NCBI GenBank assembly: GCA_022749895.1
Contig: JAKIWS010000005.1
Coordinates: 8,827-72,826 of the forward strand
Direction of reading: 5' to 3'
Length of the DNA stretch: 64,000 bases
Source of the DNA: Thermoplasmata archaeon
GTDB taxonomy: Archaea > Thermoplasmatota > Thermoplasmata > Lutacidiplasmatales > UBA184
Of this stretch, positions 1 to 64,000 are shown in pieces. A program made the position numbers and the translations under genes. Position 1 is the stretch's first letter. Each line of letters starts with the position of its first letter. Below the pieces are notes generated by a model. The model saw only the letters and a list, made by a program, of their open reading frames with translations. It made no database searches and was not told where the DNA came from.

Positions 1-3000
1 AGGCATGCGCGGGCTGATCGACGAGTATCTACTGGCCCACGGCCAATCCCCGTACCTGGGGAACGCGAACCTCGCGGTCTACAAGGTCGGGAACGCCTGG
101 CAGAACGGCAACCTCTCGCTCGTCCCGTACTACGACATCGGGACCGTCCCCTACAACGGGGCCACCGGCGTGCTCGGCAACGGGACCAGTTTCTGGGGCA
201 ACTTCGGCGTCCAGCAGGGCTGGCAGTGGCCCCCCGGTCAGAAGTTCCCCGTCAACGCGCTGGGTCAGACGAACTACGGCGATACGCTCCCCGGATGGGA
301 CTTCCCGACCGGCTGGGGCTCGATCAACGTGTACAACTTCGCGGTCGACCTGCTCAAGCTGGACACGCTGCCCGGGCAGTTCCAAACTACGAACCCCGCC
401 GGCACGTCTTGGAATCCGAGCGGTTGGGCAAATCTAGCGATGAACTCAACGTATACGATTCACGTAAACGCCAGTTCGCAAATTGCACTGTCTAACCCCC
501 ACGTTACCCTGAAGTACATGCCTGAGAACGGTCCAGTCTCGACGTTCCAGCCCGCGTTGACGGCGACGTTAACCCCTACCGCAGGCTACACCTTCACTCT
601 CGACACGTCGACCGGCGTCATCAACGGCCCCGGGACCGTCATTTTCGAGTTCGGGAACGCTTCGAACCCTACTCTTGGGTTCGCCTACTCGTGGATCTCC
701 CTTGACCTGCCGAAGACCGGCGCGCTCGTCGTCACGGTGACGCAACCGTCGAGCAGCTCGATCGTGGGCGGCTTCTCCTGGTTCAACACCGCGCTCGGGT
801 ACAACGCGCCCATCACGCTCTCCCCCGGGCTCGGCCCGAACTACGGGAACGAGTTCACCGTCCACGTCACGATGAACGGAAAGCCCGTCTACAACGTGAA
901 GGTCGACGCCACGATCGCGTCGCCCTCGTTGCTCGCCTTCTCGGGCACCCGCCTCGAGCAGGTGACGAACGGCCTCGGTAACCCGCACTGGGAGCTGCCG
1001 AAGATCGTCTCCGAGTCGTTCACGAACGTTACCGGGGACGCGTTCGTCTACACCTGGAACATGATCAAGCCGACCACGTACTTCGTCAACGCCTCCTACG
1101 GCGGCGCGACCGGGGGCACGACCTACCTGGTCACCCCGGGCCCCAACGTGGGAACTACGGACGCGTACAGCGGGAACTATTCCCAGTTCAGTACGCCGGG
1201 CTTCGTGCTTCGGGCGCTCCGCCAGGTCGTGAACGGCGCGACGATCAACGCGACCGAACCGAACGCGCTCAACCAGACCGCACTCTACAACGTGATCTAC
1301 TCGTGGAAGGGCGAACTGCTCAACGTCACGACCAACGACTGGCAGGGCAACCGGCTCTCCGGTCTCAAGGTCTGGCTGGCGACGCTCGACCTCGGGGGCG
1401 AGAACAAGTTCTATCGGTACGAGGGATCGCGCGGTCTCATGGGCGTGACGAACGTCTCCGGAACCTCCGCCATCACCGACCTGAACGGTCAGGCGCAAGT
1501 CTACGTTCCGGACAACTACAGCGCGCTGCCCTGGTTCCAGTACCCCGACGGGACGATCGCCGAGCTCGGCTTCGTCGCAGCCAGCATCCCCGGGGCGTCG
1601 AACCGGACCTTCTCCTACCAGGAGCCGTGCGCGCCCAACAACCTCGGTAACCCGAGCACCAAGATCACGTGCCAGTACAACGACTCGTATTCCCGGAACT
1701 ATACCGGGGCTCCGATCCTGGTCCTGCCGAACCCGGTCGATGCGTGGACGCAGACGCCCAACCTCGTCCAGCGGGACTTCTTCGGGAACGGGGCGAACAT
1801 CTCCTGGGGGTACGACGTGACCCTCCCGAACAACGACCCGTTCCTGACGGGGATCGGCACGGCGTGGCTGCCGGGGACCGAGCACATCACCGGCGTTCAC
1901 GCGTTCGTCGACGGGGCCCCGGCGGGCGATCTATCGCCGGGCAATCCGCCCAACTACCAGAGCTACACCGCGAACGGCAACCTGACGGGGGTCTACGCCG
2001 ACGGGATCCACACGCTCACGGTCATCGTGACCGACTCGACCGGGCACACGTTCTCGAACCGCCACACGTTCATCGTCGGGTCGATCAAGCTGACCAACCT
2101 CGGCGTGACGAGCACCTACACCGTGCTGCCGTTCAACATGACCTGGCACCTCAGCATCCCGGCCGGCCAGATCAGCAACCACACGTTCAACCAGTCGCTC
2201 CAGATCCGGTACGTGACCGGCGCCTGCGGCGGGATCATCCCCTGCCCGGAGGTCGTCAACTACTCGATCAAGATCAAGGACGGGGTCGCCGATTACCAGC
2301 AGTCGCTCAACATCACGCTGCTCAATCTGAAGCACTTCTACGCCGGGGCCGGCGAGCCTCCGCCGGGCCAGTACCAGCTGATCGTCTGGGTCACGGCGAA
2401 CCATTCGGGGAGCATCGCGACATCGATCACGTCGTACCTCGTCTTCGACTCCGTGGCGGGGACGATCAACGGGCCGACCGCGAACGAGCTTTTGCCGCAG
2501 GGGAACGTCACGATCTCCTACTCGTACTCCGGCCAGTACGTTCAGAACTCGACCCTCGAGATCTTCGCCGTGGGTGCCCCGACGATCCCCGTGTTCACCG
2601 CGCAGGCGTTCGTCCCCGGTATCGGACTGCGGGGTGGTGCCGTCCAGTGGTCGGCGGTTCAGGGCGGGGCGTACCAGATCGTGCTGAGCCTAGGTACTCC
2701 GTACCGTACGTTGAACGCCACCGAGTGGGTCAACGTCTCCGGGGGACCCGGGAACGTCTGGCTCAACCAGAGCCGGCTCGCGTCGCCGCTCATGATCGTC
2801 AATCCGGCGGTGACCGCGACGGTGCTCGCCCTCGTGGTGGGCCTCATCGGGTTGCTCCTCGGACTGTTCCTCGCGCCCGCCCTCCGCTCGCGTCCAAGCG
2901 GGAGTGCGGTCGCCGCGCCGCCGCGTCCGTGGGAGGAGAGTTCCTCCTCGCCCGGCGGGCCGAGCGGCCCCACCGGTCCGCCGCGGTATGCGTGCTCGAC

Positions 3001-3073
3001 GTGCAAGGAGGAGTTCGAGACCTCCTACGCGCTCGCGCAGCACCGGAAGATCGTTCACGGGATCGACGAGTAG
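1..3073 (+). CDS. Giant cell-surface glycoprotein-like protein (5' partial). Beta-rich extracellular region with many N-x-S/T sequons, then a C-terminal TM helix and a cytoplasmic C2H2 zinc finger.
   Basis: The ORF is open from the window edge to the stop at 3071-3073. The protein is dense in N-glycosylation sequons. Hydrophobic helix AVTATVLALVVGLIGLLLGLFLAPAL. The tail YACSTCKEEFETSYALAQHRKIVHG fits C-X2-C-X12-H-X4-H. It shares a G-x-Y-Q-[LFV]-[TI]-[VA]-W motif domain with the protein at 8652-10256. Confidence 0.6.
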   Translation, partial: GMRGLIDEYLLAHGQSPYLGNANLAVYKVGNAWQNGNLSLVPYYDIGTVPYNGATGVLGNGTSFWGNFGVQQGWQWPPGQKFPVNALGQTNYGDTLPGWDFPTGWGSINVYNFAVDLLKLDTLPGQFQTTNPAGTSWNPSGWANLAMNSTYTIHVNASSQIALSNPHVTLKYMPENGPVSTFQPALTATLTPTAGYTFTLDTSTGVINGPGTVIFEFGNASNPTLGFAYSWISLDLPKTGALVVTVTQPSSSSIVGGFSWFNTALGYNAPITLSPGLGPNYGNEFTVHVTMNGKPVYNVKVDATIASPSLLAFSGTRLEQVTNGLGNPHWELPKIVSESFTNVTGDAFVYTWNMIKPTTYFVNASYGGATGGTTYLVTPGPNVGTTDAYSGNYSQFSTPGFVLRALRQVVNGATINATEPNALNQTALYNVIYSWKGELLNVTTNDWQGNRLSGLKVWLATLDLGGENKFYRYEGSRGLMGVTNVSGTSAITDLNGQAQVYVPDNYSALPWFQYPDGTIAELGFVAASIPGASNRTFSYQEPCAPNNLGNPSTKITCQYNDSYSRNYTGAPILVLPNPVDAWTQTPNLVQRDFFGNGANISWGYDVTLPNNDPFLTGIGTAWLPGTEHITGVHAFVDGAPAGDLSPGNPPNYQSYTANGNLTGVYADGIHTLTVIVTDSTGHTFSNRHTFIVGSIKLTNLGVTSTYTVLPFNMTWHLSIPAGQISNHTFNQSLQIRYVTGACGGIIPCPEVVNYSIKIKDGVADYQQSLNITLLNLKHFYAGAGEPPPGQYQLIVWVTANHSGSIATSITSYLVFDSVAGTINGPTANELLPQGNVTISYSYSGQYVQNSTLEIFAVGAPTIPVFTAQAFVPGIGLRGGAVQWSAVQGGAYQIVLSLGTPYRTLNATEWVNVSGGPGNVWLNQSRLASPLMIVNPAVTATVLALVVGLIGLLLGLFLAPALRSRPSGSAVAAPPRPWEESSSSPGGPSGPTGPPRYACSTCKEEFETSYALAQHRKIVHGIDE

Positions 3074-3267
3074 GCCCGAGCTCCGACGGACCGAGCCCCC
3101 CCGGTTTCGGGCGGGCGGTGCGCGGTCAGCGCCCCGTGGACTCGAACGTGAGCTCCGGGTCGCATCCCGGTCTTACCCCCGAGGTCCGGTGTTATCGGCC
3201 CACCGCCGAAATATTTCGCTATTATAACTGACTCAGCTTAAAAGGGGGGAAACGGGGTCGGAGCGAT

Positions 3268-6200
3268 GTGAACGCCCACATTCGCCCCACCGTTGTTCCC
3301 CGAGCGCCGCGCCGATGGCTCGTCCTCCCACTCCTCGTGGCCATCCTTGCGATCACCGTGGTCGGGTCGGTCCCCGCCCTCGGCCGACCTCTCGCGACGG
3401 CCGTCCATCTTCCCACCGCGAACGGACCCGCCTCGGCCGGGGCCGCGCACGCGGCGATCACGGCCGCCCGCGCCTCGCTGGCGTCGGGTCAGGGACCTGC
3501 CGGGCTCCCCGTGCTCTACTCCGGCTCGCCGGCAACCCCGTGGACGCCCGCCTTCCAGCCCAACGTGGCCCCGTCGGCCCGCGCCGCCCTGGCGATGGCG
3601 TACGACCCGAGCGGTCCGTACGTGGTCGCTTTCGGCGGCGGGTGGAACGGCGGGACCTCGACCAACGACACGTGGGTGTTCGCGAACAACTCGTGGACCA
3701 ACATCTCGGCGACGCTCACGACCGCGCCGGGTCCGCGCGAAACCCCGATGATGGCGTACGATGCGGCCGACGGCTATCTCCTCCTGTTCGGGGGGTACAC
3801 GGGCAAGAACCCGAATTCGACCGGTTCCTACACCCTCAACGACACTTGGAAGTTCACGGCCGGGGCGTGGACGAACATCTCCACGTTCTCGTCATCCGCG
3901 CCCTCCCCCCGGTTCGCCGCGGCGATGACGTACGACTACACCGACGGCTACGCGGTGCTGTTCGGCGGGAACACGCTGTTCGGACCGCCCCTGAACGACA
4001 CCTGGACGTTCCACGCCGGAGCCTGGACGAACGTCTCCGCGACCGCCGGGACGGCACCGGCCGGTCGGGACTTCGCCGCGATGGCGGACGACCCGTTCGA
4101 CGGCTACGCCCTCCTGTTCGGCGGCTGGAACTCGACCAGCTCCGCGCTCTACAACGACACCTGGACGTTCGCGGGGGGGCACTGGGGCGCGCTCGCGACG
4201 ACCGTGCAGCCGGTGCCGCTGCGCGGGGAGAGCCTCGCGTACGACGCTTCGCACCACCAGGTGATTCTGTTCGGCGGGGCGGCAGCCGGCCTCGGTGGGC
4301 CGTTCTACCCCCAGGCGCAGACCTGGAGCTTTGCCGGCGGGGTGTGGACCGACCTCACCGCGACGATCGCGAGTCCCCCCCCGGCACGCTACCTGGCCGC
4401 GCTGACCAACGTCTCCGCGAACGGCTCGCTGCTGATGGCGGACGGATGCCTCGGGCAGGGCTGCGCGAACTTCCTCGACCTCTCCGATAGCTGGCTCTTC
4501 AACGCCTCGGGACCCGTGGCGCGGCCCTGGATCGAGGTCGGCGCGGTCGTCCAACCGTCCGAACGGGCGACCCCGGGGATGGTCTACGACGCCGCGGACC
4601 ACTACGTCCTCTACTTCGGCGGCGGGTGGAACGGCGGAACCTCCACGAACGATACCTGGGTGTACGCGAACCACACGTGGAGCAACATCAGCGCGAACGT
4701 GACGACCGCCCCCGCGGCCCGCGAGGACCCGGCGATGACGTACGACGCCCTGGACGGCTACGTGCTCCTGTTCGGTGGATACAGCGCGACGGGTGGCTAC
4801 GGCTCCCCGTCGTACACCCAGAACGACACGTGGACGTTCCACGCCGGGGTCTGGACGAACATCACGGCCTCCTCGCCCACCCACCCGTCCGCGCGCTTTG
4901 CGTCGGTCATGACCTACGACTACAACGACGGCTACGCCGTCCTGTTCAGCGGGAACGTGCTCTTCGGTGGCCCGATCGAGGACACCTGGACGTTCCACGC
5001 CGGGGTCTGGACGGACGTGACCGCGACGGCGGGAGCGCCCCCTGCAGGCCGCGACTTTGCGTCGATGACCGACGACCCGGCCGACGGGTACGTGCTCTTG
5101 TTCGGCGGGTGGAATTCGTCGATCGCCACCGTCTACAACGACACGTGGACGTTCGCCGCCGGGAAGTGGGCGCCGCTCACCCCCGCGGTCTCCCCGATGC
5201 CGATCCGCGGCGCGAACGTCGCGTTCGAGACCGTCGGGAACTACGTCCTCCTGTACGGCGGCCTCACCTACAGCGGCTACGGTTGGCCGTTCGGCTTCGT
5301 CACGGAGACGTGGGCGTTCAAGGCCGGGAACTGGACCAACCTGACGCCGATGATCACGACCGAGCCGCCCCCCCGCATGCTCGGCGGGATCACCAACATC
5401 TCCGGTACCGGGGAGATCGTGATGGCGGACGGCTGCATCTACCAGGGCTGCCCGGTCAACGAGGACCTCGCGGACACGTGGATCTACAACTGGACGAACA
5501 TCAACGGCACGTTCACGTCGCTCGCGCCGGTCGTGCTGCACCAGTCGGCGAAGTTCGCGGTCCACGTCTTCGGCGGCGACGGGGCCTATTCGTACCGGTA
5601 CTCCGGCCTTCCCGGCGGATGCACCTCCGCGAACGTCGCCGTGTTGAACTGCGTCCCGGCCTACGGGGGCAACTACACGATCGTGGCGCAGGTCACCGAC
5701 CGCGCCGGCAAGATGCTCGACCTCCGCCTGAACCTCACCCTCGGGGTCATGCCCCGCTCGCTCGCGCTGAGCGCCTCGGTCCCGGTGCTCGACGTGGGAC
5801 AGTCGGTGACGCTGAGCGCCGTGGCCGGTGGAGGCGCGGGTGCGCCGTGGACGTACGCGTTCACCGGGTTGCCGCCGGGCTGTGCGAGCGCGAACGTCGC
5901 GTCCCTCAGCTGCTCGCCGACGCAGGGCGGGAGCTACACCGTGACGGCGACCGCGACCGACGCCCAGGGTGGGCCGGTCCGCTCGGTCGTCGGCTTGGTC
6001 GTCCACCCGCCGGTGCGCGTCGCCGCGACGGTCTCCGCGGCGACGTTCGACCTCACGGAGTTCGTGACGATGACCGCCGCCGCCAGCCAGGGGTCGTCGG
6101 TCTACACCTACCTCTGGTCGAACCTTCCGACCGGTTGCCAGGCGGGCGCCACGACGACGACGCTCCAGTGCAAGCCGGCAACGGCCGGGACGTTCGCGAC

Positions 6201-6792
6201 CACGCTCCAAGCGACCGACTCCCTCGGGGAATCGGCGGTGACGGCGCCGATCGCCCTCACGGTGAACCCGCTCCCCGGGGTGCAGCTCGCGGCCCCGGTG
6301 GTCTCCACCTCCGACCCGCTCTCGGCAACGCTCGCCGCGCAGACGACGGGCGGGACCGGTCCGTACGCGGTCGCGTGGAACTTCGGCGACGGTCAGGCGG
6401 GTTCCGGGCCCTCGGTCGTCCACATCTACGCGGCCGGCGGCACCTACACCGTGGCCGTGTCGGTGACCGATGCGCGCGGGTTCGTCGCCTCGAGCAGCCA
6501 GAGCGTCACGGTGCAGGCGAGCCAGTCGAACTCACCGCCCCCGAACCACCCGACCGCGACGCACGGGGCGACGCCCTGGTTCGCGACGTTCGCGGGGATG
6601 TTCGGACTCGGCCTCGTGATCGGACTCGTGGCGCTGGCCGTCGTGGTCGTCTGGGGCGCCCGCCGTCGGCGGACGCTCCTCGAAGCCGAGCAGCTCGTGA
6701 CGGCGATCCCGCTCGTCGTGGAAGGTCCCCCAGGGGCCCCCACGATGGGCCCGGCCACGCCGAGCGGACCGTCCCCCCCACCGAAGGTTTAG
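3268..6792 (+). CDS. Large surface protein with a tandemly duplicated Kelch-like beta-propeller region, a PKD domain and a C-terminal membrane anchor.
   Basis: GTG start with an N-terminal signal/TM (WLVLPLLVAILAITVVG). Kelch-type units such as YDxxDGYxLLFGG and NDTW recur. PKD motif WNFGDGQAGSGPSVVHIYAAGGTYTVAVSVTD near the C-terminus. TM FAGMFGLGLVIGLVALAVVVVW followed by RRRR. Many N-x-S/T sequons. Confidence 0.65.
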   Translation: MNAHIRPTVVPRAPRRWLVLPLLVAILAITVVGSVPALGRPLATAVHLPTANGPASAGAAHAAITAARASLASGQGPAGLPVLYSGSPATPWTPAFQPNVAPSARAALAMAYDPSGPYVVAFGGGWNGGTSTNDTWVFANNSWTNISATLTTAPGPRETPMMAYDAADGYLLLFGGYTGKNPNSTGSYTLNDTWKFTAGAWTNISTFSSSAPSPRFAAAMTYDYTDGYAVLFGGNTLFGPPLNDTWTFHAGAWTNVSATAGTAPAGRDFAAMADDPFDGYALLFGGWNSTSSALYNDTWTFAGGHWGALATTVQPVPLRGESLAYDASHHQVILFGGAAAGLGGPFYPQAQTWSFAGGVWTDLTATIASPPPARYLAALTNVSANGSLLMADGCLGQGCANFLDLSDSWLFNASGPVARPWIEVGAVVQPSERATPGMVYDAADHYVLYFGGGWNGGTSTNDTWVYANHTWSNISANVTTAPAAREDPAMTYDALDGYVLLFGGYSATGGYGSPSYTQNDTWTFHAGVWTNITASSPTHPSARFASVMTYDYNDGYAVLFSGNVLFGGPIEDTWTFHAGVWTDVTATAGAPPAGRDFASMTDDPADGYVLLFGGWNSSIATVYNDTWTFAAGKWAPLTPAVSPMPIRGANVAFETVGNYVLLYGGLTYSGYGWPFGFVTETWAFKAGNWTNLTPMITTEPPPRMLGGITNISGTGEIVMADGCIYQGCPVNEDLADTWIYNWTNINGTFTSLAPVVLHQSAKFAVHVFGGDGAYSYRYSGLPGGCTSANVAVLNCVPAYGGNYTIVAQVTDRAGKMLDLRLNLTLGVMPRSLALSASVPVLDVGQSVTLSAVAGGGAGAPWTYAFTGLPPGCASANVASLSCSPTQGGSYTVTATATDAQGGPVRSVVGLVVHPPVRVAATVSAATFDLTEFVTMTAAASQGSSVYTYLWSNLPTGCQAGATTTTLQCKPATAGTFATTLQATDSLGESAVTAPIALTVNPLPGVQLAAPVVSTSDPLSATLAAQTTGGTGPYAVAWNFGDGQAGSGPSVVHIYAAGGTYTVAVSVTDARGFVASSSQSVTVQASQSNSPPPNHPTATHGATPWFATFAGMFGLGLVIGLVALAVVVVWGARRRRTLLEAEQLVTAIPLVVEGPPGAPTMGPATPSGPSPPPKV
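3571..5540. repeat. Internal tandem duplication of about 0.98 kb per unit inside the Kelch-repeat gene (two copies of a whole propeller module).
   Basis: Protein residues about 102-429 and 430-757 align end to end (AMAYDPSGPYVVAFGGGWNGGTSTNDTWVFANNSW versus MVYDAADHYVLYFGGGWNGGTSTNDTWVYANHTW). The DNA is also clearly similar, for example ttcggcggcgggtggaacggcgg.acctc.ac.aacga. Confidence 0.6.
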
Positions 6793-6891
6793 GAGCCACC
6801 GAGGTCTCTCGAGCCTGGGGGGGATGGGATCTCGCCCACCGCATGGGAGTTCTGGGCCGGCCTCGCCGCGGGGCTGGCCCTCGCCGCCGGG

Positions 6892-7479
6892 GTGTACGGC
6901 GCTCTCCGATGGCAGTTCGCCCGGCTTCGGCGCCGGCTTGCGGCGTCGACGCCGGCGCTCGGTGCGACGCGGGGGGCCGGCGCGCCTTCCGCGCCGAGTC
7001 CCTCGCCCCCCGACGATCTAATCGAGCCGGTTGAGGCTCCGGCATCCCGAAACGTCGGAGGAATCCCCCCGACCCCGGCCGCCGCGCCATCCCTGATACC
7101 GGCGGTCCGGCTATCCCGACGCATCCTCGGCCATCTGGCGCGGCTCGGCGATTTCGGGCAGGACCCGTCGCGGGCCGCCGCCGCCACGCAACGGGGGATG
7201 GGGGACGCGCTCGGGGTGACCCAGGGGGCGCTCTCGAGCGTCCTGCGCCGGCTCGAGGATGCGGGCGCCATCGTCTCGGAGAAGGCGCATGTCCGGGGCC
7301 ACGAGCGACGCGTGAAGGTCTACGTGCTCACCCCCCGTGGACAGAAGCTGTGGGCGGCCGTGCCGCCCGATCTACGGAACGGCAGCGTCGCCGTCGAACT
7401 TTCCACCGCCCCGCCGTCGATGAAGCGCGCCCGTCTGTCCACCGAACCGCTCGCTCCGATGGTCGAGCGGCGTCGCTGA
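6892..7479 (+). CDS. Winged-helix (MarR/PadR-like) transcriptional regulator.
   Basis: The central segment GMGDALGVTQGALSSVLRRLEDAGAIVSEKAHVRGHERRVKVYVLTPRGQKL looks like a wHTH recognition helix plus wing. The start is uncertain; GTG at 6889 is possible. Confidence 0.45.
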   Translation: MYGALRWQFARLRRRLAASTPALGATRGAGAPSAPSPSPPDDLIEPVEAPASRNVGGIPPTPAAAPSLIPAVRLSRRILGHLARLGDFGQDPSRAAAATQRGMGDALGVTQGALSSVLRRLEDAGAIVSEKAHVRGHERRVKVYVLTPRGQKLWAAVPPDLRNGSVAVELSTAPPSMKRARLSTEPLAPMVERRR

Positions 7480-7492
7480 ACCCGCGGCCGGG

Positions 7493-8158
7493 CTACCCGG
7501 TCTTGGGCAGGAGGCCGAACGCCTTGCTTTCGGAGACGAGGACGAGGGGGGAGCGGCCGGTGGCCGCCGCAAAGTCCACGAAGGCGTAGCTCCAGTCGAC
7601 GTCGTCGGACGCGAGCCACCCCGCCGCCGAGAGCTTCGACCAGGCGAGAGCGAACTCCAGGCTCTGCCAACGGTACGTGTGGTCGCTGTCGTGGATGAAC
7701 AGGTCGATCGACGGGATCGACGCAAACACGGCCTCGAGGTCCCGGCGCGGTCGTCGCCGCGACAGCAGGCGAAGGTCCCACCCGGCACGCAACTCGGGAG
7801 GGATCAGCGCGCCGACATCCGGTCGGACGTCGATGGAGGTGAGCTGGCCGCCGCCGTTGCGTCGAAGGGCCTCCAGTATGAGGTAGCTCGAGTGGCCGTT
7901 GGCGACCCCGGTCTCGACGACCCGTTGGGGGGCCCGACCCCGGACGATCCCGTAGACCAGGAGCGACTCCGCGCCCGAGAAGGCGGAAACGGTCGGGTAC
8001 GGCAGCGACGACCCATACCGCTTCTTGAGCCCGTCCGACACCTCGCGGAACTCGACGACCAGTTCACCGACGCGGTCCCGGGGGAATCCCGGTATCCGGG
8101 TGAGGATCGCGGCGGCGTCCGTGCTCTGCAGCGTGGCGCGGGCGTACGACTCCATCAT
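7493..8158 (-). CDS. Class I SAM-dependent O-methyltransferase (family 3 / TylF-CmcI-like).
   Basis: VETGVANGHSSYLILEAL with a GGQLTSID SAM-binding fold and a DSDH motif. Start chosen at the internal MMESYA. The longer ORF up to 8545 is probably an upstream read-through of the frame. Confidence 0.6.
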   Translation of the reverse strand: MMESYARATLQSTDAAAILTRIPGFPRDRVGELVVEFREVSDGLKKRYGSSLPYPTVSAFSGAESLLVYGIVRGRAPQRVVETGVANGHSSYLILEALRRNGGGQLTSIDVRPDVGALIPPELRAGWDLRLLSRRRPRRDLEAVFASIPSIDLFIHDSDHTYRWQSLEFALAWSKLSAAGWLASDDVDWSYAFVDFAAATGRSPLVLVSESKAFGLLPKTG

Positions 8159-8651
8159 CCGGGGCGCGACGAACCGGTGGGCGAGACGGCGCACCGCGCC
8201 GGCGTAGCGGTCGGCGACGTAACTCCGCCCGACCTCCCAGACGCCCTCTTGACGCAGGCGCTCACGAACGGTGGAGCGGCGCGGAGCGTTCGGAGGGGGC
8301 GAATTCGCCAACCGTTGGGACCTCCGAAAGCTGAGGTCCGCCTCCCGGTCGAGGACGAGAAGGGCCGGTATATGGCCTGCGCGGCGGGGCGACGCCCGGC
8401 GGGGAGCTCTCGAGGGCGAACGACGCGAAAGTCGAAGACCTTGCCTCGTTCCGATCGTTTCAGCGTCGCCGGATTGAGAGAGGCGCGACGCTCGGCGGAG
8501 GAAGCGCACCCAAAGATGGTGCGTCCGAGTGTGACGAATCCACATCCCTTCGAACGTCGGAGGTAGGTGCCGACGCGGAGGCGCGTCGCCCCGGTTATTC
8601 TTCGCCGGAGCGGAGCTTCGCCCGAGAGCCGTGTTCCGCGAGATTTAAGTA

Positions 8652-10256
8652 ATGAAAGTCGTCACCAAGCTTATGCGCCGAGCTTCGGGTAAGAATGTAG
8701 GTGCGGTAGCGACTACGGCCATACTGGTGCTCGCCGGGGTCGCGGTGTTGGGGTTCGGTCTCCTCAGCACGCACTCGGCGGTCTCCGTGGGGATTCCCCA
8801 CGGGGGTGCGGTCGCGCCGTTCACCAAGGCCGTCCACCCCGCGGCGGCCCCGAAGCCCCTAGCGCCCCCAAGTCCGCCCGTCACCGTGACGGTAGCGATC
8901 ACCGCGCAGCCGCCCACGAGCTCCGACATTCCGCTCTCGTTCAACTTCTCGGTGGTCGTGACGGGGGCCGTCGCGGACCGGCACAACCTCACGCTCACCG
9001 TGGCCGCCTGGGAAGTCGCCCCGAGCACGCTGATCGCGAACTACTCGGTCCACGTCGTCAAGAACCAGGTCGCCTACACCACGACGGTCGACTACGGCAA
9101 GCTCAACACCCAACTGTTCAACGGCGGAAACCTGCCGGGCGGCAACTACCAGTTCACCGTCTGGGGAACGATGGTCAACAGCACCAACGCCTCGGTGGCC
9201 ACGGCCACGGGGAGCGCGACGACGGCGCAGAGCAAGCTCTACGTCATCGACGTCCGCACGAGCCTCGCGAACGGGCTCACCCTCTACGAGACCGTGCCGT
9301 TCAACATCACGTTCAACGTGTCGATCACCGGCAACCAGGGCGTGCCGCTCCGCACGGACAGCGCGGTGCTCTCCGTCGAGGCACGGTACATCGTATCCGG
9401 CTGCGGCAGCGTCTTCGGCTTTGGTGGACCGTGTCCGTCGGTGACGAACGTGACGGTCCCGGTGGTCAACGGGACGACCTCGTACACCTTCACCGTGAAC
9501 GGCGCGTTCCTTACCGCCGGCGGCTTCGGCGCGGCGACCTCGGTCGCCGGACTCCCGCACGGGTCGTACCAGGTCATCGCCTGGGCGACGATCATGAACG
9601 CCAGCAACGCCTCGGCCGAGCCCCGGACGGGAGCGGCGGCGCACAACCAATGGCTCGTGCTCAACCCGCTCGTCGGGGCCGTGCTGTCGCCCGGCGCCAA
9701 CACGACGATCTCGACCGGCAACGTGACGATCTCGGTGGGCTACGGCGGCGACTTCATCAACGGCGCGAACGTGACGGTGACGTCACCCTCGGGCTCGACG
9801 GTGTTCGCGAACCCTGTGTTCGTCCCGGGCACCGGCTATCGGGCGGCGACCACCGTGACGCCGTGGGTCGTGACCACGCCCGGAACGTACACGATCACCC
9901 TGGTCGTGACCTCGATCCCGGGCGGGACGGCCGGAACGCTCACTGCGGTCGAGAAGGTCACGGTCGTGCCCGCGGGCGGAACGGTGTTCCAGAACACGAG
10001 CTCGTTCTCGAACCAAACGGTCATCCCGGGACTCAGCGGGGCGGTCGGCGGTGCGCTGCTGATCGTCATCGGCCTCATCATAGGCATGATCGTCGCGCTC
10101 GCCCTGGGGCGGGCGATGTGGGGCGGAGCGAAGCCCGCGCCGGCCCAGCCGTGGACCGGGACGACGTCGCCGACGGAGTGCCCCGTCTGCCACCAGACGT
10201 TCCCGACCGAAGAGGCGATGAAGGAACACTCCAAGTCCGCCCACGGGATGCAGTAA
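8652..10256 (+). CDS. Cell-surface protein with Ig-like repeat units, a C-terminal TM helix and a cytoplasmic C2H2 zinc finger. Paralogous in domain content to the protein ending at 3073.
   Basis: N-terminal signal/TM (AVATTAILVLAGVAVLGFGLL). Repeated units carry GNYQFTVWGT...NSTNAS and GSYQVIAWAT...NASNAS. TM LLIVIGLIIGMIVALALG. The tail ECPVCHQTFPTEEAMKEHSKSAHG fits C-X2-C-X12-H-X4-H. Confidence 0.6.
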   Translation: MKVVTKLMRRASGKNVGAVATTAILVLAGVAVLGFGLLSTHSAVSVGIPHGGAVAPFTKAVHPAAAPKPLAPPSPPVTVTVAITAQPPTSSDIPLSFNFSVVVTGAVADRHNLTLTVAAWEVAPSTLIANYSVHVVKNQVAYTTTVDYGKLNTQLFNGGNLPGGNYQFTVWGTMVNSTNASVATATGSATTAQSKLYVIDVRTSLANGLTLYETVPFNITFNVSITGNQGVPLRTDSAVLSVEARYIVSGCGSVFGFGGPCPSVTNVTVPVVNGTTSYTFTVNGAFLTAGGFGAATSVAGLPHGSYQVIAWATIMNASNASAEPRTGAAAHNQWLVLNPLVGAVLSPGANTTISTGNVTISVGYGGDFINGANVTVTSPSGSTVFANPVFVPGTGYRAATTVTPWVVTTPGTYTITLVVTSIPGGTAGTLTAVEKVTVVPAGGTVFQNTSSFSNQTVIPGLSGAVGGALLIVIGLIIGMIVALALGRAMWGGAKPAPAQPWTGTTSPTECPVCHQTFPTEEAMKEHSKSAHGMQ

Positions 10257-10296
10257 GCACCTCGGGCCGGCGCCGGTAGGCGCCTCCGGCGAACCC

Positions 10297-10325
10297 CTTC
10301 CTTTCCCTCTTTTCTTTCCTCCCAA
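10297..10325. terminator. Pyrimidine/T-rich tract between two convergent genes. This is an archaeal oligo-T type terminator candidate for both.
   Basis: cccttcctttccctcttttctttcctccc lies immediately after the stop at 10256 (+). Its purine-rich complement lies after the stop of the minus-strand gene ending at 10363. Confidence 0.4.
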
Positions 10326-10362
10326 CGGCGGGCCTACCCGCCGACCCTGCGTCAGCGATTGG

Positions 10363-11145
10363 TCAGGGTCCGTCGGCAGTCGTCGTCCGGGGGGTGCGCG
10401 GTGCGGCCGGTTTCCGAGCGACGAAGACGTCGCAGCGAACTCCTTCCTCCACGCGGCTCGTCCGGCGGGCGACGAGTCCCACGTCGCGTAGGATGCGCAG
10501 CCAGGTCGCTCGAGGGAACAACCCTTCTCGGTGGACGTCGTGGACCGCCCGGACGGAGCCGTTCCTCGCGCGAAGGAGCAGGGCGTAGTGGGTCTCGTTC
10601 TCCGTCGCCTGAGGGGACGCGGGGGGCAGCGTCCATTCGAGGTAGCGGGCGCTCCGACCGGTCCCACCGCCCCGGAGCCGTTCATCGTGGCCACCTTTCC
10701 CGGTGGAGGGGCGGAACGTCTCGCGCGTATGATCGGGGATGACGAGCGCCGCGCCGCCGACGCGAAGGTGCGCGGCGACCGTCGCCATCGCGGCCCGAAG
10801 GTCGGACTCCGTCCGCATGTACATCACCGCGTCGTGGACGAAGACGCCGTCGAACGTGCGGCCGAGCCGGACCGACCGCATGTCGCCGGCCACGTGCCGG
10901 CACTCCGGATTCAGCGCGCGGCTGACCCGGCGCATCCCCGCCGACGGGTCGACCAACGTCATCGAGAACCAGCGCTTGAGATGGCTCGCGTTGTTCCCGC
11001 CCCCGCTGCCGAGCTCGAGGACGTCCCGGACCGGGATGCGGGCCTCGCGACGGAGCCGTAGCGCGGCATCCCCCGCCTCCCCCGCGTAGTCGGCGGGGTC
11101 GGAGATCAGCGGCCAGAAGCTCGCGGCGGCTCGGTACATCTTCAT
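10363..11145 (-). CDS. Class I SAM-dependent methyltransferase (TylM1/DesVI-like N-methyltransferase fold).
   Basis: LELGSGGGNNASHL glycine-rich SAM motif. The later ETHYALL segment and overall length resemble sugar N,N-dimethyltransferases. Confidence 0.55.
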   Translation of the reverse strand: MKMYRAAASFWPLISDPADYAGEAGDAALRLRREARIPVRDVLELGSGGGNNASHLKRWFSMTLVDPSAGMRRVSRALNPECRHVAGDMRSVRLGRTFDGVFVHDAVMYMRTESDLRAAMATVAAHLRVGGAALVIPDHTRETFRPSTGKGGHDERLRGGGTGRSARYLEWTLPPASPQATENETHYALLLRARNGSVRAVHDVHREGLFPRATWLRILRDVGLVARRTSRVEEGVRCDVFVARKPAAPRTPRTTTADGP

Positions 11146-11194
11146 ACACGCCGCGCGCCCGCTCCCGGCCCTCGGGCGCGAGCGGGTTCCCGCC

Positions 11195-12427
11195 TCAAAG
11201 GAACTTGGCGCGGGAGAAGGTCCGGCGCCAGGCGAGGACCTCCTTCCCGACCCGGTCGCGCCCGATCCCTCCGCGCACCAACAGGTCGGCGAGGCGATCC
11301 ATGTCGCCGGGGACGAGGCCCAACCGGGCGATCTCGGCGGTGCCGAGACGTCCGACCAGGTCGGTGATCAACCGATGCCTTTCCCACCGCCGCGCCAGGA
11401 CGGCCGCGGAGACGCCGTGGCGGCGGCGGAGCTCCCCGCGGTCGAGATGGACCTGGTGGGATTCGGTGAAACCGAGCTCGCGGCCGCGGACCGGGACGCC
11501 GCGGCCGTCGAGGGCGCCGGCCATCGCCCGGGCGTTCTCGATCGTCGCCGCGGCGTAGGCGGGGCCCACCCGCTCGAGCTCCAGGAGCGTCTGGGCGACC
11601 CCCGCGATCCGATTCCAGTGGGCGTTGTCGAAGACCCGCCAAACGAGCGCCGGGGCGATCTGGGCGAACAGCTCGGTGCGGTTGGTCAGCAGAAGACCGC
11701 CCTGCGGTCCGGGGAACGACTTGTGGGTGCTGCCGAAGACGACGTCGGCCCCGTCGCGCAGCGGGTCCTGGAACCGGCCGCCGGCGATCAGGCCCAAGAC
11801 GTGGGAGGCGTCGTAGAACAGGAGGGCGTTGTGCCGGTGCAGCTCTTCCGCGAGCGCCCGCACCGGGTAGGGGAACAGGAAGAAGCTCTGGCCGAGCACG
11901 ACGGCGTCGGGACGCTCGCGCCGGACCTCTTCGACCGCGGCCGCCTCGTCGAGCGAGTTGCCGGGTCCCTCCGCCGGAAGGGGCCGGACCGTCCATCCGA
12001 AAAGTGCCGGGATGTATCCGGGTGCGTAGCCATCGTACCCACCTTGTTCCGGTGCGATCGCGAGGATCTTGGCGCCCCGGGGCAGCAGCGGGACGAGGGC
12101 CGAGAGCGCGGCGATATGACCCGATAGGGGCCGCACGGTCGCGTGCTGGGCATGGAACAAGCGTGCGGCGGCGGCATCGGCGAGCGCCTCGATCGCGTCC
12201 GCGTACCGCGTCCCGGCGTAACTGTTGTCGATCGTTTCGCCGTCGAACGGTAGGGGGCCGGGCAACGTGTACCGACCGGCGAGGTCGCTCGCGAGGTATT
12301 TCCGCGCGGTGGGGGAGACGGCGTTCTCGCTCGGGAGGAGGTTGAACACCTCCCGGCCGCGCCACCGGTCGTGGGCGCGGACGAGCTGCCCGAGCCGCTT
12401 CTCCTCAGCGGCGGTGTCGACCGCCAT
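11195..12427 (-). CDS. glyA: Serine hydroxymethyltransferase.
   Basis: FNLLPSENAVSPTARKYLASDLAGRY, the PLP-lysine region GSTHKSFPGPQGG, and a length of 410 aa. Confidence 0.85.
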   Translation of the reverse strand: MAVDTAAEEKRLGQLVRAHDRWRGREVFNLLPSENAVSPTARKYLASDLAGRYTLPGPLPFDGETIDNSYAGTRYADAIEALADAAAARLFHAQHATVRPLSGHIAALSALVPLLPRGAKILAIAPEQGGYDGYAPGYIPALFGWTVRPLPAEGPGNSLDEAAAVEEVRRERPDAVVLGQSFFLFPYPVRALAEELHRHNALLFYDASHVLGLIAGGRFQDPLRDGADVVFGSTHKSFPGPQGGLLLTNRTELFAQIAPALVWRVFDNAHWNRIAGVAQTLLELERVGPAYAAATIENARAMAGALDGRGVPVRGRELGFTESHQVHLDRGELRRRHGVSAAVLARRWERHRLITDLVGRLGTAEIARLGLVPGDMDRLADLLVRGGIGRDRVGKEVLAWRRTFSRAKFL

Positions 12428-13046
12428 GATCCCGACCGCCGTGCTCGCGACGGGCTCCGGGCGGCGGGCCCGAGCTCGTCGGGCCGCCCGAACCCTCGAC
12501 CCCCGCGAGCTTGCGCCGCTCGCGGTTGCCGCACCGCGGGCAGGTGAGATCCTTCCCGGTCGGGGCCAAGAGGGCGTGACAGACCTGGCAGCGGGCGGAG
12601 ACGACGCCGAGTTCCAGGCTCTGGGTGGAGAGCTTGACGGAGCTACCGGTTTGCAGGACCCGCGCGAGGACGATGTCCCCCGGCTGGAACTCGTCCCCGA
12701 GGGTCTCGGTGTAGCCGTCCTTCGCTTTCGAGATGTGAACGGTCCCTTCGGGCGCGCCGGGGACGGTGCGCTTGTTCGATCCCACGGCGATGATCGTGCA
12801 GACCGCCATCGCGCTTTTGACCTCGTCGACGCGCGCGTACACGAGGTCGCCTTCCTTGACCTCCGGGATCGCGTTGATCGCTTCGACGCGGACCGCTCGG
12901 TCCGACGGGTCCACCCGGGCGTGGCCGAGGAGGGCCGCGTAGATCCGACCGCTGTCCTCGTAGGTCCCGCGCCCCGGGACGAACTCTTCCGCGGTGCCGA
13001 GCAGTTCGCCGGGGAGTACCAGCCGGTCGTTGGGGGAATCGCTCAT
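12405..13046 (-). CDS. csl4: Exosome complex component Csl4 (S1 domain plus C-terminal zinc ribbon).
   Basis: The S1-like core is followed by CQVCHALLAPTGKDLTCPRCG. It sits next to a COG2263-type methylase, which is the conserved archaeal exosome neighbourhood. Start taken at MSDSPNDRLVLPGELLG. Confidence 0.7.
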   Translation of the reverse strand: MSDSPNDRLVLPGELLGTAEEFVPGRGTYEDSGRIYAALLGHARVDPSDRAVRVEAINAIPEVKEGDLVYARVDEVKSAMAVCTIIAVGSNKRTVPGAPEGTVHISKAKDGYTETLGDEFQPGDIVLARVLQTGSSVKLSTQSLELGVVSARCQVCHALLAPTGKDLTCPRCGNRERRKLAGVEGSGGPTSSGPPPGARREHGGRDHGGRHRR

Positions 13047-13624
13047 CGATCCTGTCCGCGTCGCAGCACCCACAGGTCGACCGGGATCTCGGCGCGTCGC
13101 TTCCGATGATGCGGAAACGTCCGCGCGAGCTCCCAGCGCACCGGCCGGGTCACCTCGATCCGCGCGGCGCGCGCGACCGCGCGGCGCTCTATAAAGGTTC
13201 GCGACGCCGCCGAAGCGAAGGCGTAGATCGCCCCGTCGGCGAGGGCGAACGCCGCCTCCCAGAACGGAGCGTCGGCGTGCTTCGTCTGCGCCCCGAACGG
13301 CGGGTTCATGATGACCGTGTGGACCGTGGGCCCGCTCGCGTCGACCTCCCGCGTCTCGAAGGCGACGTCGACGCCCTGGCTCATCGCGTTCGACCGTGCC
13401 ACCGCGACGGCGGCGGGGTCGATCTCCACGCCCCGGACGAGGGCGCCCAGGAGGGCCGCTCCGATCGCGAGCACCCCTGTGCCGCTCCCGAGGTCGAGGA
13501 CGTTACGGCCCTCCAGGTCCCCCCGCAGGTCGGCCTCCCCGAGGAGCTCCGTCGCGAGCTCCGCCGGCGTGACGACCTGCTCGAGTTCCGCCTTCGGATC
13601 CGGGTACGGCGCCAGGCGGCCCAA
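13043..13624 (-). CDS. Predicted RNA methyltransferase (COG2263 / METTL5-like, NPPF motif).
   Basis: VLDLGSGTGVLAIGAALLGA and VHTVIMNPPFG. Confidence 0.7.
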   Translation of the reverse strand: MGRLAPYPDPKAELEQVVTPAELATELLGEADLRGDLEGRNVLDLGSGTGVLAIGAALLGALVRGVEIDPAAVAVARSNAMSQGVDVAFETREVDASGPTVHTVIMNPPFGAQTKHADAPFWEAAFALADGAIYAFASAASRTFIERRAVARAARIEVTRPVRWELARTFPHHRKRRAEIPVDLWVLRRGQDR

Positions 13625-13696
13625 CGTTCGACGGAGCTCCCCGGTGCGGGGGGTTCGGGGCTCCGCGGGGGGTACGATCGCCGCGGTCGGGGACGA

Positions 13697-13812
13697 TGCG
13701 GGGAGCCGGATTCGAACCGGCGAACGCCTTCGCGGCAGGATCTCCCGGGTCCGGGCCGGGGCCGCTCGACCGTTTAAGTCCTGCGCCGTTGCCCTGGCTT
13801 GGCTATCCCCGC
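13697..13812 (-). tRNA. tRNA-Leu (anticodon UAA) with a 31-nt intron at the canonical 37/38 position (13742-13772).
   Basis: Folded by hand on the reverse complement. Acceptor GCGGGGA pairs with TCCCCGC, discriminator A. Long class-II D-arm GCC-AAGCCAGGGCAAC-GGC. Anticodon stem CAGGA/TCCTG with loop CTTAAA|intron|A. Variable arm CCGCGAAGGCGTTC. T-arm GCCGG-TTCGAAT-CCGGC. No encoded CCA. Mature length 85 nt. Confidence 0.75.
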
Positions 13813-13816
13813 GCCG

Positions 13817-14116
13817 TTACCGGGCCGCGGGAGCCGCCGCTTCGAGCTCCTTCGCCGCGCGGGCGGGGGCTTTCTTCATCGAGACCCGCTTCGGGAAGTA
13901 CTTGAGGAGCACGACGTCGTTCACGGCGGCGACCCACCGGTAGGGCACGCTGACCGGCTTCGACTCATCGACCAATAAAGGGCTGGATTCCGCGACGAAC
14001 AGACCGTCGATCTTGGCGCCTTCCACGTCGACCACGAGGTTGTCCACTTCGCCCAAGAGGCGCCCGTCGGGGGTGTAGATCTGCCGCCCCACGAGCTCCG
14101 TCATCTCGACCAGCAT
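13817..14116 (-). CDS. PRC-barrel domain protein.
   Basis: A 99-aa protein with the pattern GRQIYTPDGRLLGEVDNLVVDVEGAKIDGLFVAESS typical of archaeal PRC-barrel proteins. Confidence 0.55.
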   Translation of the reverse strand: MLVEMTELVGRQIYTPDGRLLGEVDNLVVDVEGAKIDGLFVAESSPLLVDESKPVSVPYRWVAAVNDVVLLKYFPKRVSMKKAPARAAKELEAAAPAAR

Positions 14117-14183
14117 CGTCGCGCCCTCGGAGCGAGGAGCAGGTCGCCCCCTCTTAATCCTTGGGTCGGAAGCGAACGGAATC

Positions 14184-15971
14184 TCACGACTCGGGCGCCG
14201 CCGGACGCGCCGGGGCCTGCTTGACCTGCGCGCGGTACATCGTCACGAGCTCGTCGGAGGTCGTCGCTTCGGTCGGTCCCTTGTCGTCGCGCCATTTCCC
14301 CGTCGAGCGCGGGAACCGGAGCGCCAAGCCCGCGTCGGGACGGATCTTGCCTACGCCGGCCCGGTGGATCGGGCTCAACGTGAGCTCGGCGCCGCGCACC
14401 TCGAGGACGAAATGGGGTTCGATCCACTGGTCCGGTTCGAGCTCGGTCAGGAGGCCTTTCGGACGCTCGGCGACCTCCTTCGACTTGAGCTTCGCCGGCA
14501 GGCCCGCGACCGTCGCGTCGTCGAAGCCGCCCCCGACCTTGCAGAACGACTCGTACCGGTCCTCCTCGGGGTTGTAGGTGGCCAGGAGGAGCGCGCCGTA
14601 CCCTCCCGCGCGACGACCTCGGCCGTAGAACGCGCCGACGACGACGCCATCGATCGTGTCGCCGAGGGTGTGCGTGTAGTCGCGCTTGTACTTGATCCAC
14701 CAGAAGCCGCGCGCCCCGGCCCGGTACGAGCTTCCGGCGGCGATCGATTTCGCCATGATCCCCTCGCAGCCGTCGGCGATCGCGGCGTCGAACCAGGTCT
14801 GGGCCCCCTCGACATCGTGGACGACCTTCTGCTGGGCGAGTCGAACTCGGTCCGTCGGCCGGACGAGCGTGACGAGTTCCTTCCGCCGATCCGGCAGCGG
14901 CCGATCCATGACCGACGTGCCGCCGGCCATCAGGGTGTCGAACAGGAACAGGCAGACCGGGATCTCGTCCTGAATCTTGTCGAGGTCGTACTTCCGGCCG
15001 CGGCGGCGGGAGACCTCCTGGAACGGACGGATCTCGTCCGTCTCCGGGTCGATCGGAACGCACTCTCCCTCGACGATCGCCGGTTTGTGCCGGATCGCCC
15101 GCGGCAAGTCGGCGACGAGTTCCGGGAATTGTGCGCTGATGTTCTCGAGGCGGCGCGAGAACAGCTTCACGGCCCCTTCGGAGGGGATGTGCGCCTGCAC
15201 GCGCAGGCCGTCGTACTTGTACTCGATCGCCGCCCCCTCGGGCATCCGCTCGAGGATCTCGGCGAGATTCGTCGCCCGCTCGGCGAGCATGGGCCGCACG
15301 GGCCGTCCGACCTCGAGGCCGATCGAGCTGAGGGCGTCGAGCGAGCCGCTCGCGAGCGTCGCGGCCACGTGACCGAGGTCGCTCGAGAGGTTGTACGCCG
15401 CCTCGATGCGGCTGCGGGCCTCCTTCGAACCGTCGGCGAACGCGACGCCCAGGGCGTCCAGAAGGGACATCTCGCGGACGCCGAGCCGGAGCGTTCCCAG
15501 GACGAAGCGAAGCACGTACTTCCCCTCGGCCGGAGTGGCGCGGTTGAGGAGGTCGACGAGCGTGCGGACCTTGACCTCCTGCGAACCTTCCCCCGAGGCG
15601 CGCGCGATGGACGTGAAGCCGGCGTAGACCTCCTCGACCTCGAGCGGCGCCGCGGTGTCGAGCCGCGGTCGCTTTTCGAGCAGCGTCGCCGCCGTCGTCC
15701 CGAGGTCGCCGCTCGCGCGGACCGAGGCGGTCACCTCCGCGGCGGAAGCCCCGGTCGCTTGGACCACCGCCTTGCGCGCGAGGGAGTCCGCGACGCCGAG
15801 CTCGACGCCCTCGTACTCGGGGCGCAACATTCCCTGCGACAAGTAGAGGACGATTGGGAGATCCTTCGACGGCGTGGCGCGGAGGAGCTCTACCAAGATC
15901 GAGCGCATCTCGAGGCGCTTCGACGTCGCCTCGATCCGGTCGTACCAGGCGACCAGGTCAGCGAACCGCAC
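14184..15971 (-). CDS. lig: ATP-dependent DNA ligase.
   Basis: KxDG adenylation motif (AIEYKYDGLRVQAH), EGIMAKS and the WWIKYKRDY OB-fold region. The N-terminus FADLVAWYDRIEATSKRLEM is typical of archaeal Lig. GTG start at 15969-15971, just downstream of the rpe stop. Confidence 0.85.
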   Translation of the reverse strand: MRFADLVAWYDRIEATSKRLEMRSILVELLRATPSKDLPIVLYLSQGMLRPEYEGVELGVADSLARKAVVQATGASAAEVTASVRASGDLGTTAATLLEKRPRLDTAAPLEVEEVYAGFTSIARASGEGSQEVKVRTLVDLLNRATPAEGKYVLRFVLGTLRLGVREMSLLDALGVAFADGSKEARSRIEAAYNLSSDLGHVAATLASGSLDALSSIGLEVGRPVRPMLAERATNLAEILERMPEGAAIEYKYDGLRVQAHIPSEGAVKLFSRRLENISAQFPELVADLPRAIRHKPAIVEGECVPIDPETDEIRPFQEVSRRRGRKYDLDKIQDEIPVCLFLFDTLMAGGTSVMDRPLPDRRKELVTLVRPTDRVRLAQQKVVHDVEGAQTWFDAAIADGCEGIMAKSIAAGSSYRAGARGFWWIKYKRDYTHTLGDTIDGVVVGAFYGRGRRAGGYGALLLATYNPEEDRYESFCKVGGGFDDATVAGLPAKLKSKEVAERPKGLLTELEPDQWIEPHFVLEVRGAELTLSPIHRAGVGKIRPDAGLALRFPRSTGKWRDDKGPTEATTSDELVTMYRAQVKQAPARPAAPES

Positions 15972-16686
15972 GCTTCGCCCCCGCGACGACCGCGTCGCGC
16001 AGCATAGCGAGGTTCGATTCGACGCGCCCGCCCGTGAACACCGAGTTGCCGCAGACAAAGAACGACGCTCCCGCGGCCGCGGCCTCGGCCCCGGTCTCCG
16101 CCGTTACGCCGCCGTCGATCGAGAGCTCCGCGTTCGACCCCATCGTGTCGAGCGCGGCGCGGGCTTGGCGGAGCTTGGGGAGAGCCTCCGTCAGGAACGA
16201 CTGCCCGGAGAAACCGGGATGGACGCTCATCACCAGGAGCTCGTCGAGGTCCCCGAGCCATCGAGCGGCGGCTTCGAGCGGGGTCTCCGGGTTCACGGCG
16301 AGCCCGACCTCCACACCTAGCGCGCGAATCTTCGGAATCAACTCGCGAGGAGATCCGTCCGCCTCGACGTGAAAGACCAGGGTGGAACCACCGGCGGCCG
16401 CGAACGCTTCCACGTACTGGGCCGGCTTTTGGATCATCAGGTGCACGTCGAGCGGGAGCTTCGTACGGGAGCGGACCGCGCGCACGAGCGCCGGGCCGAA
16501 CGAGATGTTCGGGACAAAATGGCCGTCCATCACATCGAGGTGGAGCGCGTCCGCCCCGCCGGCTTCCGCGGCCGCGACCGCGGCCCCGAGTTCGGCGAAA
16601 TCCGCGCTCAGAAGCGACGGGGCGAGCCGAAGCCTCCGGCTCGCCGAGGTCACGAGCGCCCGTGTCCGGTCGAGTATATATATCAC
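15958..16686 (-). CDS. rpe: Ribulose-phosphate 3-epimerase.
   Basis: APSLLSADFAELG, HLDVMDGHFVPNISFG and VMSVHPGFSGQSF. The true start may be internal to this ORF. Confidence 0.8.
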   Translation of the reverse strand: MIYILDRTRALVTSASRRLRLAPSLLSADFAELGAAVAAAEAGGADALHLDVMDGHFVPNISFGPALVRAVRSRTKLPLDVHLMIQKPAQYVEAFAAAGGSTLVFHVEADGSPRELIPKIRALGVEVGLAVNPETPLEAAARWLGDLDELLVMSVHPGFSGQSFLTEALPKLRQARAALDTMGSNAELSIDGGVTAETGAEAAAAGASFFVCGNSVFTGGRVESNLAMLRDAVVAGAKRAVR

Positions 16687-16743
16687 CTACGGGGTCGGAC
16701 CGCTAAGTTTCCGGGGAACCGGGATCTCTTGGGTGAGAACTAC

Positions 16744-19700
16744 ATGGAGCAAGCGAAAGCGTCGTACACGGGTCGTTGGGGAGGCCGCCGAGGGATCGGC
16801 ACGGCCATCGCCGCGGTGGTCATGGTCATCGTGATTGCCCTGGTCGGGGCCGGCACGTATGTCGGTCTCAATTCCCAGCCGCACGGGAACAAGACCGTCA
16901 AGTCGTGCACGCCGGCGAACTCTCCGATCTGTGTCGCTTCCGCACAGACGCACGATGTCGGTCTGCTGGTGCCGTTCAAGGCGTCGCAGACGGGCAATAC
17001 GGTTCCTTTCACCGCCATCCTCCCGGCCGGAGACACGGCCTCCAGTTTTGCGTTCAATTTTGGTGACAGTGGCCCCACGAGCACGGCGACCTCCACCCAG
17101 CCGACCGTGACCCACGTCTACTCGAGCGCGGGCGTCTACCTGATCTCCGTCCAGGCGACGGTCCGCGGCGTCGTGCACGACAACTACCAGAAGCTCACCG
17201 TTGTGACGGTCTCGGCGTTCGCGAGCGCGGGCGCCGCGAACCAGCCCGGCGTGTCGGGCTCGGTCGTGACCAACAGCACGGCGATCACCGGCTCTCCTCC
17301 CACGACGATTCTGCAGCCGGGCGGCTCCGTGACCTTCACGGGCTCCTACACCGCCGCTCCGACGAACCCGCAGTTCGTCTTCGCGTCCCCCACCATCATC
17401 TCCTCGACCGGCGGCACCGTTCAGGGAACGCCCACGAACACCACCACCTCCGCCACGGCCGCCTATTCGTTCGCGGCCTCGGGAACGTATGTGGTGACGT
17501 TCGTCGGGAAGGCCGTCAGCGGAACGGTGAGCGCCTTCCAGAACTACACTTGGACCGTCTTCGTCGCGCCGAGCGGCATCCACGCGGGGGTCGCCGGTAC
17601 GGGGGTCGCAACCAGCCCGCACAAGGGCTCGCTCAACATCTACGAAGAAACCCCCGGCGGCGGCACCAGCGAAGACCCGGCCGTCGACTACGAGACAGCG
17701 GGCTACGAGGTCATCCTCAACGTCTACCAGACCTTGATCGCGTACAACGGCAGCCAGACGGGTCCGACGTACGCGTCGTACGTCCCCCAGCTCGCGACGT
17801 GCGTGCCGGGAAGCCCGGCGTGCGCGCTGCAGTTCAGCGGCAACACGCTGGTCCGCGGCGACAACTACACCTTCGTCCTCGACTCGGCGGCGAAGTTCTT
17901 CGACCCGGCGACCAAGGCGTCCTGGGGCGTCTACCCGACCGACGTCCTGTTCAGCGTCGCGCGCACGATGAGCTTCGCGAACCTGCCGTCGTTCGGCGGC
18001 AACAACGGCTGGATCCTCGAGCAGGCGATGCTGCCCTCCGGGAACAAGAACTGGGACGGGGGCCTCCACGGCGCGCGGAACAACACCCCGGACAACATCT
18101 ACAGCCACGTCATCCTCAACGGGAGCGACTGCCCCGCCGTAGCGATGACCGGGGCGGCCTACCACGGCTGCGTCACCTTCTGGGCGAACGGCGCGGGTCA
18201 TTCCTGGCCGTACTTCCTGGAACTGATCGCGGACAACCTGGGCGCTTCGATCGTTCCGTGCGGCTGGTTCAGCGCGGCACCTCAGGTAGCGGGCATCCCG
18301 TACTGGACGTACAACAACGTCACCGGCTCGGGCGACCACCCGTGCGCCGCGCCCGGAACGCCCGGCTGGGGCCTCTCCCCGACGGCCATCGCGGCGAAGC
18401 CGACGGCGTGGGACAACTACCAGATGGTCGGCTCGGTGCCTCCGTTCTGGGGTAAGGTCCAGTGGGCGTTGGCGGGCAGCGGCCCGTACTACGTCCCGAC
18501 CGGCGGCTACCAGATCGGCTTGAGCTACCTGCTCCAGGCGAACCCCGCGTACGTCCAGCCGTCCTTCTGCCACGGCGCCGGCTGCGAGCCCGCCGCCGGC
18601 CAGTACGCCGCGAAGGTGAGCGTCATCTGGGAAACGACCCAGACGCCCGGCGAGCAGGCGTATGCGACGGGGGTCGCGGACGAAGCGTCGATCCCGGGAA
18701 CGGACACGGCGTTGCTGCTGTCGTTGGTCGCCCAGGGGAAGATCCAGGCGATCACGTTCCCGTCGATCAGCATCGACTTCTTCCCGTTCAACCTGTTGTT
18801 CAACGCCCCGGGGGCCGCGAAGTACACCTCGAACCCGATCACCGTGCAGCCGGACTTCTTCAGCTACCTCGCGGTGCGGCAGTTCTTCGCGCATGCGTAC
18901 CCGTACACGACGATCCAGTCGACGCTGAACACGATCGACGGGATCCAGGGGGCGTTCAACTACGGTGGGGCGATCCCGCAGTTCATGGCGAACTACTACC
19001 CCACCAACGTGAGCTTCCCCAACGCGGACCCGTGTGCGGACAACACGAAGGCCGCGTGCGCGGTGTACTGGTGGGCGCAAGCGACGAGCGCGTCGTCCCC
19101 GTACTACGATAAGGAGCTCGCGGCGTGTTCGTCGTCGAGTCCGTGCGAGGTGCCGCTGTTCGGCCAGACCGGCGCACCGACGCTCGATGAACGGATGGCG
19201 CTGTGGGCCGCCTCGATCAACACGATCTCGGGCGGTGCGGTCAAGGTCGACACGCTCGACATCAACTTCGTCGACGCGGTGATCAACTCTCTGTTCAGCC
19301 CGCCGGGCGCCAACGCGATGCCGTTCTACCGGCTCGGCTGGGCGCCCGACTACCCGGACCCGACGGACTACGTGACGCCGATGTACCTGCCCGACAGCAC
19401 GTACACCTCGGCGGACACCGTCGCGGAGCAGCTCGGGGTCGGCGTCAACACCGCGTTCAACGACAGCAGCTGTGCGACGACGGCGGCGTTCACGAACTAC
19501 GTCAAGTGGGCGTCGATTGCCCAGACGACCGGCGGGATCCCGAACAACTGCCAGGGCATGGCGTACAGCTCCATGACCTACCTCGAGGGCTTGGCGGCCG
19601 TCCAGCCGGCGGGCCCGCAGCGGGTGCTGATGTACAACTGGGTCGAGCAGATCGCGAACGCGCTCGCGCTCTACACCTACTCGTTCCAGAACAACTACAT

Positions 19701-19809
19701 CTACACCTACGCGAGCTGGATCGACGGGTCGACGATCAACAGCAACGTGACGATCGGGGGCGGCGGCGACTCGCTGTGGTACCTGATCGGCGGCAACGGG
19801 GTCTACTGA
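16744..19809 (+). CDS. oppA: Oligopeptide/dipeptide-type ABC substrate-binding protein (SBP family 5) with an N-terminal signal anchor and an inserted PKD domain.
   Basis: N-terminal TM AIAAVVMVIVIALVGAGTY. PKD motif FAFNFGDSGPTSTATSTQPTVTHVYSSAGVYLISVQATV. SBP_bac_5-like core (DPAVDYETAGYEVILNVYQTLIAYN, then GWAPDYPDPTDYVTPMY). About 1020 aa. Paralog of 35291-38305. Confidence 0.75.
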   Translation: MEQAKASYTGRWGGRRGIGTAIAAVVMVIVIALVGAGTYVGLNSQPHGNKTVKSCTPANSPICVASAQTHDVGLLVPFKASQTGNTVPFTAILPAGDTASSFAFNFGDSGPTSTATSTQPTVTHVYSSAGVYLISVQATVRGVVHDNYQKLTVVTVSAFASAGAANQPGVSGSVVTNSTAITGSPPTTILQPGGSVTFTGSYTAAPTNPQFVFASPTIISSTGGTVQGTPTNTTTSATAAYSFAASGTYVVTFVGKAVSGTVSAFQNYTWTVFVAPSGIHAGVAGTGVATSPHKGSLNIYEETPGGGTSEDPAVDYETAGYEVILNVYQTLIAYNGSQTGPTYASYVPQLATCVPGSPACALQFSGNTLVRGDNYTFVLDSAAKFFDPATKASWGVYPTDVLFSVARTMSFANLPSFGGNNGWILEQAMLPSGNKNWDGGLHGARNNTPDNIYSHVILNGSDCPAVAMTGAAYHGCVTFWANGAGHSWPYFLELIADNLGASIVPCGWFSAAPQVAGIPYWTYNNVTGSGDHPCAAPGTPGWGLSPTAIAAKPTAWDNYQMVGSVPPFWGKVQWALAGSGPYYVPTGGYQIGLSYLLQANPAYVQPSFCHGAGCEPAAGQYAAKVSVIWETTQTPGEQAYATGVADEASIPGTDTALLLSLVAQGKIQAITFPSISIDFFPFNLLFNAPGAAKYTSNPITVQPDFFSYLAVRQFFAHAYPYTTIQSTLNTIDGIQGAFNYGGAIPQFMANYYPTNVSFPNADPCADNTKAACAVYWWAQATSASSPYYDKELAACSSSSPCEVPLFGQTGAPTLDERMALWAASINTISGGAVKVDTLDINFVDAVINSLFSPPGANAMPFYRLGWAPDYPDPTDYVTPMYLPDSTYTSADTVAEQLGVGVNTAFNDSSCATTAAFTNYVKWASIAQTTGGIPNNCQGMAYSSMTYLEGLAAVQPAGPQRVLMYNWVEQIANALALYTYSFQNNYIYTYASWIDGSTINSNVTIGGGGDSLWYLIGGNGVY

Positions 19810-19833
19810 GCCGTTCGGTAGCGCGTGACGGGC

Positions 19834-19887
19834 GGGACCCCCCGAGCCCATCGGGGGGTTCCCGGAACCCTTTCCTCCCTTTTATTG
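19834..19887 (+). terminator. GC hairpin followed by a T-rich pyrimidine tract immediately 3' of the substrate-binding protein gene.
   Basis: gggacccccc-gagcccatc-ggggggttccc is an imperfect 10-bp stem. It is followed by ccctttcctcccttttattg. Confidence 0.4.
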
Positions 19888-19943
19888 CCGAAATCCCTGC
19901 GAGGGCCCGGCTAGGCGAGCGACATCGGAGCGGTTCACCGACC

Positions 19944-20288
19944 GTGGACGCCGAAGGGTTCCGTCGTATCGCGCTGAAGCTACCCGAAGCCGAGGAACGG
20001 TTCCACCAAGGCCACCCGGACTTTCGGGTCCGAGGCCGCATCTTCGCGACGCTCGGCTCCCCTCACGAAGGGTGGGGGATGGTGAAGCTCGAGCTGAGCG
20101 ACCAGGCCCAGTTCATCGAGGGGGAGCCACGGGCGTTTGTCCCCGCGAACGGGTCGTGGGGGCAGCGGGGCGCGACCAGCGTGCGTCTCCAAGCTGTCAG
20201 CGGGCCCACGCTCGAGCGGGCCTTGCGGGCGGCGTGGGCGAACGTCGCGGCGAAGGTTGCAGCACCCCGCGTGCGGACCCGTCGCTAG
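19944..20288 (+). CDS. MmcQ/YjbR family DNA-binding protein.
   Basis: FRRIALKLPEAEERFHQGHPDFRVRGRIFATLG matches the family's N-terminal signature. In-frame GTG at 19944. Confidence 0.5.
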   Translation: MDAEGFRRIALKLPEAEERFHQGHPDFRVRGRIFATLGSPHEGWGMVKLELSDQAQFIEGEPRAFVPANGSWGQRGATSVRLQAVSGPTLERALRAAWANVAAKVAAPRVRTRR

Positions 20289-20350
20289 CCGCTCGGTTGC
20301 GCTCGTCGAAGAGATCGAGGCCGAATCGCCGAGGGGCCGTTGGCCCGAGC

Positions 20351-20770
20351 TTAGAGGAACTCTCGGGGGTCGGGGCCTACGCGACCCGGATACGGGTCGA
20401 GACCGGCGCGGATACGGTCGGCTTCGGGGGTCCATCGACCCCAGGGGACCGGCGTGAGCCACGTGCGCCGGAACGGTTGGCCGCTACTCCCCGTCCGCTC
20501 GATCGGAAGCCGGGCCCACAGGTACCGGTAGGCGAGGATCTCGAGGTAGAGGGCGCCGAGGAGCGCCGGAACCATCGCGTAGACGTCGAACGGACGGAGG
20601 AAGGTGGCGACGATCCACGCGTCGGCGATGAAGAAGCCGAGGACGATCCACGCCCGGGCGAAGTCGAAGAGGAACCACTCCCGCCACGTGGGGCCGGGAT
20701 CCGCGAGCGCCGCCTTTCGGCCCTCCTCATCGAGCGGGGGGCCTAGGCCTCGGAGCAGCAAGGGGGGCAT
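20351..20770 (-). CDS. Small integral membrane protein (hypothetical), last gene of the opp operon strand.
   Basis: Two or three hydrophobic helices (WFLFDFARAWIVLGFFIADAWIVATFL; VYAMVPALLGALYLEILAY). Confidence 0.35.
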   Translation of the reverse strand: MPPLLLRGLGPPLDEEGRKAALADPGPTWREWFLFDFARAWIVLGFFIADAWIVATFLRPFDVYAMVPALLGALYLEILAYRYLWARLPIERTGSSGQPFRRTWLTPVPWGRWTPEADRIRAGLDPYPGRVGPDPREFL

Positions 20771-20794
20771 CCTGAGCGCTCGGGTTCGGCGGCT

Positions 20795-21985
20795 TCAAGC
20801 GGTCGTGGCCGCCACGGGCCCCCCCGCGGAGGTGGAGGTCGCCGTGGCGCCGGCGAGCGCCGCCTCCGTCGGAGGGTAGAGGTGGCAGGCGACGAAGTGG
20901 TCCGGCCGGATGGCGATCAGCGGGGGCTCGACCTTCGAGCAGATCGGCATGACGGCCGGGCACCGGGTGTGGAACCGGCACCCGGGCGGCGGCGCCGCCG
21001 GGCTCGGCACGTCCCCCCGGAGGACGATCCGCTCCCGGTGGAGCTGCGGGTCGGGGATCGGGATCGCCGACAGCAGGGCCTGGGTGTAGGGGTGGAGCGG
21101 TCGACCGAACAGCTCCTCGGTGGGAGCGCGCTCGACGACCTTGCCGAGGTACATCACCACGACGCGCCGCGAGACGGCCCGGACGACCGAGAGGTGGTGG
21201 GAGATGAACAGGTAGGCCAGGTTCTGGTCGGCTTGCAGGCGTTTGAGGATGTTGAGGATCTGGGCCTGGACGGAGACGTCGAGAGCGCTCGTGGGCTCGT
21301 CCAGCACGATGAAATCCGGGCGCAGGGCCAGGGCGCGGGCGATGCCGATCCGTTGGCGCTGACCTCCCGAGACTTCGTGGGGGAACCGCCAGAGGTGCTC
21401 GGGGTTGAGCCCCACCGCTTGCATTAGCTCCGCCACGCGCTGGTACCGCGCCTTCGGGGTACCGAGACGATGGATGGCGAGCGGCTCGGCGACGATGTCC
21501 CGCACGAGCATGCGCGGGCTCAAAGAGGAAAACGGGTCCTGGAAGACGATCTGGAGCTTGCCGCGGAGCTTCTGCAGCCGCCGGCCGCTCATCCGGTAGA
21601 TCGAGTACTGCTTCGCGATCTCGTCGAGCTCGGTGAGCAGCGAGGCCGAATTCGCGGGGAGCTCCTCCCCGTCCTCGTCCCCGGCGTACGCGGCGCCGAG
21701 CGACGTGTAGAGGCTCTCGAGCCGGGCGTGGACGTCCGCGGGGGGCTTGTAGAAGGTGTGGCCCGAGGTCGGCTCGATCAGGCGGAGGAGGAGACGTCCG
21801 ACCGTGGTCTTCCCGCATCCGGATTCGCCGACGAGACCGACGGTCTCGCCCTCGTGGACGTCGAACGAGACCCCGTCGACCGCGCGGACGTCCCCGATGT
21901 GGGTCGAGAAGACGCCGCCGCGGATCGGGAAGTATTTGCGGAGGTTGCGGACGGAGAGCAGTACCGAGTCATGGCCGTTGTCCAT
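20795..21985 (-). CDS. oppF: Oligopeptide ABC transporter ATP-binding protein (OppF/DppF type).
   Basis: Walker [10 protein letters not shown], signature LSGGQRQR, Walker [13 protein letters not shown], and a C-terminal oligopeptide-transporter extension with CRFHTRCP. Confidence 0.85.
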
Positions 21986-22006
21986 CCGCCCCGTCCCCCG
22001 TGACCC

Positions 22007-23596
22007 CTAGCCCTTGGCGACCGGTCCGTGGTAGAGGTAGCAGGCCACTTGATGGCCCTCCCCCTCGACCGTCATCGGGGGGCGCACCTCCTTGCAGATC
22101 GGCATCGCGTGGGGGCAGCGGGGATGGAATCGGCAGCCCGAGGGGGGATAAATGAGGTTGGGCACGGACCCGGGGATGGATTCGAGCGGTTTGGTCGGGT
22201 CGTCCATCCGCGGGATCGAGGCGAGCAGACCCTGGGCGTAGGGGTGGAGCGGCCGCAGGTAGAGATCCTTGACGGGGGCGATCTCGACGATGTTGCCCGC
22301 GTACATCACCGCCACCCGGTCCGCGACCTCGGCGATCACGCCCAGGTCGTGGGTGATGAGCATGATCGCGGTGCCGACCCGCTCTTTGAGGTTCTTCATC
22401 AATTCCAGGATCTGCGCCTGGATCGTGACGTCGAGCGCGGTCGTCGGCTCGTCCGCAATCAGGAGCTCCGGGTCGGACGAAAGCGCCATCGCGATCATCA
22501 CGCGCTGGAGCATGCCGCCGGAGAGCTCGTGGGGGTAGCCGCGGGCGACCTGGACGGGGTTGGCGATCCGGACCCCTTCGAGGAGACGCACCGCGTGCCA
22601 GAACGTCTCCTTCCGGATCGGTTTTCGGACATGGCCCCGGACCCCCCAGAGTCCGAAGTAGAACGTTCGGAGCCTGAGCGCCCACGTCCGGAGGGTGATC
22701 CTCCGCCGGGCCAGCGGCTCGGCCTTGCCGTTGCGCATCTCCCGTAGGTAGACCGCCTGCAATTCGCGGGCCAACGTCCGCAACGCCCGCTCGCGCTGGA
22801 GGTACCGGCGTTGGAGTTGGCTCATGTTCAGACGCCGGAACGCCCGCTCGATCTCGGGTCGCCGACTCTCCGGGTCGGCCCACGAGCCCCGGACCGCGTA
22901 GAACGCCTGGGTCCCGAGCGAAGCGAGGCCCGCGACGTCGCCGAGATGCTCCGCCGCGGCCCGCAGCGTATCCTGGTCGTTCTGGCGAGCGACCTTGAAC
23001 AACTGGTCCAAGGCCTCCTCGATCCGACCCGAGGAGAGTCCCGCTTCGGTCGTCCGCTCGGCGCGGAGCCGGCGGGCGCCGTCGGCCGCAAGACCGCGAC
23101 CGTGGCGGCCGGCCGACGCTTGGAGCAGGCCGTCGATGACCACCTCGCCCCGGTGCAGCATCAGCGCCTCCGAGATCTGGTCGGAGATCGAGAAGATCGG
23201 GTTCATCGCCGAGGTCGGCTCCTGGAAGATCATCGAGATGCCGCCGCCGCGGACGGCCGTCATCCTGGCCTGGCCCTGGCGAATCCTCCGGAACCTGCGG
23301 CTGACCTTGACGCGGCCCTTCTTCAGGGTCTTGAACTTCGCTTCCTTATCGAGCCCCCAGAGAAGGTTCGCCCCCTTGAACAGGATCGTCCCGTCCATGA
23401 TGCGTCCCGGCGGGTCCGGGATGAGCTTGGTCACCGAGAACGCCGTGACGCTCTTGCCGCAGCCGGTCTCGCCGACTAGCCCGATCGTCTCTCCGCGACG
23501 GATGTTGAACGTGACGCCGTCGAGCGCCTTGACGACGCCGTCGTAGGTGAAGAAGTAGGTCCGCAGACCGCGGATGTCCAGGACCACGTCGCCCAC
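22007..23596 (-). CDS. oppD: Oligopeptide ABC transporter ATP-binding protein (OppD/DppD type) carrying an insertion of about 190 aa between Walker A and the signature motif.
   Basis: GETGCGKS, signature [20 protein letters not shown] and CRFHPRCP. The total of 529 aa compares with about 330 for typical OppD. Confidence 0.85.
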
Positions 23597-23710
23597 CGGC
23601 TTCGGCGCGCTGGTTGCGACCGCGGACGGCGGTGCCTCCGCTGCGCGGAGCAGGGCGGGCTCGAGCGGGACGGGGGCCGATGACGGGAGGCTCGCGGAGG
23701 CGCTCAGGCG

Positions 23711-24880
23711 CTACCTCCGCAACCTCGGGTCGAGCGCGTCGCGGAGGCCGTCGGACAGGAAGTTCACCGAGATCGCGAACAGGAAGAGGGTGATGCCGGG
23801 GAAGAACAGCTGCCACCACGGGAAGAATTGGCAGGCGGCGACCGCGTTTTCGCAGGTGGTCAGCAAGCCGGGGATAGGGAGCACGGATAGGGCCGACATC
23901 GCCCCCCACTCAGGGAAGTACAGCGTTGGATAGATGTGGAATCCAAGAAAGACAATCGCCCCGATGCCGAGCGGGATCGTCCCCACGTCTAGCGACATCT
24001 GGACGAAAACGGGGTACATGCTGTTCGGCACGATGTGCTTGAGGAGGATGCGCCCCGACTTGGCCCCACTAGCCCGGGCGGCTTCGACATACTTCTGCTC
24101 CCGCGTTACGAGGACCTGGCCCCGGACGATCCGCGTGTAGATGGGCCACCATGTGATGATAAATGCGACCAGAAGGACTACAATCGAGCCGTAATTGGTC
24201 GCCCCGATCTGGATCTTGATCGAGTTGTTCAGGACCGAGAGGAGGACGATGACGAGGAGAAGCCCGGGGATGGAGAGGAAGACATCAGTGACCCGCATGA
24301 TGAATTCGTCCCACAGGCCACCCTTGAACCCCGCTAGGGCCCCCAACAGGAGACCTACGCCGGCCCCACTCGCGACGATCGTTGCCGAGAGCCCAAGTGA
24401 CCACGGCGCGCCCTTAATCAGTCCCGCGTAAATGTTGTAGAAGTAGTTGTTTCCCGGGCTGGCGGTGAGAGCGCCGAGAGGCAGCGGCCCACTCGTGAAA
24501 TGACCGATATTCACGGTCGGAGGTAGAAGCGATGGATTGAACTGATCGACTGGGTAGGCCGTCGGGCCGCACTGAGGAACAATATTCGGCGGGCTCGTAC
24601 ACACACTGATGCACCCAGTACTCGGGCCGCTTGGCTGAGAGTTTCCCGTGTAGGTCCCGCAGTACAACTGGAGCTGGGTCGCGGGTGCAGGATAGGAAAA
24701 CGAGTAAACAGCCACGATGACAAAGAACAGCAGAATGCCGAGGCCAATCATGGCCAGCGTGTTCTTCCGGAGGAAGTAGAACGTCCGCTGCATCTGGGCG
24801 ATGCGCGGGCTTGGGTGGCGGGGGGTACTGCCCCGCCGACGTAGCAGCGCACTGGGCGCGGTTGGGTCGATCGTCGCCAT
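23711..24880 (-). CDS. oppC: Oligopeptide ABC transporter permease (OppC/DppC type).
   Basis: An N-terminal TM is followed by a long Cys-containing loop. The BPD_transp_1 core carries the EAA-like region EAARASGAKSGRILLKHIVPN. Confidence 0.8.
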   Translation of the reverse strand: MATIDPTAPSALLRRRGSTPRHPSPRIAQMQRTFYFLRKNTLAMIGLGILLFFVIVAVYSFSYPAPATQLQLYCGTYTGNSQPSGPSTGCISVCTSPPNIVPQCGPTAYPVDQFNPSLLPPTVNIGHFTSGPLPLGALTASPGNNYFYNIYAGLIKGAPWSLGLSATIVASGAGVGLLLGALAGFKGGLWDEFIMRVTDVFLSIPGLLLVIVLLSVLNNSIKIQIGATNYGSIVVLLVAFIITWWPIYTRIVRGQVLVTREQKYVEAARASGAKSGRILLKHIVPNSMYPVFVQMSLDVGTIPLGIGAIVFLGFHIYPTLYFPEWGAMSALSVLPIPGLLTTCENAVAACQFFPWWQLFFPGITLFLFAISVNFLSDGLRDALDPRLRR

Positions 24881-24884
24881 GGGT

Positions 24885-26075
24885 CTACCCGAGTCGGACC
24901 CTCGGGTCCAGGTAGGCGTATAGAATGTCGACGAGGATGTTCGCCAACACGACGATGATTGTAAACAGCAGTGTGGTGCCGAAGATAAGGCCGTAGTCGA
25001 ACTGCGGCTGGATGGCGTACGTCAGGACCAGCCCAATTCCGCGGAGTCCGAAGATGTTCTCGATGATCGGGAATCCGCCGATGAACCCTGCGAACGTTAG
25101 CCCCAGTACGGTCACCGTGACGTTTAGCGAGTTGCGCCCCGCATGTCGCTTGATCACCTGGCGTTCCGCGACGCCCTTGGCCCGGGCGGTCCGGACGAAA
25201 TCCAGGTTCATGACCTCGAGCATGCTGTTGCGGACGAACCGAAGGATTCCCGCGATGCCCCCGAAGGTGATCACCAACGCGGGGACCAACATCCGCTTCA
25301 CGGACTCCCAGGCGAGGAACCAGTTTTGGTGGAGGGCCGCATCAACCGTGGGGAATCCCGTGGGCGTCGTCTGGAGGTACGGGCCGATCCACGATGGGTA
25401 TCGACCACCGGGAAGACATCCCAAATCCGGCCACGAATTGTGCCACTCCGCGTAGGGGGTCGACGTTCCGTTGCAAACCGCGCCAAAGCCCCCCGAGATA
25501 ACTGTGATTGCGGTCAGAGCGAGAATGGCAAGAAGGAATCCGGGGAGGGCGAAGCCGGAAAAGGAAAGGACCCGGGACGCCTGGTCAATCGGTCGGTTCC
25601 GATACACGGCGGAGTAGTTCCCGAGCGGGATCGCGAGGAGCAGGATCATGAACAGAGATATCGCGGCGAGTTCCAACGTGTAGGGCAGGAAGTAGGACAG
25701 GACCGTGGAGACGGGAGTCTGACCGGTGAGGGCGAAAGCGTGGGACGCCTGACTCTGCGACCCGGTGTACCCCCAGTTCAGCTGCAGGCTGTTGAAGATG
25801 TAATGGCCCCATTGGGTCCAAATCGGTTGGTCATAGCCGAGTTGATGGATGGCCGCCTCATAGGCGGGGTTCGGACACAGCGCCGTACTGCCCTGGGCGC
25901 ATGGGATGGTCGGAGTGCAGGGTGAAGCCGCACCATGACCGCTGCAGAGGTAGTACGACGAGACGCGTTCGCTGACGGGGATGGCCTGGATGATGACGAA
26001 GGTGATCGTCATCACGCCGATAATGACCGGAATGAGAAGCAGGGCTCGGCGAATGATGTACACCGACATCTTCAT
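24885..26075 (-). CDS. oppB: Oligopeptide ABC transporter permease (OppB/DppB type).
   Basis: MSVYIIRRALLLIPVIIGVMTITFVI N-terminus. The EAA-type loop is DFVRTARAKGVAERQVIKRHAGRN. Confidence 0.8.
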   Translation of the reverse strand: MKMSVYIIRRALLLIPVIIGVMTITFVIIQAIPVSERVSSYYLCSGHGAASPCTPTIPCAQGSTALCPNPAYEAAIHQLGYDQPIWTQWGHYIFNSLQLNWGYTGSQSQASHAFALTGQTPVSTVLSYFLPYTLELAAISLFMILLLAIPLGNYSAVYRNRPIDQASRVLSFSGFALPGFLLAILALTAITVISGGFGAVCNGTSTPYAEWHNSWPDLGCLPGGRYPSWIGPYLQTTPTGFPTVDAALHQNWFLAWESVKRMLVPALVITFGGIAGILRFVRNSMLEVMNLDFVRTARAKGVAERQVIKRHAGRNSLNVTVTVLGLTFAGFIGGFPIIENIFGLRGIGLVLTYAIQPQFDYGLIFGTTLLFTIIVVLANILVDILYAYLDPRVRLG

Positions 26076-26124
26076 CGGACGACACCCCGCGGGACGGCCC
26101 CCCGCGACCCAGCGATTCGGGAGG

Positions 26125-26162
26125 GGCTATTTATGGATTTATCAAATCCACCTCGAGGGTGG
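26125..26162 (-). promoter_or_regulatory. Candidate promoter/operator of the oppBCDF operon: a TATA-like element plus two adjacent perfect inverted repeats.
   Basis: ggctatttatgg (TATA-like on the minus strand) overlaps GGATTTatcAAATCC. This is followed by CCACCTCgAGGTGG, a 7+1+7 perfect palindrome. The whole block lies 50-90 bp upstream of the oppB start at 26075. Confidence 0.45.
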
Positions 26163-26227
26163 ACGCCAATCCGGCATCCCCCCAGCGTGGCGGCGCGAGC
26201 CGCCGCGGACGTGGCCGGTAGGGAGCG

Positions 26228-26569
26228 CTAGTAGAGCGGCAACTGGCCGGTGACCGCGTCGATCTCCTCGACGCGCGCGGGACCGAGACCCAGGACGGTC
26301 GTGGTACCGGGCGGAACCTCGGTGAGCCCAGCATCTTGAACGAACACTTCGAGGATCTTCCGGGCCCGGGCTTTCGCGGACAGAGCGTTGAGGTCGTCGA
26401 GGGTCCGGGCCGTCACGACGATCTTCTTCTGACCCTGTCGGAGCCAGGCATCGTGCACCTCTTCCCGGCGACCTCGGGCGAGGTCCGCGAGCATGACGGC
26501 CGCGTGAGCGACCTGGACCGCCGCCTTTCCCGGCGAGAGGCCCAGCTCCCCCCGGAGGACCAGGACCAT
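26228..26569 (-). CDS. pth2: Peptidyl-tRNA hydrolase, archaeal type (Pth2).
   Basis: MVLVLRGELGLSPGKAAVQVAHAAV and the VTGQLPLY C-terminus. About 113 aa. Confidence 0.75.
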   Translation of the reverse strand: MVLVLRGELGLSPGKAAVQVAHAAVMLADLARGRREEVHDAWLRQGQKKIVVTARTLDDLNALSAKARARKILEVFVQDAGLTEVPPGTTTVLGLGPARVEEIDAVTGQLPLY

Positions 26570-26594
26570 CTTGAACTCACCCGAAATTCCTCTC

Positions 26595-27134
26595 CTACCC
26601 GGCAAGCTCCGCCTCCCGCGCCGCCCGTACGGCGGACGCTTCCGTCTGGACCTTTTCGAGCTGATCTCGGATGCGCCGGTCCTCGTCGGATCCGGGCGGA
26701 ATCCGGGTCAGGGAGCGGCGCAGGCCCCGCTCCTGCCGCGCAAGGTCGTCCATGCGACGCATCGCTTCCCACCCCCCGGTCGCCCCGGTATCCTCCTCGG
26801 GATGAGGGGCCGACGGCGGGTTCCGCGCGAAGGCTCCCCGAAGGTACGCGACGGCCAGCCCCACCAGGCTGATGCCCGCGAGCGATAGCTCGAGAGCGGG
26901 GTTGCTCCACGTCGCCTGGAACCCGCTGGGAGCGGCGTTGAGGAGGACGAAGCCGACCAAGACCGTCAGCGTCACGCTGAGGACGAAGCTCAGGGTTGCG
27001 AGCTCGACCGCCGTCAGGAGCGCGCCCGCACCACGGACCCTCCACTCGGGGAACACGGATTTCGCGACCGCATAGCCGGGGAGGGCGAAGACGAGAACCC
27101 CTCCCACGATGGCGAGCGCCAGGTTGACCGCCAC
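26595..27134 (-). CDS. Membrane protein (hypothetical), N-terminal TM helices with a charged coiled C-terminal tail.
   Basis: Helices LALAIVGGVLVFALPGYAV, ALLTAVELATLSFVLSVTLTVLVGFVLL and LSLAGISLVGLAVAYL. It lies between srp54 and pth2 on the same strand. Confidence 0.45.
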   Translation of the reverse strand: MAVNLALAIVGGVLVFALPGYAVAKSVFPEWRVRGAGALLTAVELATLSFVLSVTLTVLVGFVLLNAAPSGFQATWSNPALELSLAGISLVGLAVAYLRGAFARNPPSAPHPEEDTGATGGWEAMRRMDDLARQERGLRRSLTRIPPGSDEDRRIRDQLEKVQTEASAVRAAREAELAG

Positions 27135-27146
27135 GCCGACCTCGCG

Positions 27147-28484
27147 CTACGCCGGTGGGGTTCCGCCGGAGAACTGGCGTTCGAGCTGGCGTCGCAGACG
27201 GCGGTTCGAGGCGATCCCGTGGGCCGCCTTCCGGGTCGTATCGTAGTACTTGAGGAGGGCCCGGACCTCCTGCGATTTCTGGCCGCTCCCGCGGGCGATG
27301 CGGTGGATCCGGTCGCCCTTGATGAGCTGGGGATTCTCGAGCTCCTCCGGGTTTATCGAGTCGAGGATCGCCCGGAACCGCTTGAGCCGTTCTTGGGTCG
27401 CCCCGAGCTGGCCCTCGTCGATCTTCGCGCCCCCGAAACCGGGGAACAAGGAGAGCAGCTTCGAGAACGAGCCCATCTGCCCGATCGAGTCAATCTGGGT
27501 GCGCATGTCCTTGAGCGTGAAGCGCCCCGTCATGAGGTGCTCCGCGGCCTTCTCCGCCTCCTCCTTGTCGGCGAGCTCGTCGAACCGCTCGAGCAGCGTC
27601 TGGATGTCGCCCATGCCGAGCAGGCGGGAGACGAACCTCGTCGGGTCGAACCGCTCGACGTCGTCCATGTGCTCGCCGACGCCGATGAAGACGATCGGGG
27701 CGCCGCTCGTCGCGACCGCGGAGAGTGCACCGCCGCCCTTCGCCGACCCGTCGAGCTTCGTGAGGATCACCCCGGTCAGCCCCACCGCCTCGTGGAACGC
27801 TTTCGCGCTGCGCCCGGCGCTCTGCCCCATCGCCGCGTCGAGGACGAGGAGGACCTCGTCCGGCTTGAGCGCGGTCCGGACCCGCTTCAGCTCCTCGATG
27901 AGATCAGGGTCGATCCCGGAACGACCGGCCGTATCGACGATCACCGTGAAGTGCGGGGGGAAAGCGCTCAGCGCCTCGGTGACGATCACCTCGGCCCGAC
28001 GTTCCGCGCGGTTCGCGTAGAACTCGCAACCGACCTTTTTCGCGACCTGCTCGAGCTGGTCGATCGCGGCCGGGCGGTGCACGTCGGCCGCGACGAGACC
28101 GACCCGGATCCCTTTCTTCTGGAAGAACCGTGCCAGTTTGCCCGCCGTCGTGGTCTTCCCCTGACCGAAGAGACCCGCGAGCAGGATCCGTCGCGGCTTG
28201 AGGTCGAACGCGCGATCCTTCCCGAGGATCCTCCGGATCTCCTCGTAGATGATCCGGACCAGGAAGTCGCGGACGTTCGCGCCGGCGGGGGGCTTCTCAT
28301 CGCGCGCCCGATTGCGGACGCGCTGGGTGAGCTCGATCGCGAGCTGGACGTTGACGTCGGCCTGGAGGAGGGCGCGCTGGATGTCGCGGCTGACCTCGTC
28401 GAGCATCGCCGCGTCGACGGTCGACCCCCGGGCGATCTTCTGGAGGACCCCGCGCAGCGATTTTCCGAGCGCGTCGAGGACCAT
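27147..28484 (-). CDS. srp54: Signal recognition particle protein SRP54.
   Basis: N domain, then G domain (GLFGQGKTTTAGKLA, DTAGR, TKLDG), then an M domain. Confidence 0.85.
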   Translation of the reverse strand: MVLDALGKSLRGVLQKIARGSTVDAAMLDEVSRDIQRALLQADVNVQLAIELTQRVRNRARDEKPPAGANVRDFLVRIIYEEIRRILGKDRAFDLKPRRILLAGLFGQGKTTTAGKLARFFQKKGIRVGLVAADVHRPAAIDQLEQVAKKVGCEFYANRAERRAEVIVTEALSAFPPHFTVIVDTAGRSGIDPDLIEELKRVRTALKPDEVLLVLDAAMGQSAGRSAKAFHEAVGLTGVILTKLDGSAKGGGALSAVATSGAPIVFIGVGEHMDDVERFDPTRFVSRLLGMGDIQTLLERFDELADKEEAEKAAEHLMTGRFTLKDMRTQIDSIGQMGSFSKLLSLFPGFGGAKIDEGQLGATQERLKRFRAILDSINPEELENPQLIKGDRIHRIARGSGQKSQEVRALLKYYDTTRKAAHGIASNRRLRRQLERQFSGGTPPA

Positions 28485-28634
28485 GGTCGGCGTTCCTCGT
28501 CGTACAAGAAGGGCCGCCCCATTTATCGTTGGGGAGCCCGCCGACGGCGCTCCGGTCGGCGTGGGCGTGCGAGGACACCGCATGGCCGCGCAACGTTCTT
28601 ATCGGCACGGGCGGCTCTTTGCGTACGGACGACG

Positions 28635-30092
28635 ATGCCGGACGCTCCCCCTGCCCCCGCACGTCCCACGCCGCCCAAATTGAACCCGGTCCGGGTGCCG
28701 ATCGCCGAGGCCCCGGTCCAGGAACGGATCGTCGATTTCCAGGAGGTGCTGCATGCCTACTCGAAGGAGGACGCGATCCTGGAAGCCAAGCGGTGCATCG
28801 CTTGCCGGCGACCGTGGTGCGTGGAAGCCTGCCCGATCACGCAGGATTGCCGGGAGTACATCCAGCTGATCGCGGACGGCGATTTCAACGGGGCCGCGCG
28901 GGTCACGATCCAGGATAATCCCCTCGCGACGTCGCTCTGCAAGGTCTGCTACCATTACTGCGAGGACGCCTGCGTCGTCAAGAAGAAGGGCGTCCCGATC
29001 GCGATCCGCCACCTGAAGCGCGCGGCGCTCGAGTTTGGCACGAAGGAGATCGCGTACGTCCCGTCGCATCCGAAGGGTCAGCGCGTCGCAGTCGTCGGCG
29101 GCGGACCGGCCGGGTTCCAGGCGGCGTGGGAGCTCGGGATCCGTGGCTACGGCGTCACCGTCTTCGAGCAGGAGAAGCTACTCGGCGGCCTCATGCAGAC
29201 GATCCCCGCGTACCGGATGACGGACGCGGACGTCCAGGAGGACAAGCGACGGTTCCGCGACCTCGACGTGACGTTCTTGACCGAGCACAAGGTTGGCCTC
29301 GACTTCCCGCCGGAGAAGTTGCTCGAGCAGGGGTACCAGGCGGTCTTTCTCTCGATCGGAACGTCGGCGCACCGATCCTTACACGTGCCGGGGGAGGATC
29401 TTCCCGGCGTGGTGCCGGCCCTCAAGCTTCTCCACCAGGTCTCGGAGGGCGAGACCGTCACCCTCGGGAAGAAGATCGTCGTCGTCGGAGGGGGCGATGT
29501 GGCGATGGACGCGGTCCGCAGCTCGCTTCGGCTCTCCCACGGTGGGGAGGTCACGCTCGTCTACCGGCGCGGCCGCGAAGAGATGCCGGCCGACCCCGAG
29601 GAGATCCACGGCGCCGAGTCTGAGGGGATACGGTTCATCTTCCAGAAGGCGCCCGTGCGGATCCTCGGCAACGGTCACGTCGCCGGGCTCGTCGTCCAAT
29701 CGATCGAGCTGGGACCCCCGGATGCCGGCGGCCGTCGCAGCCCGGTGCCGGTTCCCGGGTCCGAACAGACCCTCGACTGCGACACCGTCGTCGTCGCGGT
29801 CGGCCAGAAGGCCGACCTGCGGGGATTCGGACCGGAGCTCGACCTCAAGATCACGTCGCAAGGCTGGCCCGAGGGGAAGGGGCCGGGGTACGCCACCGCG
29901 ATCCCCGGCGTGTTCGCCGCCGGCGGCCGTTCCGTCGTCTACGCGATGGGCACGGCGAGCAAAGCGGCGGAAGCGATCGACGCCTACCTGTGCGGTCTGC
30001 GCGGCGACAAGGTCGCGGCCCGTCCGGACCCGTTCGGCGGGGTCGCGACGTACCACCTTCCGGCCGGCTACACGACCCCGATCCGATCCTGA
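28635..30092 (+). CDS. Glutamate synthase small-subunit-like NAD(P)H-dependent oxidoreductase (GltD/SudA/NfnB family).
   Basis: Two N-terminal Cys clusters (CIACRRPWCVEACP; CKVCYHYCEDAC). Two Rossmann dinucleotide motifs (VAVVGGGPAGFQAA; VVVGGGDVAMD). ATG at 28635 inside the longer 957-aa frame artifact. Confidence 0.75.
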   Translation: MPDAPPAPARPTPPKLNPVRVPIAEAPVQERIVDFQEVLHAYSKEDAILEAKRCIACRRPWCVEACPITQDCREYIQLIADGDFNGAARVTIQDNPLATSLCKVCYHYCEDACVVKKKGVPIAIRHLKRAALEFGTKEIAYVPSHPKGQRVAVVGGGPAGFQAAWELGIRGYGVTVFEQEKLLGGLMQTIPAYRMTDADVQEDKRRFRDLDVTFLTEHKVGLDFPPEKLLEQGYQAVFLSIGTSAHRSLHVPGEDLPGVVPALKLLHQVSEGETVTLGKKIVVVGGGDVAMDAVRSSLRLSHGGEVTLVYRRGREEMPADPEEIHGAESEGIRFIFQKAPVRILGNGHVAGLVVQSIELGPPDAGGRRSPVPVPGSEQTLDCDTVVVAVGQKADLRGFGPELDLKITSQGWPEGKGPGYATAIPGVFAAGGRSVVYAMGTASKAAEAIDAYLCGLRGDKVAARPDPFGGVATYHLPAGYTTPIRS

Positions 30093-30177
30093 GCGGCGGT
30101 CGCGCCTCGCGCCGATCGCTTCCCGTTTTCCGACGGAACTATCTTAGAGACGTCGCAGCCTACTCCGTCGATGACCG

Positions 30178-32883
30178 ATGAAACTCCGTGCACTTCGCCC
30201 GGCGCTGGTGATCCTGCTCGCCGCCGCCACGATCGCTAACTCGGCGCCGTTCGCGCTCGCCGCGGGCCCGCACGAACGAGCTCGCGGCGTGAGTTCTCCA
30301 TCGGCGATGTCACCCGACGCGGCCGCGATCCCCGCCGCGCTGCTGTCACCTTGGGCGGCCCGGGCCGGATATTCGCCCGCGTACGCGGCCGAAGTCGCAG
30401 GCGCCGGACCGGCCAGCGGGAATCTGACCGTCAGCCTCCAGCTCTGGCCGTCGACGACGTCGTTCTTCCGAACCCCGGCGCCCGGCGCCCCGGGCCTCAG
30501 TGTCGGGTCGCTCGCCGACCGGTACGGCCTCTCCCCCGCCGCGTACTCGTCCCTGGTCGCGTACTTCACCCACCGTGGGCTCGCCGTCCTCCACGCGTGG
30601 CCGGATCGCCTGGGGTTGACCGTGTCGGGACCCGCCGCGGCGATGGGCACCGCCTTCGGTACCCAGGTGCTTCAGGGCTCCTTCGAAGGTCGCACGGTCA
30701 CCTTTCCGGCCTCCGTGCCGACGCTCCCCGGGCCGTTCGCTACCGAAGTCGCTGCCGTCTCCGGCCTCACGTACGGCTTTTCCCGGTTCACGATCCCCTT
30801 CGCGACCGCCGCCCTTCCGGCGGGGTTCGGGGTCCACCCCGCGATCACCACCCCGTCGCGGAGCACCGATTTTGTCACTCCAGCGGGCGCCCGGCTCGTC
30901 TACGACTTGAACGGTCTCTACAACGTCTCCGGTACGCCGAAGTACGCGACCGGGATCGGGATCGCCCTGCTCCTGTGGGGGTGGGGGTACGACCCCGCCG
31001 ACATCCAGGGTTTCTTCGGGACGTACTACCCCAGCCAGTTCCCGGCGGTCCAGTACTCGGACGTGGCGGTCGACGGGGCACCGGCGGCCTCCGCACAGGC
31101 GCTCAACGACCCGAGCAACGCCCCCCTCGAGCTGACGCTCGACATCGAGTGGGCCGGCTCGATGGCCCCCGGGGCCAACCTCTACGCCGTCCACGGCCCA
31201 GACGGGCCGGCGAACAACAACTACTCGCCCACCGACGCGACGTTGGAAGACGCGCTCAACACCGCGGTGAACGGACTCTCCGGGGTCCGAGCGATCTCGA
31301 TGTCGTTCGGAACCCCCGACAGCTCGGACGCCTCGTTCCAGGCGGCCTTCTCGCTCCAGTTCGCGAAGGCGGCGAACCGGGGGATCACGCTCCTGGCCGC
31401 TTCCGGCGACAACGCCGGCGACGCGAAAACATCGTGCACGGGCGGACCCTCGCCCCAGTTCCCCGCCGCCTCCCCCGACGTGCTCGCGGTCGGCGGCACG
31501 GCCCCGATCCTAACGGCGGACCCCCTCGGACAGGTCACCGGCCTCTCCAGCGAGCCGGCGTGGAACGATTCCGGCGGCGGCTACTCGGCGACCTATCCCG
31601 CGCCATCGTGGCAGCTGGTGGGTTCGGCGGCCGGCCCGATCGGCGCGCACGGTTTCCGGGGGATCCCGGACGTCGCGGGTCCGTCGAACCGGAACTTCTT
31701 CTACTACGGCGGGCAAGCGCGCGCCGGCCAGGGGACCAGCTTTGCCACGCCGATGTGGGCCGGCCTCGTGACCGAGATGGACGCCGTCTCGGGCGACAAG
31801 CTCGGCTTCGTCAGCCCGCGCGTGTACGTCCTTGGCGCCGCGGAGGCGAACGGCACGGCCGGCGCGGGGCTCGTCGACATCACAAGCGGGGCGAACTGCC
31901 TCGGGAACGCCGTCACCGGTTGGGACCAGGTGACCGGCTGGGGCTCGCCCCGTGCGAAGACGCTCTACCTGGACCTCGTCTCGACGTTCGTCAACGTGTC
32001 GCTCGTCGCGACCCCCGCGCCGGTGCTACCGGGCGGCGCGCTGACGGTGACCGTCCTCGTCCTCAACCTGACCAGCGGGCGGCCGATCTCGACCCTCCCG
32101 GTCCAGTTCGCTCTCGCCGCTTCGAATGGATACACAGGCCCGTGCGGGGGGTCGCTGGCCACCGCGGTCGCCCCGACGAACGCGAGCGGCTTCGCGGTCG
32201 CGACCCTGGGTCTACCGGGGTGTTACTTCGGGAGCCACGCCACCGTCTCCGCCCTCGTGCAGACGAACGGCTTCTTCGGCAGCAACTCGACGAGCGTCGC
32301 GGTCAACCTCGAGAGCCTCGCCGGGTTCCTCGCCGCGCTCCACGTCTACCCGTACAACGTGATCGGGTTCGTGATCATCCTCCTCGTCGCGGTCGGCATC
32401 GCGTATGCGATTGGCGAGTTCCGCCACAAGCGGGCGCGCGCCCGGGCCACCCGAGCCCGTGCAGCGGCCGCTCCACCGGTCCGTCGGGCCGCCCCGCCCG
32501 CGGTCCGACCCGCTCCGCCGAAACCGGCCGCGGTCGTACCGTTGGCATCGAAACCGGCGCCGAGCTCGAGTATTTCCCCTATGACCGCGACCGGGGCCGG
32601 TACGACCCCAGGCCCCCTGGGCGGGAGCTCGTCCACGATGGCGGATCCGATCCCTACGTCGGTTCCTCCGCCCGATCCTCCTCCGTTGTCGGAAGAGACC
32701 GACGTAGAACCGGACCTCCCGACCGACGATCCTGTCCCGTCGACGGTCCCCGACCATGTCCTCGACCCCTCCGGGCCCGCGCCGGCCCCTCTGCCTTCGA
32801 GCGGCGCCTTCGCGTGTCCGGTGTGCCACGCGATCCACCCCGTAGGGACGAGCATCTGTTCCGTATGCGGGACCGCGCTCTAG
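30178..32883 (+). CDS. Sedolisin-type (S53) serine peptidase with signal peptide and pro-domain, a C-terminal TM anchor, a Pro/Ala-rich linker and a C-terminal C4 zinc ribbon.
   Basis: Signal MKLRALRPALVILLAAATIANSA. S53 motifs SGDNAGD and GGQARAGQGTSFATPMWAG. TM VIGFVIILLVAVGIAYAIG followed by RHKRARARA. The tail is CPVCHAIHPVGTSICSVCGTAL (C-X2-C-X10-C-X2-C). Confidence 0.7.
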   Translation: MKLRALRPALVILLAAATIANSAPFALAAGPHERARGVSSPSAMSPDAAAIPAALLSPWAARAGYSPAYAAEVAGAGPASGNLTVSLQLWPSTTSFFRTPAPGAPGLSVGSLADRYGLSPAAYSSLVAYFTHRGLAVLHAWPDRLGLTVSGPAAAMGTAFGTQVLQGSFEGRTVTFPASVPTLPGPFATEVAAVSGLTYGFSRFTIPFATAALPAGFGVHPAITTPSRSTDFVTPAGARLVYDLNGLYNVSGTPKYATGIGIALLLWGWGYDPADIQGFFGTYYPSQFPAVQYSDVAVDGAPAASAQALNDPSNAPLELTLDIEWAGSMAPGANLYAVHGPDGPANNNYSPTDATLEDALNTAVNGLSGVRAISMSFGTPDSSDASFQAAFSLQFAKAANRGITLLAASGDNAGDAKTSCTGGPSPQFPAASPDVLAVGGTAPILTADPLGQVTGLSSEPAWNDSGGGYSATYPAPSWQLVGSAAGPIGAHGFRGIPDVAGPSNRNFFYYGGQARAGQGTSFATPMWAGLVTEMDAVSGDKLGFVSPRVYVLGAAEANGTAGAGLVDITSGANCLGNAVTGWDQVTGWGSPRAKTLYLDLVSTFVNVSLVATPAPVLPGGALTVTVLVLNLTSGRPISTLPVQFALAASNGYTGPCGGSLATAVAPTNASGFAVATLGLPGCYFGSHATVSALVQTNGFFGSNSTSVAVNLESLAGFLAALHVYPYNVIGFVIILLVAVGIAYAIGEFRHKRARARATRARAAAAPPVRRAAPPAVRPAPPKPAAVVPLASKPAPSSSISPMTATGAGTTPGPLGGSSSTMADPIPTSVPPPDPPPLSEETDVEPDLPTDDPVPSTVPDHVLDPSGPAPAPLPSSGAFACPVCHAIHPVGTSICSVCGTAL

Positions 32884-32962
32884 CCGGCGAAGGTTCCCGC
32901 GCCCGCCAACGTTCCTCACGGTCGGGAACGCCGTCCGGTTTCGGGGCCGGTAGGATTCGCGT

Positions 32963-33943
32963 GTGACCGAACCGCGCTCCAAGCATCCGTCGGTGGCCGA
33001 GGTCGCGCGCGATTACATTGGAGCCCATCCGAGCATCCGCGAGGCGTTGCGCGACGACCTGGTCAATTACGCCGCGCTCGCGCGGAAGATCCAGCAGGAG
33101 CAGGGCCTCGCGAGCCTCGAAGCGTTGACTGTCGCGTGCGCGCGCTACCAGCGGGCCGGCCGGGGCGATCCGCCCGGCCTCCTGGCGGTGCGCGCGATTG
33201 TCCGGAAGAGTCACCTGGAGGTGCATTCGCACGTGGCGTTGCTCCGGCTCGATGACGACTGGAGCGTCCTCGACGCCGTGCTCGCCCGGGGCCGCCGCGC
33301 CGTGAAGGAATCGACCGAAAGCCACCTGTTCGAGGTATTCCAAGGTACGCGGTCGGTGACGGTGCTCTGTCAGGAGCACCTCCTCCCGGCGCTCCTCAAC
33401 CTCGTTCCCGAGGCGAAGCGCCTCGGGACGGAGCGCGGGCTCAGTGTCCTCGCCTTCCGGAGCCGGCCCGGGGTCGCGGAAACGCCGGGCGTCCTGGCGT
33501 ACTCGGCCGATGAACTGTTCCGCAACGGGATCAACGCGCTCGAAACCGTCAGCGTTCACGCCGACTCGATCCTCGTGTTCCGGGACCGGGACGTCCTCCC
33601 CGCGTTCGCGACGTTGTCGCGCTTGTTGGCGACGTTGGACGGCCCCTTCGACCACGGTCGACAGGAACCCGCCCGGTTCTCGCGATCCATGGGTCGGGGG
33701 CCGCCAACCGCGAGCGAACCGAGACGGAGATCCCGCCGGCCCTCGTCGACGGGCAGCGAGGGTTCGGTCGACTCAATCGGGAGGGGCGCCCGGGGTCTCC
33801 GCGGGGGGGGGTGTCCCCGAATCCAGGTCAGGCTTCCACGGGTGGGGCTTCGCCCCGGCGCTCGGGGGTCCGGATCGGCTCGGGCGCCGACGGCGCGCTT
33901 TGCAGGGCGCCCTGGAGCAGCACCGATCGTTCGCGGGCATTGA
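32963..33943 (+). CDS. ACT-domain protein (predicted small-molecule-binding regulator). The 3' end is uncertain; it is a paralog of 34471-35166.
   Basis: ETPGVLAYSADELFRNGINALETVSVHADSILVFRDRDVLPAFATLSRL matches the ACT fold pattern. The N-terminus aligns with the paralog (IREALRDDLVNYAALARKI versus IRDCLGYDIVNFTALARKI). The conserved part ends near residue 235; the Arg-rich tail may be non-coding read-through. Confidence 0.5.
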   Translation: MTEPRSKHPSVAEVARDYIGAHPSIREALRDDLVNYAALARKIQQEQGLASLEALTVACARYQRAGRGDPPGLLAVRAIVRKSHLEVHSHVALLRLDDDWSVLDAVLARGRRAVKESTESHLFEVFQGTRSVTVLCQEHLLPALLNLVPEAKRLGTERGLSVLAFRSRPGVAETPGVLAYSADELFRNGINALETVSVHADSILVFRDRDVLPAFATLSRLLATLDGPFDHGRQEPARFSRSMGRGPPTASEPRRRSRRPSSTGSEGSVDSIGRGARGLRGGGCPRIQVRLPRVGLRPGARGSGSARAPTARFAGRPGAAPIVRGH

Positions 33944-34217
33944 GCCCCGGATGCTGGCCGTAGAGGTGAATCTCGAGACTGGCGCGGGTCGCGTACTGGC
34001 GCGCGCAGACCGGGCAGAGGAACGCTTGGGAGTCCCCGATGAAGCGGGAGCATTCGCACCCGACCACGTGGCACGGCATCGGGGTGGTCCGGTCGCGGGG
34101 GCGGCTGAAATGCCGGCGGAGCCGGCCGGTCTGGGGGGAGAGAAGGTAGTGGCTAGCCCGTAGGTGGGTGCAGACTCGGCAGGGGAGTAGGCGCAGATGA
34201 CGTCGCTGGGTGACCAC
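33828..34217 (-). CDS. Small C2H2 zinc-finger protein.
   Basis: FLCPVCARQYATRASLEIHLYGQH fits C-X2-C-X12-H-X4-H. Additional Cys/His pairs lie upstream (CRVCTHLRASH; CHVVGCECSRF). The start is uncertain. Confidence 0.45.
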   Translation of the reverse strand: MVTQRRHLRLLPCRVCTHLRASHYLLSPQTGRLRRHFSRPRDRTTPMPCHVVGCECSRFIGDSQAFLCPVCARQYATRASLEIHLYGQHPGLNARERSVLLQGALQSAPSAPEPIRTPERRGEAPPVEA

Positions 34218-34470
34218 AGGCGGGGTTCTGTCCTCCTTCCGTTGTCGTGCCGTCCGCCAGAACTTCCTCGGGACCCGGCCCGTGTAAGACCCTGGACGGC
34301 TACCGCACGAGGTAGCCTAGAGGCATATATCCTCGGCGTCGCCCGCGCGACATCCGACCCCCCCGCGGTGTCGCCCGGGCGGCACCCGATTCGGCGCCAT
34401 ACCGGCGCCTCTCCGCCGAGCGCAACCCTCTTCCCGCGCGACCCCCCTCGGCTTCCCCACCACAGGGTCG

Positions 34471-35166
34471 ATGCCGGCGGGGAAGGGCGCGGGGCCGACA
34501 ACGGCGGAACTGACCCGGCGGTACATCGACGACCACCCGGCGATCCGCGACTGCTTGGGCTACGACATCGTGAACTTCACGGCCCTCGCCCGCAAGATAC
34601 GGGCCGAGACCGGCGCCCCCAACCAGGAGGCCATCGAGGTGGCCCTCCGCCGGTACCCTCGGTTGATGCGGCCCGAGAGGCCCCTCGAGCTCCGCGTGCT
34701 CGACGTGGTCAAAGGGAGCCGCCTCGAGGTCCGTACTCGCGTCGCGATCATCACGGCGCGCGCCGACTGGGATCTCCTGGGCCGCGTCCTGGAAACCGGT
34801 CGCACGCTGCTCGCCGATCACCGGCACTTGCTGCAGCTCCTCCAGGGACCCGGCGCCCTCACCATCCTCTGCGAGGAGGATCTCGTCGACGCCGTGCTCG
34901 CGGTCCTCGGCAAGCGACCCGTGATCGCGGTTCACCGGCAGCTCTCGGCGCTCACCGTGCGGAGCCCGGAATCGATCGTCGAGACCCCGGGCGTGCTGGC
35001 GTTCCTCGCGGGCGCGCTGTTCCGGGCGGGGATCAACAGCCTCGAACTGATGAGCGTCTACACGGATTCGACGTTCGTGGTACGGGAAGCGGATGTCGTC
35101 CATGCGTTCCAGGTTCTCTCGCGCCTCGTCCACCCCCCGGCCGACGGGGGCCGGGCGCTCGATTGA
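34471..35166 (+). CDS. ACT-domain protein, paralog of 32963-33943.
   Basis: ETPGVLAFLAGALFRAGINSLELMSVYTDSTFVVREADVVHAFQVLSRL. 231 aa. Confidence 0.55.
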   Translation: MPAGKGAGPTTAELTRRYIDDHPAIRDCLGYDIVNFTALARKIRAETGAPNQEAIEVALRRYPRLMRPERPLELRVLDVVKGSRLEVRTRVAIITARADWDLLGRVLETGRTLLADHRHLLQLLQGPGALTILCEEDLVDAVLAVLGKRPVIAVHRQLSALTVRSPESIVETPGVLAFLAGALFRAGINSLELMSVYTDSTFVVREADVVHAFQVLSRLVHPPADGGRALD

Positions 35167-35290
35167 GCCGGCCGATCTTGTCCGCTGTCCCCTCGCGTTC
35201 TCGGCGGAGGAATGCTGGTGAGAGGTATATATGAGCCCGAAGATAGGCGAGGCCTCCGAGAGAGCTTCTCTCCGGAGTCTGGGTTCGACG

Positions 35291-38200
35291 ATGTCGTATG
35301 TAGGTCGCCGTCGCATGGGGTTTAACGGTCCGCGTTCGCGTCGCGGGCTCTCGTCGATCGCCGGCGTGATCGTGATCGTGGTCGTCCTCGCCTTGATGGG
35401 CGTCACGACGTACGCACTTACGGGCGGCTTCTCGAAGACCCCCCCGCCCGCCTGCGCCCCCGCGGCGTCCCCCGTCTGCACGGCCTCCCTGAACCTACAC
35501 GACGTGAGCGTCCTCCTCCCCTACCGGTCGGTCCAGGAGGGGGCGAACGTCCCCGTCACAGCTTCCGTCCCGAACGGCGAGGTCGTCTCGAACTACTTCT
35601 TCAATTTCGGCGATACGTCGAACGTTAGCTCCCGCGACGCGACCAGCACGCACGTCTACGCGGTGCCCGGGATCTACCTCATCGTGGTCCTGGCGAAGGT
35701 CAATGGCGTCTTGCACGACAACATCCAGGGGCTGGTCCAGATCGTGGTCTCCGCCACGTTCACCTCCAACACCGCGGGCAATCTCCCGTCGGTCTCCGGT
35801 TCGATCGTCTCCAACTCCACAACGACCGCATCCCAGAAGGGCGCGACCGCCGTGCTGCTGCCGCAGCAGAGCGTCACGCTCTCGGCCGCCTACACCGCGG
35901 CTCCGACCAACCCCGCCTACACGATCCTGAAGCCGAGCTTCGTCGTCGGGGGCGGGCTCACCTCGACCTTCGTGATCACCAACACTAGCGCCATCGCGAC
36001 CGTCACGGCCGCGACGCCCGGTCTCCATACGGTCACGTTCGTCGGGGGTGCCCAAAGCGGCAACCTGACCGCGTGGCAGAACTTCACCTGGAACGTCTTC
36101 GTCGCGCCGCCCTCGGTCCACGCCGGCGTCACCGGCCAGCAGCACCACAAGAGCCCCCACGCCGGGTCGATCATCGCCTACGAGCTCGTCCCCGGAGGGT
36201 CGGCGAGCGAGGATCCCGCGATCGACTACGAGACCGCCGGCGCGGAAGCGATCTACAACGTCTACCAGCCGCTCATCACCTACAACGGCACGCAGGTCGG
36301 GCCGGACCCGAACAGCTTCGTGCCGGTGCTAGCGACGTGCGTTCCGGGCAGCGCGCAGTGCCAGCGGATGTACAGCTCGACCCTGGTCTCCGGGACCGAC
36401 TACACCTTCGTCATCAACCCGAACTCGAGCTTCTACGACCCGTCGACCCAGAACCACTGGGGCGTCTGGCCGACCGACGTCGTCTTCAGCATCGCGCGGA
36501 CCGTCGGCTTCGCCAACCTGCCGTGCGTCTCGTGCAACCCCGGCTGGATCATCGCCCAGGCGCTGCTCGACCCCGGCAACCCCGGATGGAGCAACCTCCA
36601 CAGCTCGTTCAACAACACCCCGCTCCCCGTGTTCAACTCGATGACGATCAACGAGAGCGGCGTCTGCACCACCGTGATGATGGACCCCGCGACCGGGCAC
36701 GGATGCGTCACGTTCCATGCACACGGCCACGGGAACGCCTGGCCGTACTTCCTCGAGCTGATGGCCGACCCGCTCGGGGGCGGCATCGTGCCGTGCGGAT
36801 GGTTCAGCGCCTCGTCGCAGGGCGCCGGGATCCCGTTCTGGACGGCCGGAAACGTCACCGGCGCGGGCGACCAGCCGTGCGGGGCTCCGGGCAGCCCGGG
36901 CTGGGGTCGCGCGCCGGCCAACATTCCGCCGCTTGGATGGGACCAGTGGGAGCAGCTCGGGAGCGGCGCGTTCGGAACGTACCTCGGGCACGTCCAGTGG
37001 AACATGCTCGGGAGCGGTCCCTACTACATGTCCCAGTTCGTCCTCGGCGTCTCGTTCACCCTGCAGGCGAACCCGGCCTACAGCCAGAACCCGTACTGCA
37101 CGTGGTCCGGCTGTGAGCCCAAGCCCGGGACCTTCGCGAAGACGGTCGACGTCTCGTGGGAGACCTCGGCGACGCCGGGCGAGCAGGCCGCGAGCAGCGG
37201 CGTTGCGGACTTCGCCTCGATACCTTCCGCCGACATCGCGTTGCTCCTCGAGCTGATCCAGCAGGGGAAGGTCCAGACGATCAACGCCCCGACGATCACG
37301 ATCGCGTTCTATCCGTTCAACTTGAACTTCAACTTGGGCGGGGCGCAAAAGTACACCTCGAACCCGATCACGGTCAACAACGACTGGTTCAGCTACCTCG
37401 GCATGCGCCAGCTGTTCGAGCGCGCGTACCCCTACACGACGATCGCGAACACGCTGCAGACGAAGGACGGACTCGTCCTGTCGTTCAACTACGGCGGGGC
37501 GATCCCGCAGTACATGGCGAACTACTACCCGACGAACATTCCGTGGCCGAACACCGACCCGTGCACCGACGCGTCGAAGGTCGCGTGCCCGGCGTACTGG
37601 TGGGCCCAGTTGCACAACACGTCGGGCCCGTACTTCGACCCCGAGGTGCTCCGCTGCTCCTCCGGCAACCCCTGCTCGCTCCCGATGTTCGGTGGCACGG
37701 GCTCCGCGTCCAACGACCAGCGGATGGCGCTCTGGGCGGCGTCCGTCAACACCGTCACCGGCGGCGCGGTCGTGGTCAACCCGGTCGACATCAACTTCGT
37801 CGACATCCTGATCAACGCCGCCGCGGGACCCGGGGTCAATTCGCTGCCGACGTACGCCCTCGGGTGGGCGCCGGACTACCCCGACCCGACCGACTACGTG
37901 AACCCGCTCTACCTCCCCAACGCCACCTACACGTTCGGGGACGCGGTCATGCAGCAGCTCTGGCAGACGCAGTTCGCGTCGAACTGCGCGCACCCGACGT
38001 CGGACTACCTGTACTACGCGAACAACAGCTTCCCGCAGAGCTGCCAGGGGGTCGCCTACAAGGCGATGCTCGTCGCGCTCGGTCTCGCGTCGACGGCGCC
38101 CGCCGGTCCGGCGCGGGTGCTATTGTACGACTACGCGGAGAAGATCGCCTACCAGCTCGCGCTCTACACCTACACGGGTCAGGGGAACCTGATCTACCCG

Positions 38201-38305
38201 TCGGCGACGTGGATCGACTCGTCGACCCTCAACACCAACATCACCATCGGGGGCGGCGGGGACGAGCTGTTCTTCAACGTGCAAGGGAACGGCGTCGCAG
38301 GCTAG
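35291..38305 (+). CDS. Orphan oligopeptide-type ABC substrate-binding protein (SBP family 5) with a signal anchor and a PKD domain; paralog of 16744-19809.
   Basis: TM IAGVIVIVVVLALMGVTTY. PKD motif FFNFGDTSNVSSRDATSTHVYAVPGIYLIVVLAKV. SBP core DPAIDYETAGAEAIYNVYQPLITYN ... GWAPDYPDPTDYVNPLY. No transporter genes lie next to it. The upstream ATG at 35231 sits inside a TATA-like GGTATATATG, so the start was moved to 35291; 35315 is also possible. Confidence 0.7.
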   Translation: MSYVGRRRMGFNGPRSRRGLSSIAGVIVIVVVLALMGVTTYALTGGFSKTPPPACAPAASPVCTASLNLHDVSVLLPYRSVQEGANVPVTASVPNGEVVSNYFFNFGDTSNVSSRDATSTHVYAVPGIYLIVVLAKVNGVLHDNIQGLVQIVVSATFTSNTAGNLPSVSGSIVSNSTTTASQKGATAVLLPQQSVTLSAAYTAAPTNPAYTILKPSFVVGGGLTSTFVITNTSAIATVTAATPGLHTVTFVGGAQSGNLTAWQNFTWNVFVAPPSVHAGVTGQQHHKSPHAGSIIAYELVPGGSASEDPAIDYETAGAEAIYNVYQPLITYNGTQVGPDPNSFVPVLATCVPGSAQCQRMYSSTLVSGTDYTFVINPNSSFYDPSTQNHWGVWPTDVVFSIARTVGFANLPCVSCNPGWIIAQALLDPGNPGWSNLHSSFNNTPLPVFNSMTINESGVCTTVMMDPATGHGCVTFHAHGHGNAWPYFLELMADPLGGGIVPCGWFSASSQGAGIPFWTAGNVTGAGDQPCGAPGSPGWGRAPANIPPLGWDQWEQLGSGAFGTYLGHVQWNMLGSGPYYMSQFVLGVSFTLQANPAYSQNPYCTWSGCEPKPGTFAKTVDVSWETSATPGEQAASSGVADFASIPSADIALLLELIQQGKVQTINAPTITIAFYPFNLNFNLGGAQKYTSNPITVNNDWFSYLGMRQLFERAYPYTTIANTLQTKDGLVLSFNYGGAIPQYMANYYPTNIPWPNTDPCTDASKVACPAYWWAQLHNTSGPYFDPEVLRCSSGNPCSLPMFGGTGSASNDQRMALWAASVNTVTGGAVVVNPVDINFVDILINAAAGPGVNSLPTYALGWAPDYPDPTDYVNPLYLPNATYTFGDAVMQQLWQTQFASNCAHPTSDYLYYANNSFPQSCQGVAYKAMLVALGLASTAPAGPARVLLYDYAEKIAYQLALYTYTGQGNLIYPSATWIDSSTLNTNITIGGGGDELFFNVQGNGVAG

Positions 38306-38350
38306 GCGCGCGCGGATAGGCTCTTAATCCAAAACCCATCTCGCGCGGGC

Positions 38351-39880
38351 GTGGCGGACCCGCCGGACGACCCCGGACCGGCCGCTTCCGCGATCACGCT
38401 CTCCGACAGCGAGCGCCGGCTCCTCGTCGCGCTGCGCGACCTAACACAAGGTCCCGCGAGCGAGGAGGAACTCGCCGCGACGACCGGCCTCCCCGCCGAC
38501 CACGTACGCGGTTCGCTGCAACGGCTCCGGTCGAAGCACCTGGCGGTCGTGGACGAACAACACGCCTCGCGCCCGGTGCTCACGGCCCGTGGGCGGGCGG
38601 CCCAGGAGGTCGGACTCCCGGAACGTCGTCTCCTTCGGTTCTTGACCGACCTGAAGCTGCCGATCGGTCCCGAGGATCTGCCGAGCGGACTCCTAACGCC
38701 GGACGAACGCTCTCCGGCGATCGGCTTGCTCCGGCGCTACGGGTACCTTGCCGAGGGGGTGCCCTTGCGACTCCGGCCGGAATCACCACCGGCCTCTACG
38801 CCGCTGCCGGACGAGATCGCGCTCGAAGCGGTGGCGAGCGGGGGGGTGGACCTGGCCACGGCCGGGTCGGGTTCCCCCCGCCGACGCGGCCTCGTCGAGG
38901 TCGAACGAACGACCGCCCGTCGCTGGGCGGCCTCCGAGGAAGGGCGACAGCTCCCGATGGCCGCGGGGAACGCCACGCTGCAAGGCGCCGTGACCCCGGC
39001 GCTGCTGCGCGACGGGGGGTGGGAGGATGCGGCGTTCCGGCCGTACGACGTCCGCGCGACGGTCCCGTTCGTGACCGGGCCGCGTCCCCATCCGTACGCG
39101 ACCTGGCTCCGACAGTTCGAGGAGATCCTCGTGGGGCTGGGGTTCAGCGAGGCGCGCGGACCGCTGCTCGAGACGGAGTTCTGGAACGGGGATGTCCTGT
39201 TCATGCCGCAGGAACATCCGGCAAGGTCGATCCACGACGTCCTTTCGGTGGAGGGGGTCGTCGGTCATCCGCCCGCGGCCGACCTCCTGGAGAAGGTCGC
39301 GGCGGCGCACGAAGGCCGGCCGCTCCCGGGCGAGAGCCGTCCCATGAGCCCCGGTTGGCGGGCCTCGTACGACCGAGCGTTCGCCGCCCGGCCCGTGTTG
39401 CGGTCCCAGACGACCGCCGTCTCCGCCCGGTTCATGGCCGCCAACCCGGAGCCACCGTTCCGGGTCTACTGCCTCGACCGGAACTTCCGCCGCGACGCGG
39501 TCGACGCTACGCACCACATCGAGTTCGCCCAGTGCGAGGGGATCCTCGGCGAGGAGGGCGTCACGCTGCGCCATCTCGTCGGCGTCTTCCAAGCGCTCAC
39601 GGACGCGCTCGGCCTGGGCGAGCTCAAGATCCGGCCGAGCTATTTCCCGTTCACCGAGCCGTCGATCGAGGGGTACGTCCGCCACCCGCGCTTGGGCTGG
39701 ATCGAGGTGTTCCCGGGCGGCCTCTTCCGGCCGGAGGTGCTGCGGCCGCTCGGCGTCCGCGTGCCGGTCGCGGCCTGGGGGATCGGCGTGATGCGGCTCG
39801 CGATGATCGCCCTCGGCGTCGACGATATCCGGCAGGTCTACGACGACGACTTGGGCCGGCTGCGCGGCGAGGAGTCGTAG
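38351..39880 (+). CDS. pheS: Phenylalanine--tRNA ligase alpha subunit (archaeal type).
   Basis: Class II core motifs (FRPYDVR...; YCLDRNFRRDAVDATHHIEFAQCEG; GIGVMRLAMIALG). 509 aa with an N-terminal wHTH extension. Confidence 0.85.
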   Translation: MADPPDDPGPAASAITLSDSERRLLVALRDLTQGPASEEELAATTGLPADHVRGSLQRLRSKHLAVVDEQHASRPVLTARGRAAQEVGLPERRLLRFLTDLKLPIGPEDLPSGLLTPDERSPAIGLLRRYGYLAEGVPLRLRPESPPASTPLPDEIALEAVASGGVDLATAGSGSPRRRGLVEVERTTARRWAASEEGRQLPMAAGNATLQGAVTPALLRDGGWEDAAFRPYDVRATVPFVTGPRPHPYATWLRQFEEILVGLGFSEARGPLLETEFWNGDVLFMPQEHPARSIHDVLSVEGVVGHPPAADLLEKVAAAHEGRPLPGESRPMSPGWRASYDRAFAARPVLRSQTTAVSARFMAANPEPPFRVYCLDRNFRRDAVDATHHIEFAQCEGILGEEGVTLRHLVGVFQALTDALGLGELKIRPSYFPFTEPSIEGYVRHPRLGWIEVFPGGLFRPEVLRPLGVRVPVAAWGIGVMRLAMIALGVDDIRQVYDDDLGRLRGEES

Positions 39881-39883
39881 GCC

Positions 39884-41593
39884 GTGCCCCGCGCCCAGCT
39901 CTCGGCGGCCCGTCTGCTCGCGGCCGCCGGTACGAGCGACGCCGCGAAGGTGCGCGACCTCCTGGCGACTTCGAAGGCCGAGGTTGACGTCTGGTCGGGC
40001 GATGAGCTGACGATCGAGGCGACGCCGGACCGGCTCGACCTCCTGAACGAGGGCGGACTCGGTCTCGAACTCGCCGGCGCCCTCGGACAGGCGAGCGGGC
40101 TTCCCCCCTTGGAGCTCATCGCGGGCGCCGTCGCGCCCACCATCACGGTGAGTCCGACCGTCGTTCCGTTACGGCCGTACATCGCCGGGGTCGTCGTGGA
40201 GGCGCCCGGAACTTCCCGGCTCGACCAGCCCCTCCTCGACGAGGCGGTCCGGTTCCAGGAGCTGCTCCATACAGCGGCCGCCGGACATCGGCGATGGGCG
40301 AGCTTCGGGATCTACCCGTGGGACCACGGCGCGACCTCGATCCGGTACTCGATGGAGCCGATCTCGGCAGTGACGATCCGGCCCCTCGACGGCGACCGAG
40401 CGATCGCGGGCGAGGAGTTCTTCCGCGACCATGCGATGGCGCTCAAGTTCGGCGATCTCGGACGCCTCGACGGGGCCTGCCTCACCTTGCGGGACGGGGC
40501 CGGCGCGCTCCTCAGCCTGCCCCCGATCCTGAACGCGCGACCGGGCGGGGAGGCCCGCGCCGGGGACCGACGCCTCCTTCTCGAATCGACCGGGACCCGA
40601 CCGGCGCGGGTCACGGACGGTCTCGGGCTCCTGATGAGCGTCTTCGTCGCCCGCGGATGGCGGCTCGCGGCCGTCGCGGTGGAGGGCGGGGCGGCGGGCG
40701 GCGACGGAACGGCGTTCGTCCGACCCCGCGAGCTGCGCCTCTCGTCCGGCGAGCTCGCCGCCGCGACGGGCCTCGACCTACCCGCAGGAGAAGTCGTCCG
40801 CCTCTTCGGTCGCGCGCGGCTCGACGCACAGGCCGATCCGGACGGATGGACCGTCGGGACGCCGCCCTGGCGTCCGGACCTCCTCGCCGCGCCGGATCTC
40901 GTCGAGGAGATCGTCAACGCGCGCGGCGTGGCGCCGAGCGACGCGATCGTCCCCCCGAGCCGCACGCTCGGGCGGCGGCGCGCCGAAACGATGTTCCAGG
41001 ACCAGGTCGAGCTCCTCCTGCTCGGTCTGGGGTTCCAGCCCCTCGTGACCACGGTCATGGTGCCGGAATCGTCGGTCGCGTTGCTCGGACGCACGTCCCC
41101 GATCGCGATCGTGCACCCCGTCTCGGACCTGTTTTCCCGGCTCCGAGATACGATGCTCCTCTCGTTGGTCGGCAGCCTTGCGCGCAACGTCCGCCATCCA
41201 TACCCTCAGCGGATCGCGGAGGTGGGGCCCGTGATCGTACGCGCGGACGCCGAAGAGTCCGGAGCGTCGACGCGCTACCACGCGGGGGCGGTCATCGCGG
41301 CCGACGGGGCCGGGTTTGCCGACGCGGCCGCGCTCGTCGACTATCTTATGGCCCGTCTGGGCGCGCGCGGCGTGCGCGAACCGGCGACGGTTCCGGGAAC
41401 GATCCCCGGCCGGGCGGCGCGGGTGCGCTTGGCCGGGGAGGCGGTGGCCGAGGTCGGAGAGATCGAGCCTCGGGTCATCGCCGCGCTCGGAGTCCCGGTC
41501 CCGGTCGCCTGGGCGGAGCTCGACCTGACGGCGTTGTGGCCCCTCTTCCGCCGAGAACGATCTACCCCGCCCACGCCCTCCTCCACCCGTTAA
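39884..41593 (+). CDS. pheT: Phenylalanine--tRNA ligase beta subunit (archaeal type).
   Basis: Immediately downstream of pheS. 569 aa with B3/4 and B5-like regions. Confidence 0.8.
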   Translation: MPRAQLSAARLLAAAGTSDAAKVRDLLATSKAEVDVWSGDELTIEATPDRLDLLNEGGLGLELAGALGQASGLPPLELIAGAVAPTITVSPTVVPLRPYIAGVVVEAPGTSRLDQPLLDEAVRFQELLHTAAAGHRRWASFGIYPWDHGATSIRYSMEPISAVTIRPLDGDRAIAGEEFFRDHAMALKFGDLGRLDGACLTLRDGAGALLSLPPILNARPGGEARAGDRRLLLESTGTRPARVTDGLGLLMSVFVARGWRLAAVAVEGGAAGGDGTAFVRPRELRLSSGELAAATGLDLPAGEVVRLFGRARLDAQADPDGWTVGTPPWRPDLLAAPDLVEEIVNARGVAPSDAIVPPSRTLGRRRAETMFQDQVELLLLGLGFQPLVTTVMVPESSVALLGRTSPIAIVHPVSDLFSRLRDTMLLSLVGSLARNVRHPYPQRIAEVGPVIVRADAEESGASTRYHAGAVIAADGAGFADAAALVDYLMARLGARGVREPATVPGTIPGRAARVRLAGEAVAEVGEIEPRVIAALGVPVPVAWAELDLTALWPLFRRERSTPPTPSSTR

Positions 41594-41617
41594 ATACGCA
41601 CCCCCGCTCGCAACGCG

Positions 41618-43285
41618 ATGGCACCCCGGACTCGTCGCACCCCGGGGGCCAAAGCGCGCTGGGAGCGGGAAGCGCGGGCCGCGTTGGGCCCGGATTACGA
41701 GGGAGGATCCGTGCCTCTGCTCGTCGACGCCCCCGTCGACCCGAACGAGGAGTACCTGGGGAAGTTGGGCTTTCCCGGTGCGCTACCTCTCACACGCGGT
41801 ATCCAGCCCACAATGTACCGCGGGCGTCTCTGGACGTTCCGGCAGTATTCGGGGTACGGCAGTTCCACCGAGACGAACCGTCGGTTCCGGTACCTGCTCG
41901 AGGGGGGCCAGACCGGGCTCTCCGTCGCGTTCGACCTTCCGACCCAGATCGGCTACGATTCCGACCATGCACGGGCCAAGGGCGAGGTCGGCCGGAGCGG
42001 GGTCGCGATCACCACGGTCGGGGACATGCGGAGCCTGTTCGACCAGATCCCGTTGGATCAGGCGACGGTGTCGATGACGATCAACGCGACGGCGCCGATC
42101 CTGACCGCGCTCCTCGTCGCCGTCGCCGAGGAGCAGGGGGTTCCCCGCGCCCGGCTGGGCGGCACGGTCCAGAACGACATCCTGAAGGAGTACATCGCCC
42201 GCGGGACGTACATCTACCCGCCCGGCCCGTCGATCCGGCTCGCCGTCGACCTGATCGAGTTCGCGACGAAGGAGATGCCGCAATGGAACTACATCTCCGT
42301 CTCGGGCTACCACATGCGGGAGGCCGGGGCGACCGCGGCCCAGGAGGTCGCCTTCACCGTCGCGAACGCGATCGCGTACGTCCGGGCGATCACCGCGCGG
42401 GGCCTCGACCTGGATGAGATCCTCCCGCGCCTCTCGTTCTTCTTCTCCTCCGACCGGAATTTCCTCGAGGAGGTCGCGAAGTTCCGGGCCGCGCGACGCC
42501 TGTGGGCCGACATCGCGAAGAACGAACTGGGGGCGAAGAAGGCCCGCTCGTGGCCGATGCGCTTTCACACCCAGACGGCGGGGTCGTCGCTGACGGCCCA
42601 GCAGCCCGAGCTCAACGTCGTCCGCACGACCTTGGAGGCCCTCGCCGCCGTCCTCGGAGGGACCCAGTCGCTGCACACGAATGCGCTCGATGAGGCGATC
42701 GGGCTCCCGACGGCCCCCGCCGCACGCCTCGCGCTGCGGACGCAACAGCTCGTGGCCGAGGAGTCCGGCGTCCCCTCGACCGTCGACCCGCTCGGGGGCG
42801 CTTACGCGATCGAGTACCTCACCGACCGGGTGGAAAGCGAGGCCCGGGAGTATCTCGCCCGCATCGAGGCGATGGGCGGTTCCCTCGTGGCGGTCGAGCG
42901 CGGCTTCTTCCAATCGGAGATCGCCAACGAGGCGTACCGCGTCGCGCGAGCCCGCGAGGCGAAGACGGAGGTCGTCGTGGGGGTCAACGAGTTCACCGAC
43001 GGCAACTCTCGTTTCTCGCTGGTGGGAAAGCGGGGCCAGGGTCGCCGCCTCAAGATCGGACAGGGGCCGGAGCTCGAACAGAAGCGCCGACTCGCCACGT
43101 GGAAGAGCGAGAGGAACGCGAGCGCGACGGCCGACGCCCTCGCCACGCTCCGCCGGGATACGGAAGCGGGAAAGAACGTGATGAGCCCGCTCCTGGCGGC
43201 GCTCCGGGCCGGCGCGACGCTCGGGGAGGTCGCCGGGCAATGGCGGGAGATCTTCGGTGAGTACACTCCGTCCCGGGCCTTCTAG
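41618..43285 (+). CDS. mcmA: Methylmalonyl-CoA mutase, catalytic (N-terminal / large) subunit.
   Basis: RLWTFRQYSGYGSSTETNRRFRYLLEGGQTGLSVAFDLPTQIGYDSDH and TINATAPILTALL. 555 aa. No B12-binding domain is present. Confidence 0.85.
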   Translation: MAPRTRRTPGAKARWEREARAALGPDYEGGSVPLLVDAPVDPNEEYLGKLGFPGALPLTRGIQPTMYRGRLWTFRQYSGYGSSTETNRRFRYLLEGGQTGLSVAFDLPTQIGYDSDHARAKGEVGRSGVAITTVGDMRSLFDQIPLDQATVSMTINATAPILTALLVAVAEEQGVPRARLGGTVQNDILKEYIARGTYIYPPGPSIRLAVDLIEFATKEMPQWNYISVSGYHMREAGATAAQEVAFTVANAIAYVRAITARGLDLDEILPRLSFFFSSDRNFLEEVAKFRAARRLWADIAKNELGAKKARSWPMRFHTQTAGSSLTAQQPELNVVRTTLEALAAVLGGTQSLHTNALDEAIGLPTAPAARLALRTQQLVAEESGVPSTVDPLGGAYAIEYLTDRVESEAREYLARIEAMGGSLVAVERGFFQSEIANEAYRVARAREAKTEVVVGVNEFTDGNSRFSLVGKRGQGRRLKIGQGPELEQKRRLATWKSERNASATADALATLRRDTEAGKNVMSPLLAALRAGATLGEVAGQWREIFGEYTPSRAF

Positions 43286-43688
43286 GGATGCTGTGAACGT
43301 CGATCATCTTGGCATCGCGGTCCCCGACCTCGCCCGGGCGACCGCCCTCTGGGCCCCCGCGCTCGGAGTGGGGACCCCGCCGGTGGAAGAGGTCGCTTCC
43401 CAGAAGGTGCGCGTCGCCTTCCTCGAGGTGGGTGGAGTCCATTTGGAGCTCCTCGAGCCGACCTCTCCGGATTCCGCGGTCGGTCGGTTCCTGGAAAGTC
43501 GAGGGCCCGGACTCCACCACCTCGCGTTCGCGGTGCCGAGCGTCAACGATGCGCTGGCCGCCGCCGAGCGACGCGGCCAGCGTCTGATCGACCGGACGGC
43601 GCGCGTCGGAGCGCGCGGTCGTCGGGTCGGCTTCGTTCATCCGAGCGGCTTCGAGGGCGTGCTCGTCGAGTACGTGGAGGGTCCCTGA
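43257..43688 (+). CDS. mce: Methylmalonyl-CoA epimerase (glyoxalase/VOC family).
   Basis: VDHLGIAVPDLARATALW...VRVAFLEVGGVHLELLEP...GLHHLAFAV. The start may be GTG at 43293. Confidence 0.7.
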   Translation: MSTLRPGPSRDAVNVDHLGIAVPDLARATALWAPALGVGTPPVEEVASQKVRVAFLEVGGVHLELLEPTSPDSAVGRFLESRGPGLHHLAFAVPSVNDALAAAERRGQRLIDRTARVGARGRRVGFVHPSGFEGVLVEYVEGP

Positions 43689-43702
43689 GCGCGATCAAGC
43701 AC

Positions 43703-44899
43703 GTGAGCTTGCGGCTCATCTACGATAGCCGCGGAGCGGCCACCGTCGAAGCGACCGTGGTGGCCGAGAGCGGCGCGCGATCGAGCGTGGGCGCCCCGAG
43801 CGGAGCCAGCACCGGTACCCACGAGGTCCGCGCGTGGCCAGAGGGTGGCGTGCCCACCGCGTTGGAAGCCTTCCGCCGCTGGGGCACCCCGACGCTCGTC
43901 GGTCTCCCGGTCGACGACCAGGCCCGGGTCGACGCGGCATTGCATGCGGCCGACGGTTCGCGCGATTTCTCCCAGATCGGGGGGAACACGGCGACCGCGC
44001 TCTCCGTCGCCACCGCCGAGGCGGCCGCGCGCGAGCGGGGAATTCCGCTGTGGGAGCTGCTCCAGCGACCGGGGGTCCCGGGGACCGCTTTCCCGGCGAT
44101 CGTCGGCAACTGCCTCAACGGCGGCCGGCACGCGATCGGTGGCCCGGATATCCAGGAGTTCCACGCCGTGGCCCGGGGTCCCCCGGCCGACGCGATCCGC
44201 GGGGCGCTCGCGGTCCACGCGGAGGTCGGGCGCCGTCTCAAGGCCCAGTTCCCGAAGCTCGCGCTCGGTCGGGGCGACGAGGGCGGCTGGGTGGCCCCGA
44301 TCGACAACGTCGAAGCGGTCGAGCTCCTCGCCGCGTCGTGCACGGCGGTGCGCGACCAGCTCAAGGTCGACGTGACGCCGGGGCTCGACCTCGCGGCGAC
44401 CGAGTTCTACCGGGACGGTCGGTACCGGTACCACGGCCACACGGTCGATACCGAAGGCCAGCTCGACTTCGTGACGAAGCTCGTCGAACGGTTCGGCCTC
44501 ACCTACGTCGAGGACCCGTTCGAGGAGGAGGCGTTCGACGCGTTTCACCGTTTGACGGAGGCGGTCGGGCGGAAGGCGCTCATCGTCGGGGACGACCTCT
44601 ACACCACGAGTCTCCCGCGCGTCCTCGAAGGGGACCGACGTCACTCGACGAACGCGGTGCTGATCAAAGTCAACCAGGTCGGCACCCTGACCGATGCGCT
44701 CGCGACCGTCGACTTTGCCCGGGCCCATGGGATGGTGCCGGTCGTTTCGCATCGTTCCGGCGACGTCCCGGACGGGTGGCTCGCCCATCTCGCCCTCGCG
44801 ACGGCGGCGTCGGGGCTGAAATGCGGACTTCTCGGCGGCGAACGGGTGGCAAAGCTAAATGAACTCCTTCGTCTCGGCGCGCCCCCAGAGACCCCTTGA
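43703..44899 (+). CDS. eno: Enolase.
   Basis: SVGAPSGASTGTHE, the metal-binding region DDLYTTS, and LIKVNQVGTLT. Confidence 0.9.
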   Translation: MSLRLIYDSRGAATVEATVVAESGARSSVGAPSGASTGTHEVRAWPEGGVPTALEAFRRWGTPTLVGLPVDDQARVDAALHAADGSRDFSQIGGNTATALSVATAEAAARERGIPLWELLQRPGVPGTAFPAIVGNCLNGGRHAIGGPDIQEFHAVARGPPADAIRGALAVHAEVGRRLKAQFPKLALGRGDEGGWVAPIDNVEAVELLAASCTAVRDQLKVDVTPGLDLAATEFYRDGRYRYHGHTVDTEGQLDFVTKLVERFGLTYVEDPFEEEAFDAFHRLTEAVGRKALIVGDDLYTTSLPRVLEGDRRHSTNAVLIKVNQVGTLTDALATVDFARAHGMVPVVSHRSGDVPDGWLAHLALATAASGLKCGLLGGERVAKLNELLRLGAPPETP

Positions 44900-45553
44900 A
44901 TGAACGGCGACGACGCGATCGGCGAGAACATGGAGGCCCAGAGCGAGGGCCAGGACACGCGTCCCGGAGAGCTCCTCGTTCCCGAAGAGACCTACCTCAC
45001 GTCCGGGGTCCACATCGGCACCCAACAGAAGTCCGCGAGCATGCGGAAGTTCATCTTCAAGATCCGGTACGACGGCCTCCATGTCCTCGACATCCGCGAG
45101 ACCGACCGGAGGATTCGGCTCGCCGCGAAGTTCCTCGCCGCGTACCCACCGGGGAAGATCCTCGCGGTCTCCCAGCGGCAGTACGGGCAGAAACCGGTGC
45201 GGATCTTCGCCAAAGCGATCGGGGCCGTATCGTACGCGGAGCGGTTCGTGCCGGGCTGTCTCACCAATCCGAACCTGGCCGACTACATCGAGCCCAAGGT
45301 GATCGTCGTGACCGACCCGGCGACCGACCAGCAGGCGCTCAGCGAAGCGGTCTCGATCGGCATTCCGGTGGTCGGGCTCTGCGACGTCAACAACGAGACC
45401 CGGAACGTCGACCTGGTAATCCCGGTCAACAACAAAGGACGACTCGCCCTCGCGACGGTCTACTGGCTGCTCGCGCGCGAGATCGTGAACGCCCGCGCCG
45501 AAGGCGGCGAGCCGTTCACGCTCACGATCGAGGATTTCCAAGCGGCCCTTTGA
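44900..45553 (+). CDS. rps2: 30S ribosomal protein S2.
   Basis: [45 protein letters not shown]. The conserved archaeal eno-rps2 adjacency. Confidence 0.9.
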
Positions 45554-45621
45554 CCGCATAAGTCCTCGCCCACGTGTTCGTTCCCCGCCACGGCTTTATG
45601 GCATAGGACGGTCAAAGCGAC

Positions 45622-46896
45622 GTGGGGCGAGGCGGGCGCAGCCTCCACGGGCTCCTGCTGGAGGACGGCGTGCCCGACCGGGGCGCGCGCATCTATCTCG
45701 CCGCCTGCCGTGAAGGTCCGCTGACGGCCTCCGAATTGGCCCGGCGCGCGCAACTCAACCGGGTCGACGCCTACCGGTTCATCCGGCAGCTTGTCGCGAA
45801 CGGTCTCCTCCGGTCGACGAACGGTCGCCCCATGCGCTTTGCGCCGCTTCCCCCGGAGCAGTTCTTGGACCGGGTCCACCACAAAGCCGCCGAGAAGGTC
45901 GAAGAGCTCGAGGGTGAGCGCGAGCGGATCCTCCTCGGTTGGCGGGAAGCCCTCGTCTCCCCGGACGGCGCCGATGACCGGCGGTTCACGGTCCTCGAAG
46001 GCGCCGACGAGGCGTTCCGGTTCTTGAAGCGGAAGGTCGGCGCGGCCGAGAAGGAACTCCAGATGTGCGGCACCCGCGATTCCCTCGGCCGCGTGCTCGA
46101 TTTCGGTCTCGACCGGAGCCTCAAGGAGGCGCGCGCGCGCGGAGTGAAGCTCCGCCTCCTCGTCCACATCGAGGCCGACACCCTCCCCCTCGCGAAACAG
46201 TTCGAAAGTTTCGCCGAGATCCGTCACGCGCCCGTGCCGTTCGGCGTCCCGTCGCTCCAGATCGACCGGAACGGGCTCTTTGTGAACATCTCCGACCATT
46301 ACGCGAACGGAACGGCGGCGAAACCGCTCATCGGACTCTGGACGACCAGTCCGGAGCTGTTGCACAGCGGTCGCGAATTTTTCCGCCACGTCTGGTCGCG
46401 GTCGACCGACTACGCCGCGCGGCAGGTCGCCTTGGAGGCCCCGTCGGGCGCGACCCTGAACATCATCGCCGGGCACGAGGACGAAGGGATGTTCCGTCTC
46501 AAGGAGGTCGCCGAGCTCGGGATGCGGGCCGTCGGGATCGAGGAGCTCCGCCTCGACCTGGTCGGCTTGATCGACACCATCGGTCGTCAGCTCGGACGTG
46601 AAATCGGGGACCGGGTCACCGGCGAGACGCCGCCCGAGGTCGTCCGGGCGCTGACCGAGTACTATGCCTCCCACGCGATGGGCGCGGTCAGCGTGGTCAA
46701 GGACCGACCCCTCACGCTGCGCGTAACAGGATGCTTCGCCTCGCAATCCCCCTCCTCCGAGGTCGGCCGGTTGCTGTGTCCGGCGATCCTTGGAGCGGCC
46801 CTAGAGCGCCGATTGGGCTCGCGGTGGGCGGTATCGTCGAGCGATTTTGGGCGGGGTCGACGCGGCGGCTGTCTGTTCACAATCGTTCCGCCCTGA
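45622..46896 (+). CDS. TrmB-family transcriptional regulator with a C-terminal V4R-like domain.
   Basis: N-terminal wHTH (RIYLAACREGPLTASELARRAQLNRVDAYRFIRQLVANGLL) and the TrmB C-domain. The terminal Cys-containing region LLCPAILGAALERRLG resembles V4R. GTG start. Confidence 0.6.
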   Translation: MGRGGRSLHGLLLEDGVPDRGARIYLAACREGPLTASELARRAQLNRVDAYRFIRQLVANGLLRSTNGRPMRFAPLPPEQFLDRVHHKAAEKVEELEGERERILLGWREALVSPDGADDRRFTVLEGADEAFRFLKRKVGAAEKELQMCGTRDSLGRVLDFGLDRSLKEARARGVKLRLLVHIEADTLPLAKQFESFAEIRHAPVPFGVPSLQIDRNGLFVNISDHYANGTAAKPLIGLWTTSPELLHSGREFFRHVWSRSTDYAARQVALEAPSGATLNIIAGHEDEGMFRLKEVAELGMRAVGIEELRLDLVGLIDTIGRQLGREIGDRVTGETPPEVVRALTEYYASHAMGAVSVVKDRPLTLRVTGCFASQSPSSEVGRLLCPAILGAALERRLGSRWAVSSSDFGRGRRGGCLFTIVPP

Positions 46897-46958
46897 CCGG
46901 CGCCCGGCTGGCGCGGCTCCCTAGTTCGGGAAGTCGCACGGCGTTGACCTGGTCGGCA

Positions 46959-47420
46959 TCACGCCGGACGCGGAGCGGTCGGTGCAGGCCCGGTGACGTA
47001 CAGCAACGTCCCGCAGAGGACCATCGCCCCGAGGAATCCCATCTCCATCCCGAAAGAGAACGCGTTGTTCTGCGTGAAGGTGAAGGCAAAACCTTCCTGG
47101 ACCGCGAACACCACCGAGATGAGCGCGGCGATTGAGATCCATTTCAGTCGCGGCAGCCGGGTACGGAAACCGAAACGGGCCAGAGCCACGCCGCCGATCA
47201 CCAGGAGGAACGCGGTCACGATGTGGACCGTGAGGATCGGTGCGAGGACGAACACCGCACCGAACGAACCGGGGATCGGTAGCGCGACGTAGAGATTCAG
47301 GAACAGACCGGTCGCGTTCTGGACGACGAGCAGGAACAGGGCAATCCACGCGAACCGGCGCAAGGACTGTAGATCGCCGACAGCGGGGTCACGGGGCTCC
47401 GCCGCGGAGATGTCGACCAA
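46959..47420 (-). CDS. Integral membrane protein (hypothetical).
   Basis: Four predicted helices, for example FAWIALFLLVVQNATGLFLNLYVAL and FGAVFVLAPILTVHIVTAFLLVIGGVAL. Confidence 0.4.
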   Translation of the reverse strand: MVDISAAEPRDPAVGDLQSLRRFAWIALFLLVVQNATGLFLNLYVALPIPGSFGAVFVLAPILTVHIVTAFLLVIGGVALARFGFRTRLPRLKWISIAALISVVFAVQEGFAFTFTQNNAFSFGMEMGFLGAMVLCGTLLYVTGPAPTAPRPA

Positions 47421-47464
47421 GCCTCCGGCCGAGATTTCCTTCGTCGCCCTGCTCGACCCGTCCG

Positions 47465-47848
47465 TTACGACTTCGTCCGCCGTCGGGCAGAGTTCTCGGC
47501 CGCCCGAGCCCGCACGATCCGTCGCACAAGGTCGTCGGGCAGCGGCTTCTCCGGGGTGAAGTGCAGGGTACCCTTCCCGGACTCGTACGGCTTCAGTTCC
47601 GCGGAGAATTTCCGCCGGACCTGCGCGCTCGCCACGAAGAGGCTCGCGTGGTCGCTGAACGCCGCGTAGTAGACCAGCATTCCATGGTGCCGGAACGCCG
47701 GCATCTGGTAGCTGATGACCTCGACTGCATCCGGGGCCGCCCCCCGAATGGTCTTGCGAAGTCCACGAAGCGCCGCACGATACTTCGGGGGCAACCGGGC
47801 CAGGTACTCGTCCACCGTCTTCGGGTGCTTTTCCGTGCGCGCGGCCAC
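47465..47848 (-). CDS. DUF1801 (YdhG-like) domain protein.
   Basis: VDEYLARLPPKYRAALRGLRKTIRGAAPDAVEVISYQMPAFRHHGMLVYYAAFSDH. Confidence 0.55.
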   Translation of the reverse strand: MAARTEKHPKTVDEYLARLPPKYRAALRGLRKTIRGAAPDAVEVISYQMPAFRHHGMLVYYAAFSDHASLFVASAQVRRKFSAELKPYESGKGTLHFTPEKPLPDDLVRRIVRARAAENSARRRTKS

Positions 47849-48046
47849 GCGCCGCGACCGGAGCGGCCCTGATTAACAGTATCGATTCCGGCAGGGCCTT
47901 CGACGGAAGATCCTCCTCGAACAGCGTGGGTCGGGCGAGGTTCGAGGGGGAACCCTACCGGTCCGGGCCCTCGGGGGGATCTCTAGCAGAGAGCGAGGAG
48001 CCGGAACGCGCGGGTGGAATCCTCGCGCTCGCTCCGGGCGAAACCG

Positions 48047-48364
48047 TCACCGGGCGACGACGAGCTGCTCGTCGGTCAGGTGAATCCCCGCCTTCACCAG
48101 CGCCTTGAGCTGCGGGGAAGCGACCCGGTAGAGGACGCGGGCGCCGTCTCGGCGTTCCCGCACGAGGCCGGCCTTTCTGAGGATGGAGAGATGCTGACTC
48201 ATGTTGGGCTGCGACGATGGCTGGAGACGCTCACAGCCCCAGAGATCGCCGACGCTTTTTTCTCCCTCGAGCAAGCAACTGAGGATCACGACCCGACGGG
48301 GGTTGCTTAGGGCGGCGAAGACCTCCGCCAGCCGATGGGCCTGCCGCTCATCGTCCAGCGCCAC
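48047..48364 (-). CDS. arsR: ArsR/SmtB-family transcriptional regulator.
   Basis: LSNPRRVVILSCLLEGEKSVGDLWGCERLQPSSQPNMSQHLSILRKAGLVRERRDGARVLYRV. Confidence 0.75.
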   Translation of the reverse strand: MALDDERQAHRLAEVFAALSNPRRVVILSCLLEGEKSVGDLWGCERLQPSSQPNMSQHLSILRKAGLVRERRDGARVLYRVASPQLKALVKAGIHLTDEQLVVAR

Positions 48365-48388
48365 GAAGGGAGGAACGCACCGGGGGTA

Positions 48389-48414
48389 TTAATATATTTA
48401 CATATTCGAATATG
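48389..48414. promoter_or_regulatory. Divergent promoter/operator between arsR (-) and the SRPBCC/arsM-like genes (+): TATA-like box plus a perfect 14-bp palindrome.
   Basis: TTAATATATTTA at 48389-48400. CATATTCGAATATG at 48401-48414 is self-complementary. It sits in the only AT-rich 60 bp for kilobases. The TATA lies about 26 bp upstream of the ATG at 48426, so the mRNA is probably leaderless. Confidence 0.5.
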
Positions 48415-48425
48415 CGAAGATTATT

Positions 48426-49046
48426 ATGTATGGACTCCTTCCCCCGTCCGTGAACGAATCACCGTTGCCGAAGCGGGTGGAGAGTTCGATCGTTGTGAAC
48501 GCACGTCCGGAGCGGGTCTTTCCGCTCCTCGAGAATCCGTACTCGCTTCCGAACTGGATTACGTACCTTCGTCAGGTTGAGTGGGCCCGCGGCTCGGGCC
48601 TGGGCTCCCTGGACGGCTGCCACCTCCGGATCGCCGGGATCAAATTCCACGCGACGGCGCGCGTTCACGCCTTCGAAAAGAACGTCCAGATCGGGCGGAC
48701 GAACGTGGAGGGGATGAAGATGCGGTCCGAATTCCACCTCGTGCCCGATGGCTCCCGCACGATCGTGACATGGGCGGTCTCCTACGAGCCTCCCTTAGGG
48801 CAGCTCGGCTTCCTCCTAGATGCGATGATGTTCCACCGGGTCATCAGGAAGGGAGTCGCGGCATCCCTCCACGAGTTGAAGCGCGTCGCCGAGGCGGGCC
48901 ACGGGCGCTTCTGGACTCCATCGCGGGGGCACGCAGGCGCCACGATAGGGGAGAGGGACCCAACGGTTCACGGGTACGCCGACGTCCGGGGGAACCGCTC
49001 TCGTTCCGACCACCCCGGTCGCATGGAGGTCTCGTTCCGCGCATGA
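48426..49046 (+). CDS. SRPBCC-superfamily protein (polyketide cyclase / AHSA1-like ligand-binding fold).
   Basis: The layout IVVNARPERVFPLLENPYSLPNWITYLRQVEW...GSRTIVTWAVSYEPP fits the SRPBCC pattern. Its stop overlaps the next start in ATGA. Confidence 0.55.
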   Translation: MYGLLPPSVNESPLPKRVESSIVVNARPERVFPLLENPYSLPNWITYLRQVEWARGSGLGSLDGCHLRIAGIKFHATARVHAFEKNVQIGRTNVEGMKMRSEFHLVPDGSRTIVTWAVSYEPPLGQLGFLLDAMMFHRVIRKGVAASLHELKRVAEAGHGRFWTPSRGHAGATIGERDPTVHGYADVRGNRSRSDHPGRMEVSFRA

Positions 49047-49828
49047 CGAGCCAGAAAATGTCCCCCGTGGACCCCACGGAACTTCGGGCGAAGGTCAAGA
49101 CGATGTACCGGCAGGTTGCCCTCAACCCGAAAGGGAAGTTCCACTTCGAGCTCGGGAAGTCGCTGGCGCTTCGACTCGGCTATCCCGCGGCCGCCCTTAA
49201 AAAGGTGCCCGCCGATGCCGTCGACTGATTCGCGGGGGTTGGCTACCACTTCGGCCTGGCCGCCTTGAATCCCGGGGAGAAGGTCGCGGATCTGGGGAGC
49301 GGGTCCGGTATGGACTGTTTCGTCGCCGCCCACCAGGTCGGCGCCCAAGGCCGCGTCGTCGGCGTGGATATGACGGACCCGCAGCGGACCAAGGCGGAGC
49401 GGCTCGCCTCCAGCGCCGGGTTCCGCCACGTTTCGTTCCTCAAGGGCTACATCGAGAACGTGCCGGCCCCCGACGGGGGGTTCGACGTGGTGATGTCGAA
49501 CGGTGTGATCAATCTCTCCCCCGAGAAAGGTCAGGTATTTCGGGAAGCGGCGCGACTCCTACGCCCAGGCGGTCGGCTCGCGATCTCCGATATCATCACC
49601 GAGAAACCGCTCACCCAGGCGATCGTCTGCGACGTAACGCTCTGGGCGTCGTGCATCGGGGGAGCCGCCCAGCGGCAGACGTTCCACCACGAAATCGAAT
49701 CGGCGGGGCTTAGGATCCTGAGCGTGAAGGAAAACCCCGAGTACAACTTCCTCTCGGAATCCGCCCAGTGGGCGACCGGCGAATTCGGTGTCAAGAGTGT
49801 CTCGATCCTGGCCACCAAGCCGTCGTAG
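49043..49828 (+). pseudogene. arsM: Arsenite/SAM-dependent methyltransferase (ArsM-like) interrupted by an in-frame TGA at 49226-49228.
   Basis: The N-terminal part (MYRQVALNPKGKFHFELGKSLALRLGYPAAALKKVPADAVD) and the C-terminal part (FAGVGYHFGLAALNPGEKVADLGSGSGMDCF...VVGVDMTD...GGRLAISD) are in the same frame. A single TGA separates them. The two parts together align colinearly with ArsM. Confidence 0.5.
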
Positions 49829-50038
49829 TTGGCATCGGCCGTCGCTGCCGCGCCTCGACCGTGCCGCGGCCCGGTTGTGGCGAGCGCCGGGACGCGCGAT
49901 CCCTCCCTTCCGACACGACCCTATCCTCGATTGCCCGGCGAGGGTGCCCCCGGCGCGCCAGCAGAGCTTTTTCGATTCGAGGAGCGATCGGGTTCCGGTC
50001 CGGAGCGTCCCGAGTCCGAGGATCAATCCTTGACGGTG

Positions 50039-50923
50039 ATGAGCCGACGCAAGCATTGGGAATCCATCTATCGGACCAAAGGCGAGGGTGAACTGAGCTG
50101 GCATCAGGACGACCCCACCCTTTCCCTTCGCCTGATTCGAGACGTCGTGGGCGATGACGATCGGGTGATTGACGTCGGCGGAGGGACCTCGACCCTTGGC
50201 GCTCGACTCGCCGACGACGGCCGACGGAAGGTGGTCGTGGTCGACCTCGCCAACGCGGCGATCCAACGAAGCCGGAAGCGTTCGGGTCCTGGGAACCATC
50301 CGGTCCGTTGGATGCGGGCGGACATCACCGACGTTCCCCGGTTGGGCCGATTCGACGTTTGGCACGATCGGGCCGTCTTTCACTTTCTCACCAACCCAGG
50401 TGACCGGCGAGCCTACGTGGAACTGGCCCGACGGACGATTCCCGTCGGCGGCCATGTCATCCTTGCGACGTTTGCCCTGGACGGGCCCGAAACCTGCAGC
50501 GGCCTCGACGTTCGACGCTACGATGGTCGGCGGTTGGAATCGGAATTCGCGCCTGGATTCCTTCTAGTTCGGGAGGTCCGGGAGGTCCATCGCACGCCCT
50601 GGGGCGTTCGTCAGCCGTTCACCTACGTCGTCCTCCGGCGAGTGCGAAATCGGGCGCGCCCGACGTCCCCGGCCCAGCGAGCGGACGGTGGATCGGGTTC
50701 GCGACGTTCCGGTCCGCGGCTCGCCGCGCGGCCTCTGCCTCCGCGGAGGCAACGCGTGCGACCCGTCGCTCGCGCTGCCCGCCATTCTCTGCGAGGCGGC
50801 CCCCCAGCTCACGAAAAATCCGAAACCGCTAGGCCCGGCTCGAGTTCCGTGCCCGTGGCGCGGTCCCGGCGACCGCCCGGGCCGGTGCCGAGCCGTTCCA
50901 GCATCCCTCCCTCGGGCATTTGA
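50039..50923 (+). CDS. Class I SAM-dependent methyltransferase (small-molecule MTase). The C-terminal approximately 90 aa are low-complexity and may not be coding.
   Basis: HWESIYRTKGEGELSW and VIDVGGGTSTLGARLADDG with DLANAAI and a WMRADITD-like motif II. Confidence 0.5.
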   Translation: MSRRKHWESIYRTKGEGELSWHQDDPTLSLRLIRDVVGDDDRVIDVGGGTSTLGARLADDGRRKVVVVDLANAAIQRSRKRSGPGNHPVRWMRADITDVPRLGRFDVWHDRAVFHFLTNPGDRRAYVELARRTIPVGGHVILATFALDGPETCSGLDVRRYDGRRLESEFAPGFLLVREVREVHRTPWGVRQPFTYVVLRRVRNRARPTSPAQRADGGSGSRRSGPRLAARPLPPRRQRVRPVARAARHSLRGGPPAHEKSETARPGSSSVPVARSRRPPGPVPSRSSIPPSGI

Positions 50924-51789
50924 GCAGTGGACCCTCTCACGTGCTGATGAGAGATCCGCTCGTCTCGAAGAACCTGGATGTCGCCGGCGGCAAGATCGCC
51001 TACGATGAGGGGGGACGGGGTCGCTCAATCGTACTCTTGCACGAGGGAATCGCGGATCGACGCATGTGGAATCGAGAGTTCCCGCTCCTCGCTCGGGACC
51101 ATCGCGTGGTGCGCTACGACCTGCGCGGGTTCGGGAACTCCGCGCCCGCGACTTCGGAGTACTCTCCCGTCCGAGATCTAGTCGCCCTGCTGGACCACCT
51201 GGGCTTGAAGCGGCCGCTGATCGTCGGGCCGAGCATGGGAGGGAAGATCGCCCTCGACCTGACGCTCGCCTACCCCGAGAGGGTCGGTGCCCTCCTGCTC
51301 ATCGCTCCGGGGTACTCGGGCATGGATTACGACCAGGTCCCTGGAGGGAAGGCCACGTTCGAGCGCGACGAGACGCTCTCCAAGGCGGCGAGCGACGCGT
51401 GGGGGGCTGGAAAGCTCGAGGAGGCCACCGAGTACCTGAGGCAGCTCTGGGCTTCTTCGCTCACAGGAAACGCGTTGGACCTCTTCCGAACGATGGTCCG
51501 GGATAACGCGAAGGAAGTCTTCGAGGAGCGTTCCGGCCGGTACGAAACGAGGGAAGGGGGGCCCGCCGCGGCTCGGCTGAACGAGATCCACCTCCCGACA
51601 CGGATCCTCGTCGGCGACCAGGACAACCCCGCGATGCCACACTGCGCGAACTTCCTCGCGCGAGGGATCGCGGGCGCCAGCGTTCAGCTCGTCCCGGGAG
51701 CGGACCACCTCCTGAACCTCTCCCGGCCGGAAGCCTTCGACGCGGCCCTCCGAGGGTTCGTCGCGAGTCTTCCAAACGCTCCCGGATAG
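50920..51789 (+). CDS. Alpha/beta-hydrolase fold protein.
   Basis: HEGIADRRMW HG-type oxyanion region. Nucleophile elbow GPSMGG. C-terminal PGADHLLNLSRPEAF carrying the His. Confidence 0.7.
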   Translation: MSSGPSHVLMRDPLVSKNLDVAGGKIAYDEGGRGRSIVLLHEGIADRRMWNREFPLLARDHRVVRYDLRGFGNSAPATSEYSPVRDLVALLDHLGLKRPLIVGPSMGGKIALDLTLAYPERVGALLLIAPGYSGMDYDQVPGGKATFERDETLSKAASDAWGAGKLEEATEYLRQLWASSLTGNALDLFRTMVRDNAKEVFEERSGRYETREGGPAAARLNEIHLPTRILVGDQDNPAMPHCANFLARGIAGASVQLVPGADHLLNLSRPEAFDAALRGFVASLPNAPG

Positions 51790-51806
51790 GCGAGGAAGAA
51801 TTCTAG

Positions 51807-52493
51807 ATGGTCGGGGTCTCGAGGGCGTCGTCCAGCCCCGCGAAGGTTCTTCCGGCACATGCCCTAGGGCGCGCTCGTCCGGGGGCCGCGCCGTCGTTCA
51901 CGTCAAGATCTCTCTCCCCGGAGACGTGGCCGGCGTTTGCCCGTCTCGTCGAAAAGCACAACGGAATCTTCGGCGGGTGCTGGTGCATCTCCTTTCATCT
52001 CGAGCCGGGCGAAGAGAAGAGGGGGGCGGCCGCCTACCGCGTCATGAAAGAGGCGCGCGTACGGGAGGGGCGGGCGCACGCCGCGCTCGTCTTCGACGGC
52101 CCGAATGCCGTCGGATGGTGCCAGTTCGGCCCTACCGCAGAACTCCCGAACATCCGTAGCCGGAAGACCTACGAAGAGGGGCTTCGGGAGCTGCCCGATT
52201 GGCGCATCACCTGCTTCTTCATCGACCGGCAACGCAGAGGAGAAGGGGTGGCGAGATACGCCCTGGGCGAGGCCCTCCGAGAGATCGCCCGACTCGGAGG
52301 CGGAACGGTGGAGGCCTACCCTGAAGACGTTGCCGGCCGGAAGGTCTCCCGCTCGTTCCTGTGCAGCGGTACGCTCGGGATGTTCGAGAAGGCGGGATTC
52401 GAGAAGACTCGCAAGATCGCGATGCATCGGTGGGTCGTGGCTCAGAAGATTCCGCCGAAGAGGGCGAAGCGTTCCCTGAACCCACGCCAGTAG
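51807..52493 (+). CDS. GNAT-like acetyltransferase family protein.
   Basis: GCWCISFHLEPGE...ALVFDGPNAVGWCQFGP and a C-terminal FEKAGFEK typical of acyl-CoA N-acyltransferase folds. The start is uncertain. Confidence 0.45.
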   Translation: MVGVSRASSSPAKVLPAHALGRARPGAAPSFTSRSLSPETWPAFARLVEKHNGIFGGCWCISFHLEPGEEKRGAAAYRVMKEARVREGRAHAALVFDGPNAVGWCQFGPTAELPNIRSRKTYEEGLRELPDWRITCFFIDRQRRGEGVARYALGEALREIARLGGGTVEAYPEDVAGRKVSRSFLCSGTLGMFEKAGFEKTRKIAMHRWVVAQKIPPKRAKRSLNPRQ

Positions 52494-52569
52494 GTTGCAC
52501 CCACGGCTCGATCGACCTGAGGCGCCGGATCAGCGCCAATCCCGATGTCGTGCCCCATTTCCAGAGGGC

Positions 52570-52974
52570 TCAAGAGTCGAGAAATGCACCGATCTTCTCC
52601 AGCTCCGAATCCGGGCCGCTCACGGTAAGGAGCAGTCCGGTTTCTCCGCTCGTGACGGTCCAGCTGAGGTGCGAACAGCAGACGTTCTCGAGATCGACCA
52701 GCTCGGCCAGCTCCTTGCGCACCGACACATCTCCCCGAAAACGAATCCTCAGATTTCCGGGTTCCCGATCGTGCCCGAACGCACCCTTCTCCAGCAGCTG
52801 ACTCCATTGCCCCAGTCGGTCCCGAAGCTCGTCCTGGTCCAGGGAACACCGCTGCGGGCCTGACTCCGCCGATCCTCTCGGGAAAGCCGCTGGGTCGGCC
52901 CCTCGCTCGACCTTCGATCCGCCCGCCGATGCTGACCGACTCGACCCGCAACACTCGCACTCCACTTCCTTCAC
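52570..52974 (-). CDS. Cys-rich hypothetical protein (N-terminal CECC cluster, internal VCCSH).
   Basis: A 134-aa ORF transcribed divergently from the HxlR-like regulator. No family recognised. It could be a shadow ORF. Confidence 0.3.
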   Translation of the reverse strand: MKEVECECCGSSRSASAGGSKVERGADPAAFPRGSAESGPQRCSLDQDELRDRLGQWSQLLEKGAFGHDREPGNLRIRFRGDVSVRKELAELVDLENVCCSHLSWTVTSGETGLLLTVSGPDSELEKIGAFLDS

Positions 52975-53029
52975 TTCCGATTCGCTTCAATATCTGAAGC
53001 GATATAAGGGACTGCTACTTCCGCGCATA

Positions 53030-53389
53030 GTGACGGAGTGCTGCTCGGGTCCTCTCGCCTGCCCGTGTCCCCCCGTGGGGCTGGTCGACGTGGTCGGAAA
53101 GAAATGGGGCATCTGTGTCGTGACGCTCATAGGCCATCACCGACAGCTTCGGTTCGGACCGATCCAACGTTCGCTCCCCCGCGTCAGCCCTGCGACCCTC
53201 TCCGCTACGCTCCGGTCACTCGAACAACGGGAGATCGTTTGCAAGGTGCCGATCTCCGGCGACGGCCGCGCGTCGGCCGCCTACACGCTCACCGAATCCG
53301 GGAGCGAGCTGTATCGGAGCATGTTACCCATGGCCAAGTGGTTGCGACGGAACCACAATCTCGAGATTCACTCCAAAGGCCGTTCGTGA
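53030..53389 (+). CDS. HxlR-family winged-helix transcriptional regulator with an unusual N-terminal Cys cluster.
   Basis: MTECCSGPLACPCPP, then VVGKKWGICVVTLI...RFGPIQRSLPRVSPATLSATLRSLEQREIVCKV...AAYTLTESGSEL. This is the HxlR W-x-I/V and LT-x-x-G pattern. Confidence 0.6.
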   Translation: MTECCSGPLACPCPPVGLVDVVGKKWGICVVTLIGHHRQLRFGPIQRSLPRVSPATLSATLRSLEQREIVCKVPISGDGRASAAYTLTESGSELYRSMLPMAKWLRRNHNLEIHSKGRS

Positions 53390-53560
53390 GCTGGGCGACC
53401 TGGGCCCCTTCGCCATTGCCTCCCCGTCTACGCCTTGGACGCTCCCTGAGAATTCTCATGTGCCCGGCATGACCCTCTCGGACTCCCTTCTCTGCCCCGT
53501 GCTATTCTTCGTCATGGTGTAGCACATGTAAGAACAAAGCCGACAGGATTGAGACCAACG

Positions 53561-53571
53561 TATTTATATTA
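53561..53571 (+). promoter_or_regulatory. TATA box of tfb (leaderless arrangement).
   Basis: TATTTATATTA is centred about 33 bp upstream of the tfb ATG at 53599, within a locally AT-rich patch. Confidence 0.5.
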
Positions 53572-53598
53572 GCCTCGCGTAGCCCGAGCTGGTTCACT

Positions 53599-54678
53599 AT
53601 GAGCTCATCTAGCCGTTCCTCCTCACGCCATCGCGCCTCCTCGCCCGCGGTCGGGGCCACCGTTACCGCCGTCCCCGCCCCCCCATCGGGCGATGTCTGC
53701 CCGGAGTGCGGGTCCACACATCTCACCCGCGACGAGATCCGTGGCGAGATCGTCTGCGCCGACTGTGGGCTCGTGGTCGACGCGAGCGCCCTCGTCAGCG
53801 ATCGGGGCCAGCGGGGGAGCAAGGACGATACCGGCCGGGAAGCCCGCGGCTGGGGTCCGGTCATCTCCCCTCTCATGCCCGACAAGGGCCTGTTCAGCGA
53901 GATCGGGGTCCCGACGAGGGACTTCCAGGGCAACAGCCTCTCGCGCAACACCTCGCTCAAGTTCTACCACCTGCGGAAGCTCAACCACCGGCTGCGCGCG
54001 GCCCGAACGCACCAGCGCAACCTGGTCGTTGCCCTCGGCGAGCTCAACCGGCTGGCCGGCGTACTCGGCCTCTCCCGAGAGGTCAAGGAGTCGGCGACCT
54101 ACATCTACCGCCGCGCGCTCGAGCACAAGGCAACCCGCGGCAAGAAGATCGTCGCACTCGTCGCCGCGAGCGTCTACGCGGCGTGCCGGCAGTGCCACGT
54201 CCCGCGGACGATGAAGGAGATCATCGCCCACTCGAAGGCGACCAAGATCGAGGTCGGCCGGGCGTACACCTTGCTCGCTCGCGAGCTCAAGCTCGGGCTC
54301 AAGCCCGTCGAGCCGAGGGACTACCTCGTCCGCTTCACGCAGGACCTGAACCTCTCGAAGGAGGTTCGGCACAAGGTACTCGGGCTCTTGGAGCAGGTCG
54401 AACAGGTCTACTCCACGAGCGGGGTGCTTCCGAACGGCATCCTCGCGACGATCATCTACATCGCCTCCAACCTGATGGGCGAACCCCGCAGCCAGGACCG
54501 GATCGCGGCGGTGGCGAACGTCACGCCGGTGACGATCCGGAACCACTACAAGGAGCTCCTCGACCTCCTCGGTCTCCCGAAGAACCTGACCAACCCGCAG
54601 GCGAGAGGCACCCTGCCCCCGCTCCCCAAGCCGGGAGCGAAGGTCGAGGAAACGGCGGCCGTCGCGGCGGGTCACTAG
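53599..54678 (+). CDS. tfb: Transcription initiation factor IIB (TFB).
   Basis: N-terminal Zn ribbon CPECGS...CADCG, a B-finger/linker, and two cyclin-fold repeats. Helix-turn-helix in GKKIVALVAASVYAACRQCHVPRTMKEI. A Ser-rich N-terminal extension. Confidence 0.9.
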   Translation: MSSSSRSSSRHRASSPAVGATVTAVPAPPSGDVCPECGSTHLTRDEIRGEIVCADCGLVVDASALVSDRGQRGSKDDTGREARGWGPVISPLMPDKGLFSEIGVPTRDFQGNSLSRNTSLKFYHLRKLNHRLRAARTHQRNLVVALGELNRLAGVLGLSREVKESATYIYRRALEHKATRGKKIVALVAASVYAACRQCHVPRTMKEIIAHSKATKIEVGRAYTLLARELKLGLKPVEPRDYLVRFTQDLNLSKEVRHKVLGLLEQVEQVYSTSGVLPNGILATIIYIASNLMGEPRSQDRIAAVANVTPVTIRNHYKELLDLLGLPKNLTNPQARGTLPPLPKPGAKVEETAAVAAGH

Positions 54679-54726
54679 GGTTCCTCCGGCCCCAAACCGC
54701 ATATCCCGCCGGCCGCTCGCTCGGCC

Positions 54727-55917
54727 GTGGCGGCCGTCCCCACGCTCAGCTACTCGTCGGTCCGGGCGTACCTCGAGTGCCCGCTCCGATGGAAGTTCCT
54801 CTACATCGACCGGCTCCCGGAGACCCCCCGCGGGTACTTTTCATTCGGCCGGACCGTACACTCGGTCCTCGAAGAGCTGCTGCGCCCGCTCGTCCTTCCC
54901 GGACGGCGGAGCATGTCCGACCGGGTGAGCCAGGCGACGCTCGACGACTACCCCGGGAGTTCGGGCCGCGCGACGCCGGGCCGACTTCGATCCCGCGAGG
55001 AGATGCTCGAATTCTACCGGGCCAATTGGCTCGGCGAGGGGTACACGACCCCGGACGAGGAACGGCGGTATCGGCAGTTGGGCGAAGAGATCCTGCTCCG
55101 GTTCCACGACACGATTTCGGCCGCCCCGCCGACCCCCATCGCGGTCGAGGCGCACCTGGAGGCGACCTGGGACGACATCCCCGTGCACGGCTACATCGAC
55201 CGGATCGACCGGACGCCGAGTGGCGGGCTCGAGATCGTCGACTACAAGACGTCGCGCGAACTTTCGGCAGAGGACGCCGAGGGCTCCGACCAGCTGGCCC
55301 TCTATCAGGTCCTCGTCGAGAAGAACTTCCGGGACCCGGTCGAGCGGCTTACTCTGTATCATTTGCGGAGCCAGACGCCCCACTCGGTCGCGCGCCGAGC
55401 CCGCCCGGCGCTTTCCGAGCTGCACGAACGCGTTGTCTCCGTGCGCGACGGCATCCGTACAGAGTCGTACGAGCCGACCCCCGGCCGCCAGTGTGCCCGC
55501 TGTGAGTTCCGGGGCATGTGCCCGGAATTCAAGGAGGTGCCCGCCGGCGAACGCGAGCGACTGAAGGAGCTCGTTGACCGGTTCGAGACGCTCCGGGCCG
55601 ACGAGCGGCGGCTCGAGGGTGATCTCGCCCAGGCGGCTCAGGAACTCCACCGAGCCGCCGAGCGTCTCGGAGTCCACCGGATGCCGGGTTCGCGCGGCGT
55701 CGCCATTCGTCGGCGCGAGGAGAACTGGCGATACCCTGAAGACCGGGTCCGCGGGATCTTGACCGAGGGAGGTCAGCCCGAGATGCGCTCCCCCCTCGAC
55801 ACTGAGGCGATCCGGCGACTCTTGCGCGACCCCTCGTTTCCGCCGGAGGTCAAGCGGAAGATCTCCGAGCTCGGAAGCCGCGACGTCCGTTGGTACTGGA
55901 CGCTCGAGGACAGCTAG
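54727..55917 (+). CDS. PD-(D/E)XK nuclease, Cas4/RecB-exonuclease-like, with a C-terminal Fe-S-type Cys cluster.
   Basis: SYSSVRAYLECPLRWKF N-terminus. Nuclease motifs GYIDRID and EIVDYKTS. C-terminal CARCEFRGMCPEFK. Confidence 0.65.
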   Translation: MAAVPTLSYSSVRAYLECPLRWKFLYIDRLPETPRGYFSFGRTVHSVLEELLRPLVLPGRRSMSDRVSQATLDDYPGSSGRATPGRLRSREEMLEFYRANWLGEGYTTPDEERRYRQLGEEILLRFHDTISAAPPTPIAVEAHLEATWDDIPVHGYIDRIDRTPSGGLEIVDYKTSRELSAEDAEGSDQLALYQVLVEKNFRDPVERLTLYHLRSQTPHSVARRARPALSELHERVVSVRDGIRTESYEPTPGRQCARCEFRGMCPEFKEVPAGERERLKELVDRFETLRADERRLEGDLAQAAQELHRAAERLGVHRMPGSRGVAIRRREENWRYPEDRVRGILTEGGQPEMRSPLDTEAIRRLLRDPSFPPEVKRKISELGSRDVRWYWTLEDS

Positions 55918-56008
55918 ACGGCCTTCGGCCCCCCCGGAGGCTCGCGCGGGACCGAGCGCGGGTTCCGCTTCGCGTAACCATTATCTCGGTCGCCCGGTAG
56001 GCGGCCGT

Positions 56009-57076
56009 ATGGGGACGGAGCTCGCCAGCGCGGGGCGGGTGGAACCTCTTTACGATGGCCCGCTGACCGTCGCGACCCTCTGTTCCCACTCGTCACTCCA
56101 GATCTTCCACGGGGCGCGGACGGAGGGACTCCCGAGCCTCGGCATCGCCGTGGGATCCCCTCCCCGGTTCTACGATGCGTTCCCCCTGGCGCGCCCCGAC
56201 CGGTTCCTGTCGGTGGCCAAGGTCGGGGACGTCAGCAAGGAGGCCCGCCGCTTGCGCGAGGTCGGGGCCGTCATCGTCCCGCACGGGTCGTTCGTCGAGT
56301 ACCTCGGGCCGGAAGCCTTCCAGGAACTGGACGTGCCGGTCTTCGGGAATCGGGCGGTGATCGCCTGGGAGTCCGACCGGGAGAAGGAGCGGATGTGGCT
56401 CGAGTCGGCCGGGGTGGAGATGCCGCGGCGGTTCGCGACCCCCCAGGACGTCGAAGGGCCGGCGATCGTGAAGTACTACGGGGCGAAGGGCGGCAAGGGA
56501 TTCTTCCTCGCGAAAAACCGCGAGGCGATGGACGATTTCACCCCGACCGGTCCGTACGTCATCCAGGAGTACGTCCTGGGGACGCGGTACTACGTCCACT
56601 TCTTCTACTCCCCGCTTTCGGACCGCGGCTATCGGGTCGGCGACGGCTCGCTGGAACTCCTCGGGATGGACCGGCGCGACGAGGCGAACATCGACGAGCT
56701 GTACAAGCTCGGGGCCCAGGAGGAGCTGCTCAAGGCAGGGATCCGTCCGACGTTCGTGGTGACCGGGAACGTCTCGGTCGTGCTCCGCGAGTCGCTCCTC
56801 CCCCAGATCTTCGACGTCGGAGCACGGATCGTCGAGCGGTCGATCGAGCTGTTCGGGGGGATGGTCGGACCGTTCTGCGTCGAGGGGATCATGACGGAGG
56901 AGCTAAGGTTCAAGGTCTTCGAAATCTCGACGCGCATCGTTGCGGGGACGAACCTCTTCATCTCGGGCTCGAGCTACTCCGACCTCGTGGCCCCGAACCT
57001 CTCGACGGGTCGCCGCATCGCGCTCGAGATCAAGCGCGCCCGGGCCGAGCATCGACTCCGTGAAGTGCTGAGCTGA
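56009..57076 (+). CDS. purP: 5-formaminoimidazole-4-carboxamide ribonucleotide synthetase (PurP, ATP-grasp, archaeal purine biosynthesis).
   Basis: ATLCSHSSLQIFHGARTEG N-terminus. ATP-grasp core YVIQEYVLGTRYYVHFFYSP and GMVGPFCVEG. Confidence 0.85.
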   Translation: MGTELASAGRVEPLYDGPLTVATLCSHSSLQIFHGARTEGLPSLGIAVGSPPRFYDAFPLARPDRFLSVAKVGDVSKEARRLREVGAVIVPHGSFVEYLGPEAFQELDVPVFGNRAVIAWESDREKERMWLESAGVEMPRRFATPQDVEGPAIVKYYGAKGGKGFFLAKNREAMDDFTPTGPYVIQEYVLGTRYYVHFFYSPLSDRGYRVGDGSLELLGMDRRDEANIDELYKLGAQEELLKAGIRPTFVVTGNVSVVLRESLLPQIFDVGARIVERSIELFGGMVGPFCVEGIMTEELRFKVFEISTRIVAGTNLFISGSSYSDLVAPNLSTGRRIALEIKRARAEHRLREVLS

Positions 57077-57129
57077 GGGGCGGCCTCTGGGCGCGCCGCC
57101 GGGGAGTTCGTGCGCCGTCGCACGCGCGA

Positions 57130-58128
57130 GTGGGAGCCGCAGAACCCAAGAGCCCGGGTGGGTCGAGGCGAGGCCACGGAGGGGGGACTACGGACGCGGC
57201 GGTCGTGACCGAGGGGGTCACGAAGCAGTACCCGAAGAACGTCGGGCGGCCGCCGGCGCTCGACGGCGTCAGCCTCTCGATACGGCCGGGCGGCATCTAC
57301 GGCCTCATCGGACCGAACGGCGCGGGCAAGACCACGATCATCCGGATCTGTTCGACCCAGTTACTCCCCACCGCCGGGACGGTGACGATCCTTGGCCACG
57401 ACGCGATCGCCGATCCCCGGTCCGTCCGCACGCGCATCGCGGTCATCCCGCAGGAGTCCCGGCCGCTCTACTTCCTCAACGTCGACGAGCTCGTCTACCT
57501 GTACCTCAAGATGCGCGGGATGGACCGTGCGGAATCGCGGCGACGGACCAACGCGGTCCTCGAGGAACTCGGGCTCGTCGAGGAGCGTAAGCGCCTCGTG
57601 AGCCGGCTCTCGGGCGGGATGCGCCGGCGCGCGATGGTGGCGATGGTGCTCGCCTCCGACGCCGAGGTCCTGTTCCTCGACGAGCCGACGACCGGCCTCG
57701 ACCCCCTCGCGCGCCGAGAGGTGTGGGGGGCGATCCGCCGGACGATTCGGGACCATCGCACCGTGATCCTGACGACGCATTACCTCGACGAGGCCGAACA
57801 GCTGGCCTCCCGGATTGCTCTCCTCGACCGGGGGAAGGTCCTCCTCGAAGGAACGGCGGACGACCTCCGCGCCCGGGTGCGACGGCCGTACCGCGTTACC
57901 GTGGATTCGCGCGTGCCCCGCACCGAGCTCGAGCGATACGGCGACGTGACCGACGTCGACGGCGGGCACCTCGTGTTCACCCGGGAATCGGACGCGCGGG
58001 AGCTCGCGTTGAAGGCCCTCGGCGCCGGGGCGCGGGTCTCGATGGGCCCGGTAAGTCTGGAGGACGTCTTCCTCCAGGTCGTCGGTCGCCCCATCGATGA
58101 CGGAACGACGGGCGAGGAGGCGGCATGA
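57130..58128 (+). CDS. ABC transporter ATP-binding protein (ABC-2/DrrA-like exporter ATPase).
   Basis: GPNGAGKTT, LSGGMRRR, LFLDEPTTGLD. The start may be the internal GTG near VTEGVTKQY. Confidence 0.8.
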   Translation: MGAAEPKSPGGSRRGHGGGTTDAAVVTEGVTKQYPKNVGRPPALDGVSLSIRPGGIYGLIGPNGAGKTTIIRICSTQLLPTAGTVTILGHDAIADPRSVRTRIAVIPQESRPLYFLNVDELVYLYLKMRGMDRAESRRRTNAVLEELGLVEERKRLVSRLSGGMRRRAMVAMVLASDAEVLFLDEPTTGLDPLARREVWGAIRRTIRDHRTVILTTHYLDEAEQLASRIALLDRGKVLLEGTADDLRARVRRPYRVTVDSRVPRTELERYGDVTDVDGGHLVFTRESDARELALKALGAGARVSMGPVSLEDVFLQVVGRPIDDGTTGEEAA

Positions 58129-58904
58129 CGGAGCGTCACCGGTTGCGGTCGGTCCTCACGCTCGCCTACCTGAACGGCATCGTGCCGATGCGAACCCAAC
58201 CGCTGTTCCTCGTCAGCGTTCTGGCGTCGCCTCTCTCCTTCCTCTTCTTCGTGACGATCGCCTCCCACGGTCTCTACCTGAAGTACGCGGTCACGGGGGG
58301 CATGTTGTTCACGATGCTCTCCATCGGCACCTCGCTCCAGACCGACCTCACGCATTACCGGACCGATCTCAAGCTCCAGGACATGGTCGTGGCCTCCCCC
58401 GTGGAGGGGCCGGTCTACGTCACCGGCCTCGCCTTGTCCGAGCTCCTGTACTCGCTCCCTGGGCTCGCGGTATTCGCCGCGCTCTGGGCGACCGGCGGCC
58501 CGGCCCTGGGGGCGACCGGCACCTACGCGTGGCCGGTCAATCTCCCGAACGCGCTCACGATCGGGTTCACGCTCGTCATCGTCTGGGGGTTCGCCTCCGC
58601 TCTCGGCTTTACACTCGCCACCTACTTCGAGGACGTTCGCGAGATCTTCCTGTTCTCGTCGCTGATCTCGCTCGGCCTCACCGTATTCCCGCCGGTCTAC
58701 TACCCCCTCAGCGCTCTCCCGGCCTGGGCGCAGACGATCGCCTACTTCTCACCGACGACGTACGCCGCCCAGCTTCTCCACGCGACGACCTCCGCCGCGG
58801 CGACGCCGGTCGGGTCGCTCGCCGCCGACTGGGGGGTCCTCATCGCGTTCACCGTGGGCCTCCTGTTCCTGGCGGCGGCGAAGGCGCGATGGCGCGAGCC
58901 GTAG
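58125..58904 (+). CDS. ABC-2 type transporter permease.
   Basis: Six hydrophobic segments. Its start overlaps the ATPase stop in ATGA. Confidence 0.65.
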   Translation: MTERHRLRSVLTLAYLNGIVPMRTQPLFLVSVLASPLSFLFFVTIASHGLYLKYAVTGGMLFTMLSIGTSLQTDLTHYRTDLKLQDMVVASPVEGPVYVTGLALSELLYSLPGLAVFAALWATGGPALGATGTYAWPVNLPNALTIGFTLVIVWGFASALGFTLATYFEDVREIFLFSSLISLGLTVFPPVYYPLSALPAWAQTIAYFSPTTYAAQLLHATTSAAATPVGSLAADWGVLIAFTVGLLFLAAAKARWREP

Positions 58905-58987
58905 CGACCGGATTCGCGTCGAATAACGCTCGGCAACTTGTCGCCGGCCACACGCTTATGTAGACGCTCGCTGGTCGAGCGGCCCGG

Positions 58988-59227
58988 ATGCTCGCGCAGG
59001 CCGATCTCCGTGCGTCGTTCACCTCGGACGAGCGGTACCAGCACTGCACGTTCTGCGGGAAGGAACTCGTCGTTCTCCCGAACGACCGGCGGGGCGGGGC
59101 CTGTTTCGACTGCCTCTCGCTCCTCGGCGGGGACCCCGCGCGGTGCCAGGAATGCGGGGCCGAGATCCCGTCCGCCCGCCGGGGCGAAGAGTGTCCCCGC
59201 TGCGGGGCGCCCGCCCCGGTCGCCTAA
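58988..59227 (+). CDS. Small double zinc-ribbon protein.
   Basis: CTFCGKELV...CFDCLS and CQECGAEIPSARRGEECPRCG: two C-X2-C...C-X2-C units in 79 aa. Confidence 0.4.
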   Translation: MLAQADLRASFTSDERYQHCTFCGKELVVLPNDRRGGACFDCLSLLGGDPARCQECGAEIPSARRGEECPRCGAPAPVA

Positions 59228-59297
59228 GGTCGCCCGCGGCGGCACGACCACGCGCCGCCAAGCTTATTCAACACATCCTCTCGGAGAGCCCGGGCGT

Positions 59298-59415
59298 GCC
59301 GAGGTGGCTCAGTCCGGTACGGCGCGAGTCTGGAAAGCTCGTGGCGGAATACGCTTCGGGAGTTCAAAGACCGGGACCGGTCGCCCCGGCCCGGCGGAAA
59401 TTCTCCCCCTCGGCG
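59298..59415 (+). tRNA. tRNA-Ser (anticodon GGA) interrupted by a non-canonical intron of about 33 nt inside the T-loop (around position 59/60; intron approximately 59369-59401).
   Basis: Hand fold. Acceptor GCCGAGG (59298-59304) pairs perfectly with CCTCGGC (59408-59414), discriminator G. D-stem GCT/GGC. Anticodon stem CGAGT/GCTCG with loop CTGGAAA. Long variable arm with a 4-bp stem (GGCG-GAATA-CGCT). T-stem GGGAG (59358-59362) pairs with CTCCC (59403-59407), flanking TTCAAA...T. Removing the insert gives an 85-nt class-II tRNA. Confidence 0.55.
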
Positions 59416-59446
59416 CTCCCTCCCGCCCGCTCTGGAAGGTGAGCTC

Positions 59447-59938
59447 CTGAGCGTCGAGCCCCGGCGCGCGACGCCCGCGCTGCTGCAGATCGACGCGGTC
59501 CTGACCCGGCTTCGCGGCGCCGACGCGCTGCAAGAGGTCTGTCGATTCCTGCGCGCCGAGTTCGCCCACTACCGGTGGGTGGGGGTCTACCGCCTCAACG
59601 GCGAGGAGCTCAGCCTCGCCGCCTGGGACGGCGCTCAAGCTACCGAGCACACAAAGATACCCGTGGCGGACGGGGTCTGCGGCCGTGCGGTCCGTGAGAA
59701 CCGGACGGTGGTCGTGGATGACGTGCGCACCGCGCCCGAATACCTCGCCTGTTTCCTCGAGACCCGGGCCGAGATCGTGGTGCCCGTCCGGGCCGCCGGT
59801 TCCATCCTCGGGGAGATCGATATTGACGGCAACGAGGTCAAGGCGTTCGACGCGAGCGACGCCCGGTTCCTGGAGACCGTCGCGGCCCGGATCGCCCCCG
59901 CGCTCGGCGCGGTGGCCGCACCATCCCCGAGCGGCTGA
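59447..59938 (+). CDS. GAF-domain protein (free methionine-(R)-sulfoxide reductase-like). The start codon is unresolved.
   Basis: YRWVGVYRLNGEELSLAAWDG...PVADGVCGRAV...ILGEIDIDGNEV aligns with the fRMsr/GAF family including the conserved Cys. The frame is open upstream through the tRNA-Ser. No canonical start exists after the tRNA end other than GTG at 59579, which would truncate conserved sequence. Confidence 0.5.
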   Translation: MSVEPRRATPALLQIDAVLTRLRGADALQEVCRFLRAEFAHYRWVGVYRLNGEELSLAAWDGAQATEHTKIPVADGVCGRAVRENRTVVVDDVRTAPEYLACFLETRAEIVVPVRAAGSILGEIDIDGNEVKAFDASDARFLETVAARIAPALGAVAAPSPSG

Positions 59939-60668
59939 GCCGGCGTCGGATCGACCGAAGGGCGTCCGCGCGAGCGCCGTCGGCGTCGAACGCCGGGAAG
60001 TTTCCGGGCCCGGGAGGCTGGCGGCGCAGGCGGCGGAGCTCGCGCGCGATCGTCGGCAACGCTCGCGTCAACTCGTCGATGATGGGGATGTCGGCGGCCC
60101 CAGCGGTCCGCGATAGCGGGTTCAAATCGATGGCGATGACGCGGACCCTCTGGCGGCGAAGCGCCTCCGCGCGGTCTCCATCCTCCAGCGGAACGACGCA
60201 CACGTCCGCGCGGGCGATGCCCCGCGCGTCGACCCGAGCGCGGTCCGACGGCAGACCGGGAAGACGGGCGGTCGGCCGAACCCCGAGGACTTTTCGGACT
60301 CCGGCGGCGCGGAGCCGCTGGGCGACCGCACGGGCCCGGGCGGGGGTGCGGTGGAAGAGGTTCACCTCGACAAAGAGCCCCGGCCACGCGACGGCGAGCT
60401 CGGCGACCTCCGGGGCGGCGAGCGCGGCGACATTGCCGTTGACGCTCAGCACGGGATGCCGAGCCCGCGCGATGTATTCGGCCGCCATCCGGGCCGCCCG
60501 CATCGCCGACCGCGAAGAGCGCTCGCCCAGAAGGTAGTCGAACGCCTCCGCGCGTCCGTGGGCGATTAGCCCCTCGGGAACGACGAGGCCGTGGCGGAGC
60601 GCGTCCGCGAGGCGAGCGCGGACCACAAGGGACGCGTAGCGTGGGTGCGACCGACTGAGGCGCGTCAT
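59838..60668 (-). CDS. 4-phosphopantoate--beta-alanine ligase (archaeal phosphopantothenate synthetase).
   Basis: GLIAHGRAEAFDYLLGERS and VLSVNGNVAALAAPE match the archaeal PPS family. ATG at 60666-60668. The 3' about 100 bp overlaps the GAF gene convergently. Confidence 0.6.
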   Translation of the reverse strand: MTRLSRSHPRYASLVVRARLADALRHGLVVPEGLIAHGRAEAFDYLLGERSSRSAMRAARMAAEYIARARHPVLSVNGNVAALAAPEVAELAVAWPGLFVEVNLFHRTPARARAVAQRLRAAGVRKVLGVRPTARLPGLPSDRARVDARGIARADVCVVPLEDGDRAEALRRQRVRVIAIDLNPLSRTAGAADIPIIDELTRALPTIARELRRLRRQPPGPGNFPAFDADGARADALRSIRRRLSRSGMVRPPRRARGRSGPRRSPGTGRRSRRTP

Positions 60669-60685
60669 GGCCGGGCGGGACGGGC

Positions 60686-61426
60686 CTACTCGCCTTCCGC
60701 CGGGGTCGTGGGTTTCTCGCCGTTGGTTCGGGCGGTGGGCGCCGGAACCCCGAGCTGACCCTCCATGTGGGCCACACGCTGCTCGAGCGGGGCGAGGTAC
60801 TCCTCGATCGTCTTCGCGACCACCAATTTCAGGCTCTCCTCGAGCGCGACCAGGTCGCGGCCCAGGTCGGTCATCCGTCGTGCGTTCTCGCTGAGCAGAA
60901 GTCGCGTCTGCGTCGCCACGCGGTAGGTGTCGGCGACGTCCTTCGTGACCTGCCGCGAGCCCTGCGCGAACGCCTCGACGGAATCCGAGATCGGGCGCCA
61001 CTTCGCATCGAGGTCCTTCAGGACCTGCTCGCTCACGCGCTGAGCGACCGCGTTCGTGCCGTCCTCGATCCCCTTTCCGAGCTGCGCGCCCAGGTCCGGT
61101 CCGAGACGCTCCAACCGGCCCCGCACCTCTTCTTCGAGCGTCCGGTCCCGCTCCTCGGCGCGGGCGAGTCGGTCGTCCATCGCCTCGAGTCGCGAGACGA
61201 GGTTCGCGTAGGCGGAACCGATGAGCGTGTCGACGTGGCTCTGCTCTTGCTCGAGGGCGCGGAGGGTGAGATGGAGGACCCAGTGCTCCTTGCCCTTGGT
61301 CTCGGCAATGGGGCCCCGGTCGACCCGGTCGCGGGCCTCGCGGTTGTCAATGAGTTGCTGGAGCTCCTTCAGGACCTCGAGGCGGAGGTTCTGCGGCCCG
61401 GTCCCCGGAGCGGGCCTGCCGGCCAT
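60686..61426 (-). CDS. Coiled-coil hypothetical protein.
   Basis: Heptad-rich and charged, for example LEVLKELQQLIDNREARDRVD and ALEESLKLVVAKTIEEYLAPLEQRVAHMEGQL. No recognised domain. Confidence 0.35.
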   Translation of the reverse strand: MAGRPAPGTGPQNLRLEVLKELQQLIDNREARDRVDRGPIAETKGKEHWVLHLTLRALEQEQSHVDTLIGSAYANLVSRLEAMDDRLARAEERDRTLEEEVRGRLERLGPDLGAQLGKGIEDGTNAVAQRVSEQVLKDLDAKWRPISDSVEAFAQGSRQVTKDVADTYRVATQTRLLLSENARRMTDLGRDLVALEESLKLVVAKTIEEYLAPLEQRVAHMEGQLGVPAPTARTNGEKPTTPAEGE

Positions 61427-61534
61427 CGGTTCGTAGATGATTCGCTAGGTCTAAATAGGTACGTCGCGGCGCGGAACGGGCCGGTGGCCCCGCCGGGCCG
61501 GCGGGGCGGCGAGTCCGGCGGTCCCCTGAACCTT

Positions 61535-62689
61535 CTAGGAGTCGAAGCCGGGCCCGAGCAGGTCCCGCGCCACGATGAGACGACGGATTTCGGACGTGCC
61601 GGCGCCGATCTCGAGGAGCTTGGCGTCACGAGCCAGCCGTTCGAGCGGCAGGTCGCGCATGTAGCCGTAGCCTCCGTGGATCTGGATCGCGGCGAGCGCG
61701 ACCCGGGTCGAGGCTTCCGAGGCGTAGGTCAGTGCGGACGCCGCCTCCCGCGCGTTCCGGGGATCGCGCTGCACACTGTCGAGCGCGGCGTACACGAGCA
61801 GCCGGGAACTTTCGAGGTCCGTGTACATGTTGGCGAGCTTCTCCTGGATCAGCTGGAACTCGCCGATCTTCTTTCCGAACTGTTCGCGTTCGCGGGAGTA
61901 CTTGACCGAACGTTCCAGGCATTCGTCCATGATCCCGAGAGGGATGGCGGCGAGCACGGCCCGCTCGACGTTGAGGCCGCTCATCATGACCCCGACCCCC
62001 TCGTTCTCTTTTCCCAGAAGCTGGTCGGCCGGTATCCGGCAGCCGTCGAAGGCGAGTTCGCCGGTCGGGGAACCACGCATCCCCATCTTGTCCAGGCTCT
62101 TCGCGACGGAGAAGCCGGGCGTCGAACGCTCCACGAGGAACGCCGTGATGCCGTGCGCCGCCCGGGCCGGCTCGGTCTTGGCGTAGACGATGAGGAGGTC
62201 CGCGACCGGGCCGTTGGTGATGAACTGCTTGGTGCCGGTCAAACGGTAGCCGTCGCCGTCCCGGACGGCCCGGGTCTGGAGCGAGACCGCGTCCGAGCCG
62301 GCCGAAGGTTCGGTGAGGGCGAGAGCACCGATCCGGTCGCCACTCACGAGGCCCGGGAGATAGGTCTGCTTCTGATGGTTCGTGCCGTTGCGGGCCAGAT
62401 TGTCCGCGCAGAGGTTGGCGTGCGCCCCCACCGAGAGCGCCAGGGCCGGGCTCACCCGGGCGATCTCTTCGAGGACAACGGCCTGCGCGAGGTAGCCCAC
62501 CCCCAGGCCGCCGTACTCCGTCGGGACCGTCATCCCGAGGAACCCCTGGTCGCCGAGCCGACGGAAAAGCTCCCGCGGAAAGTAGTCGTCCCGGTCCATC
62601 CGGTCCGCGAGGGGGGCGAGGTCGCGGTGCACGAACTTTCGGGCGGCCGCGCCGAGCTCTTGGATCTCCGGCGGGACGGCGAAGTCCAC
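61535..62689 (-). CDS. Acyl-CoA dehydrogenase.
   Basis: [12 protein letters not shown], the [11 protein letters not shown] substrate-binding motif, and C-terminal IYEGTSEI-like [14 protein letters not shown]. Confidence 0.85.
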
Positions 62690-62755
62690 GGCGGTTGCAA
62701 AGCCCGGTTTGGATAACGGTTTGGAGGGCGGGATCCACGACGTGCCGCCCGCGGG

Positions 62756-64000
62756 CTAGGCCGGGAGTCGCAACCCCAGGTGCAATCGCCAAGGGGAGCG
62801 CCGACGAGGGTAGTCGGCTCGATAGTGCGCGCCGCGGCTTTCCGTCCGGAGCGCAGCCGCCCGGGCCACCAGGGCCGCGACGAGCGCGGCATTCGCCAGA
62901 GGCGAGGGAGCGGTACCCCCGTCGGGAGGTTCCACGTGCCGGCCCAGCGCCGCGAAATCCCGCTCGGCCCGGCCCAGGCCCCGGGCGTCGCGCACGATGC
63001 CGACATCTTCCCACAGCCGCTCCGCGATGCCACGCCCGGCGTCCGGGGCACCGCCGTCGCCCGACCCCGGTGGCCACGCAAGTTGCTCCACCCGCCGGGG
63101 GGGGTGAGGCCCACCGGGCGAGGGGTGGAGGAGCTGACGCGCCACCCGTTCCCCGAAGACAAGGCCCTCCAGGAGGGAATTGCTCGCGAGGCGGTTCGCG
63201 CCGTGGACGCCGGTCGCCGCCACCTCCCCACAGACCAGGAGTCCAGGGACGGTCGACCTCCCCTCGAGGTCGCTCGTCACGCCCCCGATCATGTAGTGGG
63301 CGACGGGCGTCACCGGGATCCGATCCCGCGACGGGTCGAGGGCGTAGCCGTCCAGCATCCGGCAGATCGTCGGGAACCGGGCGAACAGTCGGTCCCGGGG
63401 GATCGCGGTCGCATCGAGAAAGACGCACGGGTCGCCGGACCGAGCGAGCTCGGTGTGGATGGCGCGGGCCACGACGTCACGGGCCGCCAATTCGGCGTCC
63501 GGATGATAGGTCGGGAGGAATCGACGGCCGTCGCCGTCCCGGATGACGGCGCCCTCCCCCCGGATCGCCTCCGTGATCAAGAACCGGGGGGCGCCCGGGC
63601 GATAGAACGCCGTCGGGTGGAACTGGATGAATTCCATGTCACTTACGAGCGCGCCCGCTCGGGCGGCGATCGCCACGCCCTCGCCCGTGGCGATCGACGG
63701 GTTCGAACTCTCCCGGTACAGCGCCCCTGCGCCGCCCGTCGCGAGGACGACCGCCGACGCGTCGACCTCTTCGGCGCCTCCCCCCACCGCCGCGCCCAAA
63801 AGTGCGATGGGGTGGCCCCTCCGGTCGGGCGTCAGCCGACGGAGGACGGTCCGCTCGCGGATCGCGATGCCGGCGTCCAAGACACGACGCTTGAGCGTCT
63901 CCTCGATCTGGAGACCCGTCGCGTCGCCCCCGGCGTGCAGGATCCGGTCCCGGGAGTGGGCGGCCTCGCGCCCGAGGGCGACCTGGCCGTTCACGGTGTC
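62756..64000 (-). CDS. nadB: L-aspartate oxidase (N-terminus beyond the window edge).
   Basis: HSRDRILHAGGDATG, the FAD-binding region, and RLASNSLLEGLVFG. The ORF runs off the 3' edge of the window. Confidence 0.8.
   Translation of the reverse strand, partial: DTVNGQVALGREAAHSRDRILHAGGDATGLQIEETLKRRVLDAGIAIRERTVLRRLTPDRRGHPIALLGAAVGGGAEEVDASAVVLATGGAGALYRESSNPSIATGEGVAIAARAGALVSDMEFIQFHPTAFYRPGAPRFLITEAIRGEGAVIRDGDGRRFLPTYHPDAELAARDVVARAIHTELARSGDPCVFLDATAIPRDRLFARFPTICRMLDGYALDPSRDRIPVTPVAHYMIGGVTSDLEGRSTVPGLLVCGEVAATGVHGANRLASNSLLEGLVFGERVARQLLHPSPGGPHPPRRVEQLAWPPGSGDGGAPDAGRGIAERLWEDVGIVRDARGLGRAERDFAALGRHVEPPDGGTAPSPLANAALVAALVARAAALRTESRGAHYRADYPRRRSPWRLHLGLRLPA

Follow-up and report, generated by a model that had tools for sequence, protein, structure and literature searches.

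An acidic C2H2 finger at the predicted cytoplasmic end of single-pass surface proteins of high-GC Thermoplasmata

Surface proteins at the locus

The window, a 64,000-nucleotide stretch of a Thermoplasmata archaeon contig, opens inside a gene for a sedolisin-type peptidase (P1) and encodes two more surface proteins, P2 and P3, with cysteine-containing C-termini. The features considered here are as follows.

2..3073, + strand: P1, a C-terminal stretch (1022 aa) of an S53 (sedolisin-type) peptidase that is 1641 aa long
2117..2806, + strand: membrane-proximal stalk of P1, made of Ig-like β-sandwich domains, with homology to residues 212-457 of P2 (BLASTP)
2807..2884, + strand: P1 transmembrane (TM) helix AVTATVLALVVGLIGLLLGLFLAPAL with a small-xxx-small (GxxxG) motif (AF2 helix pLDDT 96-98)
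2885..2986, + strand: predicted cytoplasmic juxtamembrane Arg, PRPWEE (2921-2938) and Gly/Ser/Pro linker of P1
2987..3070, + strand: C-terminal acidic C2H2 finger of P1, YACSTCKEEFETSYALAQHRKIVHGIDE, C-x2-C-x12-H-x4-H-G-I-D-E followed by the stop codon
3268..6792, + strand: surface protein with a Kelch β-propeller, PKD and a TM helix at its C-terminus, but no zinc tail
7493-8545, - strand: methyltransferase
8652..10256, + strand: P2, a predicted 534-aa type I membrane glycoprotein
10023..10109, + strand: P2 TM helix region, with an invariant IPGLSG motif and then a GxxxG helix
10110..10175, + strand: P2 juxtamembrane sequence RAMWGGAKPAPAQPW (10110-10154), the best-conserved stretch of P2, and a short linker
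10176..10253, + strand: C-terminal acidic C2H2 finger of P2, ECPVCHQTFPTEEAMKEHSKSAHGMQ
30178..32883, + strand: P3 (MCI4350295.1), a 901-aa S53 peptidase with a signal peptide
32344-32415, + strand: P3 TM helix
32809-32880, + strand: P3 C4 knuckle FACPVCHAIHPVGTSICSVCGTAL, CPxC-x10-CxxC
33828-34217, - strand: small soluble ORF with a strict C2H2 motif, from a six-frame scan

The N-terminus of P1 is lost to the window edge; the ATG at nucleotide 5 is internal and lies directly past the catalytic GTSxA motif. The full-length protein, P0012 (NCBI L3K15_01990, 1641 aa, 100% match), has the Pro-kumamolisin activation domain (Pro-kuma_activ, PF09286, E 3.2e-16) and subtilase-fold catalytic domain (Peptidase_S8, PF00082, E 4.7e-8) of an S53 enzyme. 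By alignment inspection, its predicted Ser-Glu-Asp catalytic residues fall in EMALD and GGTSFACP, and the putative catalytic motifs of P3 are ELTLD and GQGTSFATP; for both proteins the comparison was with E-x3-D and G-T-S-x-A-x-P, the catalytic motifs of S53 peptidases. A preliminary sequence-only reading had described P1 as a sequon-rich protein of 1000+ aa. The sequons and the tail are there, but the supposed whole protein is a fragment of the larger peptidase.

P2, which is by its sequence a non-catalytic paralog of the P1 C-terminal module, consists of a signal or anchor sequence, three Ig-like domains (modeled as three β-sandwich domains), the TM helix, a W..PW motif and the C2H2 finger. 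The six-frame scan of the window yielded only three strict C2H2 motifs: those of P1 and P2, and that of the small soluble ORF. P3 (Pfam PF00082, E 4.6e-9, and PF09286, E 0.011; named ‘S53 family peptidase’ at NCBI) continues past its helix into a 160-aa tail that is basic, then Pro-rich, then acidic and ends in the C4 knuckle, CPVC-x10-CSVC, which scores below threshold against Pfam zinc-ribbon models (Zn_Ribbon_1 / DZR, E 0.054 and 0.47). P3 is a singleton cluster. The C4 ribbon that the first reading listed as a variant of the layout exists in P3, but is absent in both of the only relatives recovered, L119 (50% identity) and L120 (42%), where the TM helix and Pro-rich tail are present.

P1 and P2 usually adjoin each other at a fixed chromosomal slot. 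Here, the Kelch/PKD and methyltransferase genes are insertions between them relative to sister genomes. The P2 ortholog directly follows P1 in L121, L122 and L123, and the pair are same-strand neighbors in these three and in L012, L022, L048, L064, L079, L084, L100, L103, L105 and L107. In the syntenic genomes examined, the surroundings are housekeeping genes, with no conserved neighbor suggestive of a partner and no regulator gene paired with the locus.

A shared cassette and its family

Residues 705-1021 of P1 are colinear with residues 212-534 of P2 (BLASTP, 30% identity, E 3e-30), defining a common module of ~320 aa with two Ig-like stalk domains, a GxxxG helix, a PW motif and a finger. 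Because they are homologous along this colinear module, P1 and P2 are paralogs, and their resemblance is not an independent recurrence. The recurrent layout that had been noticed in the window is therefore real, but is shared by descent, and the idea of three independent occurrences is not supported, given also that the P3 ribbon is missing in the two relatives recovered. The order of elements in the cassette is well supported: two Ig-like stalk domains, a G-L-S-type motif, the GxxxG TM helix, Arg, W..(P)W, a flexible linker and the C2H2 finger. So too is the description of the P1/P2 family as type I membrane glycoproteins with an acidic C2H2 finger at the cytoplasmic C-terminus.

An exhaustive HMM search for the family returned 129 representatives (about 130 clusters among 1.84 billion), recovered solely from high-GC Thermoplasmata (Lutacidiplasmatales and relatives). 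Every one of the larger members aligns through its last ~300 aa alone, and the extracellular heads carried on the cassette are S53 (P1), thermopsin (P0133), Ig-like domains only (P2) or unannotated. Lutacidiplasmatales genomes have ~69% GC, and no other extracellular peptidases are as prevalent in them as S53 and thermopsin (PMC9287336). The word ‘zinc’ has zero occurrences in that paper, and the tail thus goes unmentioned there (PMC9287336). The combination of a surface protein, a TM helix and a cytoplasmic C2H2 finger appears not to have been described before.

The tail is kept in 40 of 40 full-length P1 orthologs (41-87% identity) and 10 of 10 complete P2 orthologs, in frame in each and from independent assemblies, and 107 of the 129 family representatives have a finger-bearing tail. 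This is far beyond chance, and disposes of the concern that the tails might be frameshift artifacts. The Cys and His residues, whose conservation was likewise in question, are all retained in the finger-bearing cluster representatives (four predicted zinc ligands in 103/103), along with F (99%), L (91%), K (90%) and G (98%). Within the P1 family, pairwise identity is 0.58 for the finger, comparable to 0.64 for the catalytic domain, and 0.62 for PWEE, whereas the linkers on either side of PWEE are at 0.19-0.23. Residues of the finger helix are conserved in family-specific form, as FALHQHQKI..HGIEE across the P1 family and EELKEH.K.AHGM in the P2 family. G-xxx-G occurs in the TM helices of 94-100% of family representatives, the pre-helix G-L-S-type motif is more variable (G 81%, L 65%), and the invariant residues of P2 orthologs include G460, L461, S462, G474 and G478. 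The pattern indicates that the module is under strong selection.

Could the cassette simply be a sturdy anchor? With no partner at all, a small zinc domain that folds fast and an interfacial belt of Trp might lock the C-terminus inside and give a very large glycosylated ectodomain a steady single-helix hold. Ectodomains do reach about 1550 aa on one helix, the finger sits at the extreme C-terminus and W..PW lies at the membrane interface. Moreover, 14 of the 129 representatives have a Gly/Ser-rich tail in place of the finger and retain W..PW, so the finger is not indispensable to the family; the P2-type juxtamembrane stretch RAMWGGAKPAPAQPW persists even in this finger-less subfamily. However, a simple plug does not call for conservation of a family-specific finger-helix surface or an acidic C-terminus, and both the type I Kelch/PKD protein at 3268-6792 and an S53/PKD protein of L121 are anchored without a finger. 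We regard a purely structural or topogenic role as unlikely.

Topology and chemistry of the finger

Family proteins have N-terminal signal peptides, and their ectodomains show an enrichment of N-x-S/T sequons (z = 4.6), of which the tails have none. The mean number of K+R in 15 aa is 2.07 past the TM helix versus 0.19 ahead of it, and 141 of 150 members obey the positive-inside rule. These topology indicators place the finger tail in the cytoplasm and predict a type I arrangement, in agreement with the orientation first proposed for P1 and P2.

The cassette might also be a new sorting or processing signal, in which a sortase- or rhomboid-like enzyme cuts at the G-L-S-type motif and the PW motif and finger serve as a recognition handle for that enzyme or for a quality-control factor. 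An IPGLSG-type motif, a helix and a positively charged tail start do make up the tripartite layout of such signals, and the cassette, like them, is found on several unrelated heads. We nonetheless consider this very unlikely: CTERM proteins end a few basic residues past the helix, whereas here the helix leads into a tail of 45-70 aa that contains a folded domain; the ~230 aa stalk is always included, which makes the cassette more than a signal; NCBIfam sorting-signal models do not match the cassette tail; and there is no archaeosortase-like gene among the annotated ORFs of the window. The absence of a model match and the long, folded tail uphold the original remark that the arrangement is unlike known archaeal C-terminal anchors.

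Translation of both genes bears out the reported TM helix followed by a C-x2-C-x12-H-x4-H finger in P1 and P2. Pfam models do match at E about 1e-3, but gathering thresholds are missed by both fingers (zf-C2H2_6, 19.6 and 19.8 bits versus a cutoff of 25; zf-C2H2, 16.4 and 14.6 bits versus 25.2), as is expected for a lone 23-aa finger. A PDB phmmer search matched the finger to C2H2 fingers exclusively (best E 1.4e-4). AF2 predicts a confident ββα C2H2 finger for the tail (finger pLDDT about 95; strands at 61-62 and 69-70, helix at 73-84). The best Foldseek matches are nearly all classical C2H2 fingers, with an rmsd of 0.7-1.8 A for finger-only alignments (25-31 residues); with so short a domain, the E-values do not reach significance. 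The assignment to the C2H2 class draws on the ligand spacing, the Phe after the second Cys and the Leu three before the first His, and the predicted ββα fold.

C2H2 fingers are a hallmark DNA-binding module of eukaryotes, and archaeal ones have barely been studied. In canonical C2H2 fingers, helix positions -1, +2, +3 and +6 contact DNA. The first reading raised the prospect of a membrane-tethered transcription factor, which the classical pattern and fold, and nearest sequence and structure matches to eukaryotic DNA-binding fingers, would seem to favor. However, each protein has a single finger with no basic flank, its net charge is -1 to -4 in every member examined, and the base-contact positions are T, F/Y or E, A, and Q/E. 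The constant acidity argues against a transcription factor, and DNA binding would further require prior release of the tail, of which there is no sign. We now find this reading scarcely credible. The composition of the finger argues against DNA and is more in keeping with protein binding. Since the fingers of both P1 and P2 are acidic, they probably do not bind each other.

Possible roles and relation to known systems

Throughout the clade, P1 or a lone P2-like gene has an S2P (M50-PDZ) gene 2.5 kb upstream. Its presence would be compatible with regulated proteolysis, in which the ectodomain is shed and an intramembrane cut frees a PW-linker-finger peptide of 45-70 aa that binds or sequesters a cytoplasmic regulator, in the manner of an anti-sigma factor, and so reports envelope or proteolysis status. 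Other features that such a scheme would accommodate are a flexibly tethered cytoplasmic domain as conserved as the catalytic domain, and Gly and Pro within the TM helix. The S2P gene, however, belongs to a housekeeping block whose order is conserved as a whole (PriL, CDP-alcohol phosphatidyltransferase, AAA_18, SHMT and Csl4), so its linkage to P1 and P2 carries no specific signal. S2P-family enzymes cut type II (N-in) helices, and the P1/P2 family is type I. A role for S2P is not supported, on these two grounds. The lack of a paired regulator gene and the single, acidic finger also count against regulated proteolysis, which we judge distinctly unlikely, although what the intramembrane proteases of archaea naturally cleave is listed as unknown (PMC9263693).

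What, then, is the cassette for? Our best but tentative reading, which we put at slightly below even odds, is that it is an anchoring device for surface enzymes, in which the finger is a cytoplasmic protein-binding handle. Of the two possibilities first put forward, the better fit to the data is a tag that would anchor envelope proteins and link them to a partner in the cytoplasm. The cassette would keep extracellular acid proteases and a non-catalytic paralog at the cell surface, and the homologous stalks and GxxxG helices would permit P1 and P2 to associate side by side, as their paralogy, adjacency and GxxxG motif suggest. The PW motif and acidic finger, which would not bind DNA, may engage a putative cytoplasmic partner and so tether the complex, for positioning, clustering, retention or outside-in communication.

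A stronger version, distinctly doubtful at present, has the cassette as a transmembrane communication device that relays events outside the cell (the acid-protease head or the Ig-only paralog being shed by autoproteolysis, for example) to the cytoplasm via the PW motif and acidic finger. The route may be a cut within the membrane that releases the finger peptide, or an exchange of partners at the membrane. If true, it would give an archaeal intramembrane protease its first candidate natural substrates or clients, and a C2H2 finger would for the first time have a signaling role in a prokaryote. A mirror-image layout, with an N-terminal C2H2 finger, a TM helix and an extracytoplasmic DsbA/thioredoxin domain, occurs in Nitrososphaeria (Thaumarchaeota) and in Nanoarchaeota/Woesearchaeota-type (DPANN-like) archaea; were the cassette a communication device, these proteins would share its principle.

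The C2H2 finger seems to have become fixed for another job, as the cytoplasmic terminus of surface proteins that cross the membrane once. Among these are acid proteases of an abundant, uncultured group of acidic-soil archaea, probably used for feeding on protein. About 130 clusters of ‘hypothetical’ or ‘C2H2-type zinc finger’ proteins gain a name and an anatomy. The S53 and thermopsin enzymes of the family are predicted to be cell-bound and not secreted, which bears on models of soil nitrogen turnover. The compact 70-aa tail is well suited to tests of zinc binding, partners and processing, and, if it is a signaling or sorting handle, offers a tractable route into archaeal outside-in communication and the substrates of intramembrane proteases.

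How does the cassette relate to known systems? The finger has the C-x2-C-x12-H-x4-H spacing, Phe and Leu core and predicted ββα fold of TFIIIA/Zif268-type C2H2 domains, and among single structures it comes closest to the SUPERMAN QALGGH finger (1NJQ) and the INSM1 fingers (8JPY). Unlike the TFIIIA/Zif268 type, it is single, acidic and C-terminal on a type I glycoprotein, without a TGEKP-type linker or basic DNA-contact residues. ZAS/zf-HC2 anti-sigma factors and N-terminal zinc-ribbon-TM proteins also combine a small cytoplasmic zinc domain, which in these proteins serves protein-protein binding, with one helix and an extracytoplasmic domain. However, all of these proteins are type II, with an N-terminal, non-homologous zinc fold and a paired sigma gene, whereas the P1/P2 family is type I, C2H2 and without a cognate regulator gene. 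RseA/RsiW-like regulators processed by S2P differ from the family in the same two respects, being type II and having a cognate regulator gene.

Among archaea, a precedent for a protein-binding zinc domain is the Haloferax volcanii FtsZ1 membrane anchor CdpC, in which a long disordered linker likewise carries zinc domains at the membrane. Its two zinc-ribbon domains mediate membrane-proximal protein-protein contact with FtsZ1, not nucleic-acid binding (bioRxiv 10.64898/2026.07.16.738847). CdpC differs in being fully cytoplasmic and attached by an amphipathic helix; its ribbons are of the C3H and C4 types, it has no ectodomain and it is not homologous to the P1/P2 family. Archaeosortase/PGF-CTERM signals share with the cassette a short motif, a C-terminal helix, positive charge and diverse surface proteins; the cassette has no PGF, PEF or VPXXXP motif and adds the finger-bearing tail and the conserved stalk. 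In their heads, P1, P3 and P0133 are members of the same families as the extracellular S53 (sedolisin/kumamolisin) and thermopsin peptidases of acidophilic Thermoplasmatota. Characterized sedolisins and thermopsins are secreted and soluble, whereas the enzymes described here continue into a β-rich extension of ~900 aa, a membrane helix and a predicted cytoplasmic zinc tail.

Two paralogous surface proteins with terminal zinc fingers

The proteins concerned, and the two genes inserted between the first pair, are:

2-3073 (+), P1, the C-terminal 1022 aa of the S53 peptidase P0012
3268-6792, Kelch β-propeller and PKD surface protein of 1174 aa, with a TM helix and a 50-aa tail without zinc motif
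7493-8545 (-), Methyltransf_24 gene
8652-10256 (+), P2, 534 aa
30178-32883 (+), P3, a 901-aa S53 peptidase

In the translations of 5-3073 and 8652-10256, the ectodomain of both P1 and P2 is long and rich in N-x-S/T, and leads into a single strongly hydrophobic helix (Kyte-Doolittle 2.74 and 2.95, respectively). The helix is followed by a short stretch rich in Pro, Gly and Ser, and then by a C-terminal C-x2-C-x12-H-x4-H motif, with 3-4 residues left before the stop. This bears out the layout of ectodomain, TM helix and terminal C2H2 finger that a sequence-only reading had claimed. Only three strict C2H2 motifs turn up in a six-frame scan of the 64 kb, one at the end of P1, one at the end of P2 and one in a small soluble ORF (33828-34217, -). 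Pfam C2H2 models, proposed as a check, do match both tails at E ~1e-3, but under their gathering scores. Rfam and tRNA scans across the window returned no match.

The layout had been described as recurring. Residues 705-1021 of P1 and 212-534 of P2 are in fact colinear over stalk, helix, PW motif and finger (BLASTP, 30% identity, E 3e-30), so the recurrence is one duplicated ~320-aa module rather than convergence, and the two proteins are paralogs by descent instead of separate occurrences. In the tail alignment, one helix Gly, two Cys, two His and the Gly after them are invariant, and a Trp, a Phe and a Thr are nearly so. We refer to the Ig-like stalk, TM helix and tail together as the cassette, and to the extracellular part ahead of it as the head.

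The P1 reading frame has no stop upstream of nt 5 and is 100% identical to the final 1022 residues of the longer P0012 (1641 aa, ‘Thermoplasmata archaeon’, L3K15_01990); nt 5 was therefore rejected as its start. P0012 has a pro-kumamolisin activation domain and a subtilase-fold catalytic domain, and its alignment with P3 includes E-x3-D and G-T-S-x-A-x-P, which we take to be the motifs expected of S53 sedolisins. The open upstream frame, the full match to the P0012 C-terminus and the S53 domains of P0012 together identify P1 as a giant membrane-anchored S53 peptidase. It is cut by the window edge, and the window begins just past the catalytic serine of this putative enzyme.

P3, a peptidase of the S8/S53 type, combines a signal peptide and one TM helix with a 160-aa tail that ends in CPVC-x10-CSVC; all four Cys of the tail lie within its final 20 residues. 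The sequence-only reading counted this C4 zinc ribbon as a variant of the same architecture. The knuckle is present, but the tail is unrelated to that of P1, with which P3 has the S53 catalytic domain alone in common, and the zinc ribbon is absent from both related loci found in a metagenome scan (50% and 42% identity), which have Pro-rich tails instead. P3 forms a singleton cluster with no closer sequence in the collection. Its knuckle may have been added in this strain only, or S53 peptidases may carry a second, independent zinc tail.

Conservation, orientation and fold of the cassette

An exhaustive HMM search of 1.84 billion cluster representatives with the P2 alignment yielded no more than 159 hits at E ≤ 1e-3, of which 129 reach E ≤ 1e-10. 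A tail-only profile in a word-indexed protein search recovered four short fragments and no more; words from the TM helix probably dominated the candidates. Family members range from 103 to 1694 aa, and the larger ones align mutually solely over their final ~300 aa. The TM helix and a C2H2 finger lie at the end of 107 of the 129 representatives, 98 of which also have the PW motif. Another 14 keep the helix and the W..PW motif with a Gly/Ser-rich tail in place of the finger, and representatives with neither ending are fragments (n = 129 examined). This finger-less subfamily (P0087, P0089, P0101, P0111, P0142, P0144, P0152, P0159-P0162, P0167, P0169 and P0171) retains GRxMWGGxKPxPAQPW after the helix, and its tail of 30-50 Gly/Ser/Thr-rich residues ends in ..NPPS or ..TNKP.

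Most heads have no Pfam match, several are S53 and one is a thermopsin. The latter, P0133 (1198 aa), joins an A5 acid peptidase thermopsin head (PF05317, E 4e-56) to the same stalk-TM-PW-C2H2 cassette. With S53 and thermopsin heads on one cassette, two unrelated acid-protease families use this anchor.

The consensus of 103 representatives is ..IPGLSpa..GtlLLVVGLIiGmIVALlLGRmmWGG..PAPAQPW..NECSVCHQSFaTeeELkeHxKsaHGM; among them the Cys/His zinc ligands are 100% conserved, and G-xxx-G occurs in 94-100% of the helices. The conserved G-L-S motif is the basis of one main rival to the protein-binding reading discussed below, in which it would be the centre of a sortase-like processing signal.

All ten complete P2 orthologs (34-77% identity) retain the helix, LGRxMWGGxKPxPAQPW and the finger, and these are the best conserved parts of P2 across the ten. 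All 40 full-length P1 orthologs (41-87% identity) retain the order helix - R - linker - (K)PW(E/D)E - linker - finger - HGIEE. Mean pairwise identity in the P1 family is highest in the catalytic domain (0.64) and PWEE (0.62), followed by the finger (0.58), the stalk (0.53) and the helix (0.51), and falls to 0.23 in the juxtamembrane segment and 0.19 in the linker. This retention and identity profile exclude a frameshift, an assembly artefact or a chance motif as the source of the tails, which are in frame in >100 independent assemblies. Frameshifted tails and unconserved Cys/His residues, either of which would have undone the sequence-only reading, are thus contradicted by the data, and the observation of TM plus C2H2 tails on surface proteins is solid.

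On which side of the membrane does the finger lie? P0012 and P2 have signal-peptide-like N-termini, and sequons are over-represented in both ectodomains (z = 4.6 each for P1 and P2) but missing from the tails. Lys plus Arg within 15 residues average 0.19 before the helix vs 2.07 after it, with the excess on the C-terminal side in 141 of 150 members. These sequence features agree with the predicted cytoplasmic location of the tail in the P1/P2 family.

The AF2 model built on the P2 alignment (mean pLDDT 70.8) starts with three β-sandwich domains; these are followed by a helix at 463-491, then by a disordered segment, and the model closes with another helix. For the tail alignment, AF2 pLDDT is 96-98 over the TM helix, 55-60 over the linker and ~95 over the modelled ββα finger. 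Foldseek matches are almost exclusively classical C2H2 fingers (rmsd 0.7-1.8 Å over finger-only alignments of 25-31 residues), with E-values short of significance given the small size of the domain, and a PDB sequence search returned C2H2 fingers only. Against the PDB, the P2 model had nothing beyond generic tandem Ig/FN3/macroglobulin-like matches.

Gene neighbourhood and host clade

Gene context was taken from the loci of orthologs P0013, P0036 and P0054. In three genomes (41-87% P1 identity) the order is RtcB, S53+PKD (opposite strand), S2P M50-PDZ, PriL, CDP-alcohol phosphatidyltransferase, AAA_18, P1, P2, SHMT, Csl4, methyltransferase, PRC and DNA ligase. P1 directly adjoins P2 in at least 13 loci, including the sister genomes L121-L123; in the window, the Kelch/PKD gene and the methyltransferase are inserted between them. 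In L020, L092 and L104 the slot between AAA_18 and SHMT holds just a short P2-like gene, so of the two the Ig-only form is the one always present, and P1 is that cassette with a protease head. Their homologous stalks, the GxxxG motif in their helices and the adjacency of their genes point to an association of P1 with P2.

In each genome that covers the region, the S2P gene (Peptidase_M50 + PDZ; L121 6092-7444, L122 6210-7562, L123 6130-7566, also in L020, L092 and L104) lies ~2.5 kb upstream of the slot for P1 and P2, with PriL, CDP-alcohol phosphatidyltransferase and the AAA_18 gene between them; its expected position here is just beyond the left edge of the window. Its conservation there favours a main rival, release of the tail by intramembrane proteolysis. 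However, the gene sits in a syntenic housekeeping block, and S2P enzymes prefer the helix orientation opposite to that of P1 and P2; we therefore give it little weight and reject a functional link to P1/P2. Should the tail nevertheless be released by proteolysis, this would matter because a review lists as unknown what the archaeal homologs of S2P, rhomboid and SPP cleave (PMC9263693).

A further S53 peptidase, the third, is conserved beside the S2P gene (L121 1731-5945, -; equivalents in L122 and L123). It has ~1400 aa and PKD repeats, and its C-terminus consists of a TM helix plus a brief Pro-rich tail without zinc motif, so zinc tails are not general to the S53 enzymes of these genomes.

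Where annotated, the rest of the window encodes oligopeptide-binding proteins and housekeeping genes. Its features include:

16741-19809 (+) and 35231-38305 (+), ~1020-aa paralogs with an N-terminal anchor, PKD and SBP_bac_5 (oligopeptide-binding), nearly identical at their C-terminal ends (..NITIGGGGD..)
32963-33943 (+) and 34321-35166 (+), both matching DUF7523, the second also ACT_7, flanking the next ORF
33828-34217 (-), the small soluble basic C2H2 ORF (CPVCARQYATRASLEIHLYGQH) with a Cys/His-rich stretch ahead, ~1 kb downstream of P3; weak zf-Di19 match, and probably a real gene given its GC3 of 0.81
58988-59227 (+), a 79-aa ORF between ABC-2-type permease-like and GAF-domain genes, with two zinc-ribbon motifs (CxxC..CxxC) of the kind typical for small zinc-finger proteins of archaea

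The SBP_bac_5 surface paralogs fit a coupling of surface proteolysis to peptide uptake.

All relatives are ‘Thermoplasmata archaeon’ MAGs. The finger, written as a degenerate DNA pattern and searched for in one genome of each GTDB species, hit at least 118 loci; the pattern derives from the P1/P2 family, and the census is therefore biased towards it and incomplete. By our estimate, which assumes uniform base composition, fewer than 10 matches are due to chance. The loci listed hold 128 finger matches: 39 type I tails (32 loci), 16 N-terminal fingers followed by a TM helix, 47 small soluble ORFs and 26 other arrangements. Among the matches listed, type I tails are confined to Thermoplasmata-type MAGs (32 of 32 loci) and occur in 0 of 83 loci of other taxa. 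GC content is 65-71% in the window and, with one exception, 63-73% in the Thermoplasmata membrane-finger loci checked. Syntenic loci include those of MAGs AcS4-93 (L100) and AcS5-34 (L012), which PMC9287336 lists as Lutacidiplasmatales genomes of 68% GC; the same paper gives this order ~69% GC, genomes of ~2.1 Mb, and S53 and thermopsin as its most prevalent extracellular peptidases, and nowhere mentions zinc.

A mirror-image architecture (N-terminal C2H2, basic stretch, one TM helix, extracytoplasmic domain) occurs in Thaumarchaeota/Nitrososphaeria, Nanoarchaeota, Woesearchaeota and one Thermoplasmatales MAG (L006, L018, L027, L033, L049, L059-L061, L066, L069, L078, L081, L091, L094, L097 and L113 among the matches listed). 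L061 and L081 have DsbA/Thioredoxin_4 as the extracytoplasmic domain, L033 a thioredoxin-like one, and L018, L060, L066, L094 and L113 one that is unannotated and His-rich. Two Thermoplasmata polytopic proteins, one with ~4-5 helices and three fingers (L039, about 4564-6668, +, 301-aa ORF; 48.6% GC) and one with four helices and one finger (L047, 1131-2012), are unrelated to the stalk family, yet their C-terminal C2H2 fingers are cytoplasmic.

A putative protein-binding tail

The cassette itself, its conservation, orientation and fold class, and its occurrence with protease heads are established here, whereas its mechanism is inferred. So, what might the finger bind? The sequence-only reading offered a membrane-tethered transcription factor or an anchoring tag. 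The finger is single, has a net charge of -1 to -4 (acidic in 50 of 50 members examined), lacks a basic flank and, at the helix positions that contact bases under the canonical recognition rule, has T, F/Y or E, A, and Q/E. We therefore reject a DNA-binding transcription factor. We favour the tail as a protein-binding handle, in which the cytoplasmic finger would act jointly with the W..PW motif, whose conservation is higher still, and, for members of the P1 family, with the invariant acidic C-terminus. A main rival would make the tail a structural lock with no partner. An anchoring tag coupled to a cytoplasmic partner is, we infer, the best current reading.

The literature searched held no description of a TM plus C2H2 tail architecture in archaea, neither Pfam nor NCBIfam has a curated model for the family or tail, and some database entries for members are labelled merely ‘C2H2-type zinc finger protein’. 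The elements combined are known: C2H2 finger, Ig-like stalks, single-pass anchor, and S53 or thermopsin heads. Their arrangement is new, as, probably, is a role of the finger other than nucleic acid binding. For a membrane-proximal zinc domain that binds protein there is an archaeal precedent in CdpC-FtsZ1 (bioRxiv 10.64898/2026.07.16.738847).

Follow-up and report, generated by a model that had tools for sequence, protein, structure and literature searches.

A predicted surface glycoprotein and a sedolisin from one archaeal locus share a membrane anchor ending in a C2H2 zinc finger

Judged from sequence comparison, the last ~330 aa of the protein encoded by gene B are an ancient paralog of the membrane anchor of an S53 sedolisin, which is encoded by gene A in the same window (the whole stretch of 64,000 nt analysed here). 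In both proteins this cassette is composed of two modules, M2 and M3, followed by a transmembrane (TM) helix and a C-terminal zinc finger. We consider it reasonably likely that B is a bitopic, N-glycosylated surface protein which is anchored by the cassette and which carries a putative docking finger on the cytoplasmic side. To our knowledge, the cell envelopes of uncultured Thermoplasmata are very poorly characterised, and the locus provides a testable handle on them. The gene B product shows 100% identity to L3K15_02010 of a Thermoplasmata archaeon MAG, and the host is probably a Thermoplasmata archaeon of the order Lutacidiplasmatales from acidic soil. MAGs of this order have a GC content of ~69% (PMC9287336). 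The locus is organized as follows:

2..3073, + strand: gene A, encoding a membrane-anchored S53 sedolisin of 1641 aa, whose C-terminal 1022 aa are covered here; frame open from base 2
2093..2455, + strand: the sole M2-type module of A, with GQYQLIVW (2366-2389) followed by sequon NHS (M2 HMM, BLASTP)
2459..2749, + strand: M3-type domain of A (M3 HMM, residues 820-916, E 7e-40)
2807..3067, + strand: anchor of A, comprised of TM helix AVTATVLALVVGLIGLLLGLFLAPAL, a linker with PRPWEE, and a C2H2 finger (2993-3058)
3268..8545: inserted block of three genes between A and B, not members of the family (Pfam; absent from 12 loci)
3268-6792, + strand: membrane protein with two Kelch domains and PKD (Pfam)
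6892-7479, + strand: wHTH regulator, PadR/MarR-like (Pfam)
7493-8545, - strand: Methyltransf_24 gene (Pfam)
8640..8666, + strand: conserved promoter element GAGATTTAAGTAATGAAAGTCGTCACC (DNA invariance across loci)
8644-8651, + strand: TATA-like box TTTAAGTA within the promoter element
8652/8673..10256, + strand: gene B, predicted surface glycoprotein with a C2H2 tail (ORF, GC3 0.91)

Gene A had been described in the earlier note as a first giant protein that ends at 3073 and carries the motif shared with B. The end and the motif are as described, but the protein is incomplete in the window, which contains only the last 1022 aa of the 1641-aa S53 protease. The fragment matches P0012 (L3K15_01990, 1641 aa) at 100%, and the N-terminal 619 aa, comprising the pro-domain and the catalytic domain, lie upstream of the window. 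In P0012, Pfam detects Pro-kuma_activ (PF09286) at residues 76-209 (E 3e-16) and Peptidase_S8 (PF00082) at residues 374-625 (E 5e-8), corresponding to the pro-kumamolisin activation and S8/S53 catalytic domains of kumamolisin-type sedolisins. A differs from these enzymes in ~1000 extra residues that end in the M2-M3-TM-finger cassette, while B differs in lacking any peptidase domain in Pfam and NCBIfam searches. Extracellular S53 peptidases are reported to be prevalent in Lutacidiplasmatales and Cuniculiplasma (PMC9287336). The M2 HMM matches A at residues 698-818 (E 1.5e-55), and an HMM scan of A disclosed no further copies of this module. Sequons are enriched in A, with 29 found compared to 12.9 ± 3.0 in shuffles. 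NCBIfam holds no family for either A or B.

The frame of 534 aa reported for gene B at 8652-10256 is present, but translation more probably begins with the ATG at 8673 of a leaderless mRNA, which gives a product of 527 aa. Three features point to this start. The DNA of the promoter element GAGATTTAAGTAATGAAAGTCGTCACC is invariant, including codon third positions, though proteins of those loci are only 34-50% identical. The ATG at 8652 is replaced by TTG in locus L005, and the spacing between the TATA-like box and the ATG, ~29-30 nt for gene B, is the same in the C-class locus L017. The element is matched exactly upstream of B-type genes in nine loci, and it is unique within the window.

In every one of 12 related loci, the protease-type gene and the B-type gene are immediate neighbours, separated by roughly 70-200 bp, and the order A then B is conserved in the tandem pair. 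No Kelch/PKD, wHTH or Methyltransf_24 gene is found between A-type and B-type genes in these 12 loci, and the block is therefore a 5.5-kb insertion in this genome only. Its borders at 3268-8545 revealed no terminal direct or inverted repeats, just repeats internal to the Kelch gene, and no sign of a mobile element. The suggestion that these flanking genes form a co-evolving envelope set together with A and B is not supported, given the absence of the block from related loci and the old A/B paralogy described below. The annotation of the locus is corrected accordingly: the edge-cut "giant protein" is a protease, gene B probably starts at 8673, and the genes for the Kelch/PKD protein, the regulator and the methyltransferase count as bystanders, outside any conserved set.

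In all lineages examined, a finger-tailed surface protein occupies one conserved chromosomal slot (X in AAA_18 / X / SHMT-Csl4), and the ectodomain of the slot protein is highly variable in length and sequence. In one lineage, the slot contains a single C-class gene, without a finger-tailed protease. Given this single gene and the separate promoter of B, A and B need not form a physical complex. The modules of B are listed below:

8673..8780, + strand: predicted signal peptide or signal anchor, MRRASGK followed by a hydrophobic core of ~24 residues and STHSAVSVG (read from sequence)
8883..9266, + strand: M1, first Ig-like module copy, residues 78-205 (AF2, hhalign, HMM)
9141-9164, + strand: GNYQFTVW in M1, residues 164-171, followed by sequons NST and NAS
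9267..9671, + strand: M2, second Ig-like module copy, residues 206-340 (AF2, BLASTP)
9561-9584, + strand: GSYQVIAW in M2, residues 304-311, with sequons NAS and NAS
9672..9971, + strand: M3, third beta-sandwich, residues 341-440 (AF2, pLDDT 82-92)
9972..10037, + strand: membrane-proximal stalk, residues 441-462, with sequons N448 and N454 and IPGLSG (invariant columns)
10038..10112, + strand: TM helix, residues 463-487, with glycine zipper G474xxxG478xxxA482xxxG486 followed by R487 (AF2, invariant columns)
10113..10154, + strand: cytoplasmic juxtamembrane motif AMWGGAKPAPAQPW, residues 488-501 (conservation)
10173..10244, + strand: single classical C2H2 zinc finger ECPVCHQTFPTEEAMKEHSKSAHG at the extreme C-terminus (pattern, Pfam, AF2)

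The AF2 model of whole protein B (mean pLDDT 71) begins with a helix at residues 16-32, continues with three beta domains and the membrane helix (residues 463-489), and closes with a helix at the C-terminus; no coiled-coil stalk is predicted. M1 is modelled as a beta domain with pLDDT 85-95. Modelled alone, M2 forms a sandwich of 6-7 strands (pLDDT 80.8), with the motif located in the penultimate strand, and Foldseek matches for B are tandem Ig/FN3/MG proteins (E ~1e-9 to 1e-12). The expectation that the repeat unit would have an Ig-like or fibronectin-like fold was thus borne out. M1 and M2 resemble FN3, PKD and Y_Y_Y domains in the 6-7-strand sandwich and in the LPxGxYxxxV/W signature of the F-strand, while M2 is distinguished from them by a conserved Cys-x9-Cys loop (pair C251/C261) and by having no Pfam Ig-like family at threshold. 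For the ectodomain of B as a whole, no Pfam family reaches the threshold (Y_Y_Y scores 16.8 vs 26.6 bits, and Mfa2 is also sub-threshold), and no solved structure matches M2 alone at E <= 0.001, the best match being at E 9.5e-3 with TM-scores <= 0.49.

The two copies M1 and M2 are mutually homologous (hhalign probability 97.5%, E 7e-12, 108 columns), and an M2 HMM built without M1 matches B residues 93-187 at E 7e-12. M3 was considered as a third copy and rejected, with hhalign E-values of 0.2-0.3 against M1/M2. M1 is absent from the short forms P0007, P0008 and P0010. M2 is kept in all S53-type relatives. Sequons in B number 16, compared to 5.6 ± 2.0 in shuffles (about 5 sd). Among them, N357 of M3 and both N448 and N454 of the stalk are present in 11/11 sequences. 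Invariant positions of the TM helix are G474, L475, G478, A482, A484, L485, G486 and R487.

The motifs by which A and B were initially linked (GNYQFTVW, GSYQVIAW and GQYQLIVW) are all present, and the strict pattern G.YQ[LFV][TI][VA]W has three matches among the 46 window proteins (18,653 aa), all of them in A and B, with 5e-5 matches expected from shuffles of A and B. In M1 and M2 the motif belongs to the F-strand signature LPxGxYQxxxW, a tyrosine corner whose general form, LPxGxYxxxV/W, is known from FN3, PKD and Y_Y_Y-type domains. Being generic, and coinciding exactly with a weak Y_Y_Y Pfam match (E 0.006), the motif could have arisen in A and B by chance or by convergence of Ig folds, in proteins that are not specifically related. 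We assign a negligible probability to this reading, which is refuted by the BLASTP, hhalign and HMM matches. BLASTP aligns A 705-1021 with B 212-534 over 339 aa (30% identity, E 3e-30), in an alignment that takes in ectodomain, TM helix and finger tail, with A 705-830 corresponding to M2 of B. Similarity therefore extends far beyond the short motif. In addition, HMMs of M2, M3 and the tail match just A and B among the 46 window proteins, and the A-B tandem is kept in the 12 loci. Paralogy in both the ectodomain module and the tail, as put forward in the earlier note, is upheld by these results.

Both A and B end in a TM helix and the pattern C-x2-C-x12-H-x4-H, in agreement with the proposed TM and zinc-finger-tail family, in which B is a member alongside A and which extends to ~130 clusters. 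The cassettes of A and B have a mean identity of 26%. In every genome they fall into two distinct classes, and in 130/134 cases the closest sequence comes from the same class. Because the two classes separate cleanly, recent A/B co-evolution or gene conversion was rejected, and the sequences indicate that the paralogy is old.

The M2-M3-TM-finger cassette is carried by ~130 clusters (50% identity) on varied ectodomains, and all named sources are Thermoplasmata MAGs. The 160 representative matches are 260-1694 aa long, and almost all of them align to the profile end. As an illustration, P0111 has just the cassette in common with A. No Pfam or NCBIfam family covers the cassette, and a literature search yielded no publication about it. 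We read the cassette as a lineage-specific module for anchoring, which displays an acid protease, Ig-like arrays and other ectodomains; with ~330 aa it would hold an acid-active sedolisin, and several ectodomains unrelated to one another, at the cell surface. GxxxG occurs in the TM helix of 136/136 family members, the first charge after the helix is K/R in 134/136, and the post-TM linker contains Trp in 132/136, while the G[LVI]x motif before the helix is found in only 80/136. GxxxG is common in Gly/Ala-rich helices in general and is no proof of oligomerisation.

Within the B family, mean pairwise identity is 0.42 in M1, 0.36 in M2 and 0.45 in M3, rising to 0.67 in the TM helix, 0.76 in the juxtamembrane motif (the highest value) and 0.73 in the finger. 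The TM helix and tail are under stronger conservation than the ectodomain. That the cytoplasmic end is more conserved than the exposed part suggests that something inside the cell reads the tails. Some B-type orthologs (P0084, P0085 and others; locus L019) have a Ser/Gly-rich tail instead of the finger, and the finger is therefore not essential for anchoring. The juxtamembrane motif is kept in variants without the finger.

Ligand spacing of the finger is CPVCHQTFPTEEAMKEHSKSAH in B and CSTCKEEFETSYALAQHRKIVH in A, and C-x2-C-x12-H-x4-H is exact in 141/141 relatives, in accordance with the general pattern C-x2-4-C-x12-H-x3-5-H. Hydrophobic core positions are occupied by F at position 8 in 136/141 relatives and by L/M at position 14 in 141/141, and Lys is located between the two His in 123/141. 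With a gathering cut-off of 25, zf-C2H2_6 scores 19.8 bits in whole B and 26.3 with the tail alone, and zf-C2H2_4 is matched by 30/30 tails at E <= 0.01. The tail profile matches solved C2H2 fingers, including Aart (1e-15), ZBTB20, CTCF and Zif268, and AF2 places the finger helix at residues 520-531 (pLDDT ~80), preceded by short bridges. The last 30 aa of the tails have a mean net charge of -2 (range -4 to 0), and helix positions -1/2/3/6 in B are T/E/A/E. The finger was also considered as a DNA-binding transcription factor. Because it is single, the tail is acidic and the contact positions are T/E/A/E, DNA binding is judged unlikely, and these sequence characters make protein docking the more likely function. 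The conserved Lys between the finger His is also typical of nucleic-acid-binding fingers. Neighbouring genes are housekeeping genes in conserved synteny, with no linked candidate for a partner gene of the finger.

In the explanation that we favour, B would be exported via Sec and glycosylated at its conserved sequons, and its C-terminal helix would keep it in the membrane. Through their GxxxG faces, TM helices may pack against each other, either in homo-oligomers or in hetero-oligomers that include the protease. In the cytoplasm, the finger would fold around zinc and, rather than binding DNA, dock a conserved protein of the cytoplasm or the membrane periphery. By functional analogy with bunyavirus Gn tails or the tails of eukaryotic receptors, this could be extended to a cassette that acts as a transmembrane coupling device, through which a conserved partner inside the cell (cytoskeletal, membrane-remodelling or ribonucleoprotein) is tied to surface glycoproteins and to an extracellular protease, with the slot encoding the principal fast-evolving envelope protein. 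In this extended form the proposal is doubtful.

Archaeal S-layer glycoproteins are typically rich in sequons and have Ig-like domains and a C-terminal TM anchor. Since B shares all of these features, it could, with its positional equivalents, represent the major envelope or S-layer-type protein, or its membrane stalk comparable to SlaB, in which the finger tail pins the lattice to the cell. The conserved locus would then be a surface-layer slot. A finger-tailed protein with a highly variable ectodomain in one conserved slot, the combination of a fast-evolving ectodomain with a conserved anchor, and the design of the gene, which has a canonical, strictly conserved TATA box, is probably leaderless and would fit strong expression, are consistent with such a role. 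We nevertheless hold it to be rather unlikely, as 390-540 aa and three small Ig domains make for a short canopy protein, a coiled-coil stalk is not predicted, and 'S-layer' is unmentioned in the study of Lutacidiplasmatales (PMC9287336). The haloarchaeal cell-surface glycoprotein and Sulfolobus SlaB resemble B in the signal peptide, beta-sandwiches, dense sequons, glycosylated stalk and C-terminal TM helix, but there is no sequence match or specific fold match. B lacks the coiled coil and PGF-CTERM, and its folded cytoplasmic finger is without counterpart in these proteins. Assignment as an S-layer protein overlaps with the docking-anchor explanation and does not exclude it.

Two further explanations concern the fate of the tail. 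B might be a transmembrane sensor subject to regulated intramembrane proteolysis: once the ectodomain is shed, the Gly-rich helix would be cut by a site-2 protease, and the finger would be freed as a cytoplasmic regulator. A Peptidase_M50 (S2P) gene with PDZ domains is indeed located 4-5 genes upstream of the pair in L001, L002, L014, L017, L018 and L019, that is, in every locus that extends far enough; two S53 proteases are adjacent, the TM helix is rich in helix-destabilising Gly, and the cytoplasmic part is the most conserved. The proximity of M50 is weak evidence, however, because synteny is conserved in general and the gene has housekeeping neighbours (PriL, CDP-alcohol phosphatidyltransferase). 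With T/E/A/E at its DNA-contact positions, a lone acidic finger would be a poor DNA binder, some orthologs have a Ser/Gly tail and no finger, and the same tail is found on a protease with an extracellular job, all of which renders release of a regulator very unlikely. Still less probable, to a degree that we regard as hardly credible, is that the cassette acts as a sorting signal of the archaeosortase/PGF-CTERM type, cleavage of which would strip the mature protein of TM helix and finger and leave it anchored by a lipid. This reading is suggested by (I/L)PGLS placed directly before the TM helix in B-type proteins, with G460, L461 and S462 invariant, and by the order of motif, helix and basic residue, which recalls PGF-CTERM. 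Known CTERM-type signals, though, end a few basic residues after the helix, while 45-60 well-conserved residues including a folded finger follow it in the family (47 in B). Moreover, the A class has NPAxTA before the helix instead, no NCBIfam match was obtained although NCBIfam holds CTERM models, and no archaeosortase was seen in the loci examined, which covered 64 kb of this genome and ±10 kb of related loci.

The classical C2H2 finger is usually viewed as a eukaryotic DNA-binding module. The finger of B has exactly its pattern, C-x2-C-x3-F-x5-L-x2-H-x4-H, with the Phe/Leu core and Lys between the His residues, and it differs in being a single, acidic finger at the C-terminus of a predicted membrane glycoprotein, without the TGEKP linker, and in an archaeon. 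We found no description of a single classical C2H2 finger at such a position in archaea or bacteria. Known prokaryotic C2H2-like proteins, such as Ros/MucR and Brz of Halobacterium (PMC2253796), are small soluble regulators. A comparable design is found in Gn tails of bunyaviruses (hantavirus, CCHFV), in which a type I glycoprotein likewise has a short cytoplasmic tail made of beta-beta-alpha zinc finger(s), by which an internal partner is docked. Gn fingers are dual, CCHC, basic and viral, whereas that of B is a single acidic Cys2His2 finger of a cellular protein, and the likeness is an analogy of design only, with no homology claimed. In vitro, the Gn tail finger of CCHFV binds RNA, and a matrix-like role was proposed for it (PMC4848600). 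If the finger of B binds a protein partner, it would offer a simple system for non-DNA roles of the beta-beta-alpha finger and a model for the connection between surface and cytoplasm in wall-less or S-layer archaea. Pattern and HMM scans of the window revealed no family members besides A and B. A third C2H2 pattern in the window, at 33828-34079 on the - strand, belongs to a separate small ORF without a TM helix.

The open reading frame 8652..10256 (+), encoding a protein of 534 aa (B), is present in the window. In the earlier note, B and the giant protein ending at 3073 (A) were regarded as paralogous in both ectodomain module and tail, and this is borne out by BLASTP, which aligns residues 705-1021 of A with 212-534 of B (E 3e-30, 30% identity over 339 aa) across ectodomain, membrane helix and C2H2 tail. 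The alignment refutes a chance origin of the motif shared by the two proteins, which is a sign of real homology. A scan of the window's 46 likely proteins (18,653 aa) with the strict form of the motif, G.YQ[LFV][TI][VA]W, gives three matches, each of them in A or B; shuffled sequences of the two give 5e-5 matches.

GNYQFTVW, B residues 164-171 (+), copy quoted in the earlier note
GSYQVIAW, B residues 304-311 (+), second copy quoted there
GQYQLIVW, in A, the protein ending at 3073 (+), third copy

The two motif-bearing stretches of B are copies of one module. Residues 78-200 and 201-340 were matched by hhalign with 97.5% probability (E 7e-12, 108 columns), and an HMM of the second module (M2) and its relatives recovers the first (M1) at 7e-12; the third domain (M3, 341-445) is unrelated to either by hhalign. 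The AlphaFold2 model of B, built on an alignment of 11 sequences (mean pLDDT 71), comprises the following parts:

B 16-32 (+), N-terminal helix
B 78-205, 212-336 and 341-439 (+), three beta domains, pLDDT mostly 80-95
B 463-489 (+), membrane helix
B 520-531 (+), C-terminal helix

Modelled alone (35 sequences), M2 is a sandwich of 6-7 strands (pLDDT 80.8) with the motif as its penultimate strand. In FN3-, PKD- and Y_Y_Y-type domains the tyrosine corner has the signature LPxGxYxxxV/W, and a weak Pfam match to Y_Y_Y at the motif position fits it. In Foldseek, the full model matches proteins with tandem Ig, FN3 or macroglobulin domains (E ~1e-9 to 1e-12); for M2 alone, the best hit among solved structures reaches only E 9.5e-3 and TM 0.49, and M1, M2 and M3 match no named family in Pfam or NCBIfam. 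The Ig-like or FN3-like repeat fold expected previously is thus right as a fold class, with no named family attached. A loop of M2, Cys-x(5-9)-Cys-Pro (GCGS...GPCP; 9402-9434, B residues 251-261), is nearly invariant, has an equivalent in A and is missing from M1; it suggests an extracellular disulfide, C251-C261.

N-x-S/T sequons are about threefold over-represented in B (16 vs 5.6+-2.0), and A has 29 vs 12.9+-3.0. Those at N357, N448 and N454 are kept in 11 of 11 close relatives, two of the three belonging to the stalk that borders the membrane on its outer side, and the first charge past the TM helix is K or R in 134 of 136 family members. Taken together, sequons and charge indicate that the Ig-like part is exposed on the cell exterior and the finger lies in the cytoplasm.

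The copy of A in the window is incomplete (2-3073, continuing 5' of base 1) and matches residues 620-1641 of L3K15_01990 (P0012; 1641 aa), encoded in a Thermoplasmata MAG, at 100%. Based on the pro-kumamolisin activation domain and S8/S53 catalytic domain at the N-terminus of this full-length match, A is a sedolisin anchored in the membrane, in which one copy each of M2 and M3 precedes the anchor. Both N-terminal domains lie outside the window, as does the GGTS catalytic-serine motif, just 5' of the window's first Met. The 45 homologs of A (1620-1695 aa) are alike in build, and all come from Thermoplasmata where the organism is named.

When 1.84 billion representatives were searched with a profile of B and its relatives, 160 proteins reached E <= 1e-3, and 129 of them E <= 1e-10; they are 260-1694 aa long, and nearly all matches extend to the profile's very end. 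In this search the tail also picked up eukaryotic poly-finger proteins. Of 202 collected sequences, 155 have a TM helix and, behind it, a lone C2H2 pattern at the C-terminus. Every source of family members that names an organism is a Thermoplasmata archaeon. Several of their MAG names (AcS5-107, AcS5-34, SubAcS15-67) belong to Lutacidiplasmatales genomes from acidic forest soils, with ~69% GC and prevalent extracellular S53 peptidases (PMC9287336); the window, with a GC of 64-72%, probably belongs to this order. Tails fall into three classes:

A-type, sedolisins, ending ...HGIEE
B-type, CxxCHQ, 374-776 aa
C-type, CxxCGK...EELAAHxKSEHGM, 365-1198 aa

For 130 of 134 proteins the nearest neighbour over M2 and M3 has the same tail class, so that ectodomain sorting equals tail sorting, and mean A-B identity over these modules is 26%. 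The paralogy is therefore old, with joint inheritance of tail and ectodomain. In the C-type protein P0111, the cassette of M2, M3, stalk, TM and finger is the sole part in common with A.

The finger pattern C-x2-C-x12-H-x4-H is exact in 141/141 full-length relatives, 3-8 residues from the stop. Position 8 is Phe in 136, position 14 is invariably Leu or Met, and 123 have a Lys between the two His. The B tail alone scores 26.3 bits against zf-C2H2_6 in Pfam (gathering score 25), compared with 19.8 for the whole protein, and all 30 tails tested match zf-C2H2_4. Among solved structures, a profile of the tail picks up classical fingers (Aart, 1e-15; also ZBTB20, CTCF and Zif268). Sequence-specific DNA binding by the B finger is unlikely, since the finger is single, the last 30 residues have an average net charge of -2, and the canonical DNA-contact positions of B, mapped onto Zif268, are T, E, A and E. 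A possible 83-aa ORF, MPCHVVGCECSRF... (33828-34079, -), contains CPVCARQYATRASLEIHLYGQH, the third C2H2-type pattern of the window. The GC3 of this ORF (0.85) would allow it to be coding, and it shares ~115 nt with the 3' end of the + strand gene 32963-33943. It has no TM and no Pfam match at E <= 0.001, and may encode a zinc-finger protein that is small and soluble.

Within the B family, pairwise identity rises from 0.36-0.45 for the three ectodomain modules to 0.67 (TM), 0.76 (juxtamembrane AMWGGAKPAPAQPW) and 0.73 (finger). The TM of B displays an invariant face, G474xxxG478xxxA482xxxG486, and GxxxG is found in 136/136 family members. About 14 proteins have a Ser/Gly-rich tail in place of the finger, with TM and PAQPW retained. 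Finger-less B-type orthologs are:

L019 11076-12641
P0084, P0085, P0095, P0107, P0140, P0142, P0148
P0155-P0158, P0163, P0164, P0168

They keep TM and GRxMWGG..PAQPW, and their Ser/Gly/Thr-rich low-complexity tails end in NPPS, TNKP or TPPK. At the related locus L019, the finger-less ortholog in B position adjoins a finger-bearing sedolisin, whose finger has Ala instead of Phe at position 8.

In 12 related loci (L001-L004, L007, L009-L013, L018, L019) a B-type gene directly follows the sedolisin gene on the same strand, with gaps of roughly 70-200 bp; SHMT, Csl4, an MTS methyltransferase, a PRC-barrel gene and DNA ligase lie downstream. The Kelch/PKD, winged-helix regulator and Methyltransf_24 genes are between the pair in none of the 12, and the three-gene block 3268-8545 is an insertion in this genome alone. 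The suggested co-evolving envelope gene set consequently holds for the A/B pair and fails for the genes between. The block encodes a 1174-aa protein (two Kelch propellers, PKD and C-terminal TM, without finger), a PadR/MarR-like winged-helix regulator and Methyltransf_24; no terminal or flanking repeats were found at its borders. In C-type lineages, one finger-tailed gene of ~830-880 aa occupies the same syntenic slot, between AAA_18 and SHMT:

L014 8001-10637
L015 1938-4574
L017 10001-12496

These proteins, from another Thermoplasmata lineage, combine a CxxCGK-class cassette with an unrelated N-terminal ectodomain, and the three loci have no finger-tailed sedolisin. Slot and anchor are conserved, and the displayed ectodomain is variable.

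Taken singly, the parts of A and B are all familiar (Ig-like modules, sedolisin, C-terminal anchor, classical C2H2 finger); for their combination, we found no Pfam or NCBIfam family and no paper. The nearest design analogy, and an analogy only, is the zinc finger in the cytoplasmic tail of bunyavirus Gn glycoproteins (PMC4848600).

Architecture, topology signals, paralogy, conserved tandem and conservation gradient rest on the data presented here. We propose that B would be exported by Sec and glycosylated, and retained in the membrane by its C-terminal helix; the glycine face would let helices pack together, either among copies of B or between B and the sedolisin, and the finger, stabilised by zinc, would be a knob on which a conserved protein of the cytoplasm or the membrane periphery docks. 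We favour this picture with moderate confidence, most of the uncertainty residing in helix packing and docking. That B is a major-envelope or S-layer protein is rather unlikely, and largely compatible with it.

Regulated intramembrane proteolysis of B is quite improbable: a gene for an M50-PDZ protease does lie 4-5 genes upstream in every long locus, but in housekeeping synteny, and the finger of B is single and acidic. Still less probable is a cleaved archaeosortase-type sorting signal, which fails on the 47 conserved residues past the TM helix and the lack of any CTERM match in NCBIfam. The Peptidase_M50 (site-2 protease) with PDZ domains is accompanied, 4-5 genes upstream of the pair in all long-enough loci, by a second, divergently oriented S53+PKD protease; these regions lie outside the window:

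L001 1109-2461
L002 1109-2470
L014 4034-5371
L017 5993-7351
L018 2130-3566
L019 2210-3562

Other large secreted-type proteins of the window (16369-19809, 30178-32883, 35231-38305) are two that combine PKD with the peptide-binding SBP_bac_5 domain (1146 and 1024 aa) and one S8/S53-type peptidase of 901 aa, none with M2, M3 or the finger cassette. Overall, this region seems to be given over to proteolysis outside the cell and the uptake of peptides.

An element, GAGATTTAAGTAATGAAAGTCGTCACC (window 8640-8673), is strictly conserved 5' of B-type genes, its TATA-like box abutting the annotated ATG. The DNA GAGATTTAAGTA(A/T)TGAAAGTCGTCACC is invariant upstream of all B-type genes, codon third positions included, and this extends to loci whose proteins are just 34-50% identical; exact copies occur at 9 loci, and once in the window. 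The ATG at 8652 is TTG in one related locus. TTTAAGTA resembles an archaeal TATA box; counted from its first base, the following invariant ATG (8673) is 29 nt downstream. A C-type gene has the same spacing and no in-frame start further upstream. From this spacing, the invariance of the element and established archaeal promoter geometry, B probably starts at ATG 8673, which gives 527 aa, and is transcribed from a promoter of its own into a leaderless mRNA. The invariant TGAAAGTCGTCACC that separates TATA box and start may act as an operator or an initiator.

Follow-up and report, generated by a model that had tools for sequence, protein, structure and literature searches.

An archaeal S53 peptidase with a predicted membrane anchor and a cytoplasmic zinc-ribbon tail

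The window, a stretch of 64,000 nucleotides from a soil Thermoplasmata MAG of the Lutacidiplasmatales type, encodes a peptidase of the MEROPS family S53 (sedolisins) which is predicted to be anchored in the cytoplasmic membrane and to carry a Cys4 zinc ribbon at the end of a long cytoplasmic tail. Sedolisins are textbook soluble acid proteases. The layout described here is nevertheless common to about 140 related archaeal proteases, and the ribbon was absent from the 52 bacterial loci examined. With modest confidence, we favour the reading in which the protein is a Sec-exported, tethered S53 zymogen that would digest proteins at the cell surface for peptide uptake, the tail serving as a protein-docking handle.

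The gene and the tethered enzyme

The peptidase is encoded by a single intact ORF of 901 aa with an ATG start at positions 30178..32883 (coordinates refer to the plus strand unless stated otherwise). A GC3 of 0.87 against a GC2 of 0.60, in DNA of 69% GC, indicates that this is the true coding frame. An AT-rich, TATA-like element (AACTATCTTAGAGA, 30137..30150), read directly about 30–40 nt upstream of the ATG, is possibly the gene's own promoter; the gap of 85 nt to the co-directional GltD-like gene is compatible with co-transcription. The strings quoted in the first-pass annotation were all recovered, namely SGDNAGD (residues 409–415), GTSFATPMWAG (519–529) and the terminal CPVCHAIHPVGTSICSVCGTAL (880–901), and no stop codon or frameshift was found upstream of the transmembrane (TM) helix. 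NCBI has an identical 901-aa protein from a 76.8-kb Thermoplasmata MAG contig. The same architecture is encoded in frame in independent assemblies, which excludes a frameshift or a chimera as far as sequence data allow.

From the N- to the C-terminus, the protein displays a Sec-type signal peptide, a pro-kumamolisin prodomain, the S53 catalytic domain, an Ig-like beta-sandwich, a TM helix, a basic stop-transfer cluster, a Pro/Ala linker of about 110 residues and the terminal CPVC-x10-CSVC ribbon. The predicted signal peptide (residues 1–28; 30178..30261) comprises a basic n-region, an h-region (residues 9–27 by hydropathy; helix 6–21 in the model, then a low-pLDDT stretch) and A-L-A before the cleavage site predicted from the AxA rule. 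According to the model, it is followed by a pro-kumamolisin-type activation domain (residues ~29–258; 30262..30951; pLDDT >90). Over 565 columns it can be laid on the structure of intact pro-kumamolisin (1T1E), which Foldseek retrieved with E=3.1e-34 and a TM score of 0.79 normalised to target (0.83 for 1SIO). The corresponding Pfam family, PF09286, is detected in the window protein under the cut-off (E=0.011, 16.4 bits, cut-off 23.5) and in most homologues over it.

The catalytic domain (residues 259–598; 30952..31971) contains E318, D322, D411 (oxyanion) and S521, which align with E78, D82, D164 and S278 of kumamolisin and are invariant in 116 homologues, a conservation suggesting that the enzyme is catalytically competent. 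Comparison with the PDB by phmmer returned kumamolisin-As (1sio, E=8.1e-34) and tripeptidyl-peptidase 1 (TPP1; 3ee6, E=1.9e-16). By sequence and fold the protein is a member of MEROPS S53, in agreement with its initial assignment as a sedolisin. A Pfam match to Peptidase_S8 (E=4.6e-9) is explained by the relatedness within clan SB; the triad is Glu-Asp-Ser as in S53, not Asp-His-Ser as in S8. Near the C-terminal end of the domain, the segment GWDxxTGWGSP (D583 nearly invariant; G587, G589 and P591 invariant) aligns with kumamolisin in sequence and is a candidate for the Ca2+ site conserved in S53 enzymes. The next domain is an Ig/FN3-like, seven-stranded beta-sandwich (residues 599–715; 31972..32322; AF2 pLDDT 86). 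Since its best Foldseek matches are generic (macroglobulin MG, GH3 FnIII-like and CARDB domains, E~1e-5 to 6e-4), it was treated as a spacer. Four of the eight Cys of the protein lie in the ectodomain as two conserved pairs (C420 and C574 in the catalytic domain, C656 and C682 in the sandwich; all invariant except C656, which is nearly so), and four lie within 18 C-terminal residues. Nine N-x-S/T sequons were found in the ectodomain and none in the tail.

Hydropathy analysis revealed exactly two hydrophobic segments, the h-region of the signal peptide and the TM core (residues 728–746, KD 2.77). The latter belongs to a stalk and TM helix (32323..32415) which is continuous from 726 to 763 in the model and in which a conserved (F/Y)PYN precedes the TM core; a C-terminal TM is present in nearly all of 120 homologues. 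Directly after the TM comes EFRHKRARARATRA, with 7 K/R in 14 residues. The basic stop-transfer cluster (EFRHKRARARATRARAAAA, 32416..32472) represents a positive-inside signal, the first 40 residues of the tail holding 11 K/R and a single D/E. Together, the signal-like N-terminus, the single TM and the 7 K/R following it argue for a type-I membrane protein with a cytoplasmic C-terminal tail, as the first-pass annotation had proposed, and the confinement of the sequons and the conserved Cys pairs to the ectodomain supports this predicted topology. A Cys4 site suits the reducing cytoplasm. A sortase-type C-terminal sorting signal was ruled out, because a further 155 residues, conserved elements among them, lie beyond the TM.

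The zinc ribbon, the VPDHV motif and their distribution

The Ala/Pro-rich linker that had been noted earlier was confirmed as a stretch of about 110 residues with predicted disorder (residues 766–856; 32473..32745; pLDDT <50) which becomes acidic distally. Pro makes up 27% of the linker (761–878), and the last 80 residues of the protein contain no K/R and 11 D/E (net charge -11). The protein ends with the Cys4 ribbon ACPVCHAIHPVGTSICSVCGTAL (32812..32883 with the stop codon), arranged as C880-x2-C883-x10-C894-x2-C897. In the model it has a pLDDT of ~80 and two short strands, consistent with the short-ribbon pattern of two CxxC knuckles about 10–11 residues apart folded as a small beta-hairpin, and the four Cys would bind zinc. 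The Pfam match to Zn_Ribbon_1 (PF13240) is below the gathering threshold (E=0.054, 13.7 bits, cut-off 25), so that the class name short zinc ribbon (PF13240/PF24460) is descriptive here and claims no curated membership for the window protein; several homologues have precomputed matches to PF13240, PF13248 or PF24460.

All four Cys are kept in 68/68 ribbon-bearing homologues, always with a spacing of 10, at the C-terminus or within 2–27 residues of it. Outside the Cys and a few Pro/Gly, the ribbons of the orthologues are very variable. The fixed Cys pattern amid varying positions suggests that the tail is under selection. As the ribbon holds no K/R and the distal 80 residues are strongly acidic, protein binding is favoured over nucleic-acid binding.

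A linear motif, VPDHVLDP (32746..32769), lies upstream of the ribbon. It follows the family pattern [VI]P[DA]H[VL], of which P and H are invariant in the motif-plus-ribbon alignment (A2). Motifs of this type occur in 31 of the 68 ribbon-bearing tails, 13–59 aa upstream of the ribbon, and in none of the 48 ribbon-less tails (Fisher p=2.8e-9, with sequences treated as independent and shared ancestry ignored). The median tail length is 134 aa among ribbon-bearing proteins and 61 aa among ribbon-less ones (p=2e-19, again ignoring shared ancestry). What is new here is that the VPDHV motif is found only alongside the ribbon and that tails shorten upon ribbon loss. Resemblances to an NZF/RanBP2-type finger and to a MIT-interacting (MIM2-like) motif were discarded, as the flanking consensus residues mismatch.

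The ribbon is present in 68 of 116 orthologues and in 8 of ~19 syntenic species representatives; the tail is thus far from uniformly lacking among relatives. Even the syntenic orthologues that diverge most (L016, L021 and L022) possess it, which suggests that it is probably ancestral in the S53 orthologues and disappeared on several occasions. Losses with retention of the enzyme number at least five or six, indicating that the ribbon is dispensable for the core function. In a paralogous Thermoplasmata S53 family of ~29% identity, 74 of 79 members have the ribbon, here strongly conserved as TF[LA]CPYCGAxRPAEPVRCPxCGA[LFY]. None of the 52 bacterial sedolisin loci has it, and most of their proteins stop only a few residues past the catalytic domain, which bears out the earlier remark that sedolisins are normally soluble.

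The first-pass annotation had compared the tail with those of two surface proteins of the window and had seen in it a portable module. The comparison holds for the principle of an anchor plus a cytoplasmic finger, and not for the module itself. The 534-aa surface protein (8652..10256; C-terminal TM at nt 10050–10106, classical cytoplasmic C2H2 finger at nt 10173–10244) and its 5'-truncated paralogue (2..3073; TM at nt 2816–2872, finger at nt 2987–3058, zf-C2H2_6 E=9e-4) both display a C2H2 pattern, C-x2-C-x12-H-x4-H, and no C4 ribbon. The tail of the 534-aa protein is near-invariant in 10/10 full-length homologues. Portability is borne out in so far as a C4 ribbon after a TM recurs on the paralogous S53 family, on several more distant S53s, on one extra subtilase-clan peptidase (at L016) and on one unrelated 3-TM protein (at L029); the carriers found are, however, almost all clan-SB peptidases. 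The tail was also sought directly on other proteins in two ways, neither of which recovered it. A profile of the motif-plus-ribbon block (54 columns) was run against 1.84 billion representatives and gave 12,856 representative proteins at E<=1e-3. The best 150 of these 12,856 are multi-ribbon proteins (median 7 ribbons) without the VPDHV motif, which makes the search uninformative on portability and shows the ribbon class to be generic. A scan of metagenome contigs for back-translated [VI]PDHVL[DE]PP gave 26 matches, all by chance or out of frame and without ribbon or TM; its sensitivity is low, as even known family members were missed. Neither the profile search nor this low-sensitivity DNA scan gave evidence for the VPDHV motif outside the S53 family.

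Possible roles of the enzyme and its tail

The block OppFDCB / SRP54 / GltD-like / S53 is kept in 22 Thermoplasmata loci (L001–L022), down to 37% identity, and the S53 gene is a positional ortholog across these 22 genomes. The genes for the OppF/OppD ATPases and OppC/OppB permeases of a peptide ABC transporter (20795..26075, minus strand; Pfam) are syntenic with the peptidase, and family-5 binding proteins flank the S53 region, among them a membrane-anchored 1024-aa peptide/oligopeptide solute-binding protein (35231..38305; Pfam SBP_bac_5, PKD domain, N-terminal TM). Linkage by itself argues only weakly for a function, as the synteny takes in the housekeeping genes SRP54 and PheRS and the peptidase does not share an operon with the Opp genes. 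In the Lutacidiplasmatales genome study, S53 enzymes are among the most prevalent extracellular acid-active peptidases, peptide ABC transporters are also encoded, and the habitat of the lineage is acidic soil (PMC9287336). This context is consistent with a surface-displayed acid protease feeding the nearby peptide transporter.

In the reading we favour, the zymogen would be exported by Sec and, as a type-I protein, remain attached to the cytoplasmic membrane on its outer side, with prodomain, catalytic domain and Ig-like spacer outside the cell. The prodomain would presumably be removed autocatalytically at the low pH of acidic soil, as in kumamolisin. The tethered enzyme could then cut environmental proteins beside the cell's own peptide-binding proteins and Opp-type transporter, so that the products would be captured before they diffuse away. 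On the inner side, the basic juxtamembrane cluster would fix the topology, and the disordered, distally acidic linker would present the VPDHV-type motif and the terminal ribbon. These two elements most likely represent a tethered protein–protein docking handle for a cytoplasmic partner, by which the enzyme might be positioned, clustered, sorted or turned over. The role in nutrition, and docking by the tail even more so, are inferred from such features. The gene neighbourhood at the S53 loci revealed no partner of the tail. The genes near the peptidase include those for two DUF7523 proteins, one of which has an ACT domain, and for a small C2H2-like protein, and the DUF7523 / small C2H2 / SBP block lies 3' of it in 5/5 loci having both block and ribbon. 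As a strict partner of the tail this block was ruled out, since L016, L021 and L022 have the ribbon without it; the association is probably a clade effect.

It is conceivable, if considerably less probable, that the ribbon has no specific partner and acts as a cap or rivet, a tiny and very stable knob which merely stabilises the anchored enzyme by blocking the threading of the disordered tail into AAA+ proteases (proteasome/PAN, LonB) or its slipping through the translocon. The near freedom of the orthologue ribbon to vary outside the four Cys and few Pro/Gly, the generic and hugely abundant class it belongs to, its place at or close to the C-terminus and its repeated loss without loss of the enzyme all fit such a knob. 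It leaves unexplained, however, the co-conservation of VPDHV motif and ribbon (31/68 against 0/48) and the strong non-Cys conservation in the paralogous family (TFLCPYCGAxRPAEPVRCPRCGAL). Moreover, linkers of about 110 aa are kept only with the ribbon, while a shorter tail, as in the ribbon-less lineages, needs no cap.

A role in signalling is improbable. The first-pass annotation had suggested a regulated-proteolysis circuit; here the tail would be a regulator tethered to the membrane, which events at the ectodomain release or switch and which acts on transcription or on other finger-tagged surface proteins. An ectodomain, a single TM and a cytoplasmic zinc module do recall zinc-binding anti-sigma factors and similar tethered regulators, nucleic acids or RNA polymerase are frequent ligands of zinc ribbons and C2H2 fingers, and the DUF7523 and C2H2-like proteins next to the peptidase are putative regulators. 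The ribbon, however, is devoid of Lys/Arg in a distal tail of net charge -11, and the positions of the C2H2 tails which we take, by the classical C2H2 pattern, to be those contacting DNA read T/E/E/A/E. Peptidase and surface proteins differ in finger type and so share no tag, the ribbon is lost in many lineages with enzyme and synteny kept, the DUF7523 block tracks it only partly, no intramembrane protease is found among the annotated neighbours of the peptidase, and it is a peptide-uptake system that makes up the conserved context; the proposed circuit is not supported. A DNA-binding, membrane-tethered transcription factor was considered unlikely, given an uncharged ribbon, an acidic distal tail and C2H2 recognition positions that are acidic as well. 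A zinc-binding anti-sigma-type regulator was rejected: such regulators have type-II topology, with an N-terminal cytoplasmic HxxxCxxC domain, a TM and an extracytoplasmic sensor, whereas here the order is reversed (signal peptide, ectodomain, TM, C-terminal Cys4), HxxxCxxC is missing and no sigma factor is annotated near the peptidase.

Finally, an artefact, whether a tail created by a mis-join or frameshift or a low-complexity sequence in which the Cys fell into this pattern by chance, is refuted as far as sequence data allow: the low complexity of the tail and the sub-threshold Pfam match of its ribbon are outweighed by the continuous ORF with coding-type GC3, the independent deposit of an identical protein, the ~140 cluster representatives from many assemblies that encode, in frame, a TM and linker before a C-terminal CxxC-x10-CxxC, and the complete lack of Cys in the tail outside the ribbon.

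Three of the four large window proteins examined that have a signal peptide and a C-terminal TM carry a finger. In 530 kb of related DNA, a sample biased towards S53 loci, 32 ORFs have a C-terminal TM, and 13 of these carry one as well. We tentatively raise the idea that zinc-finger tails are a lineage-wide 'inside handle' of the surface proteome in Lutacidiplasmatales-type Thermoplasmata, with C4 plus VPDHV on sedolisins and C2H2 on adhesin-like proteins, each docking to a partner of its own in the cytoplasm, for instance a membrane skeleton, a vesicle/ESCRT-type sorting machinery or a quality-control system. If true, such handles would couple type-I ectoproteins to intracellular machinery and form an archaeal counterpart of eukaryotic receptor tails. 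The conserved finger on an extracellular hydrolase and the better conserved C2H2 tails would imply a connection between inside and outside in archaea, which is testable because a bait (motif plus ribbon, ~50 residues) is defined.

An archaeal radiation of sedolisins, with two deep paralogous families and ~140 sequence clusters, thus appears to be built as type-I proteins with a conserved intracellular zinc module. In ecological terms, these abundant archaea of acidic soils appear to digest protein on the cell surface beside peptide importers and not via free exoenzymes; cell-bound and dissolved activities differ, which would change how their soil nitrogen turnover is modelled and measured. Counts of 'extracellular peptidases' based on signal peptides in Thermoplasmata would include many membrane-bound enzymes.

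Relation to known systems

The ectodomain resembles kumamolisin and pro-kumamolisin (1T1E, 1SIO, 1GT9) and human TPP1 (3EE6) in its prodomain, its subtilisin-like catalytic domain, the Glu-Asp-Ser triad and the oxyanion Asp, at ~30% identity, and it is presumably acid-activated like kumamolisin. Kumamolisin and TPP1 are soluble, secreted or lysosomal enzymes ending shortly past the catalytic domain, whereas the window protein continues with the Ig-like spacer, the TM, the cytoplasmic linker of ~110 aa, the linear motif and the zinc ribbon. Lineage, enzyme family and the proposed acid-active, peptide-scavenging role are shared with the 'extracellular S53 peptidases' of Lutacidiplasmatales (Sheridan et al., 2022; PMC9287336), and the closest loci are those of AcS5-107 and Ca. 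Lutacidiplasma silvani AcS3-62. That study classes S53 by Pfam family and signal peptide only, with no mention of an anchor, and the word 'zinc' occurs in it 0 times. In the literature searched, chiefly openly accessible journals, no membrane-anchored sedolisin and no zinc-ribbon tail on a sedolisin or an archaeal surface protein was found.

As tethered ectoproteases of subtilisin fold with a prodomain, a single C-terminal TM and a short basic cytoplasmic tail, the S8 mycosin MycP1 and the site-1 protease S1P/SKI-1 are similar in layout, and both turn up as distant fold matches of the model (4hvl, 9csd). They differ by the Asp-His-Ser triad, by their roles in type VII secretion or Golgi regulated proteolysis, and by having neither zinc ribbon nor long linker. 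PGF-CTERM/archaeosortase and MYXO-CTERM signals also place a hydrophobic helix and basic residues at the C-terminus of secreted surface proteins; such signals end a few residues past the basic cluster and are cleaved off, whereas the S53 protein has 155 more. The ribbon itself is like the short ribbons of membrane-associated proteins (PF13240, PF13248, DUF7575 PF24460; B. subtilis YdjL and YdjG, ZnR-PspC), ~22-residue CxxC-x10/11-CxxC units close to the membrane on the cytoplasmic side. Fusions of short ribbons to membrane proteins are a recurring accessory module; in the TM examples the ribbons are N-terminal to the TM (two on YdjG, one on some PspC orthologues), and that of YdjL follows a band-7 domain (PMC11237479). 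Unlike these, the ribbon of the S53 peptidase sits at the extreme C-terminus of a predicted type-I ectoenzyme, on a long linker and in the company of a linear motif.

Reading frame, catalytic domain and topology of the S53 peptidase

From its sequence, the S53 gene was established as intact and as coding for a predicted catalytically competent zymogen that has a signal peptide, is anchored by a transmembrane (TM) helix and ends in a conserved cytoplasmic tail. The first-pass annotation had proposed a sedolisin with anchor and tail at 30178..32883 (+), and this was upheld. Exactly this interval is filled by one ORF, which starts with ATG and has 901 codons; its GC content is 0.87 at third versus 0.60 at second codon positions, which in DNA of ~69% GC is the signature of the true frame. 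The NCBI entry 'S53 family peptidase [Thermoplasmata archaeon]' (protein match P0001, on a 76.8-kb MAG contig) is the identical 901-aa protein.

The ectodomain is, as judged from sequence comparison and modelling, a bona fide sedolisin. Residues 259-598 matched kumamolisin-As (E=8e-34) and human TPP1 (E=2e-16). Foldseek matched the AlphaFold2 model, which drew on 116 homologues and has a mean pLDDT of 84.7, to the intact pro-kumamolisin 1T1E, prodomain included (E=3e-34, TM-score 0.79 normalised to target, 565 columns). Residues E318, D322, D411 and S521 align to kumamolisin E78, D82, D164 and S278 and are invariant in the 116 homologues, so that the enzyme is predicted to be active; the Ca site is conserved as a motif only. 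With the fold, the triad plus oxyanion Asp and the prodomain all found, membership of family S53 is solid. Residues 599-715 were modelled as a seven-stranded Ig/FN3-like sandwich (pLDDT 86), the structural relatives of which are generic only (macroglobulin MG domains, GH3 FnIII-like domains, CARDB). We read it as a spacer that would raise the protease off the membrane.

Hydropathy analysis revealed only two hydrophobic segments, a signal-type h-region (residues 9-27) and a strong TM helix (residues 728-746, Kyte-Doolittle 2.77). The latter is directly followed by EFRHKRARARATRA and then by a Pro/Ala/Ser linker (residues 761-878, 27% Pro), and the protein ends in CPVCHAIHPVGTSICSVCGTAL (last 22 residues). 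Four of its eight cysteines lie within the terminal 18-residue stretch. In the model, a continuous helix spans residues 726-763, the linker is disordered (pLDDT <50) and residues 877-888 form a small two-strand knuckle (pLDDT ~80). We infer a type-I membrane protein, N-out and C-in, because of the signal-like N-terminus combined with a single TM helix, the nine N-x-S/T sequons in the ectodomain against none in the tail, and the two conserved Cys pairs in the ectodomain. The cytoplasmic side of the tail is further indicated by the net charge of +10 over its first 40 residues (positive-inside rule) and by the predicted Cys4 metal site, which suits a reducing cytoplasm.

Linkage to a peptide-uptake locus

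The best genomic matches were the soil Thermoplasmata MAGs AcS5-107 (70% identity) and Ca. Lutacidiplasma silvani AcS3-62, both from a study of the Lutacidiplasmatales, an order that the GC content also fits (PMC9287336). The S53 gene is a positional ortholog and is stably linked to a peptide-uptake locus. The order OppF-OppD-OppC-OppB (minus), two small genes, SRP54 (minus), GltD-like oxidoreductase (plus) and S53 (plus) is held in essentially all 22 Thermoplasmata loci, with S53 identity down to 37%, and is continued on the 3' side by either a DUF7523 block or PheRS. The complete OppBCDF-type transporter operon is located at 20795..26075 (-). Two unusually large family-5 (peptide) solute-binding proteins of 1146 and 1024 aa, with N-terminal TM anchor and PKD domain, are encoded at 16369..19809 (+) and 35231..38305 (+). 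The start listed for 16369..19809 probably lies ~140 codons too far 5', since the N-terminal part does not look like coding sequence and runs over ORF 15958..16686 (-).

The paper on the order already names S53 as one of its most widespread acid-active peptidases with a predicted extracellular location, and lists a peptide ABC transporter as well; it mentions neither a membrane anchor nor a zinc motif (PMC9287336). The zymogen would be exported, autoactivate in the acidic exterior and stay on the cell surface, where the enzyme would free peptides beside the anchored binding proteins and the Opp transporter.

Directly downstream of the S53 gene, two DUF7523 proteins are encoded at 32963..33943 (+) and 34471..35166 (+), the second with an ACT_7 domain; both may be amino-acid-responsive regulators. 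Only some genomes (L001, L002, L003, L005, L017) have this block 3' of the S53 gene. The protein encoded at 33828..34217 (-), 129 aa long and rich in Cys and His, has a C2H2-like motif, CPVC-x12-H-x4-H; it shows 77-91% identity in L001, L002, L003 and L005, a conservation equal to that of SRP54. Its ORF and the convergent DUF7523 ORF 32963..33943 overlap by 116 nt at their 3' ends, suggesting that the last ~55 codons of the latter may not be real. The DUF7523/C2H2 block was considered as a correlate of the ribbon and discarded, the association not being strict.

Distribution and composition of the tail

Retention of the tail in the orthologues was taken as the deciding check, and it was confirmed. 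The C-terminal TM helix is kept by nearly all of the 120 best homologues, and the ending C-x2-C-x10-C-x2-C by 68 of 116 aligned ones. The ribbon cysteines are conserved in 68/68 and the spacer always counts 10 residues, while most other positions are variable (profile C-P-x-C-G-x-x-[VLF]-P-x5-C-P-x-C-G-x-x-L). A monophyletic subgroup (n=13) displays its own flavour, CPxCxFxFxPxxxFCPRCGHYL, and two of its members have a precomputed Pfam match to DUF7575. As the window ribbon scores under the Pfam cut-off, it is placed among the ubiquitous short ribbons (PF13240/PF13248/DUF7575) in a descriptive sense.

When the ribbon was mapped on a neighbour-joining tree of the ectodomain, its carriers fell into a single deep clade (68/83), in which losses are scattered and number about six; a 33-member clade is devoid of it. 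Among syntenic orthologues in species-representative genomes, it is present in L001, L002, L003, L005, L017, L016, L021 and L022, the last three being the most divergent (37-43% identity) and yet ribbon-bearing, and missing from about ten others. The simplest reading is that the ribbon would be ancestral and was then lost repeatedly, in at least 5-6 independent events. The cytoplasmic tail of the L022 orthologue (S53 ORF from 9292) extends over 484 aa before the ribbon, and at L016:11894-13870 a second peptidase of the subtilase clan is encoded in tandem, likewise equipped with a TM helix and ribbon.

A short linear motif with the pattern [VI]P[DA]H[VL], in most cases VPDHVL[DE]PP and here VPDHVLDP at residues 857-864, precedes the ribbon by 13-59 residues; its P and H do not vary within the aligned subset. 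It was detected in 31/68 ribbon-bearing versus 0/48 ribbon-less tails (Fisher p=3e-9, uncorrected for phylogeny), and the median tail measures 134 residues with the ribbon versus 61 without (p=2e-19, likewise uncorrected). This suggests that linker, motif and ribbon are kept or discarded as one unit.

Five distant Thermoplasmata S53 paralogues (L024, L029, L048, L057, L066; 28-31% identity) also end in TM helix and ribbon. A homology search seeded with L057 gave a family of 79 clusters, 77 with the TM helix and 74 with TM helix and ribbon, the latter strongly conserved as TF[LA]CPYCGAxRPAEPVRCPxCGA[LFY]. The 1596-aa S53 protein at L024:9515-14305 has an atypical ending, CPRC-x17-CHRC. No ribbon was found in 52 bacterial sedolisin loci, where the genes mostly end a few residues past the catalytic domain, nor in 40 remote matches of the L057-seeded search, the few with a source name being bacterial. 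The architecture thus appears lineage-specific and pervasive; counted in sequence clusters (~140), it is no one-off fusion.

The tail had also been proposed to be a portable tag, which was only loosely borne out: the sole non-peptidase carrier found is a 417-aa 3-TM protein with a C-terminal ribbon and no family assigned (L029:400-1653), and this one unrelated protein weakly suggests that this very tail is portable outside the clan-SB peptidases. Searching a motif-plus-ribbon profile against 1.84 billion representatives returned results swamped by multi-ribbon proteins, and scanning metagenome contigs for the back-translated motif gave chance matches only.

The paralogous surface proteins at 2..3073 (+; 5'-truncated) and 8652..10256 (+), to which the same anchor-plus-finger logic had been ascribed, strikingly share the layout of a C-terminal TM helix and cytoplasmic finger, but the modules differ. 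Both carry a classical C2H2 finger, C-x2-C-x12-H-x4-H (Pfam zf-C2H2_6, E~1e-3), and no C4 ribbon; their ectodomains gave no convincing Pfam match. Among 11 homologues of the 534-aa protein, the tail GRAMWGGAKPxPAQPW...NEC[PS][VI]CHQTF..E...KEH.K.AHG is almost invariant in 10/10 full-length sequences, and is far more conserved than the ectodomain, which falls to 34% identity. The eleventh (P0131, on a 1.4 kb contig) ends without the finger and was taken as truncated. The helix positions by which classical C2H2 fingers touch DNA are established from their structure; here they are occupied by T, E, E, A and E, making DNA binding unlikely.

Of the large type-I proteins examined, only the 1174-aa Kelch beta-propeller and PKD surface protein at 3268..6792 (+), with signal peptide, C-terminal TM helix and a short Pro-rich tail, lacks a zinc module. 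The other C4 match of the window scan, ORF 12405..13073 (-), looks ordinary; close to its C-terminal end a CQVC-x12-CPRC zinc ribbon precedes a tail rich in Gly, Arg and His, and the protein resembles an exosome Csl4-type subunit. An 80-aa ORF at 58988..59227 (+) with two CxxC...CxxC pairs (double zinc ribbon) is a candidate small zinc-finger protein.

Role of the tail and comparison with known systems

The S53 enzyme itself is ordinary, and it is for the tail that a function had to be deduced. The window tail is bipolar, its charge being +10 close to the membrane and -11 across the final 80 residues, and its ribbon contains no Lys or Arg. This speaks against nucleic acids as ligands and in favour of contacts with proteins. 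The favoured reading is that the tail would act as a tethered docking handle, made of linear motif and ribbon, for a cytoplasmic partner. Its repeated loss indicates that it is dispensable, hence modulatory rather than essential. A passive cap or rivet would fit the variability of most ribbon positions, but not the restriction of the motif to ribbon-bearing tails, and seems rather unlikely. A signalling or regulated-proteolysis device is improbable; the peptidase and the surface proteins share a layout but differ in finger type, and the circuit suspected on the strength of a common tag was not borne out. An artefact is practically negligible for an intact ORF with so many ribbon-bearing relatives.

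Selection on the S53-TM-ribbon architecture is clear, and the architecture, so far undescribed, runs through the whole lineage. Taken with the C2H2-tailed surface proteins, it hints at a connection between cell interior and exterior that has yet to be explored in these archaea. Within an incomplete coverage of the literature, no description was found of a sedolisin of such build, of a type-I C-terminal ribbon placed on a long linker, or of the accompanying motif. Mycosin and S1P are TM-tethered clan-SB proteases too and were distant fold matches to the S53 model, but they belong to family S8. Membrane-proximal cytoplasmic ribbons recur as accessory modules in bacterial membrane-associated proteins such as YdjL, YdjG and ZnR-PspC (PMC11237479).
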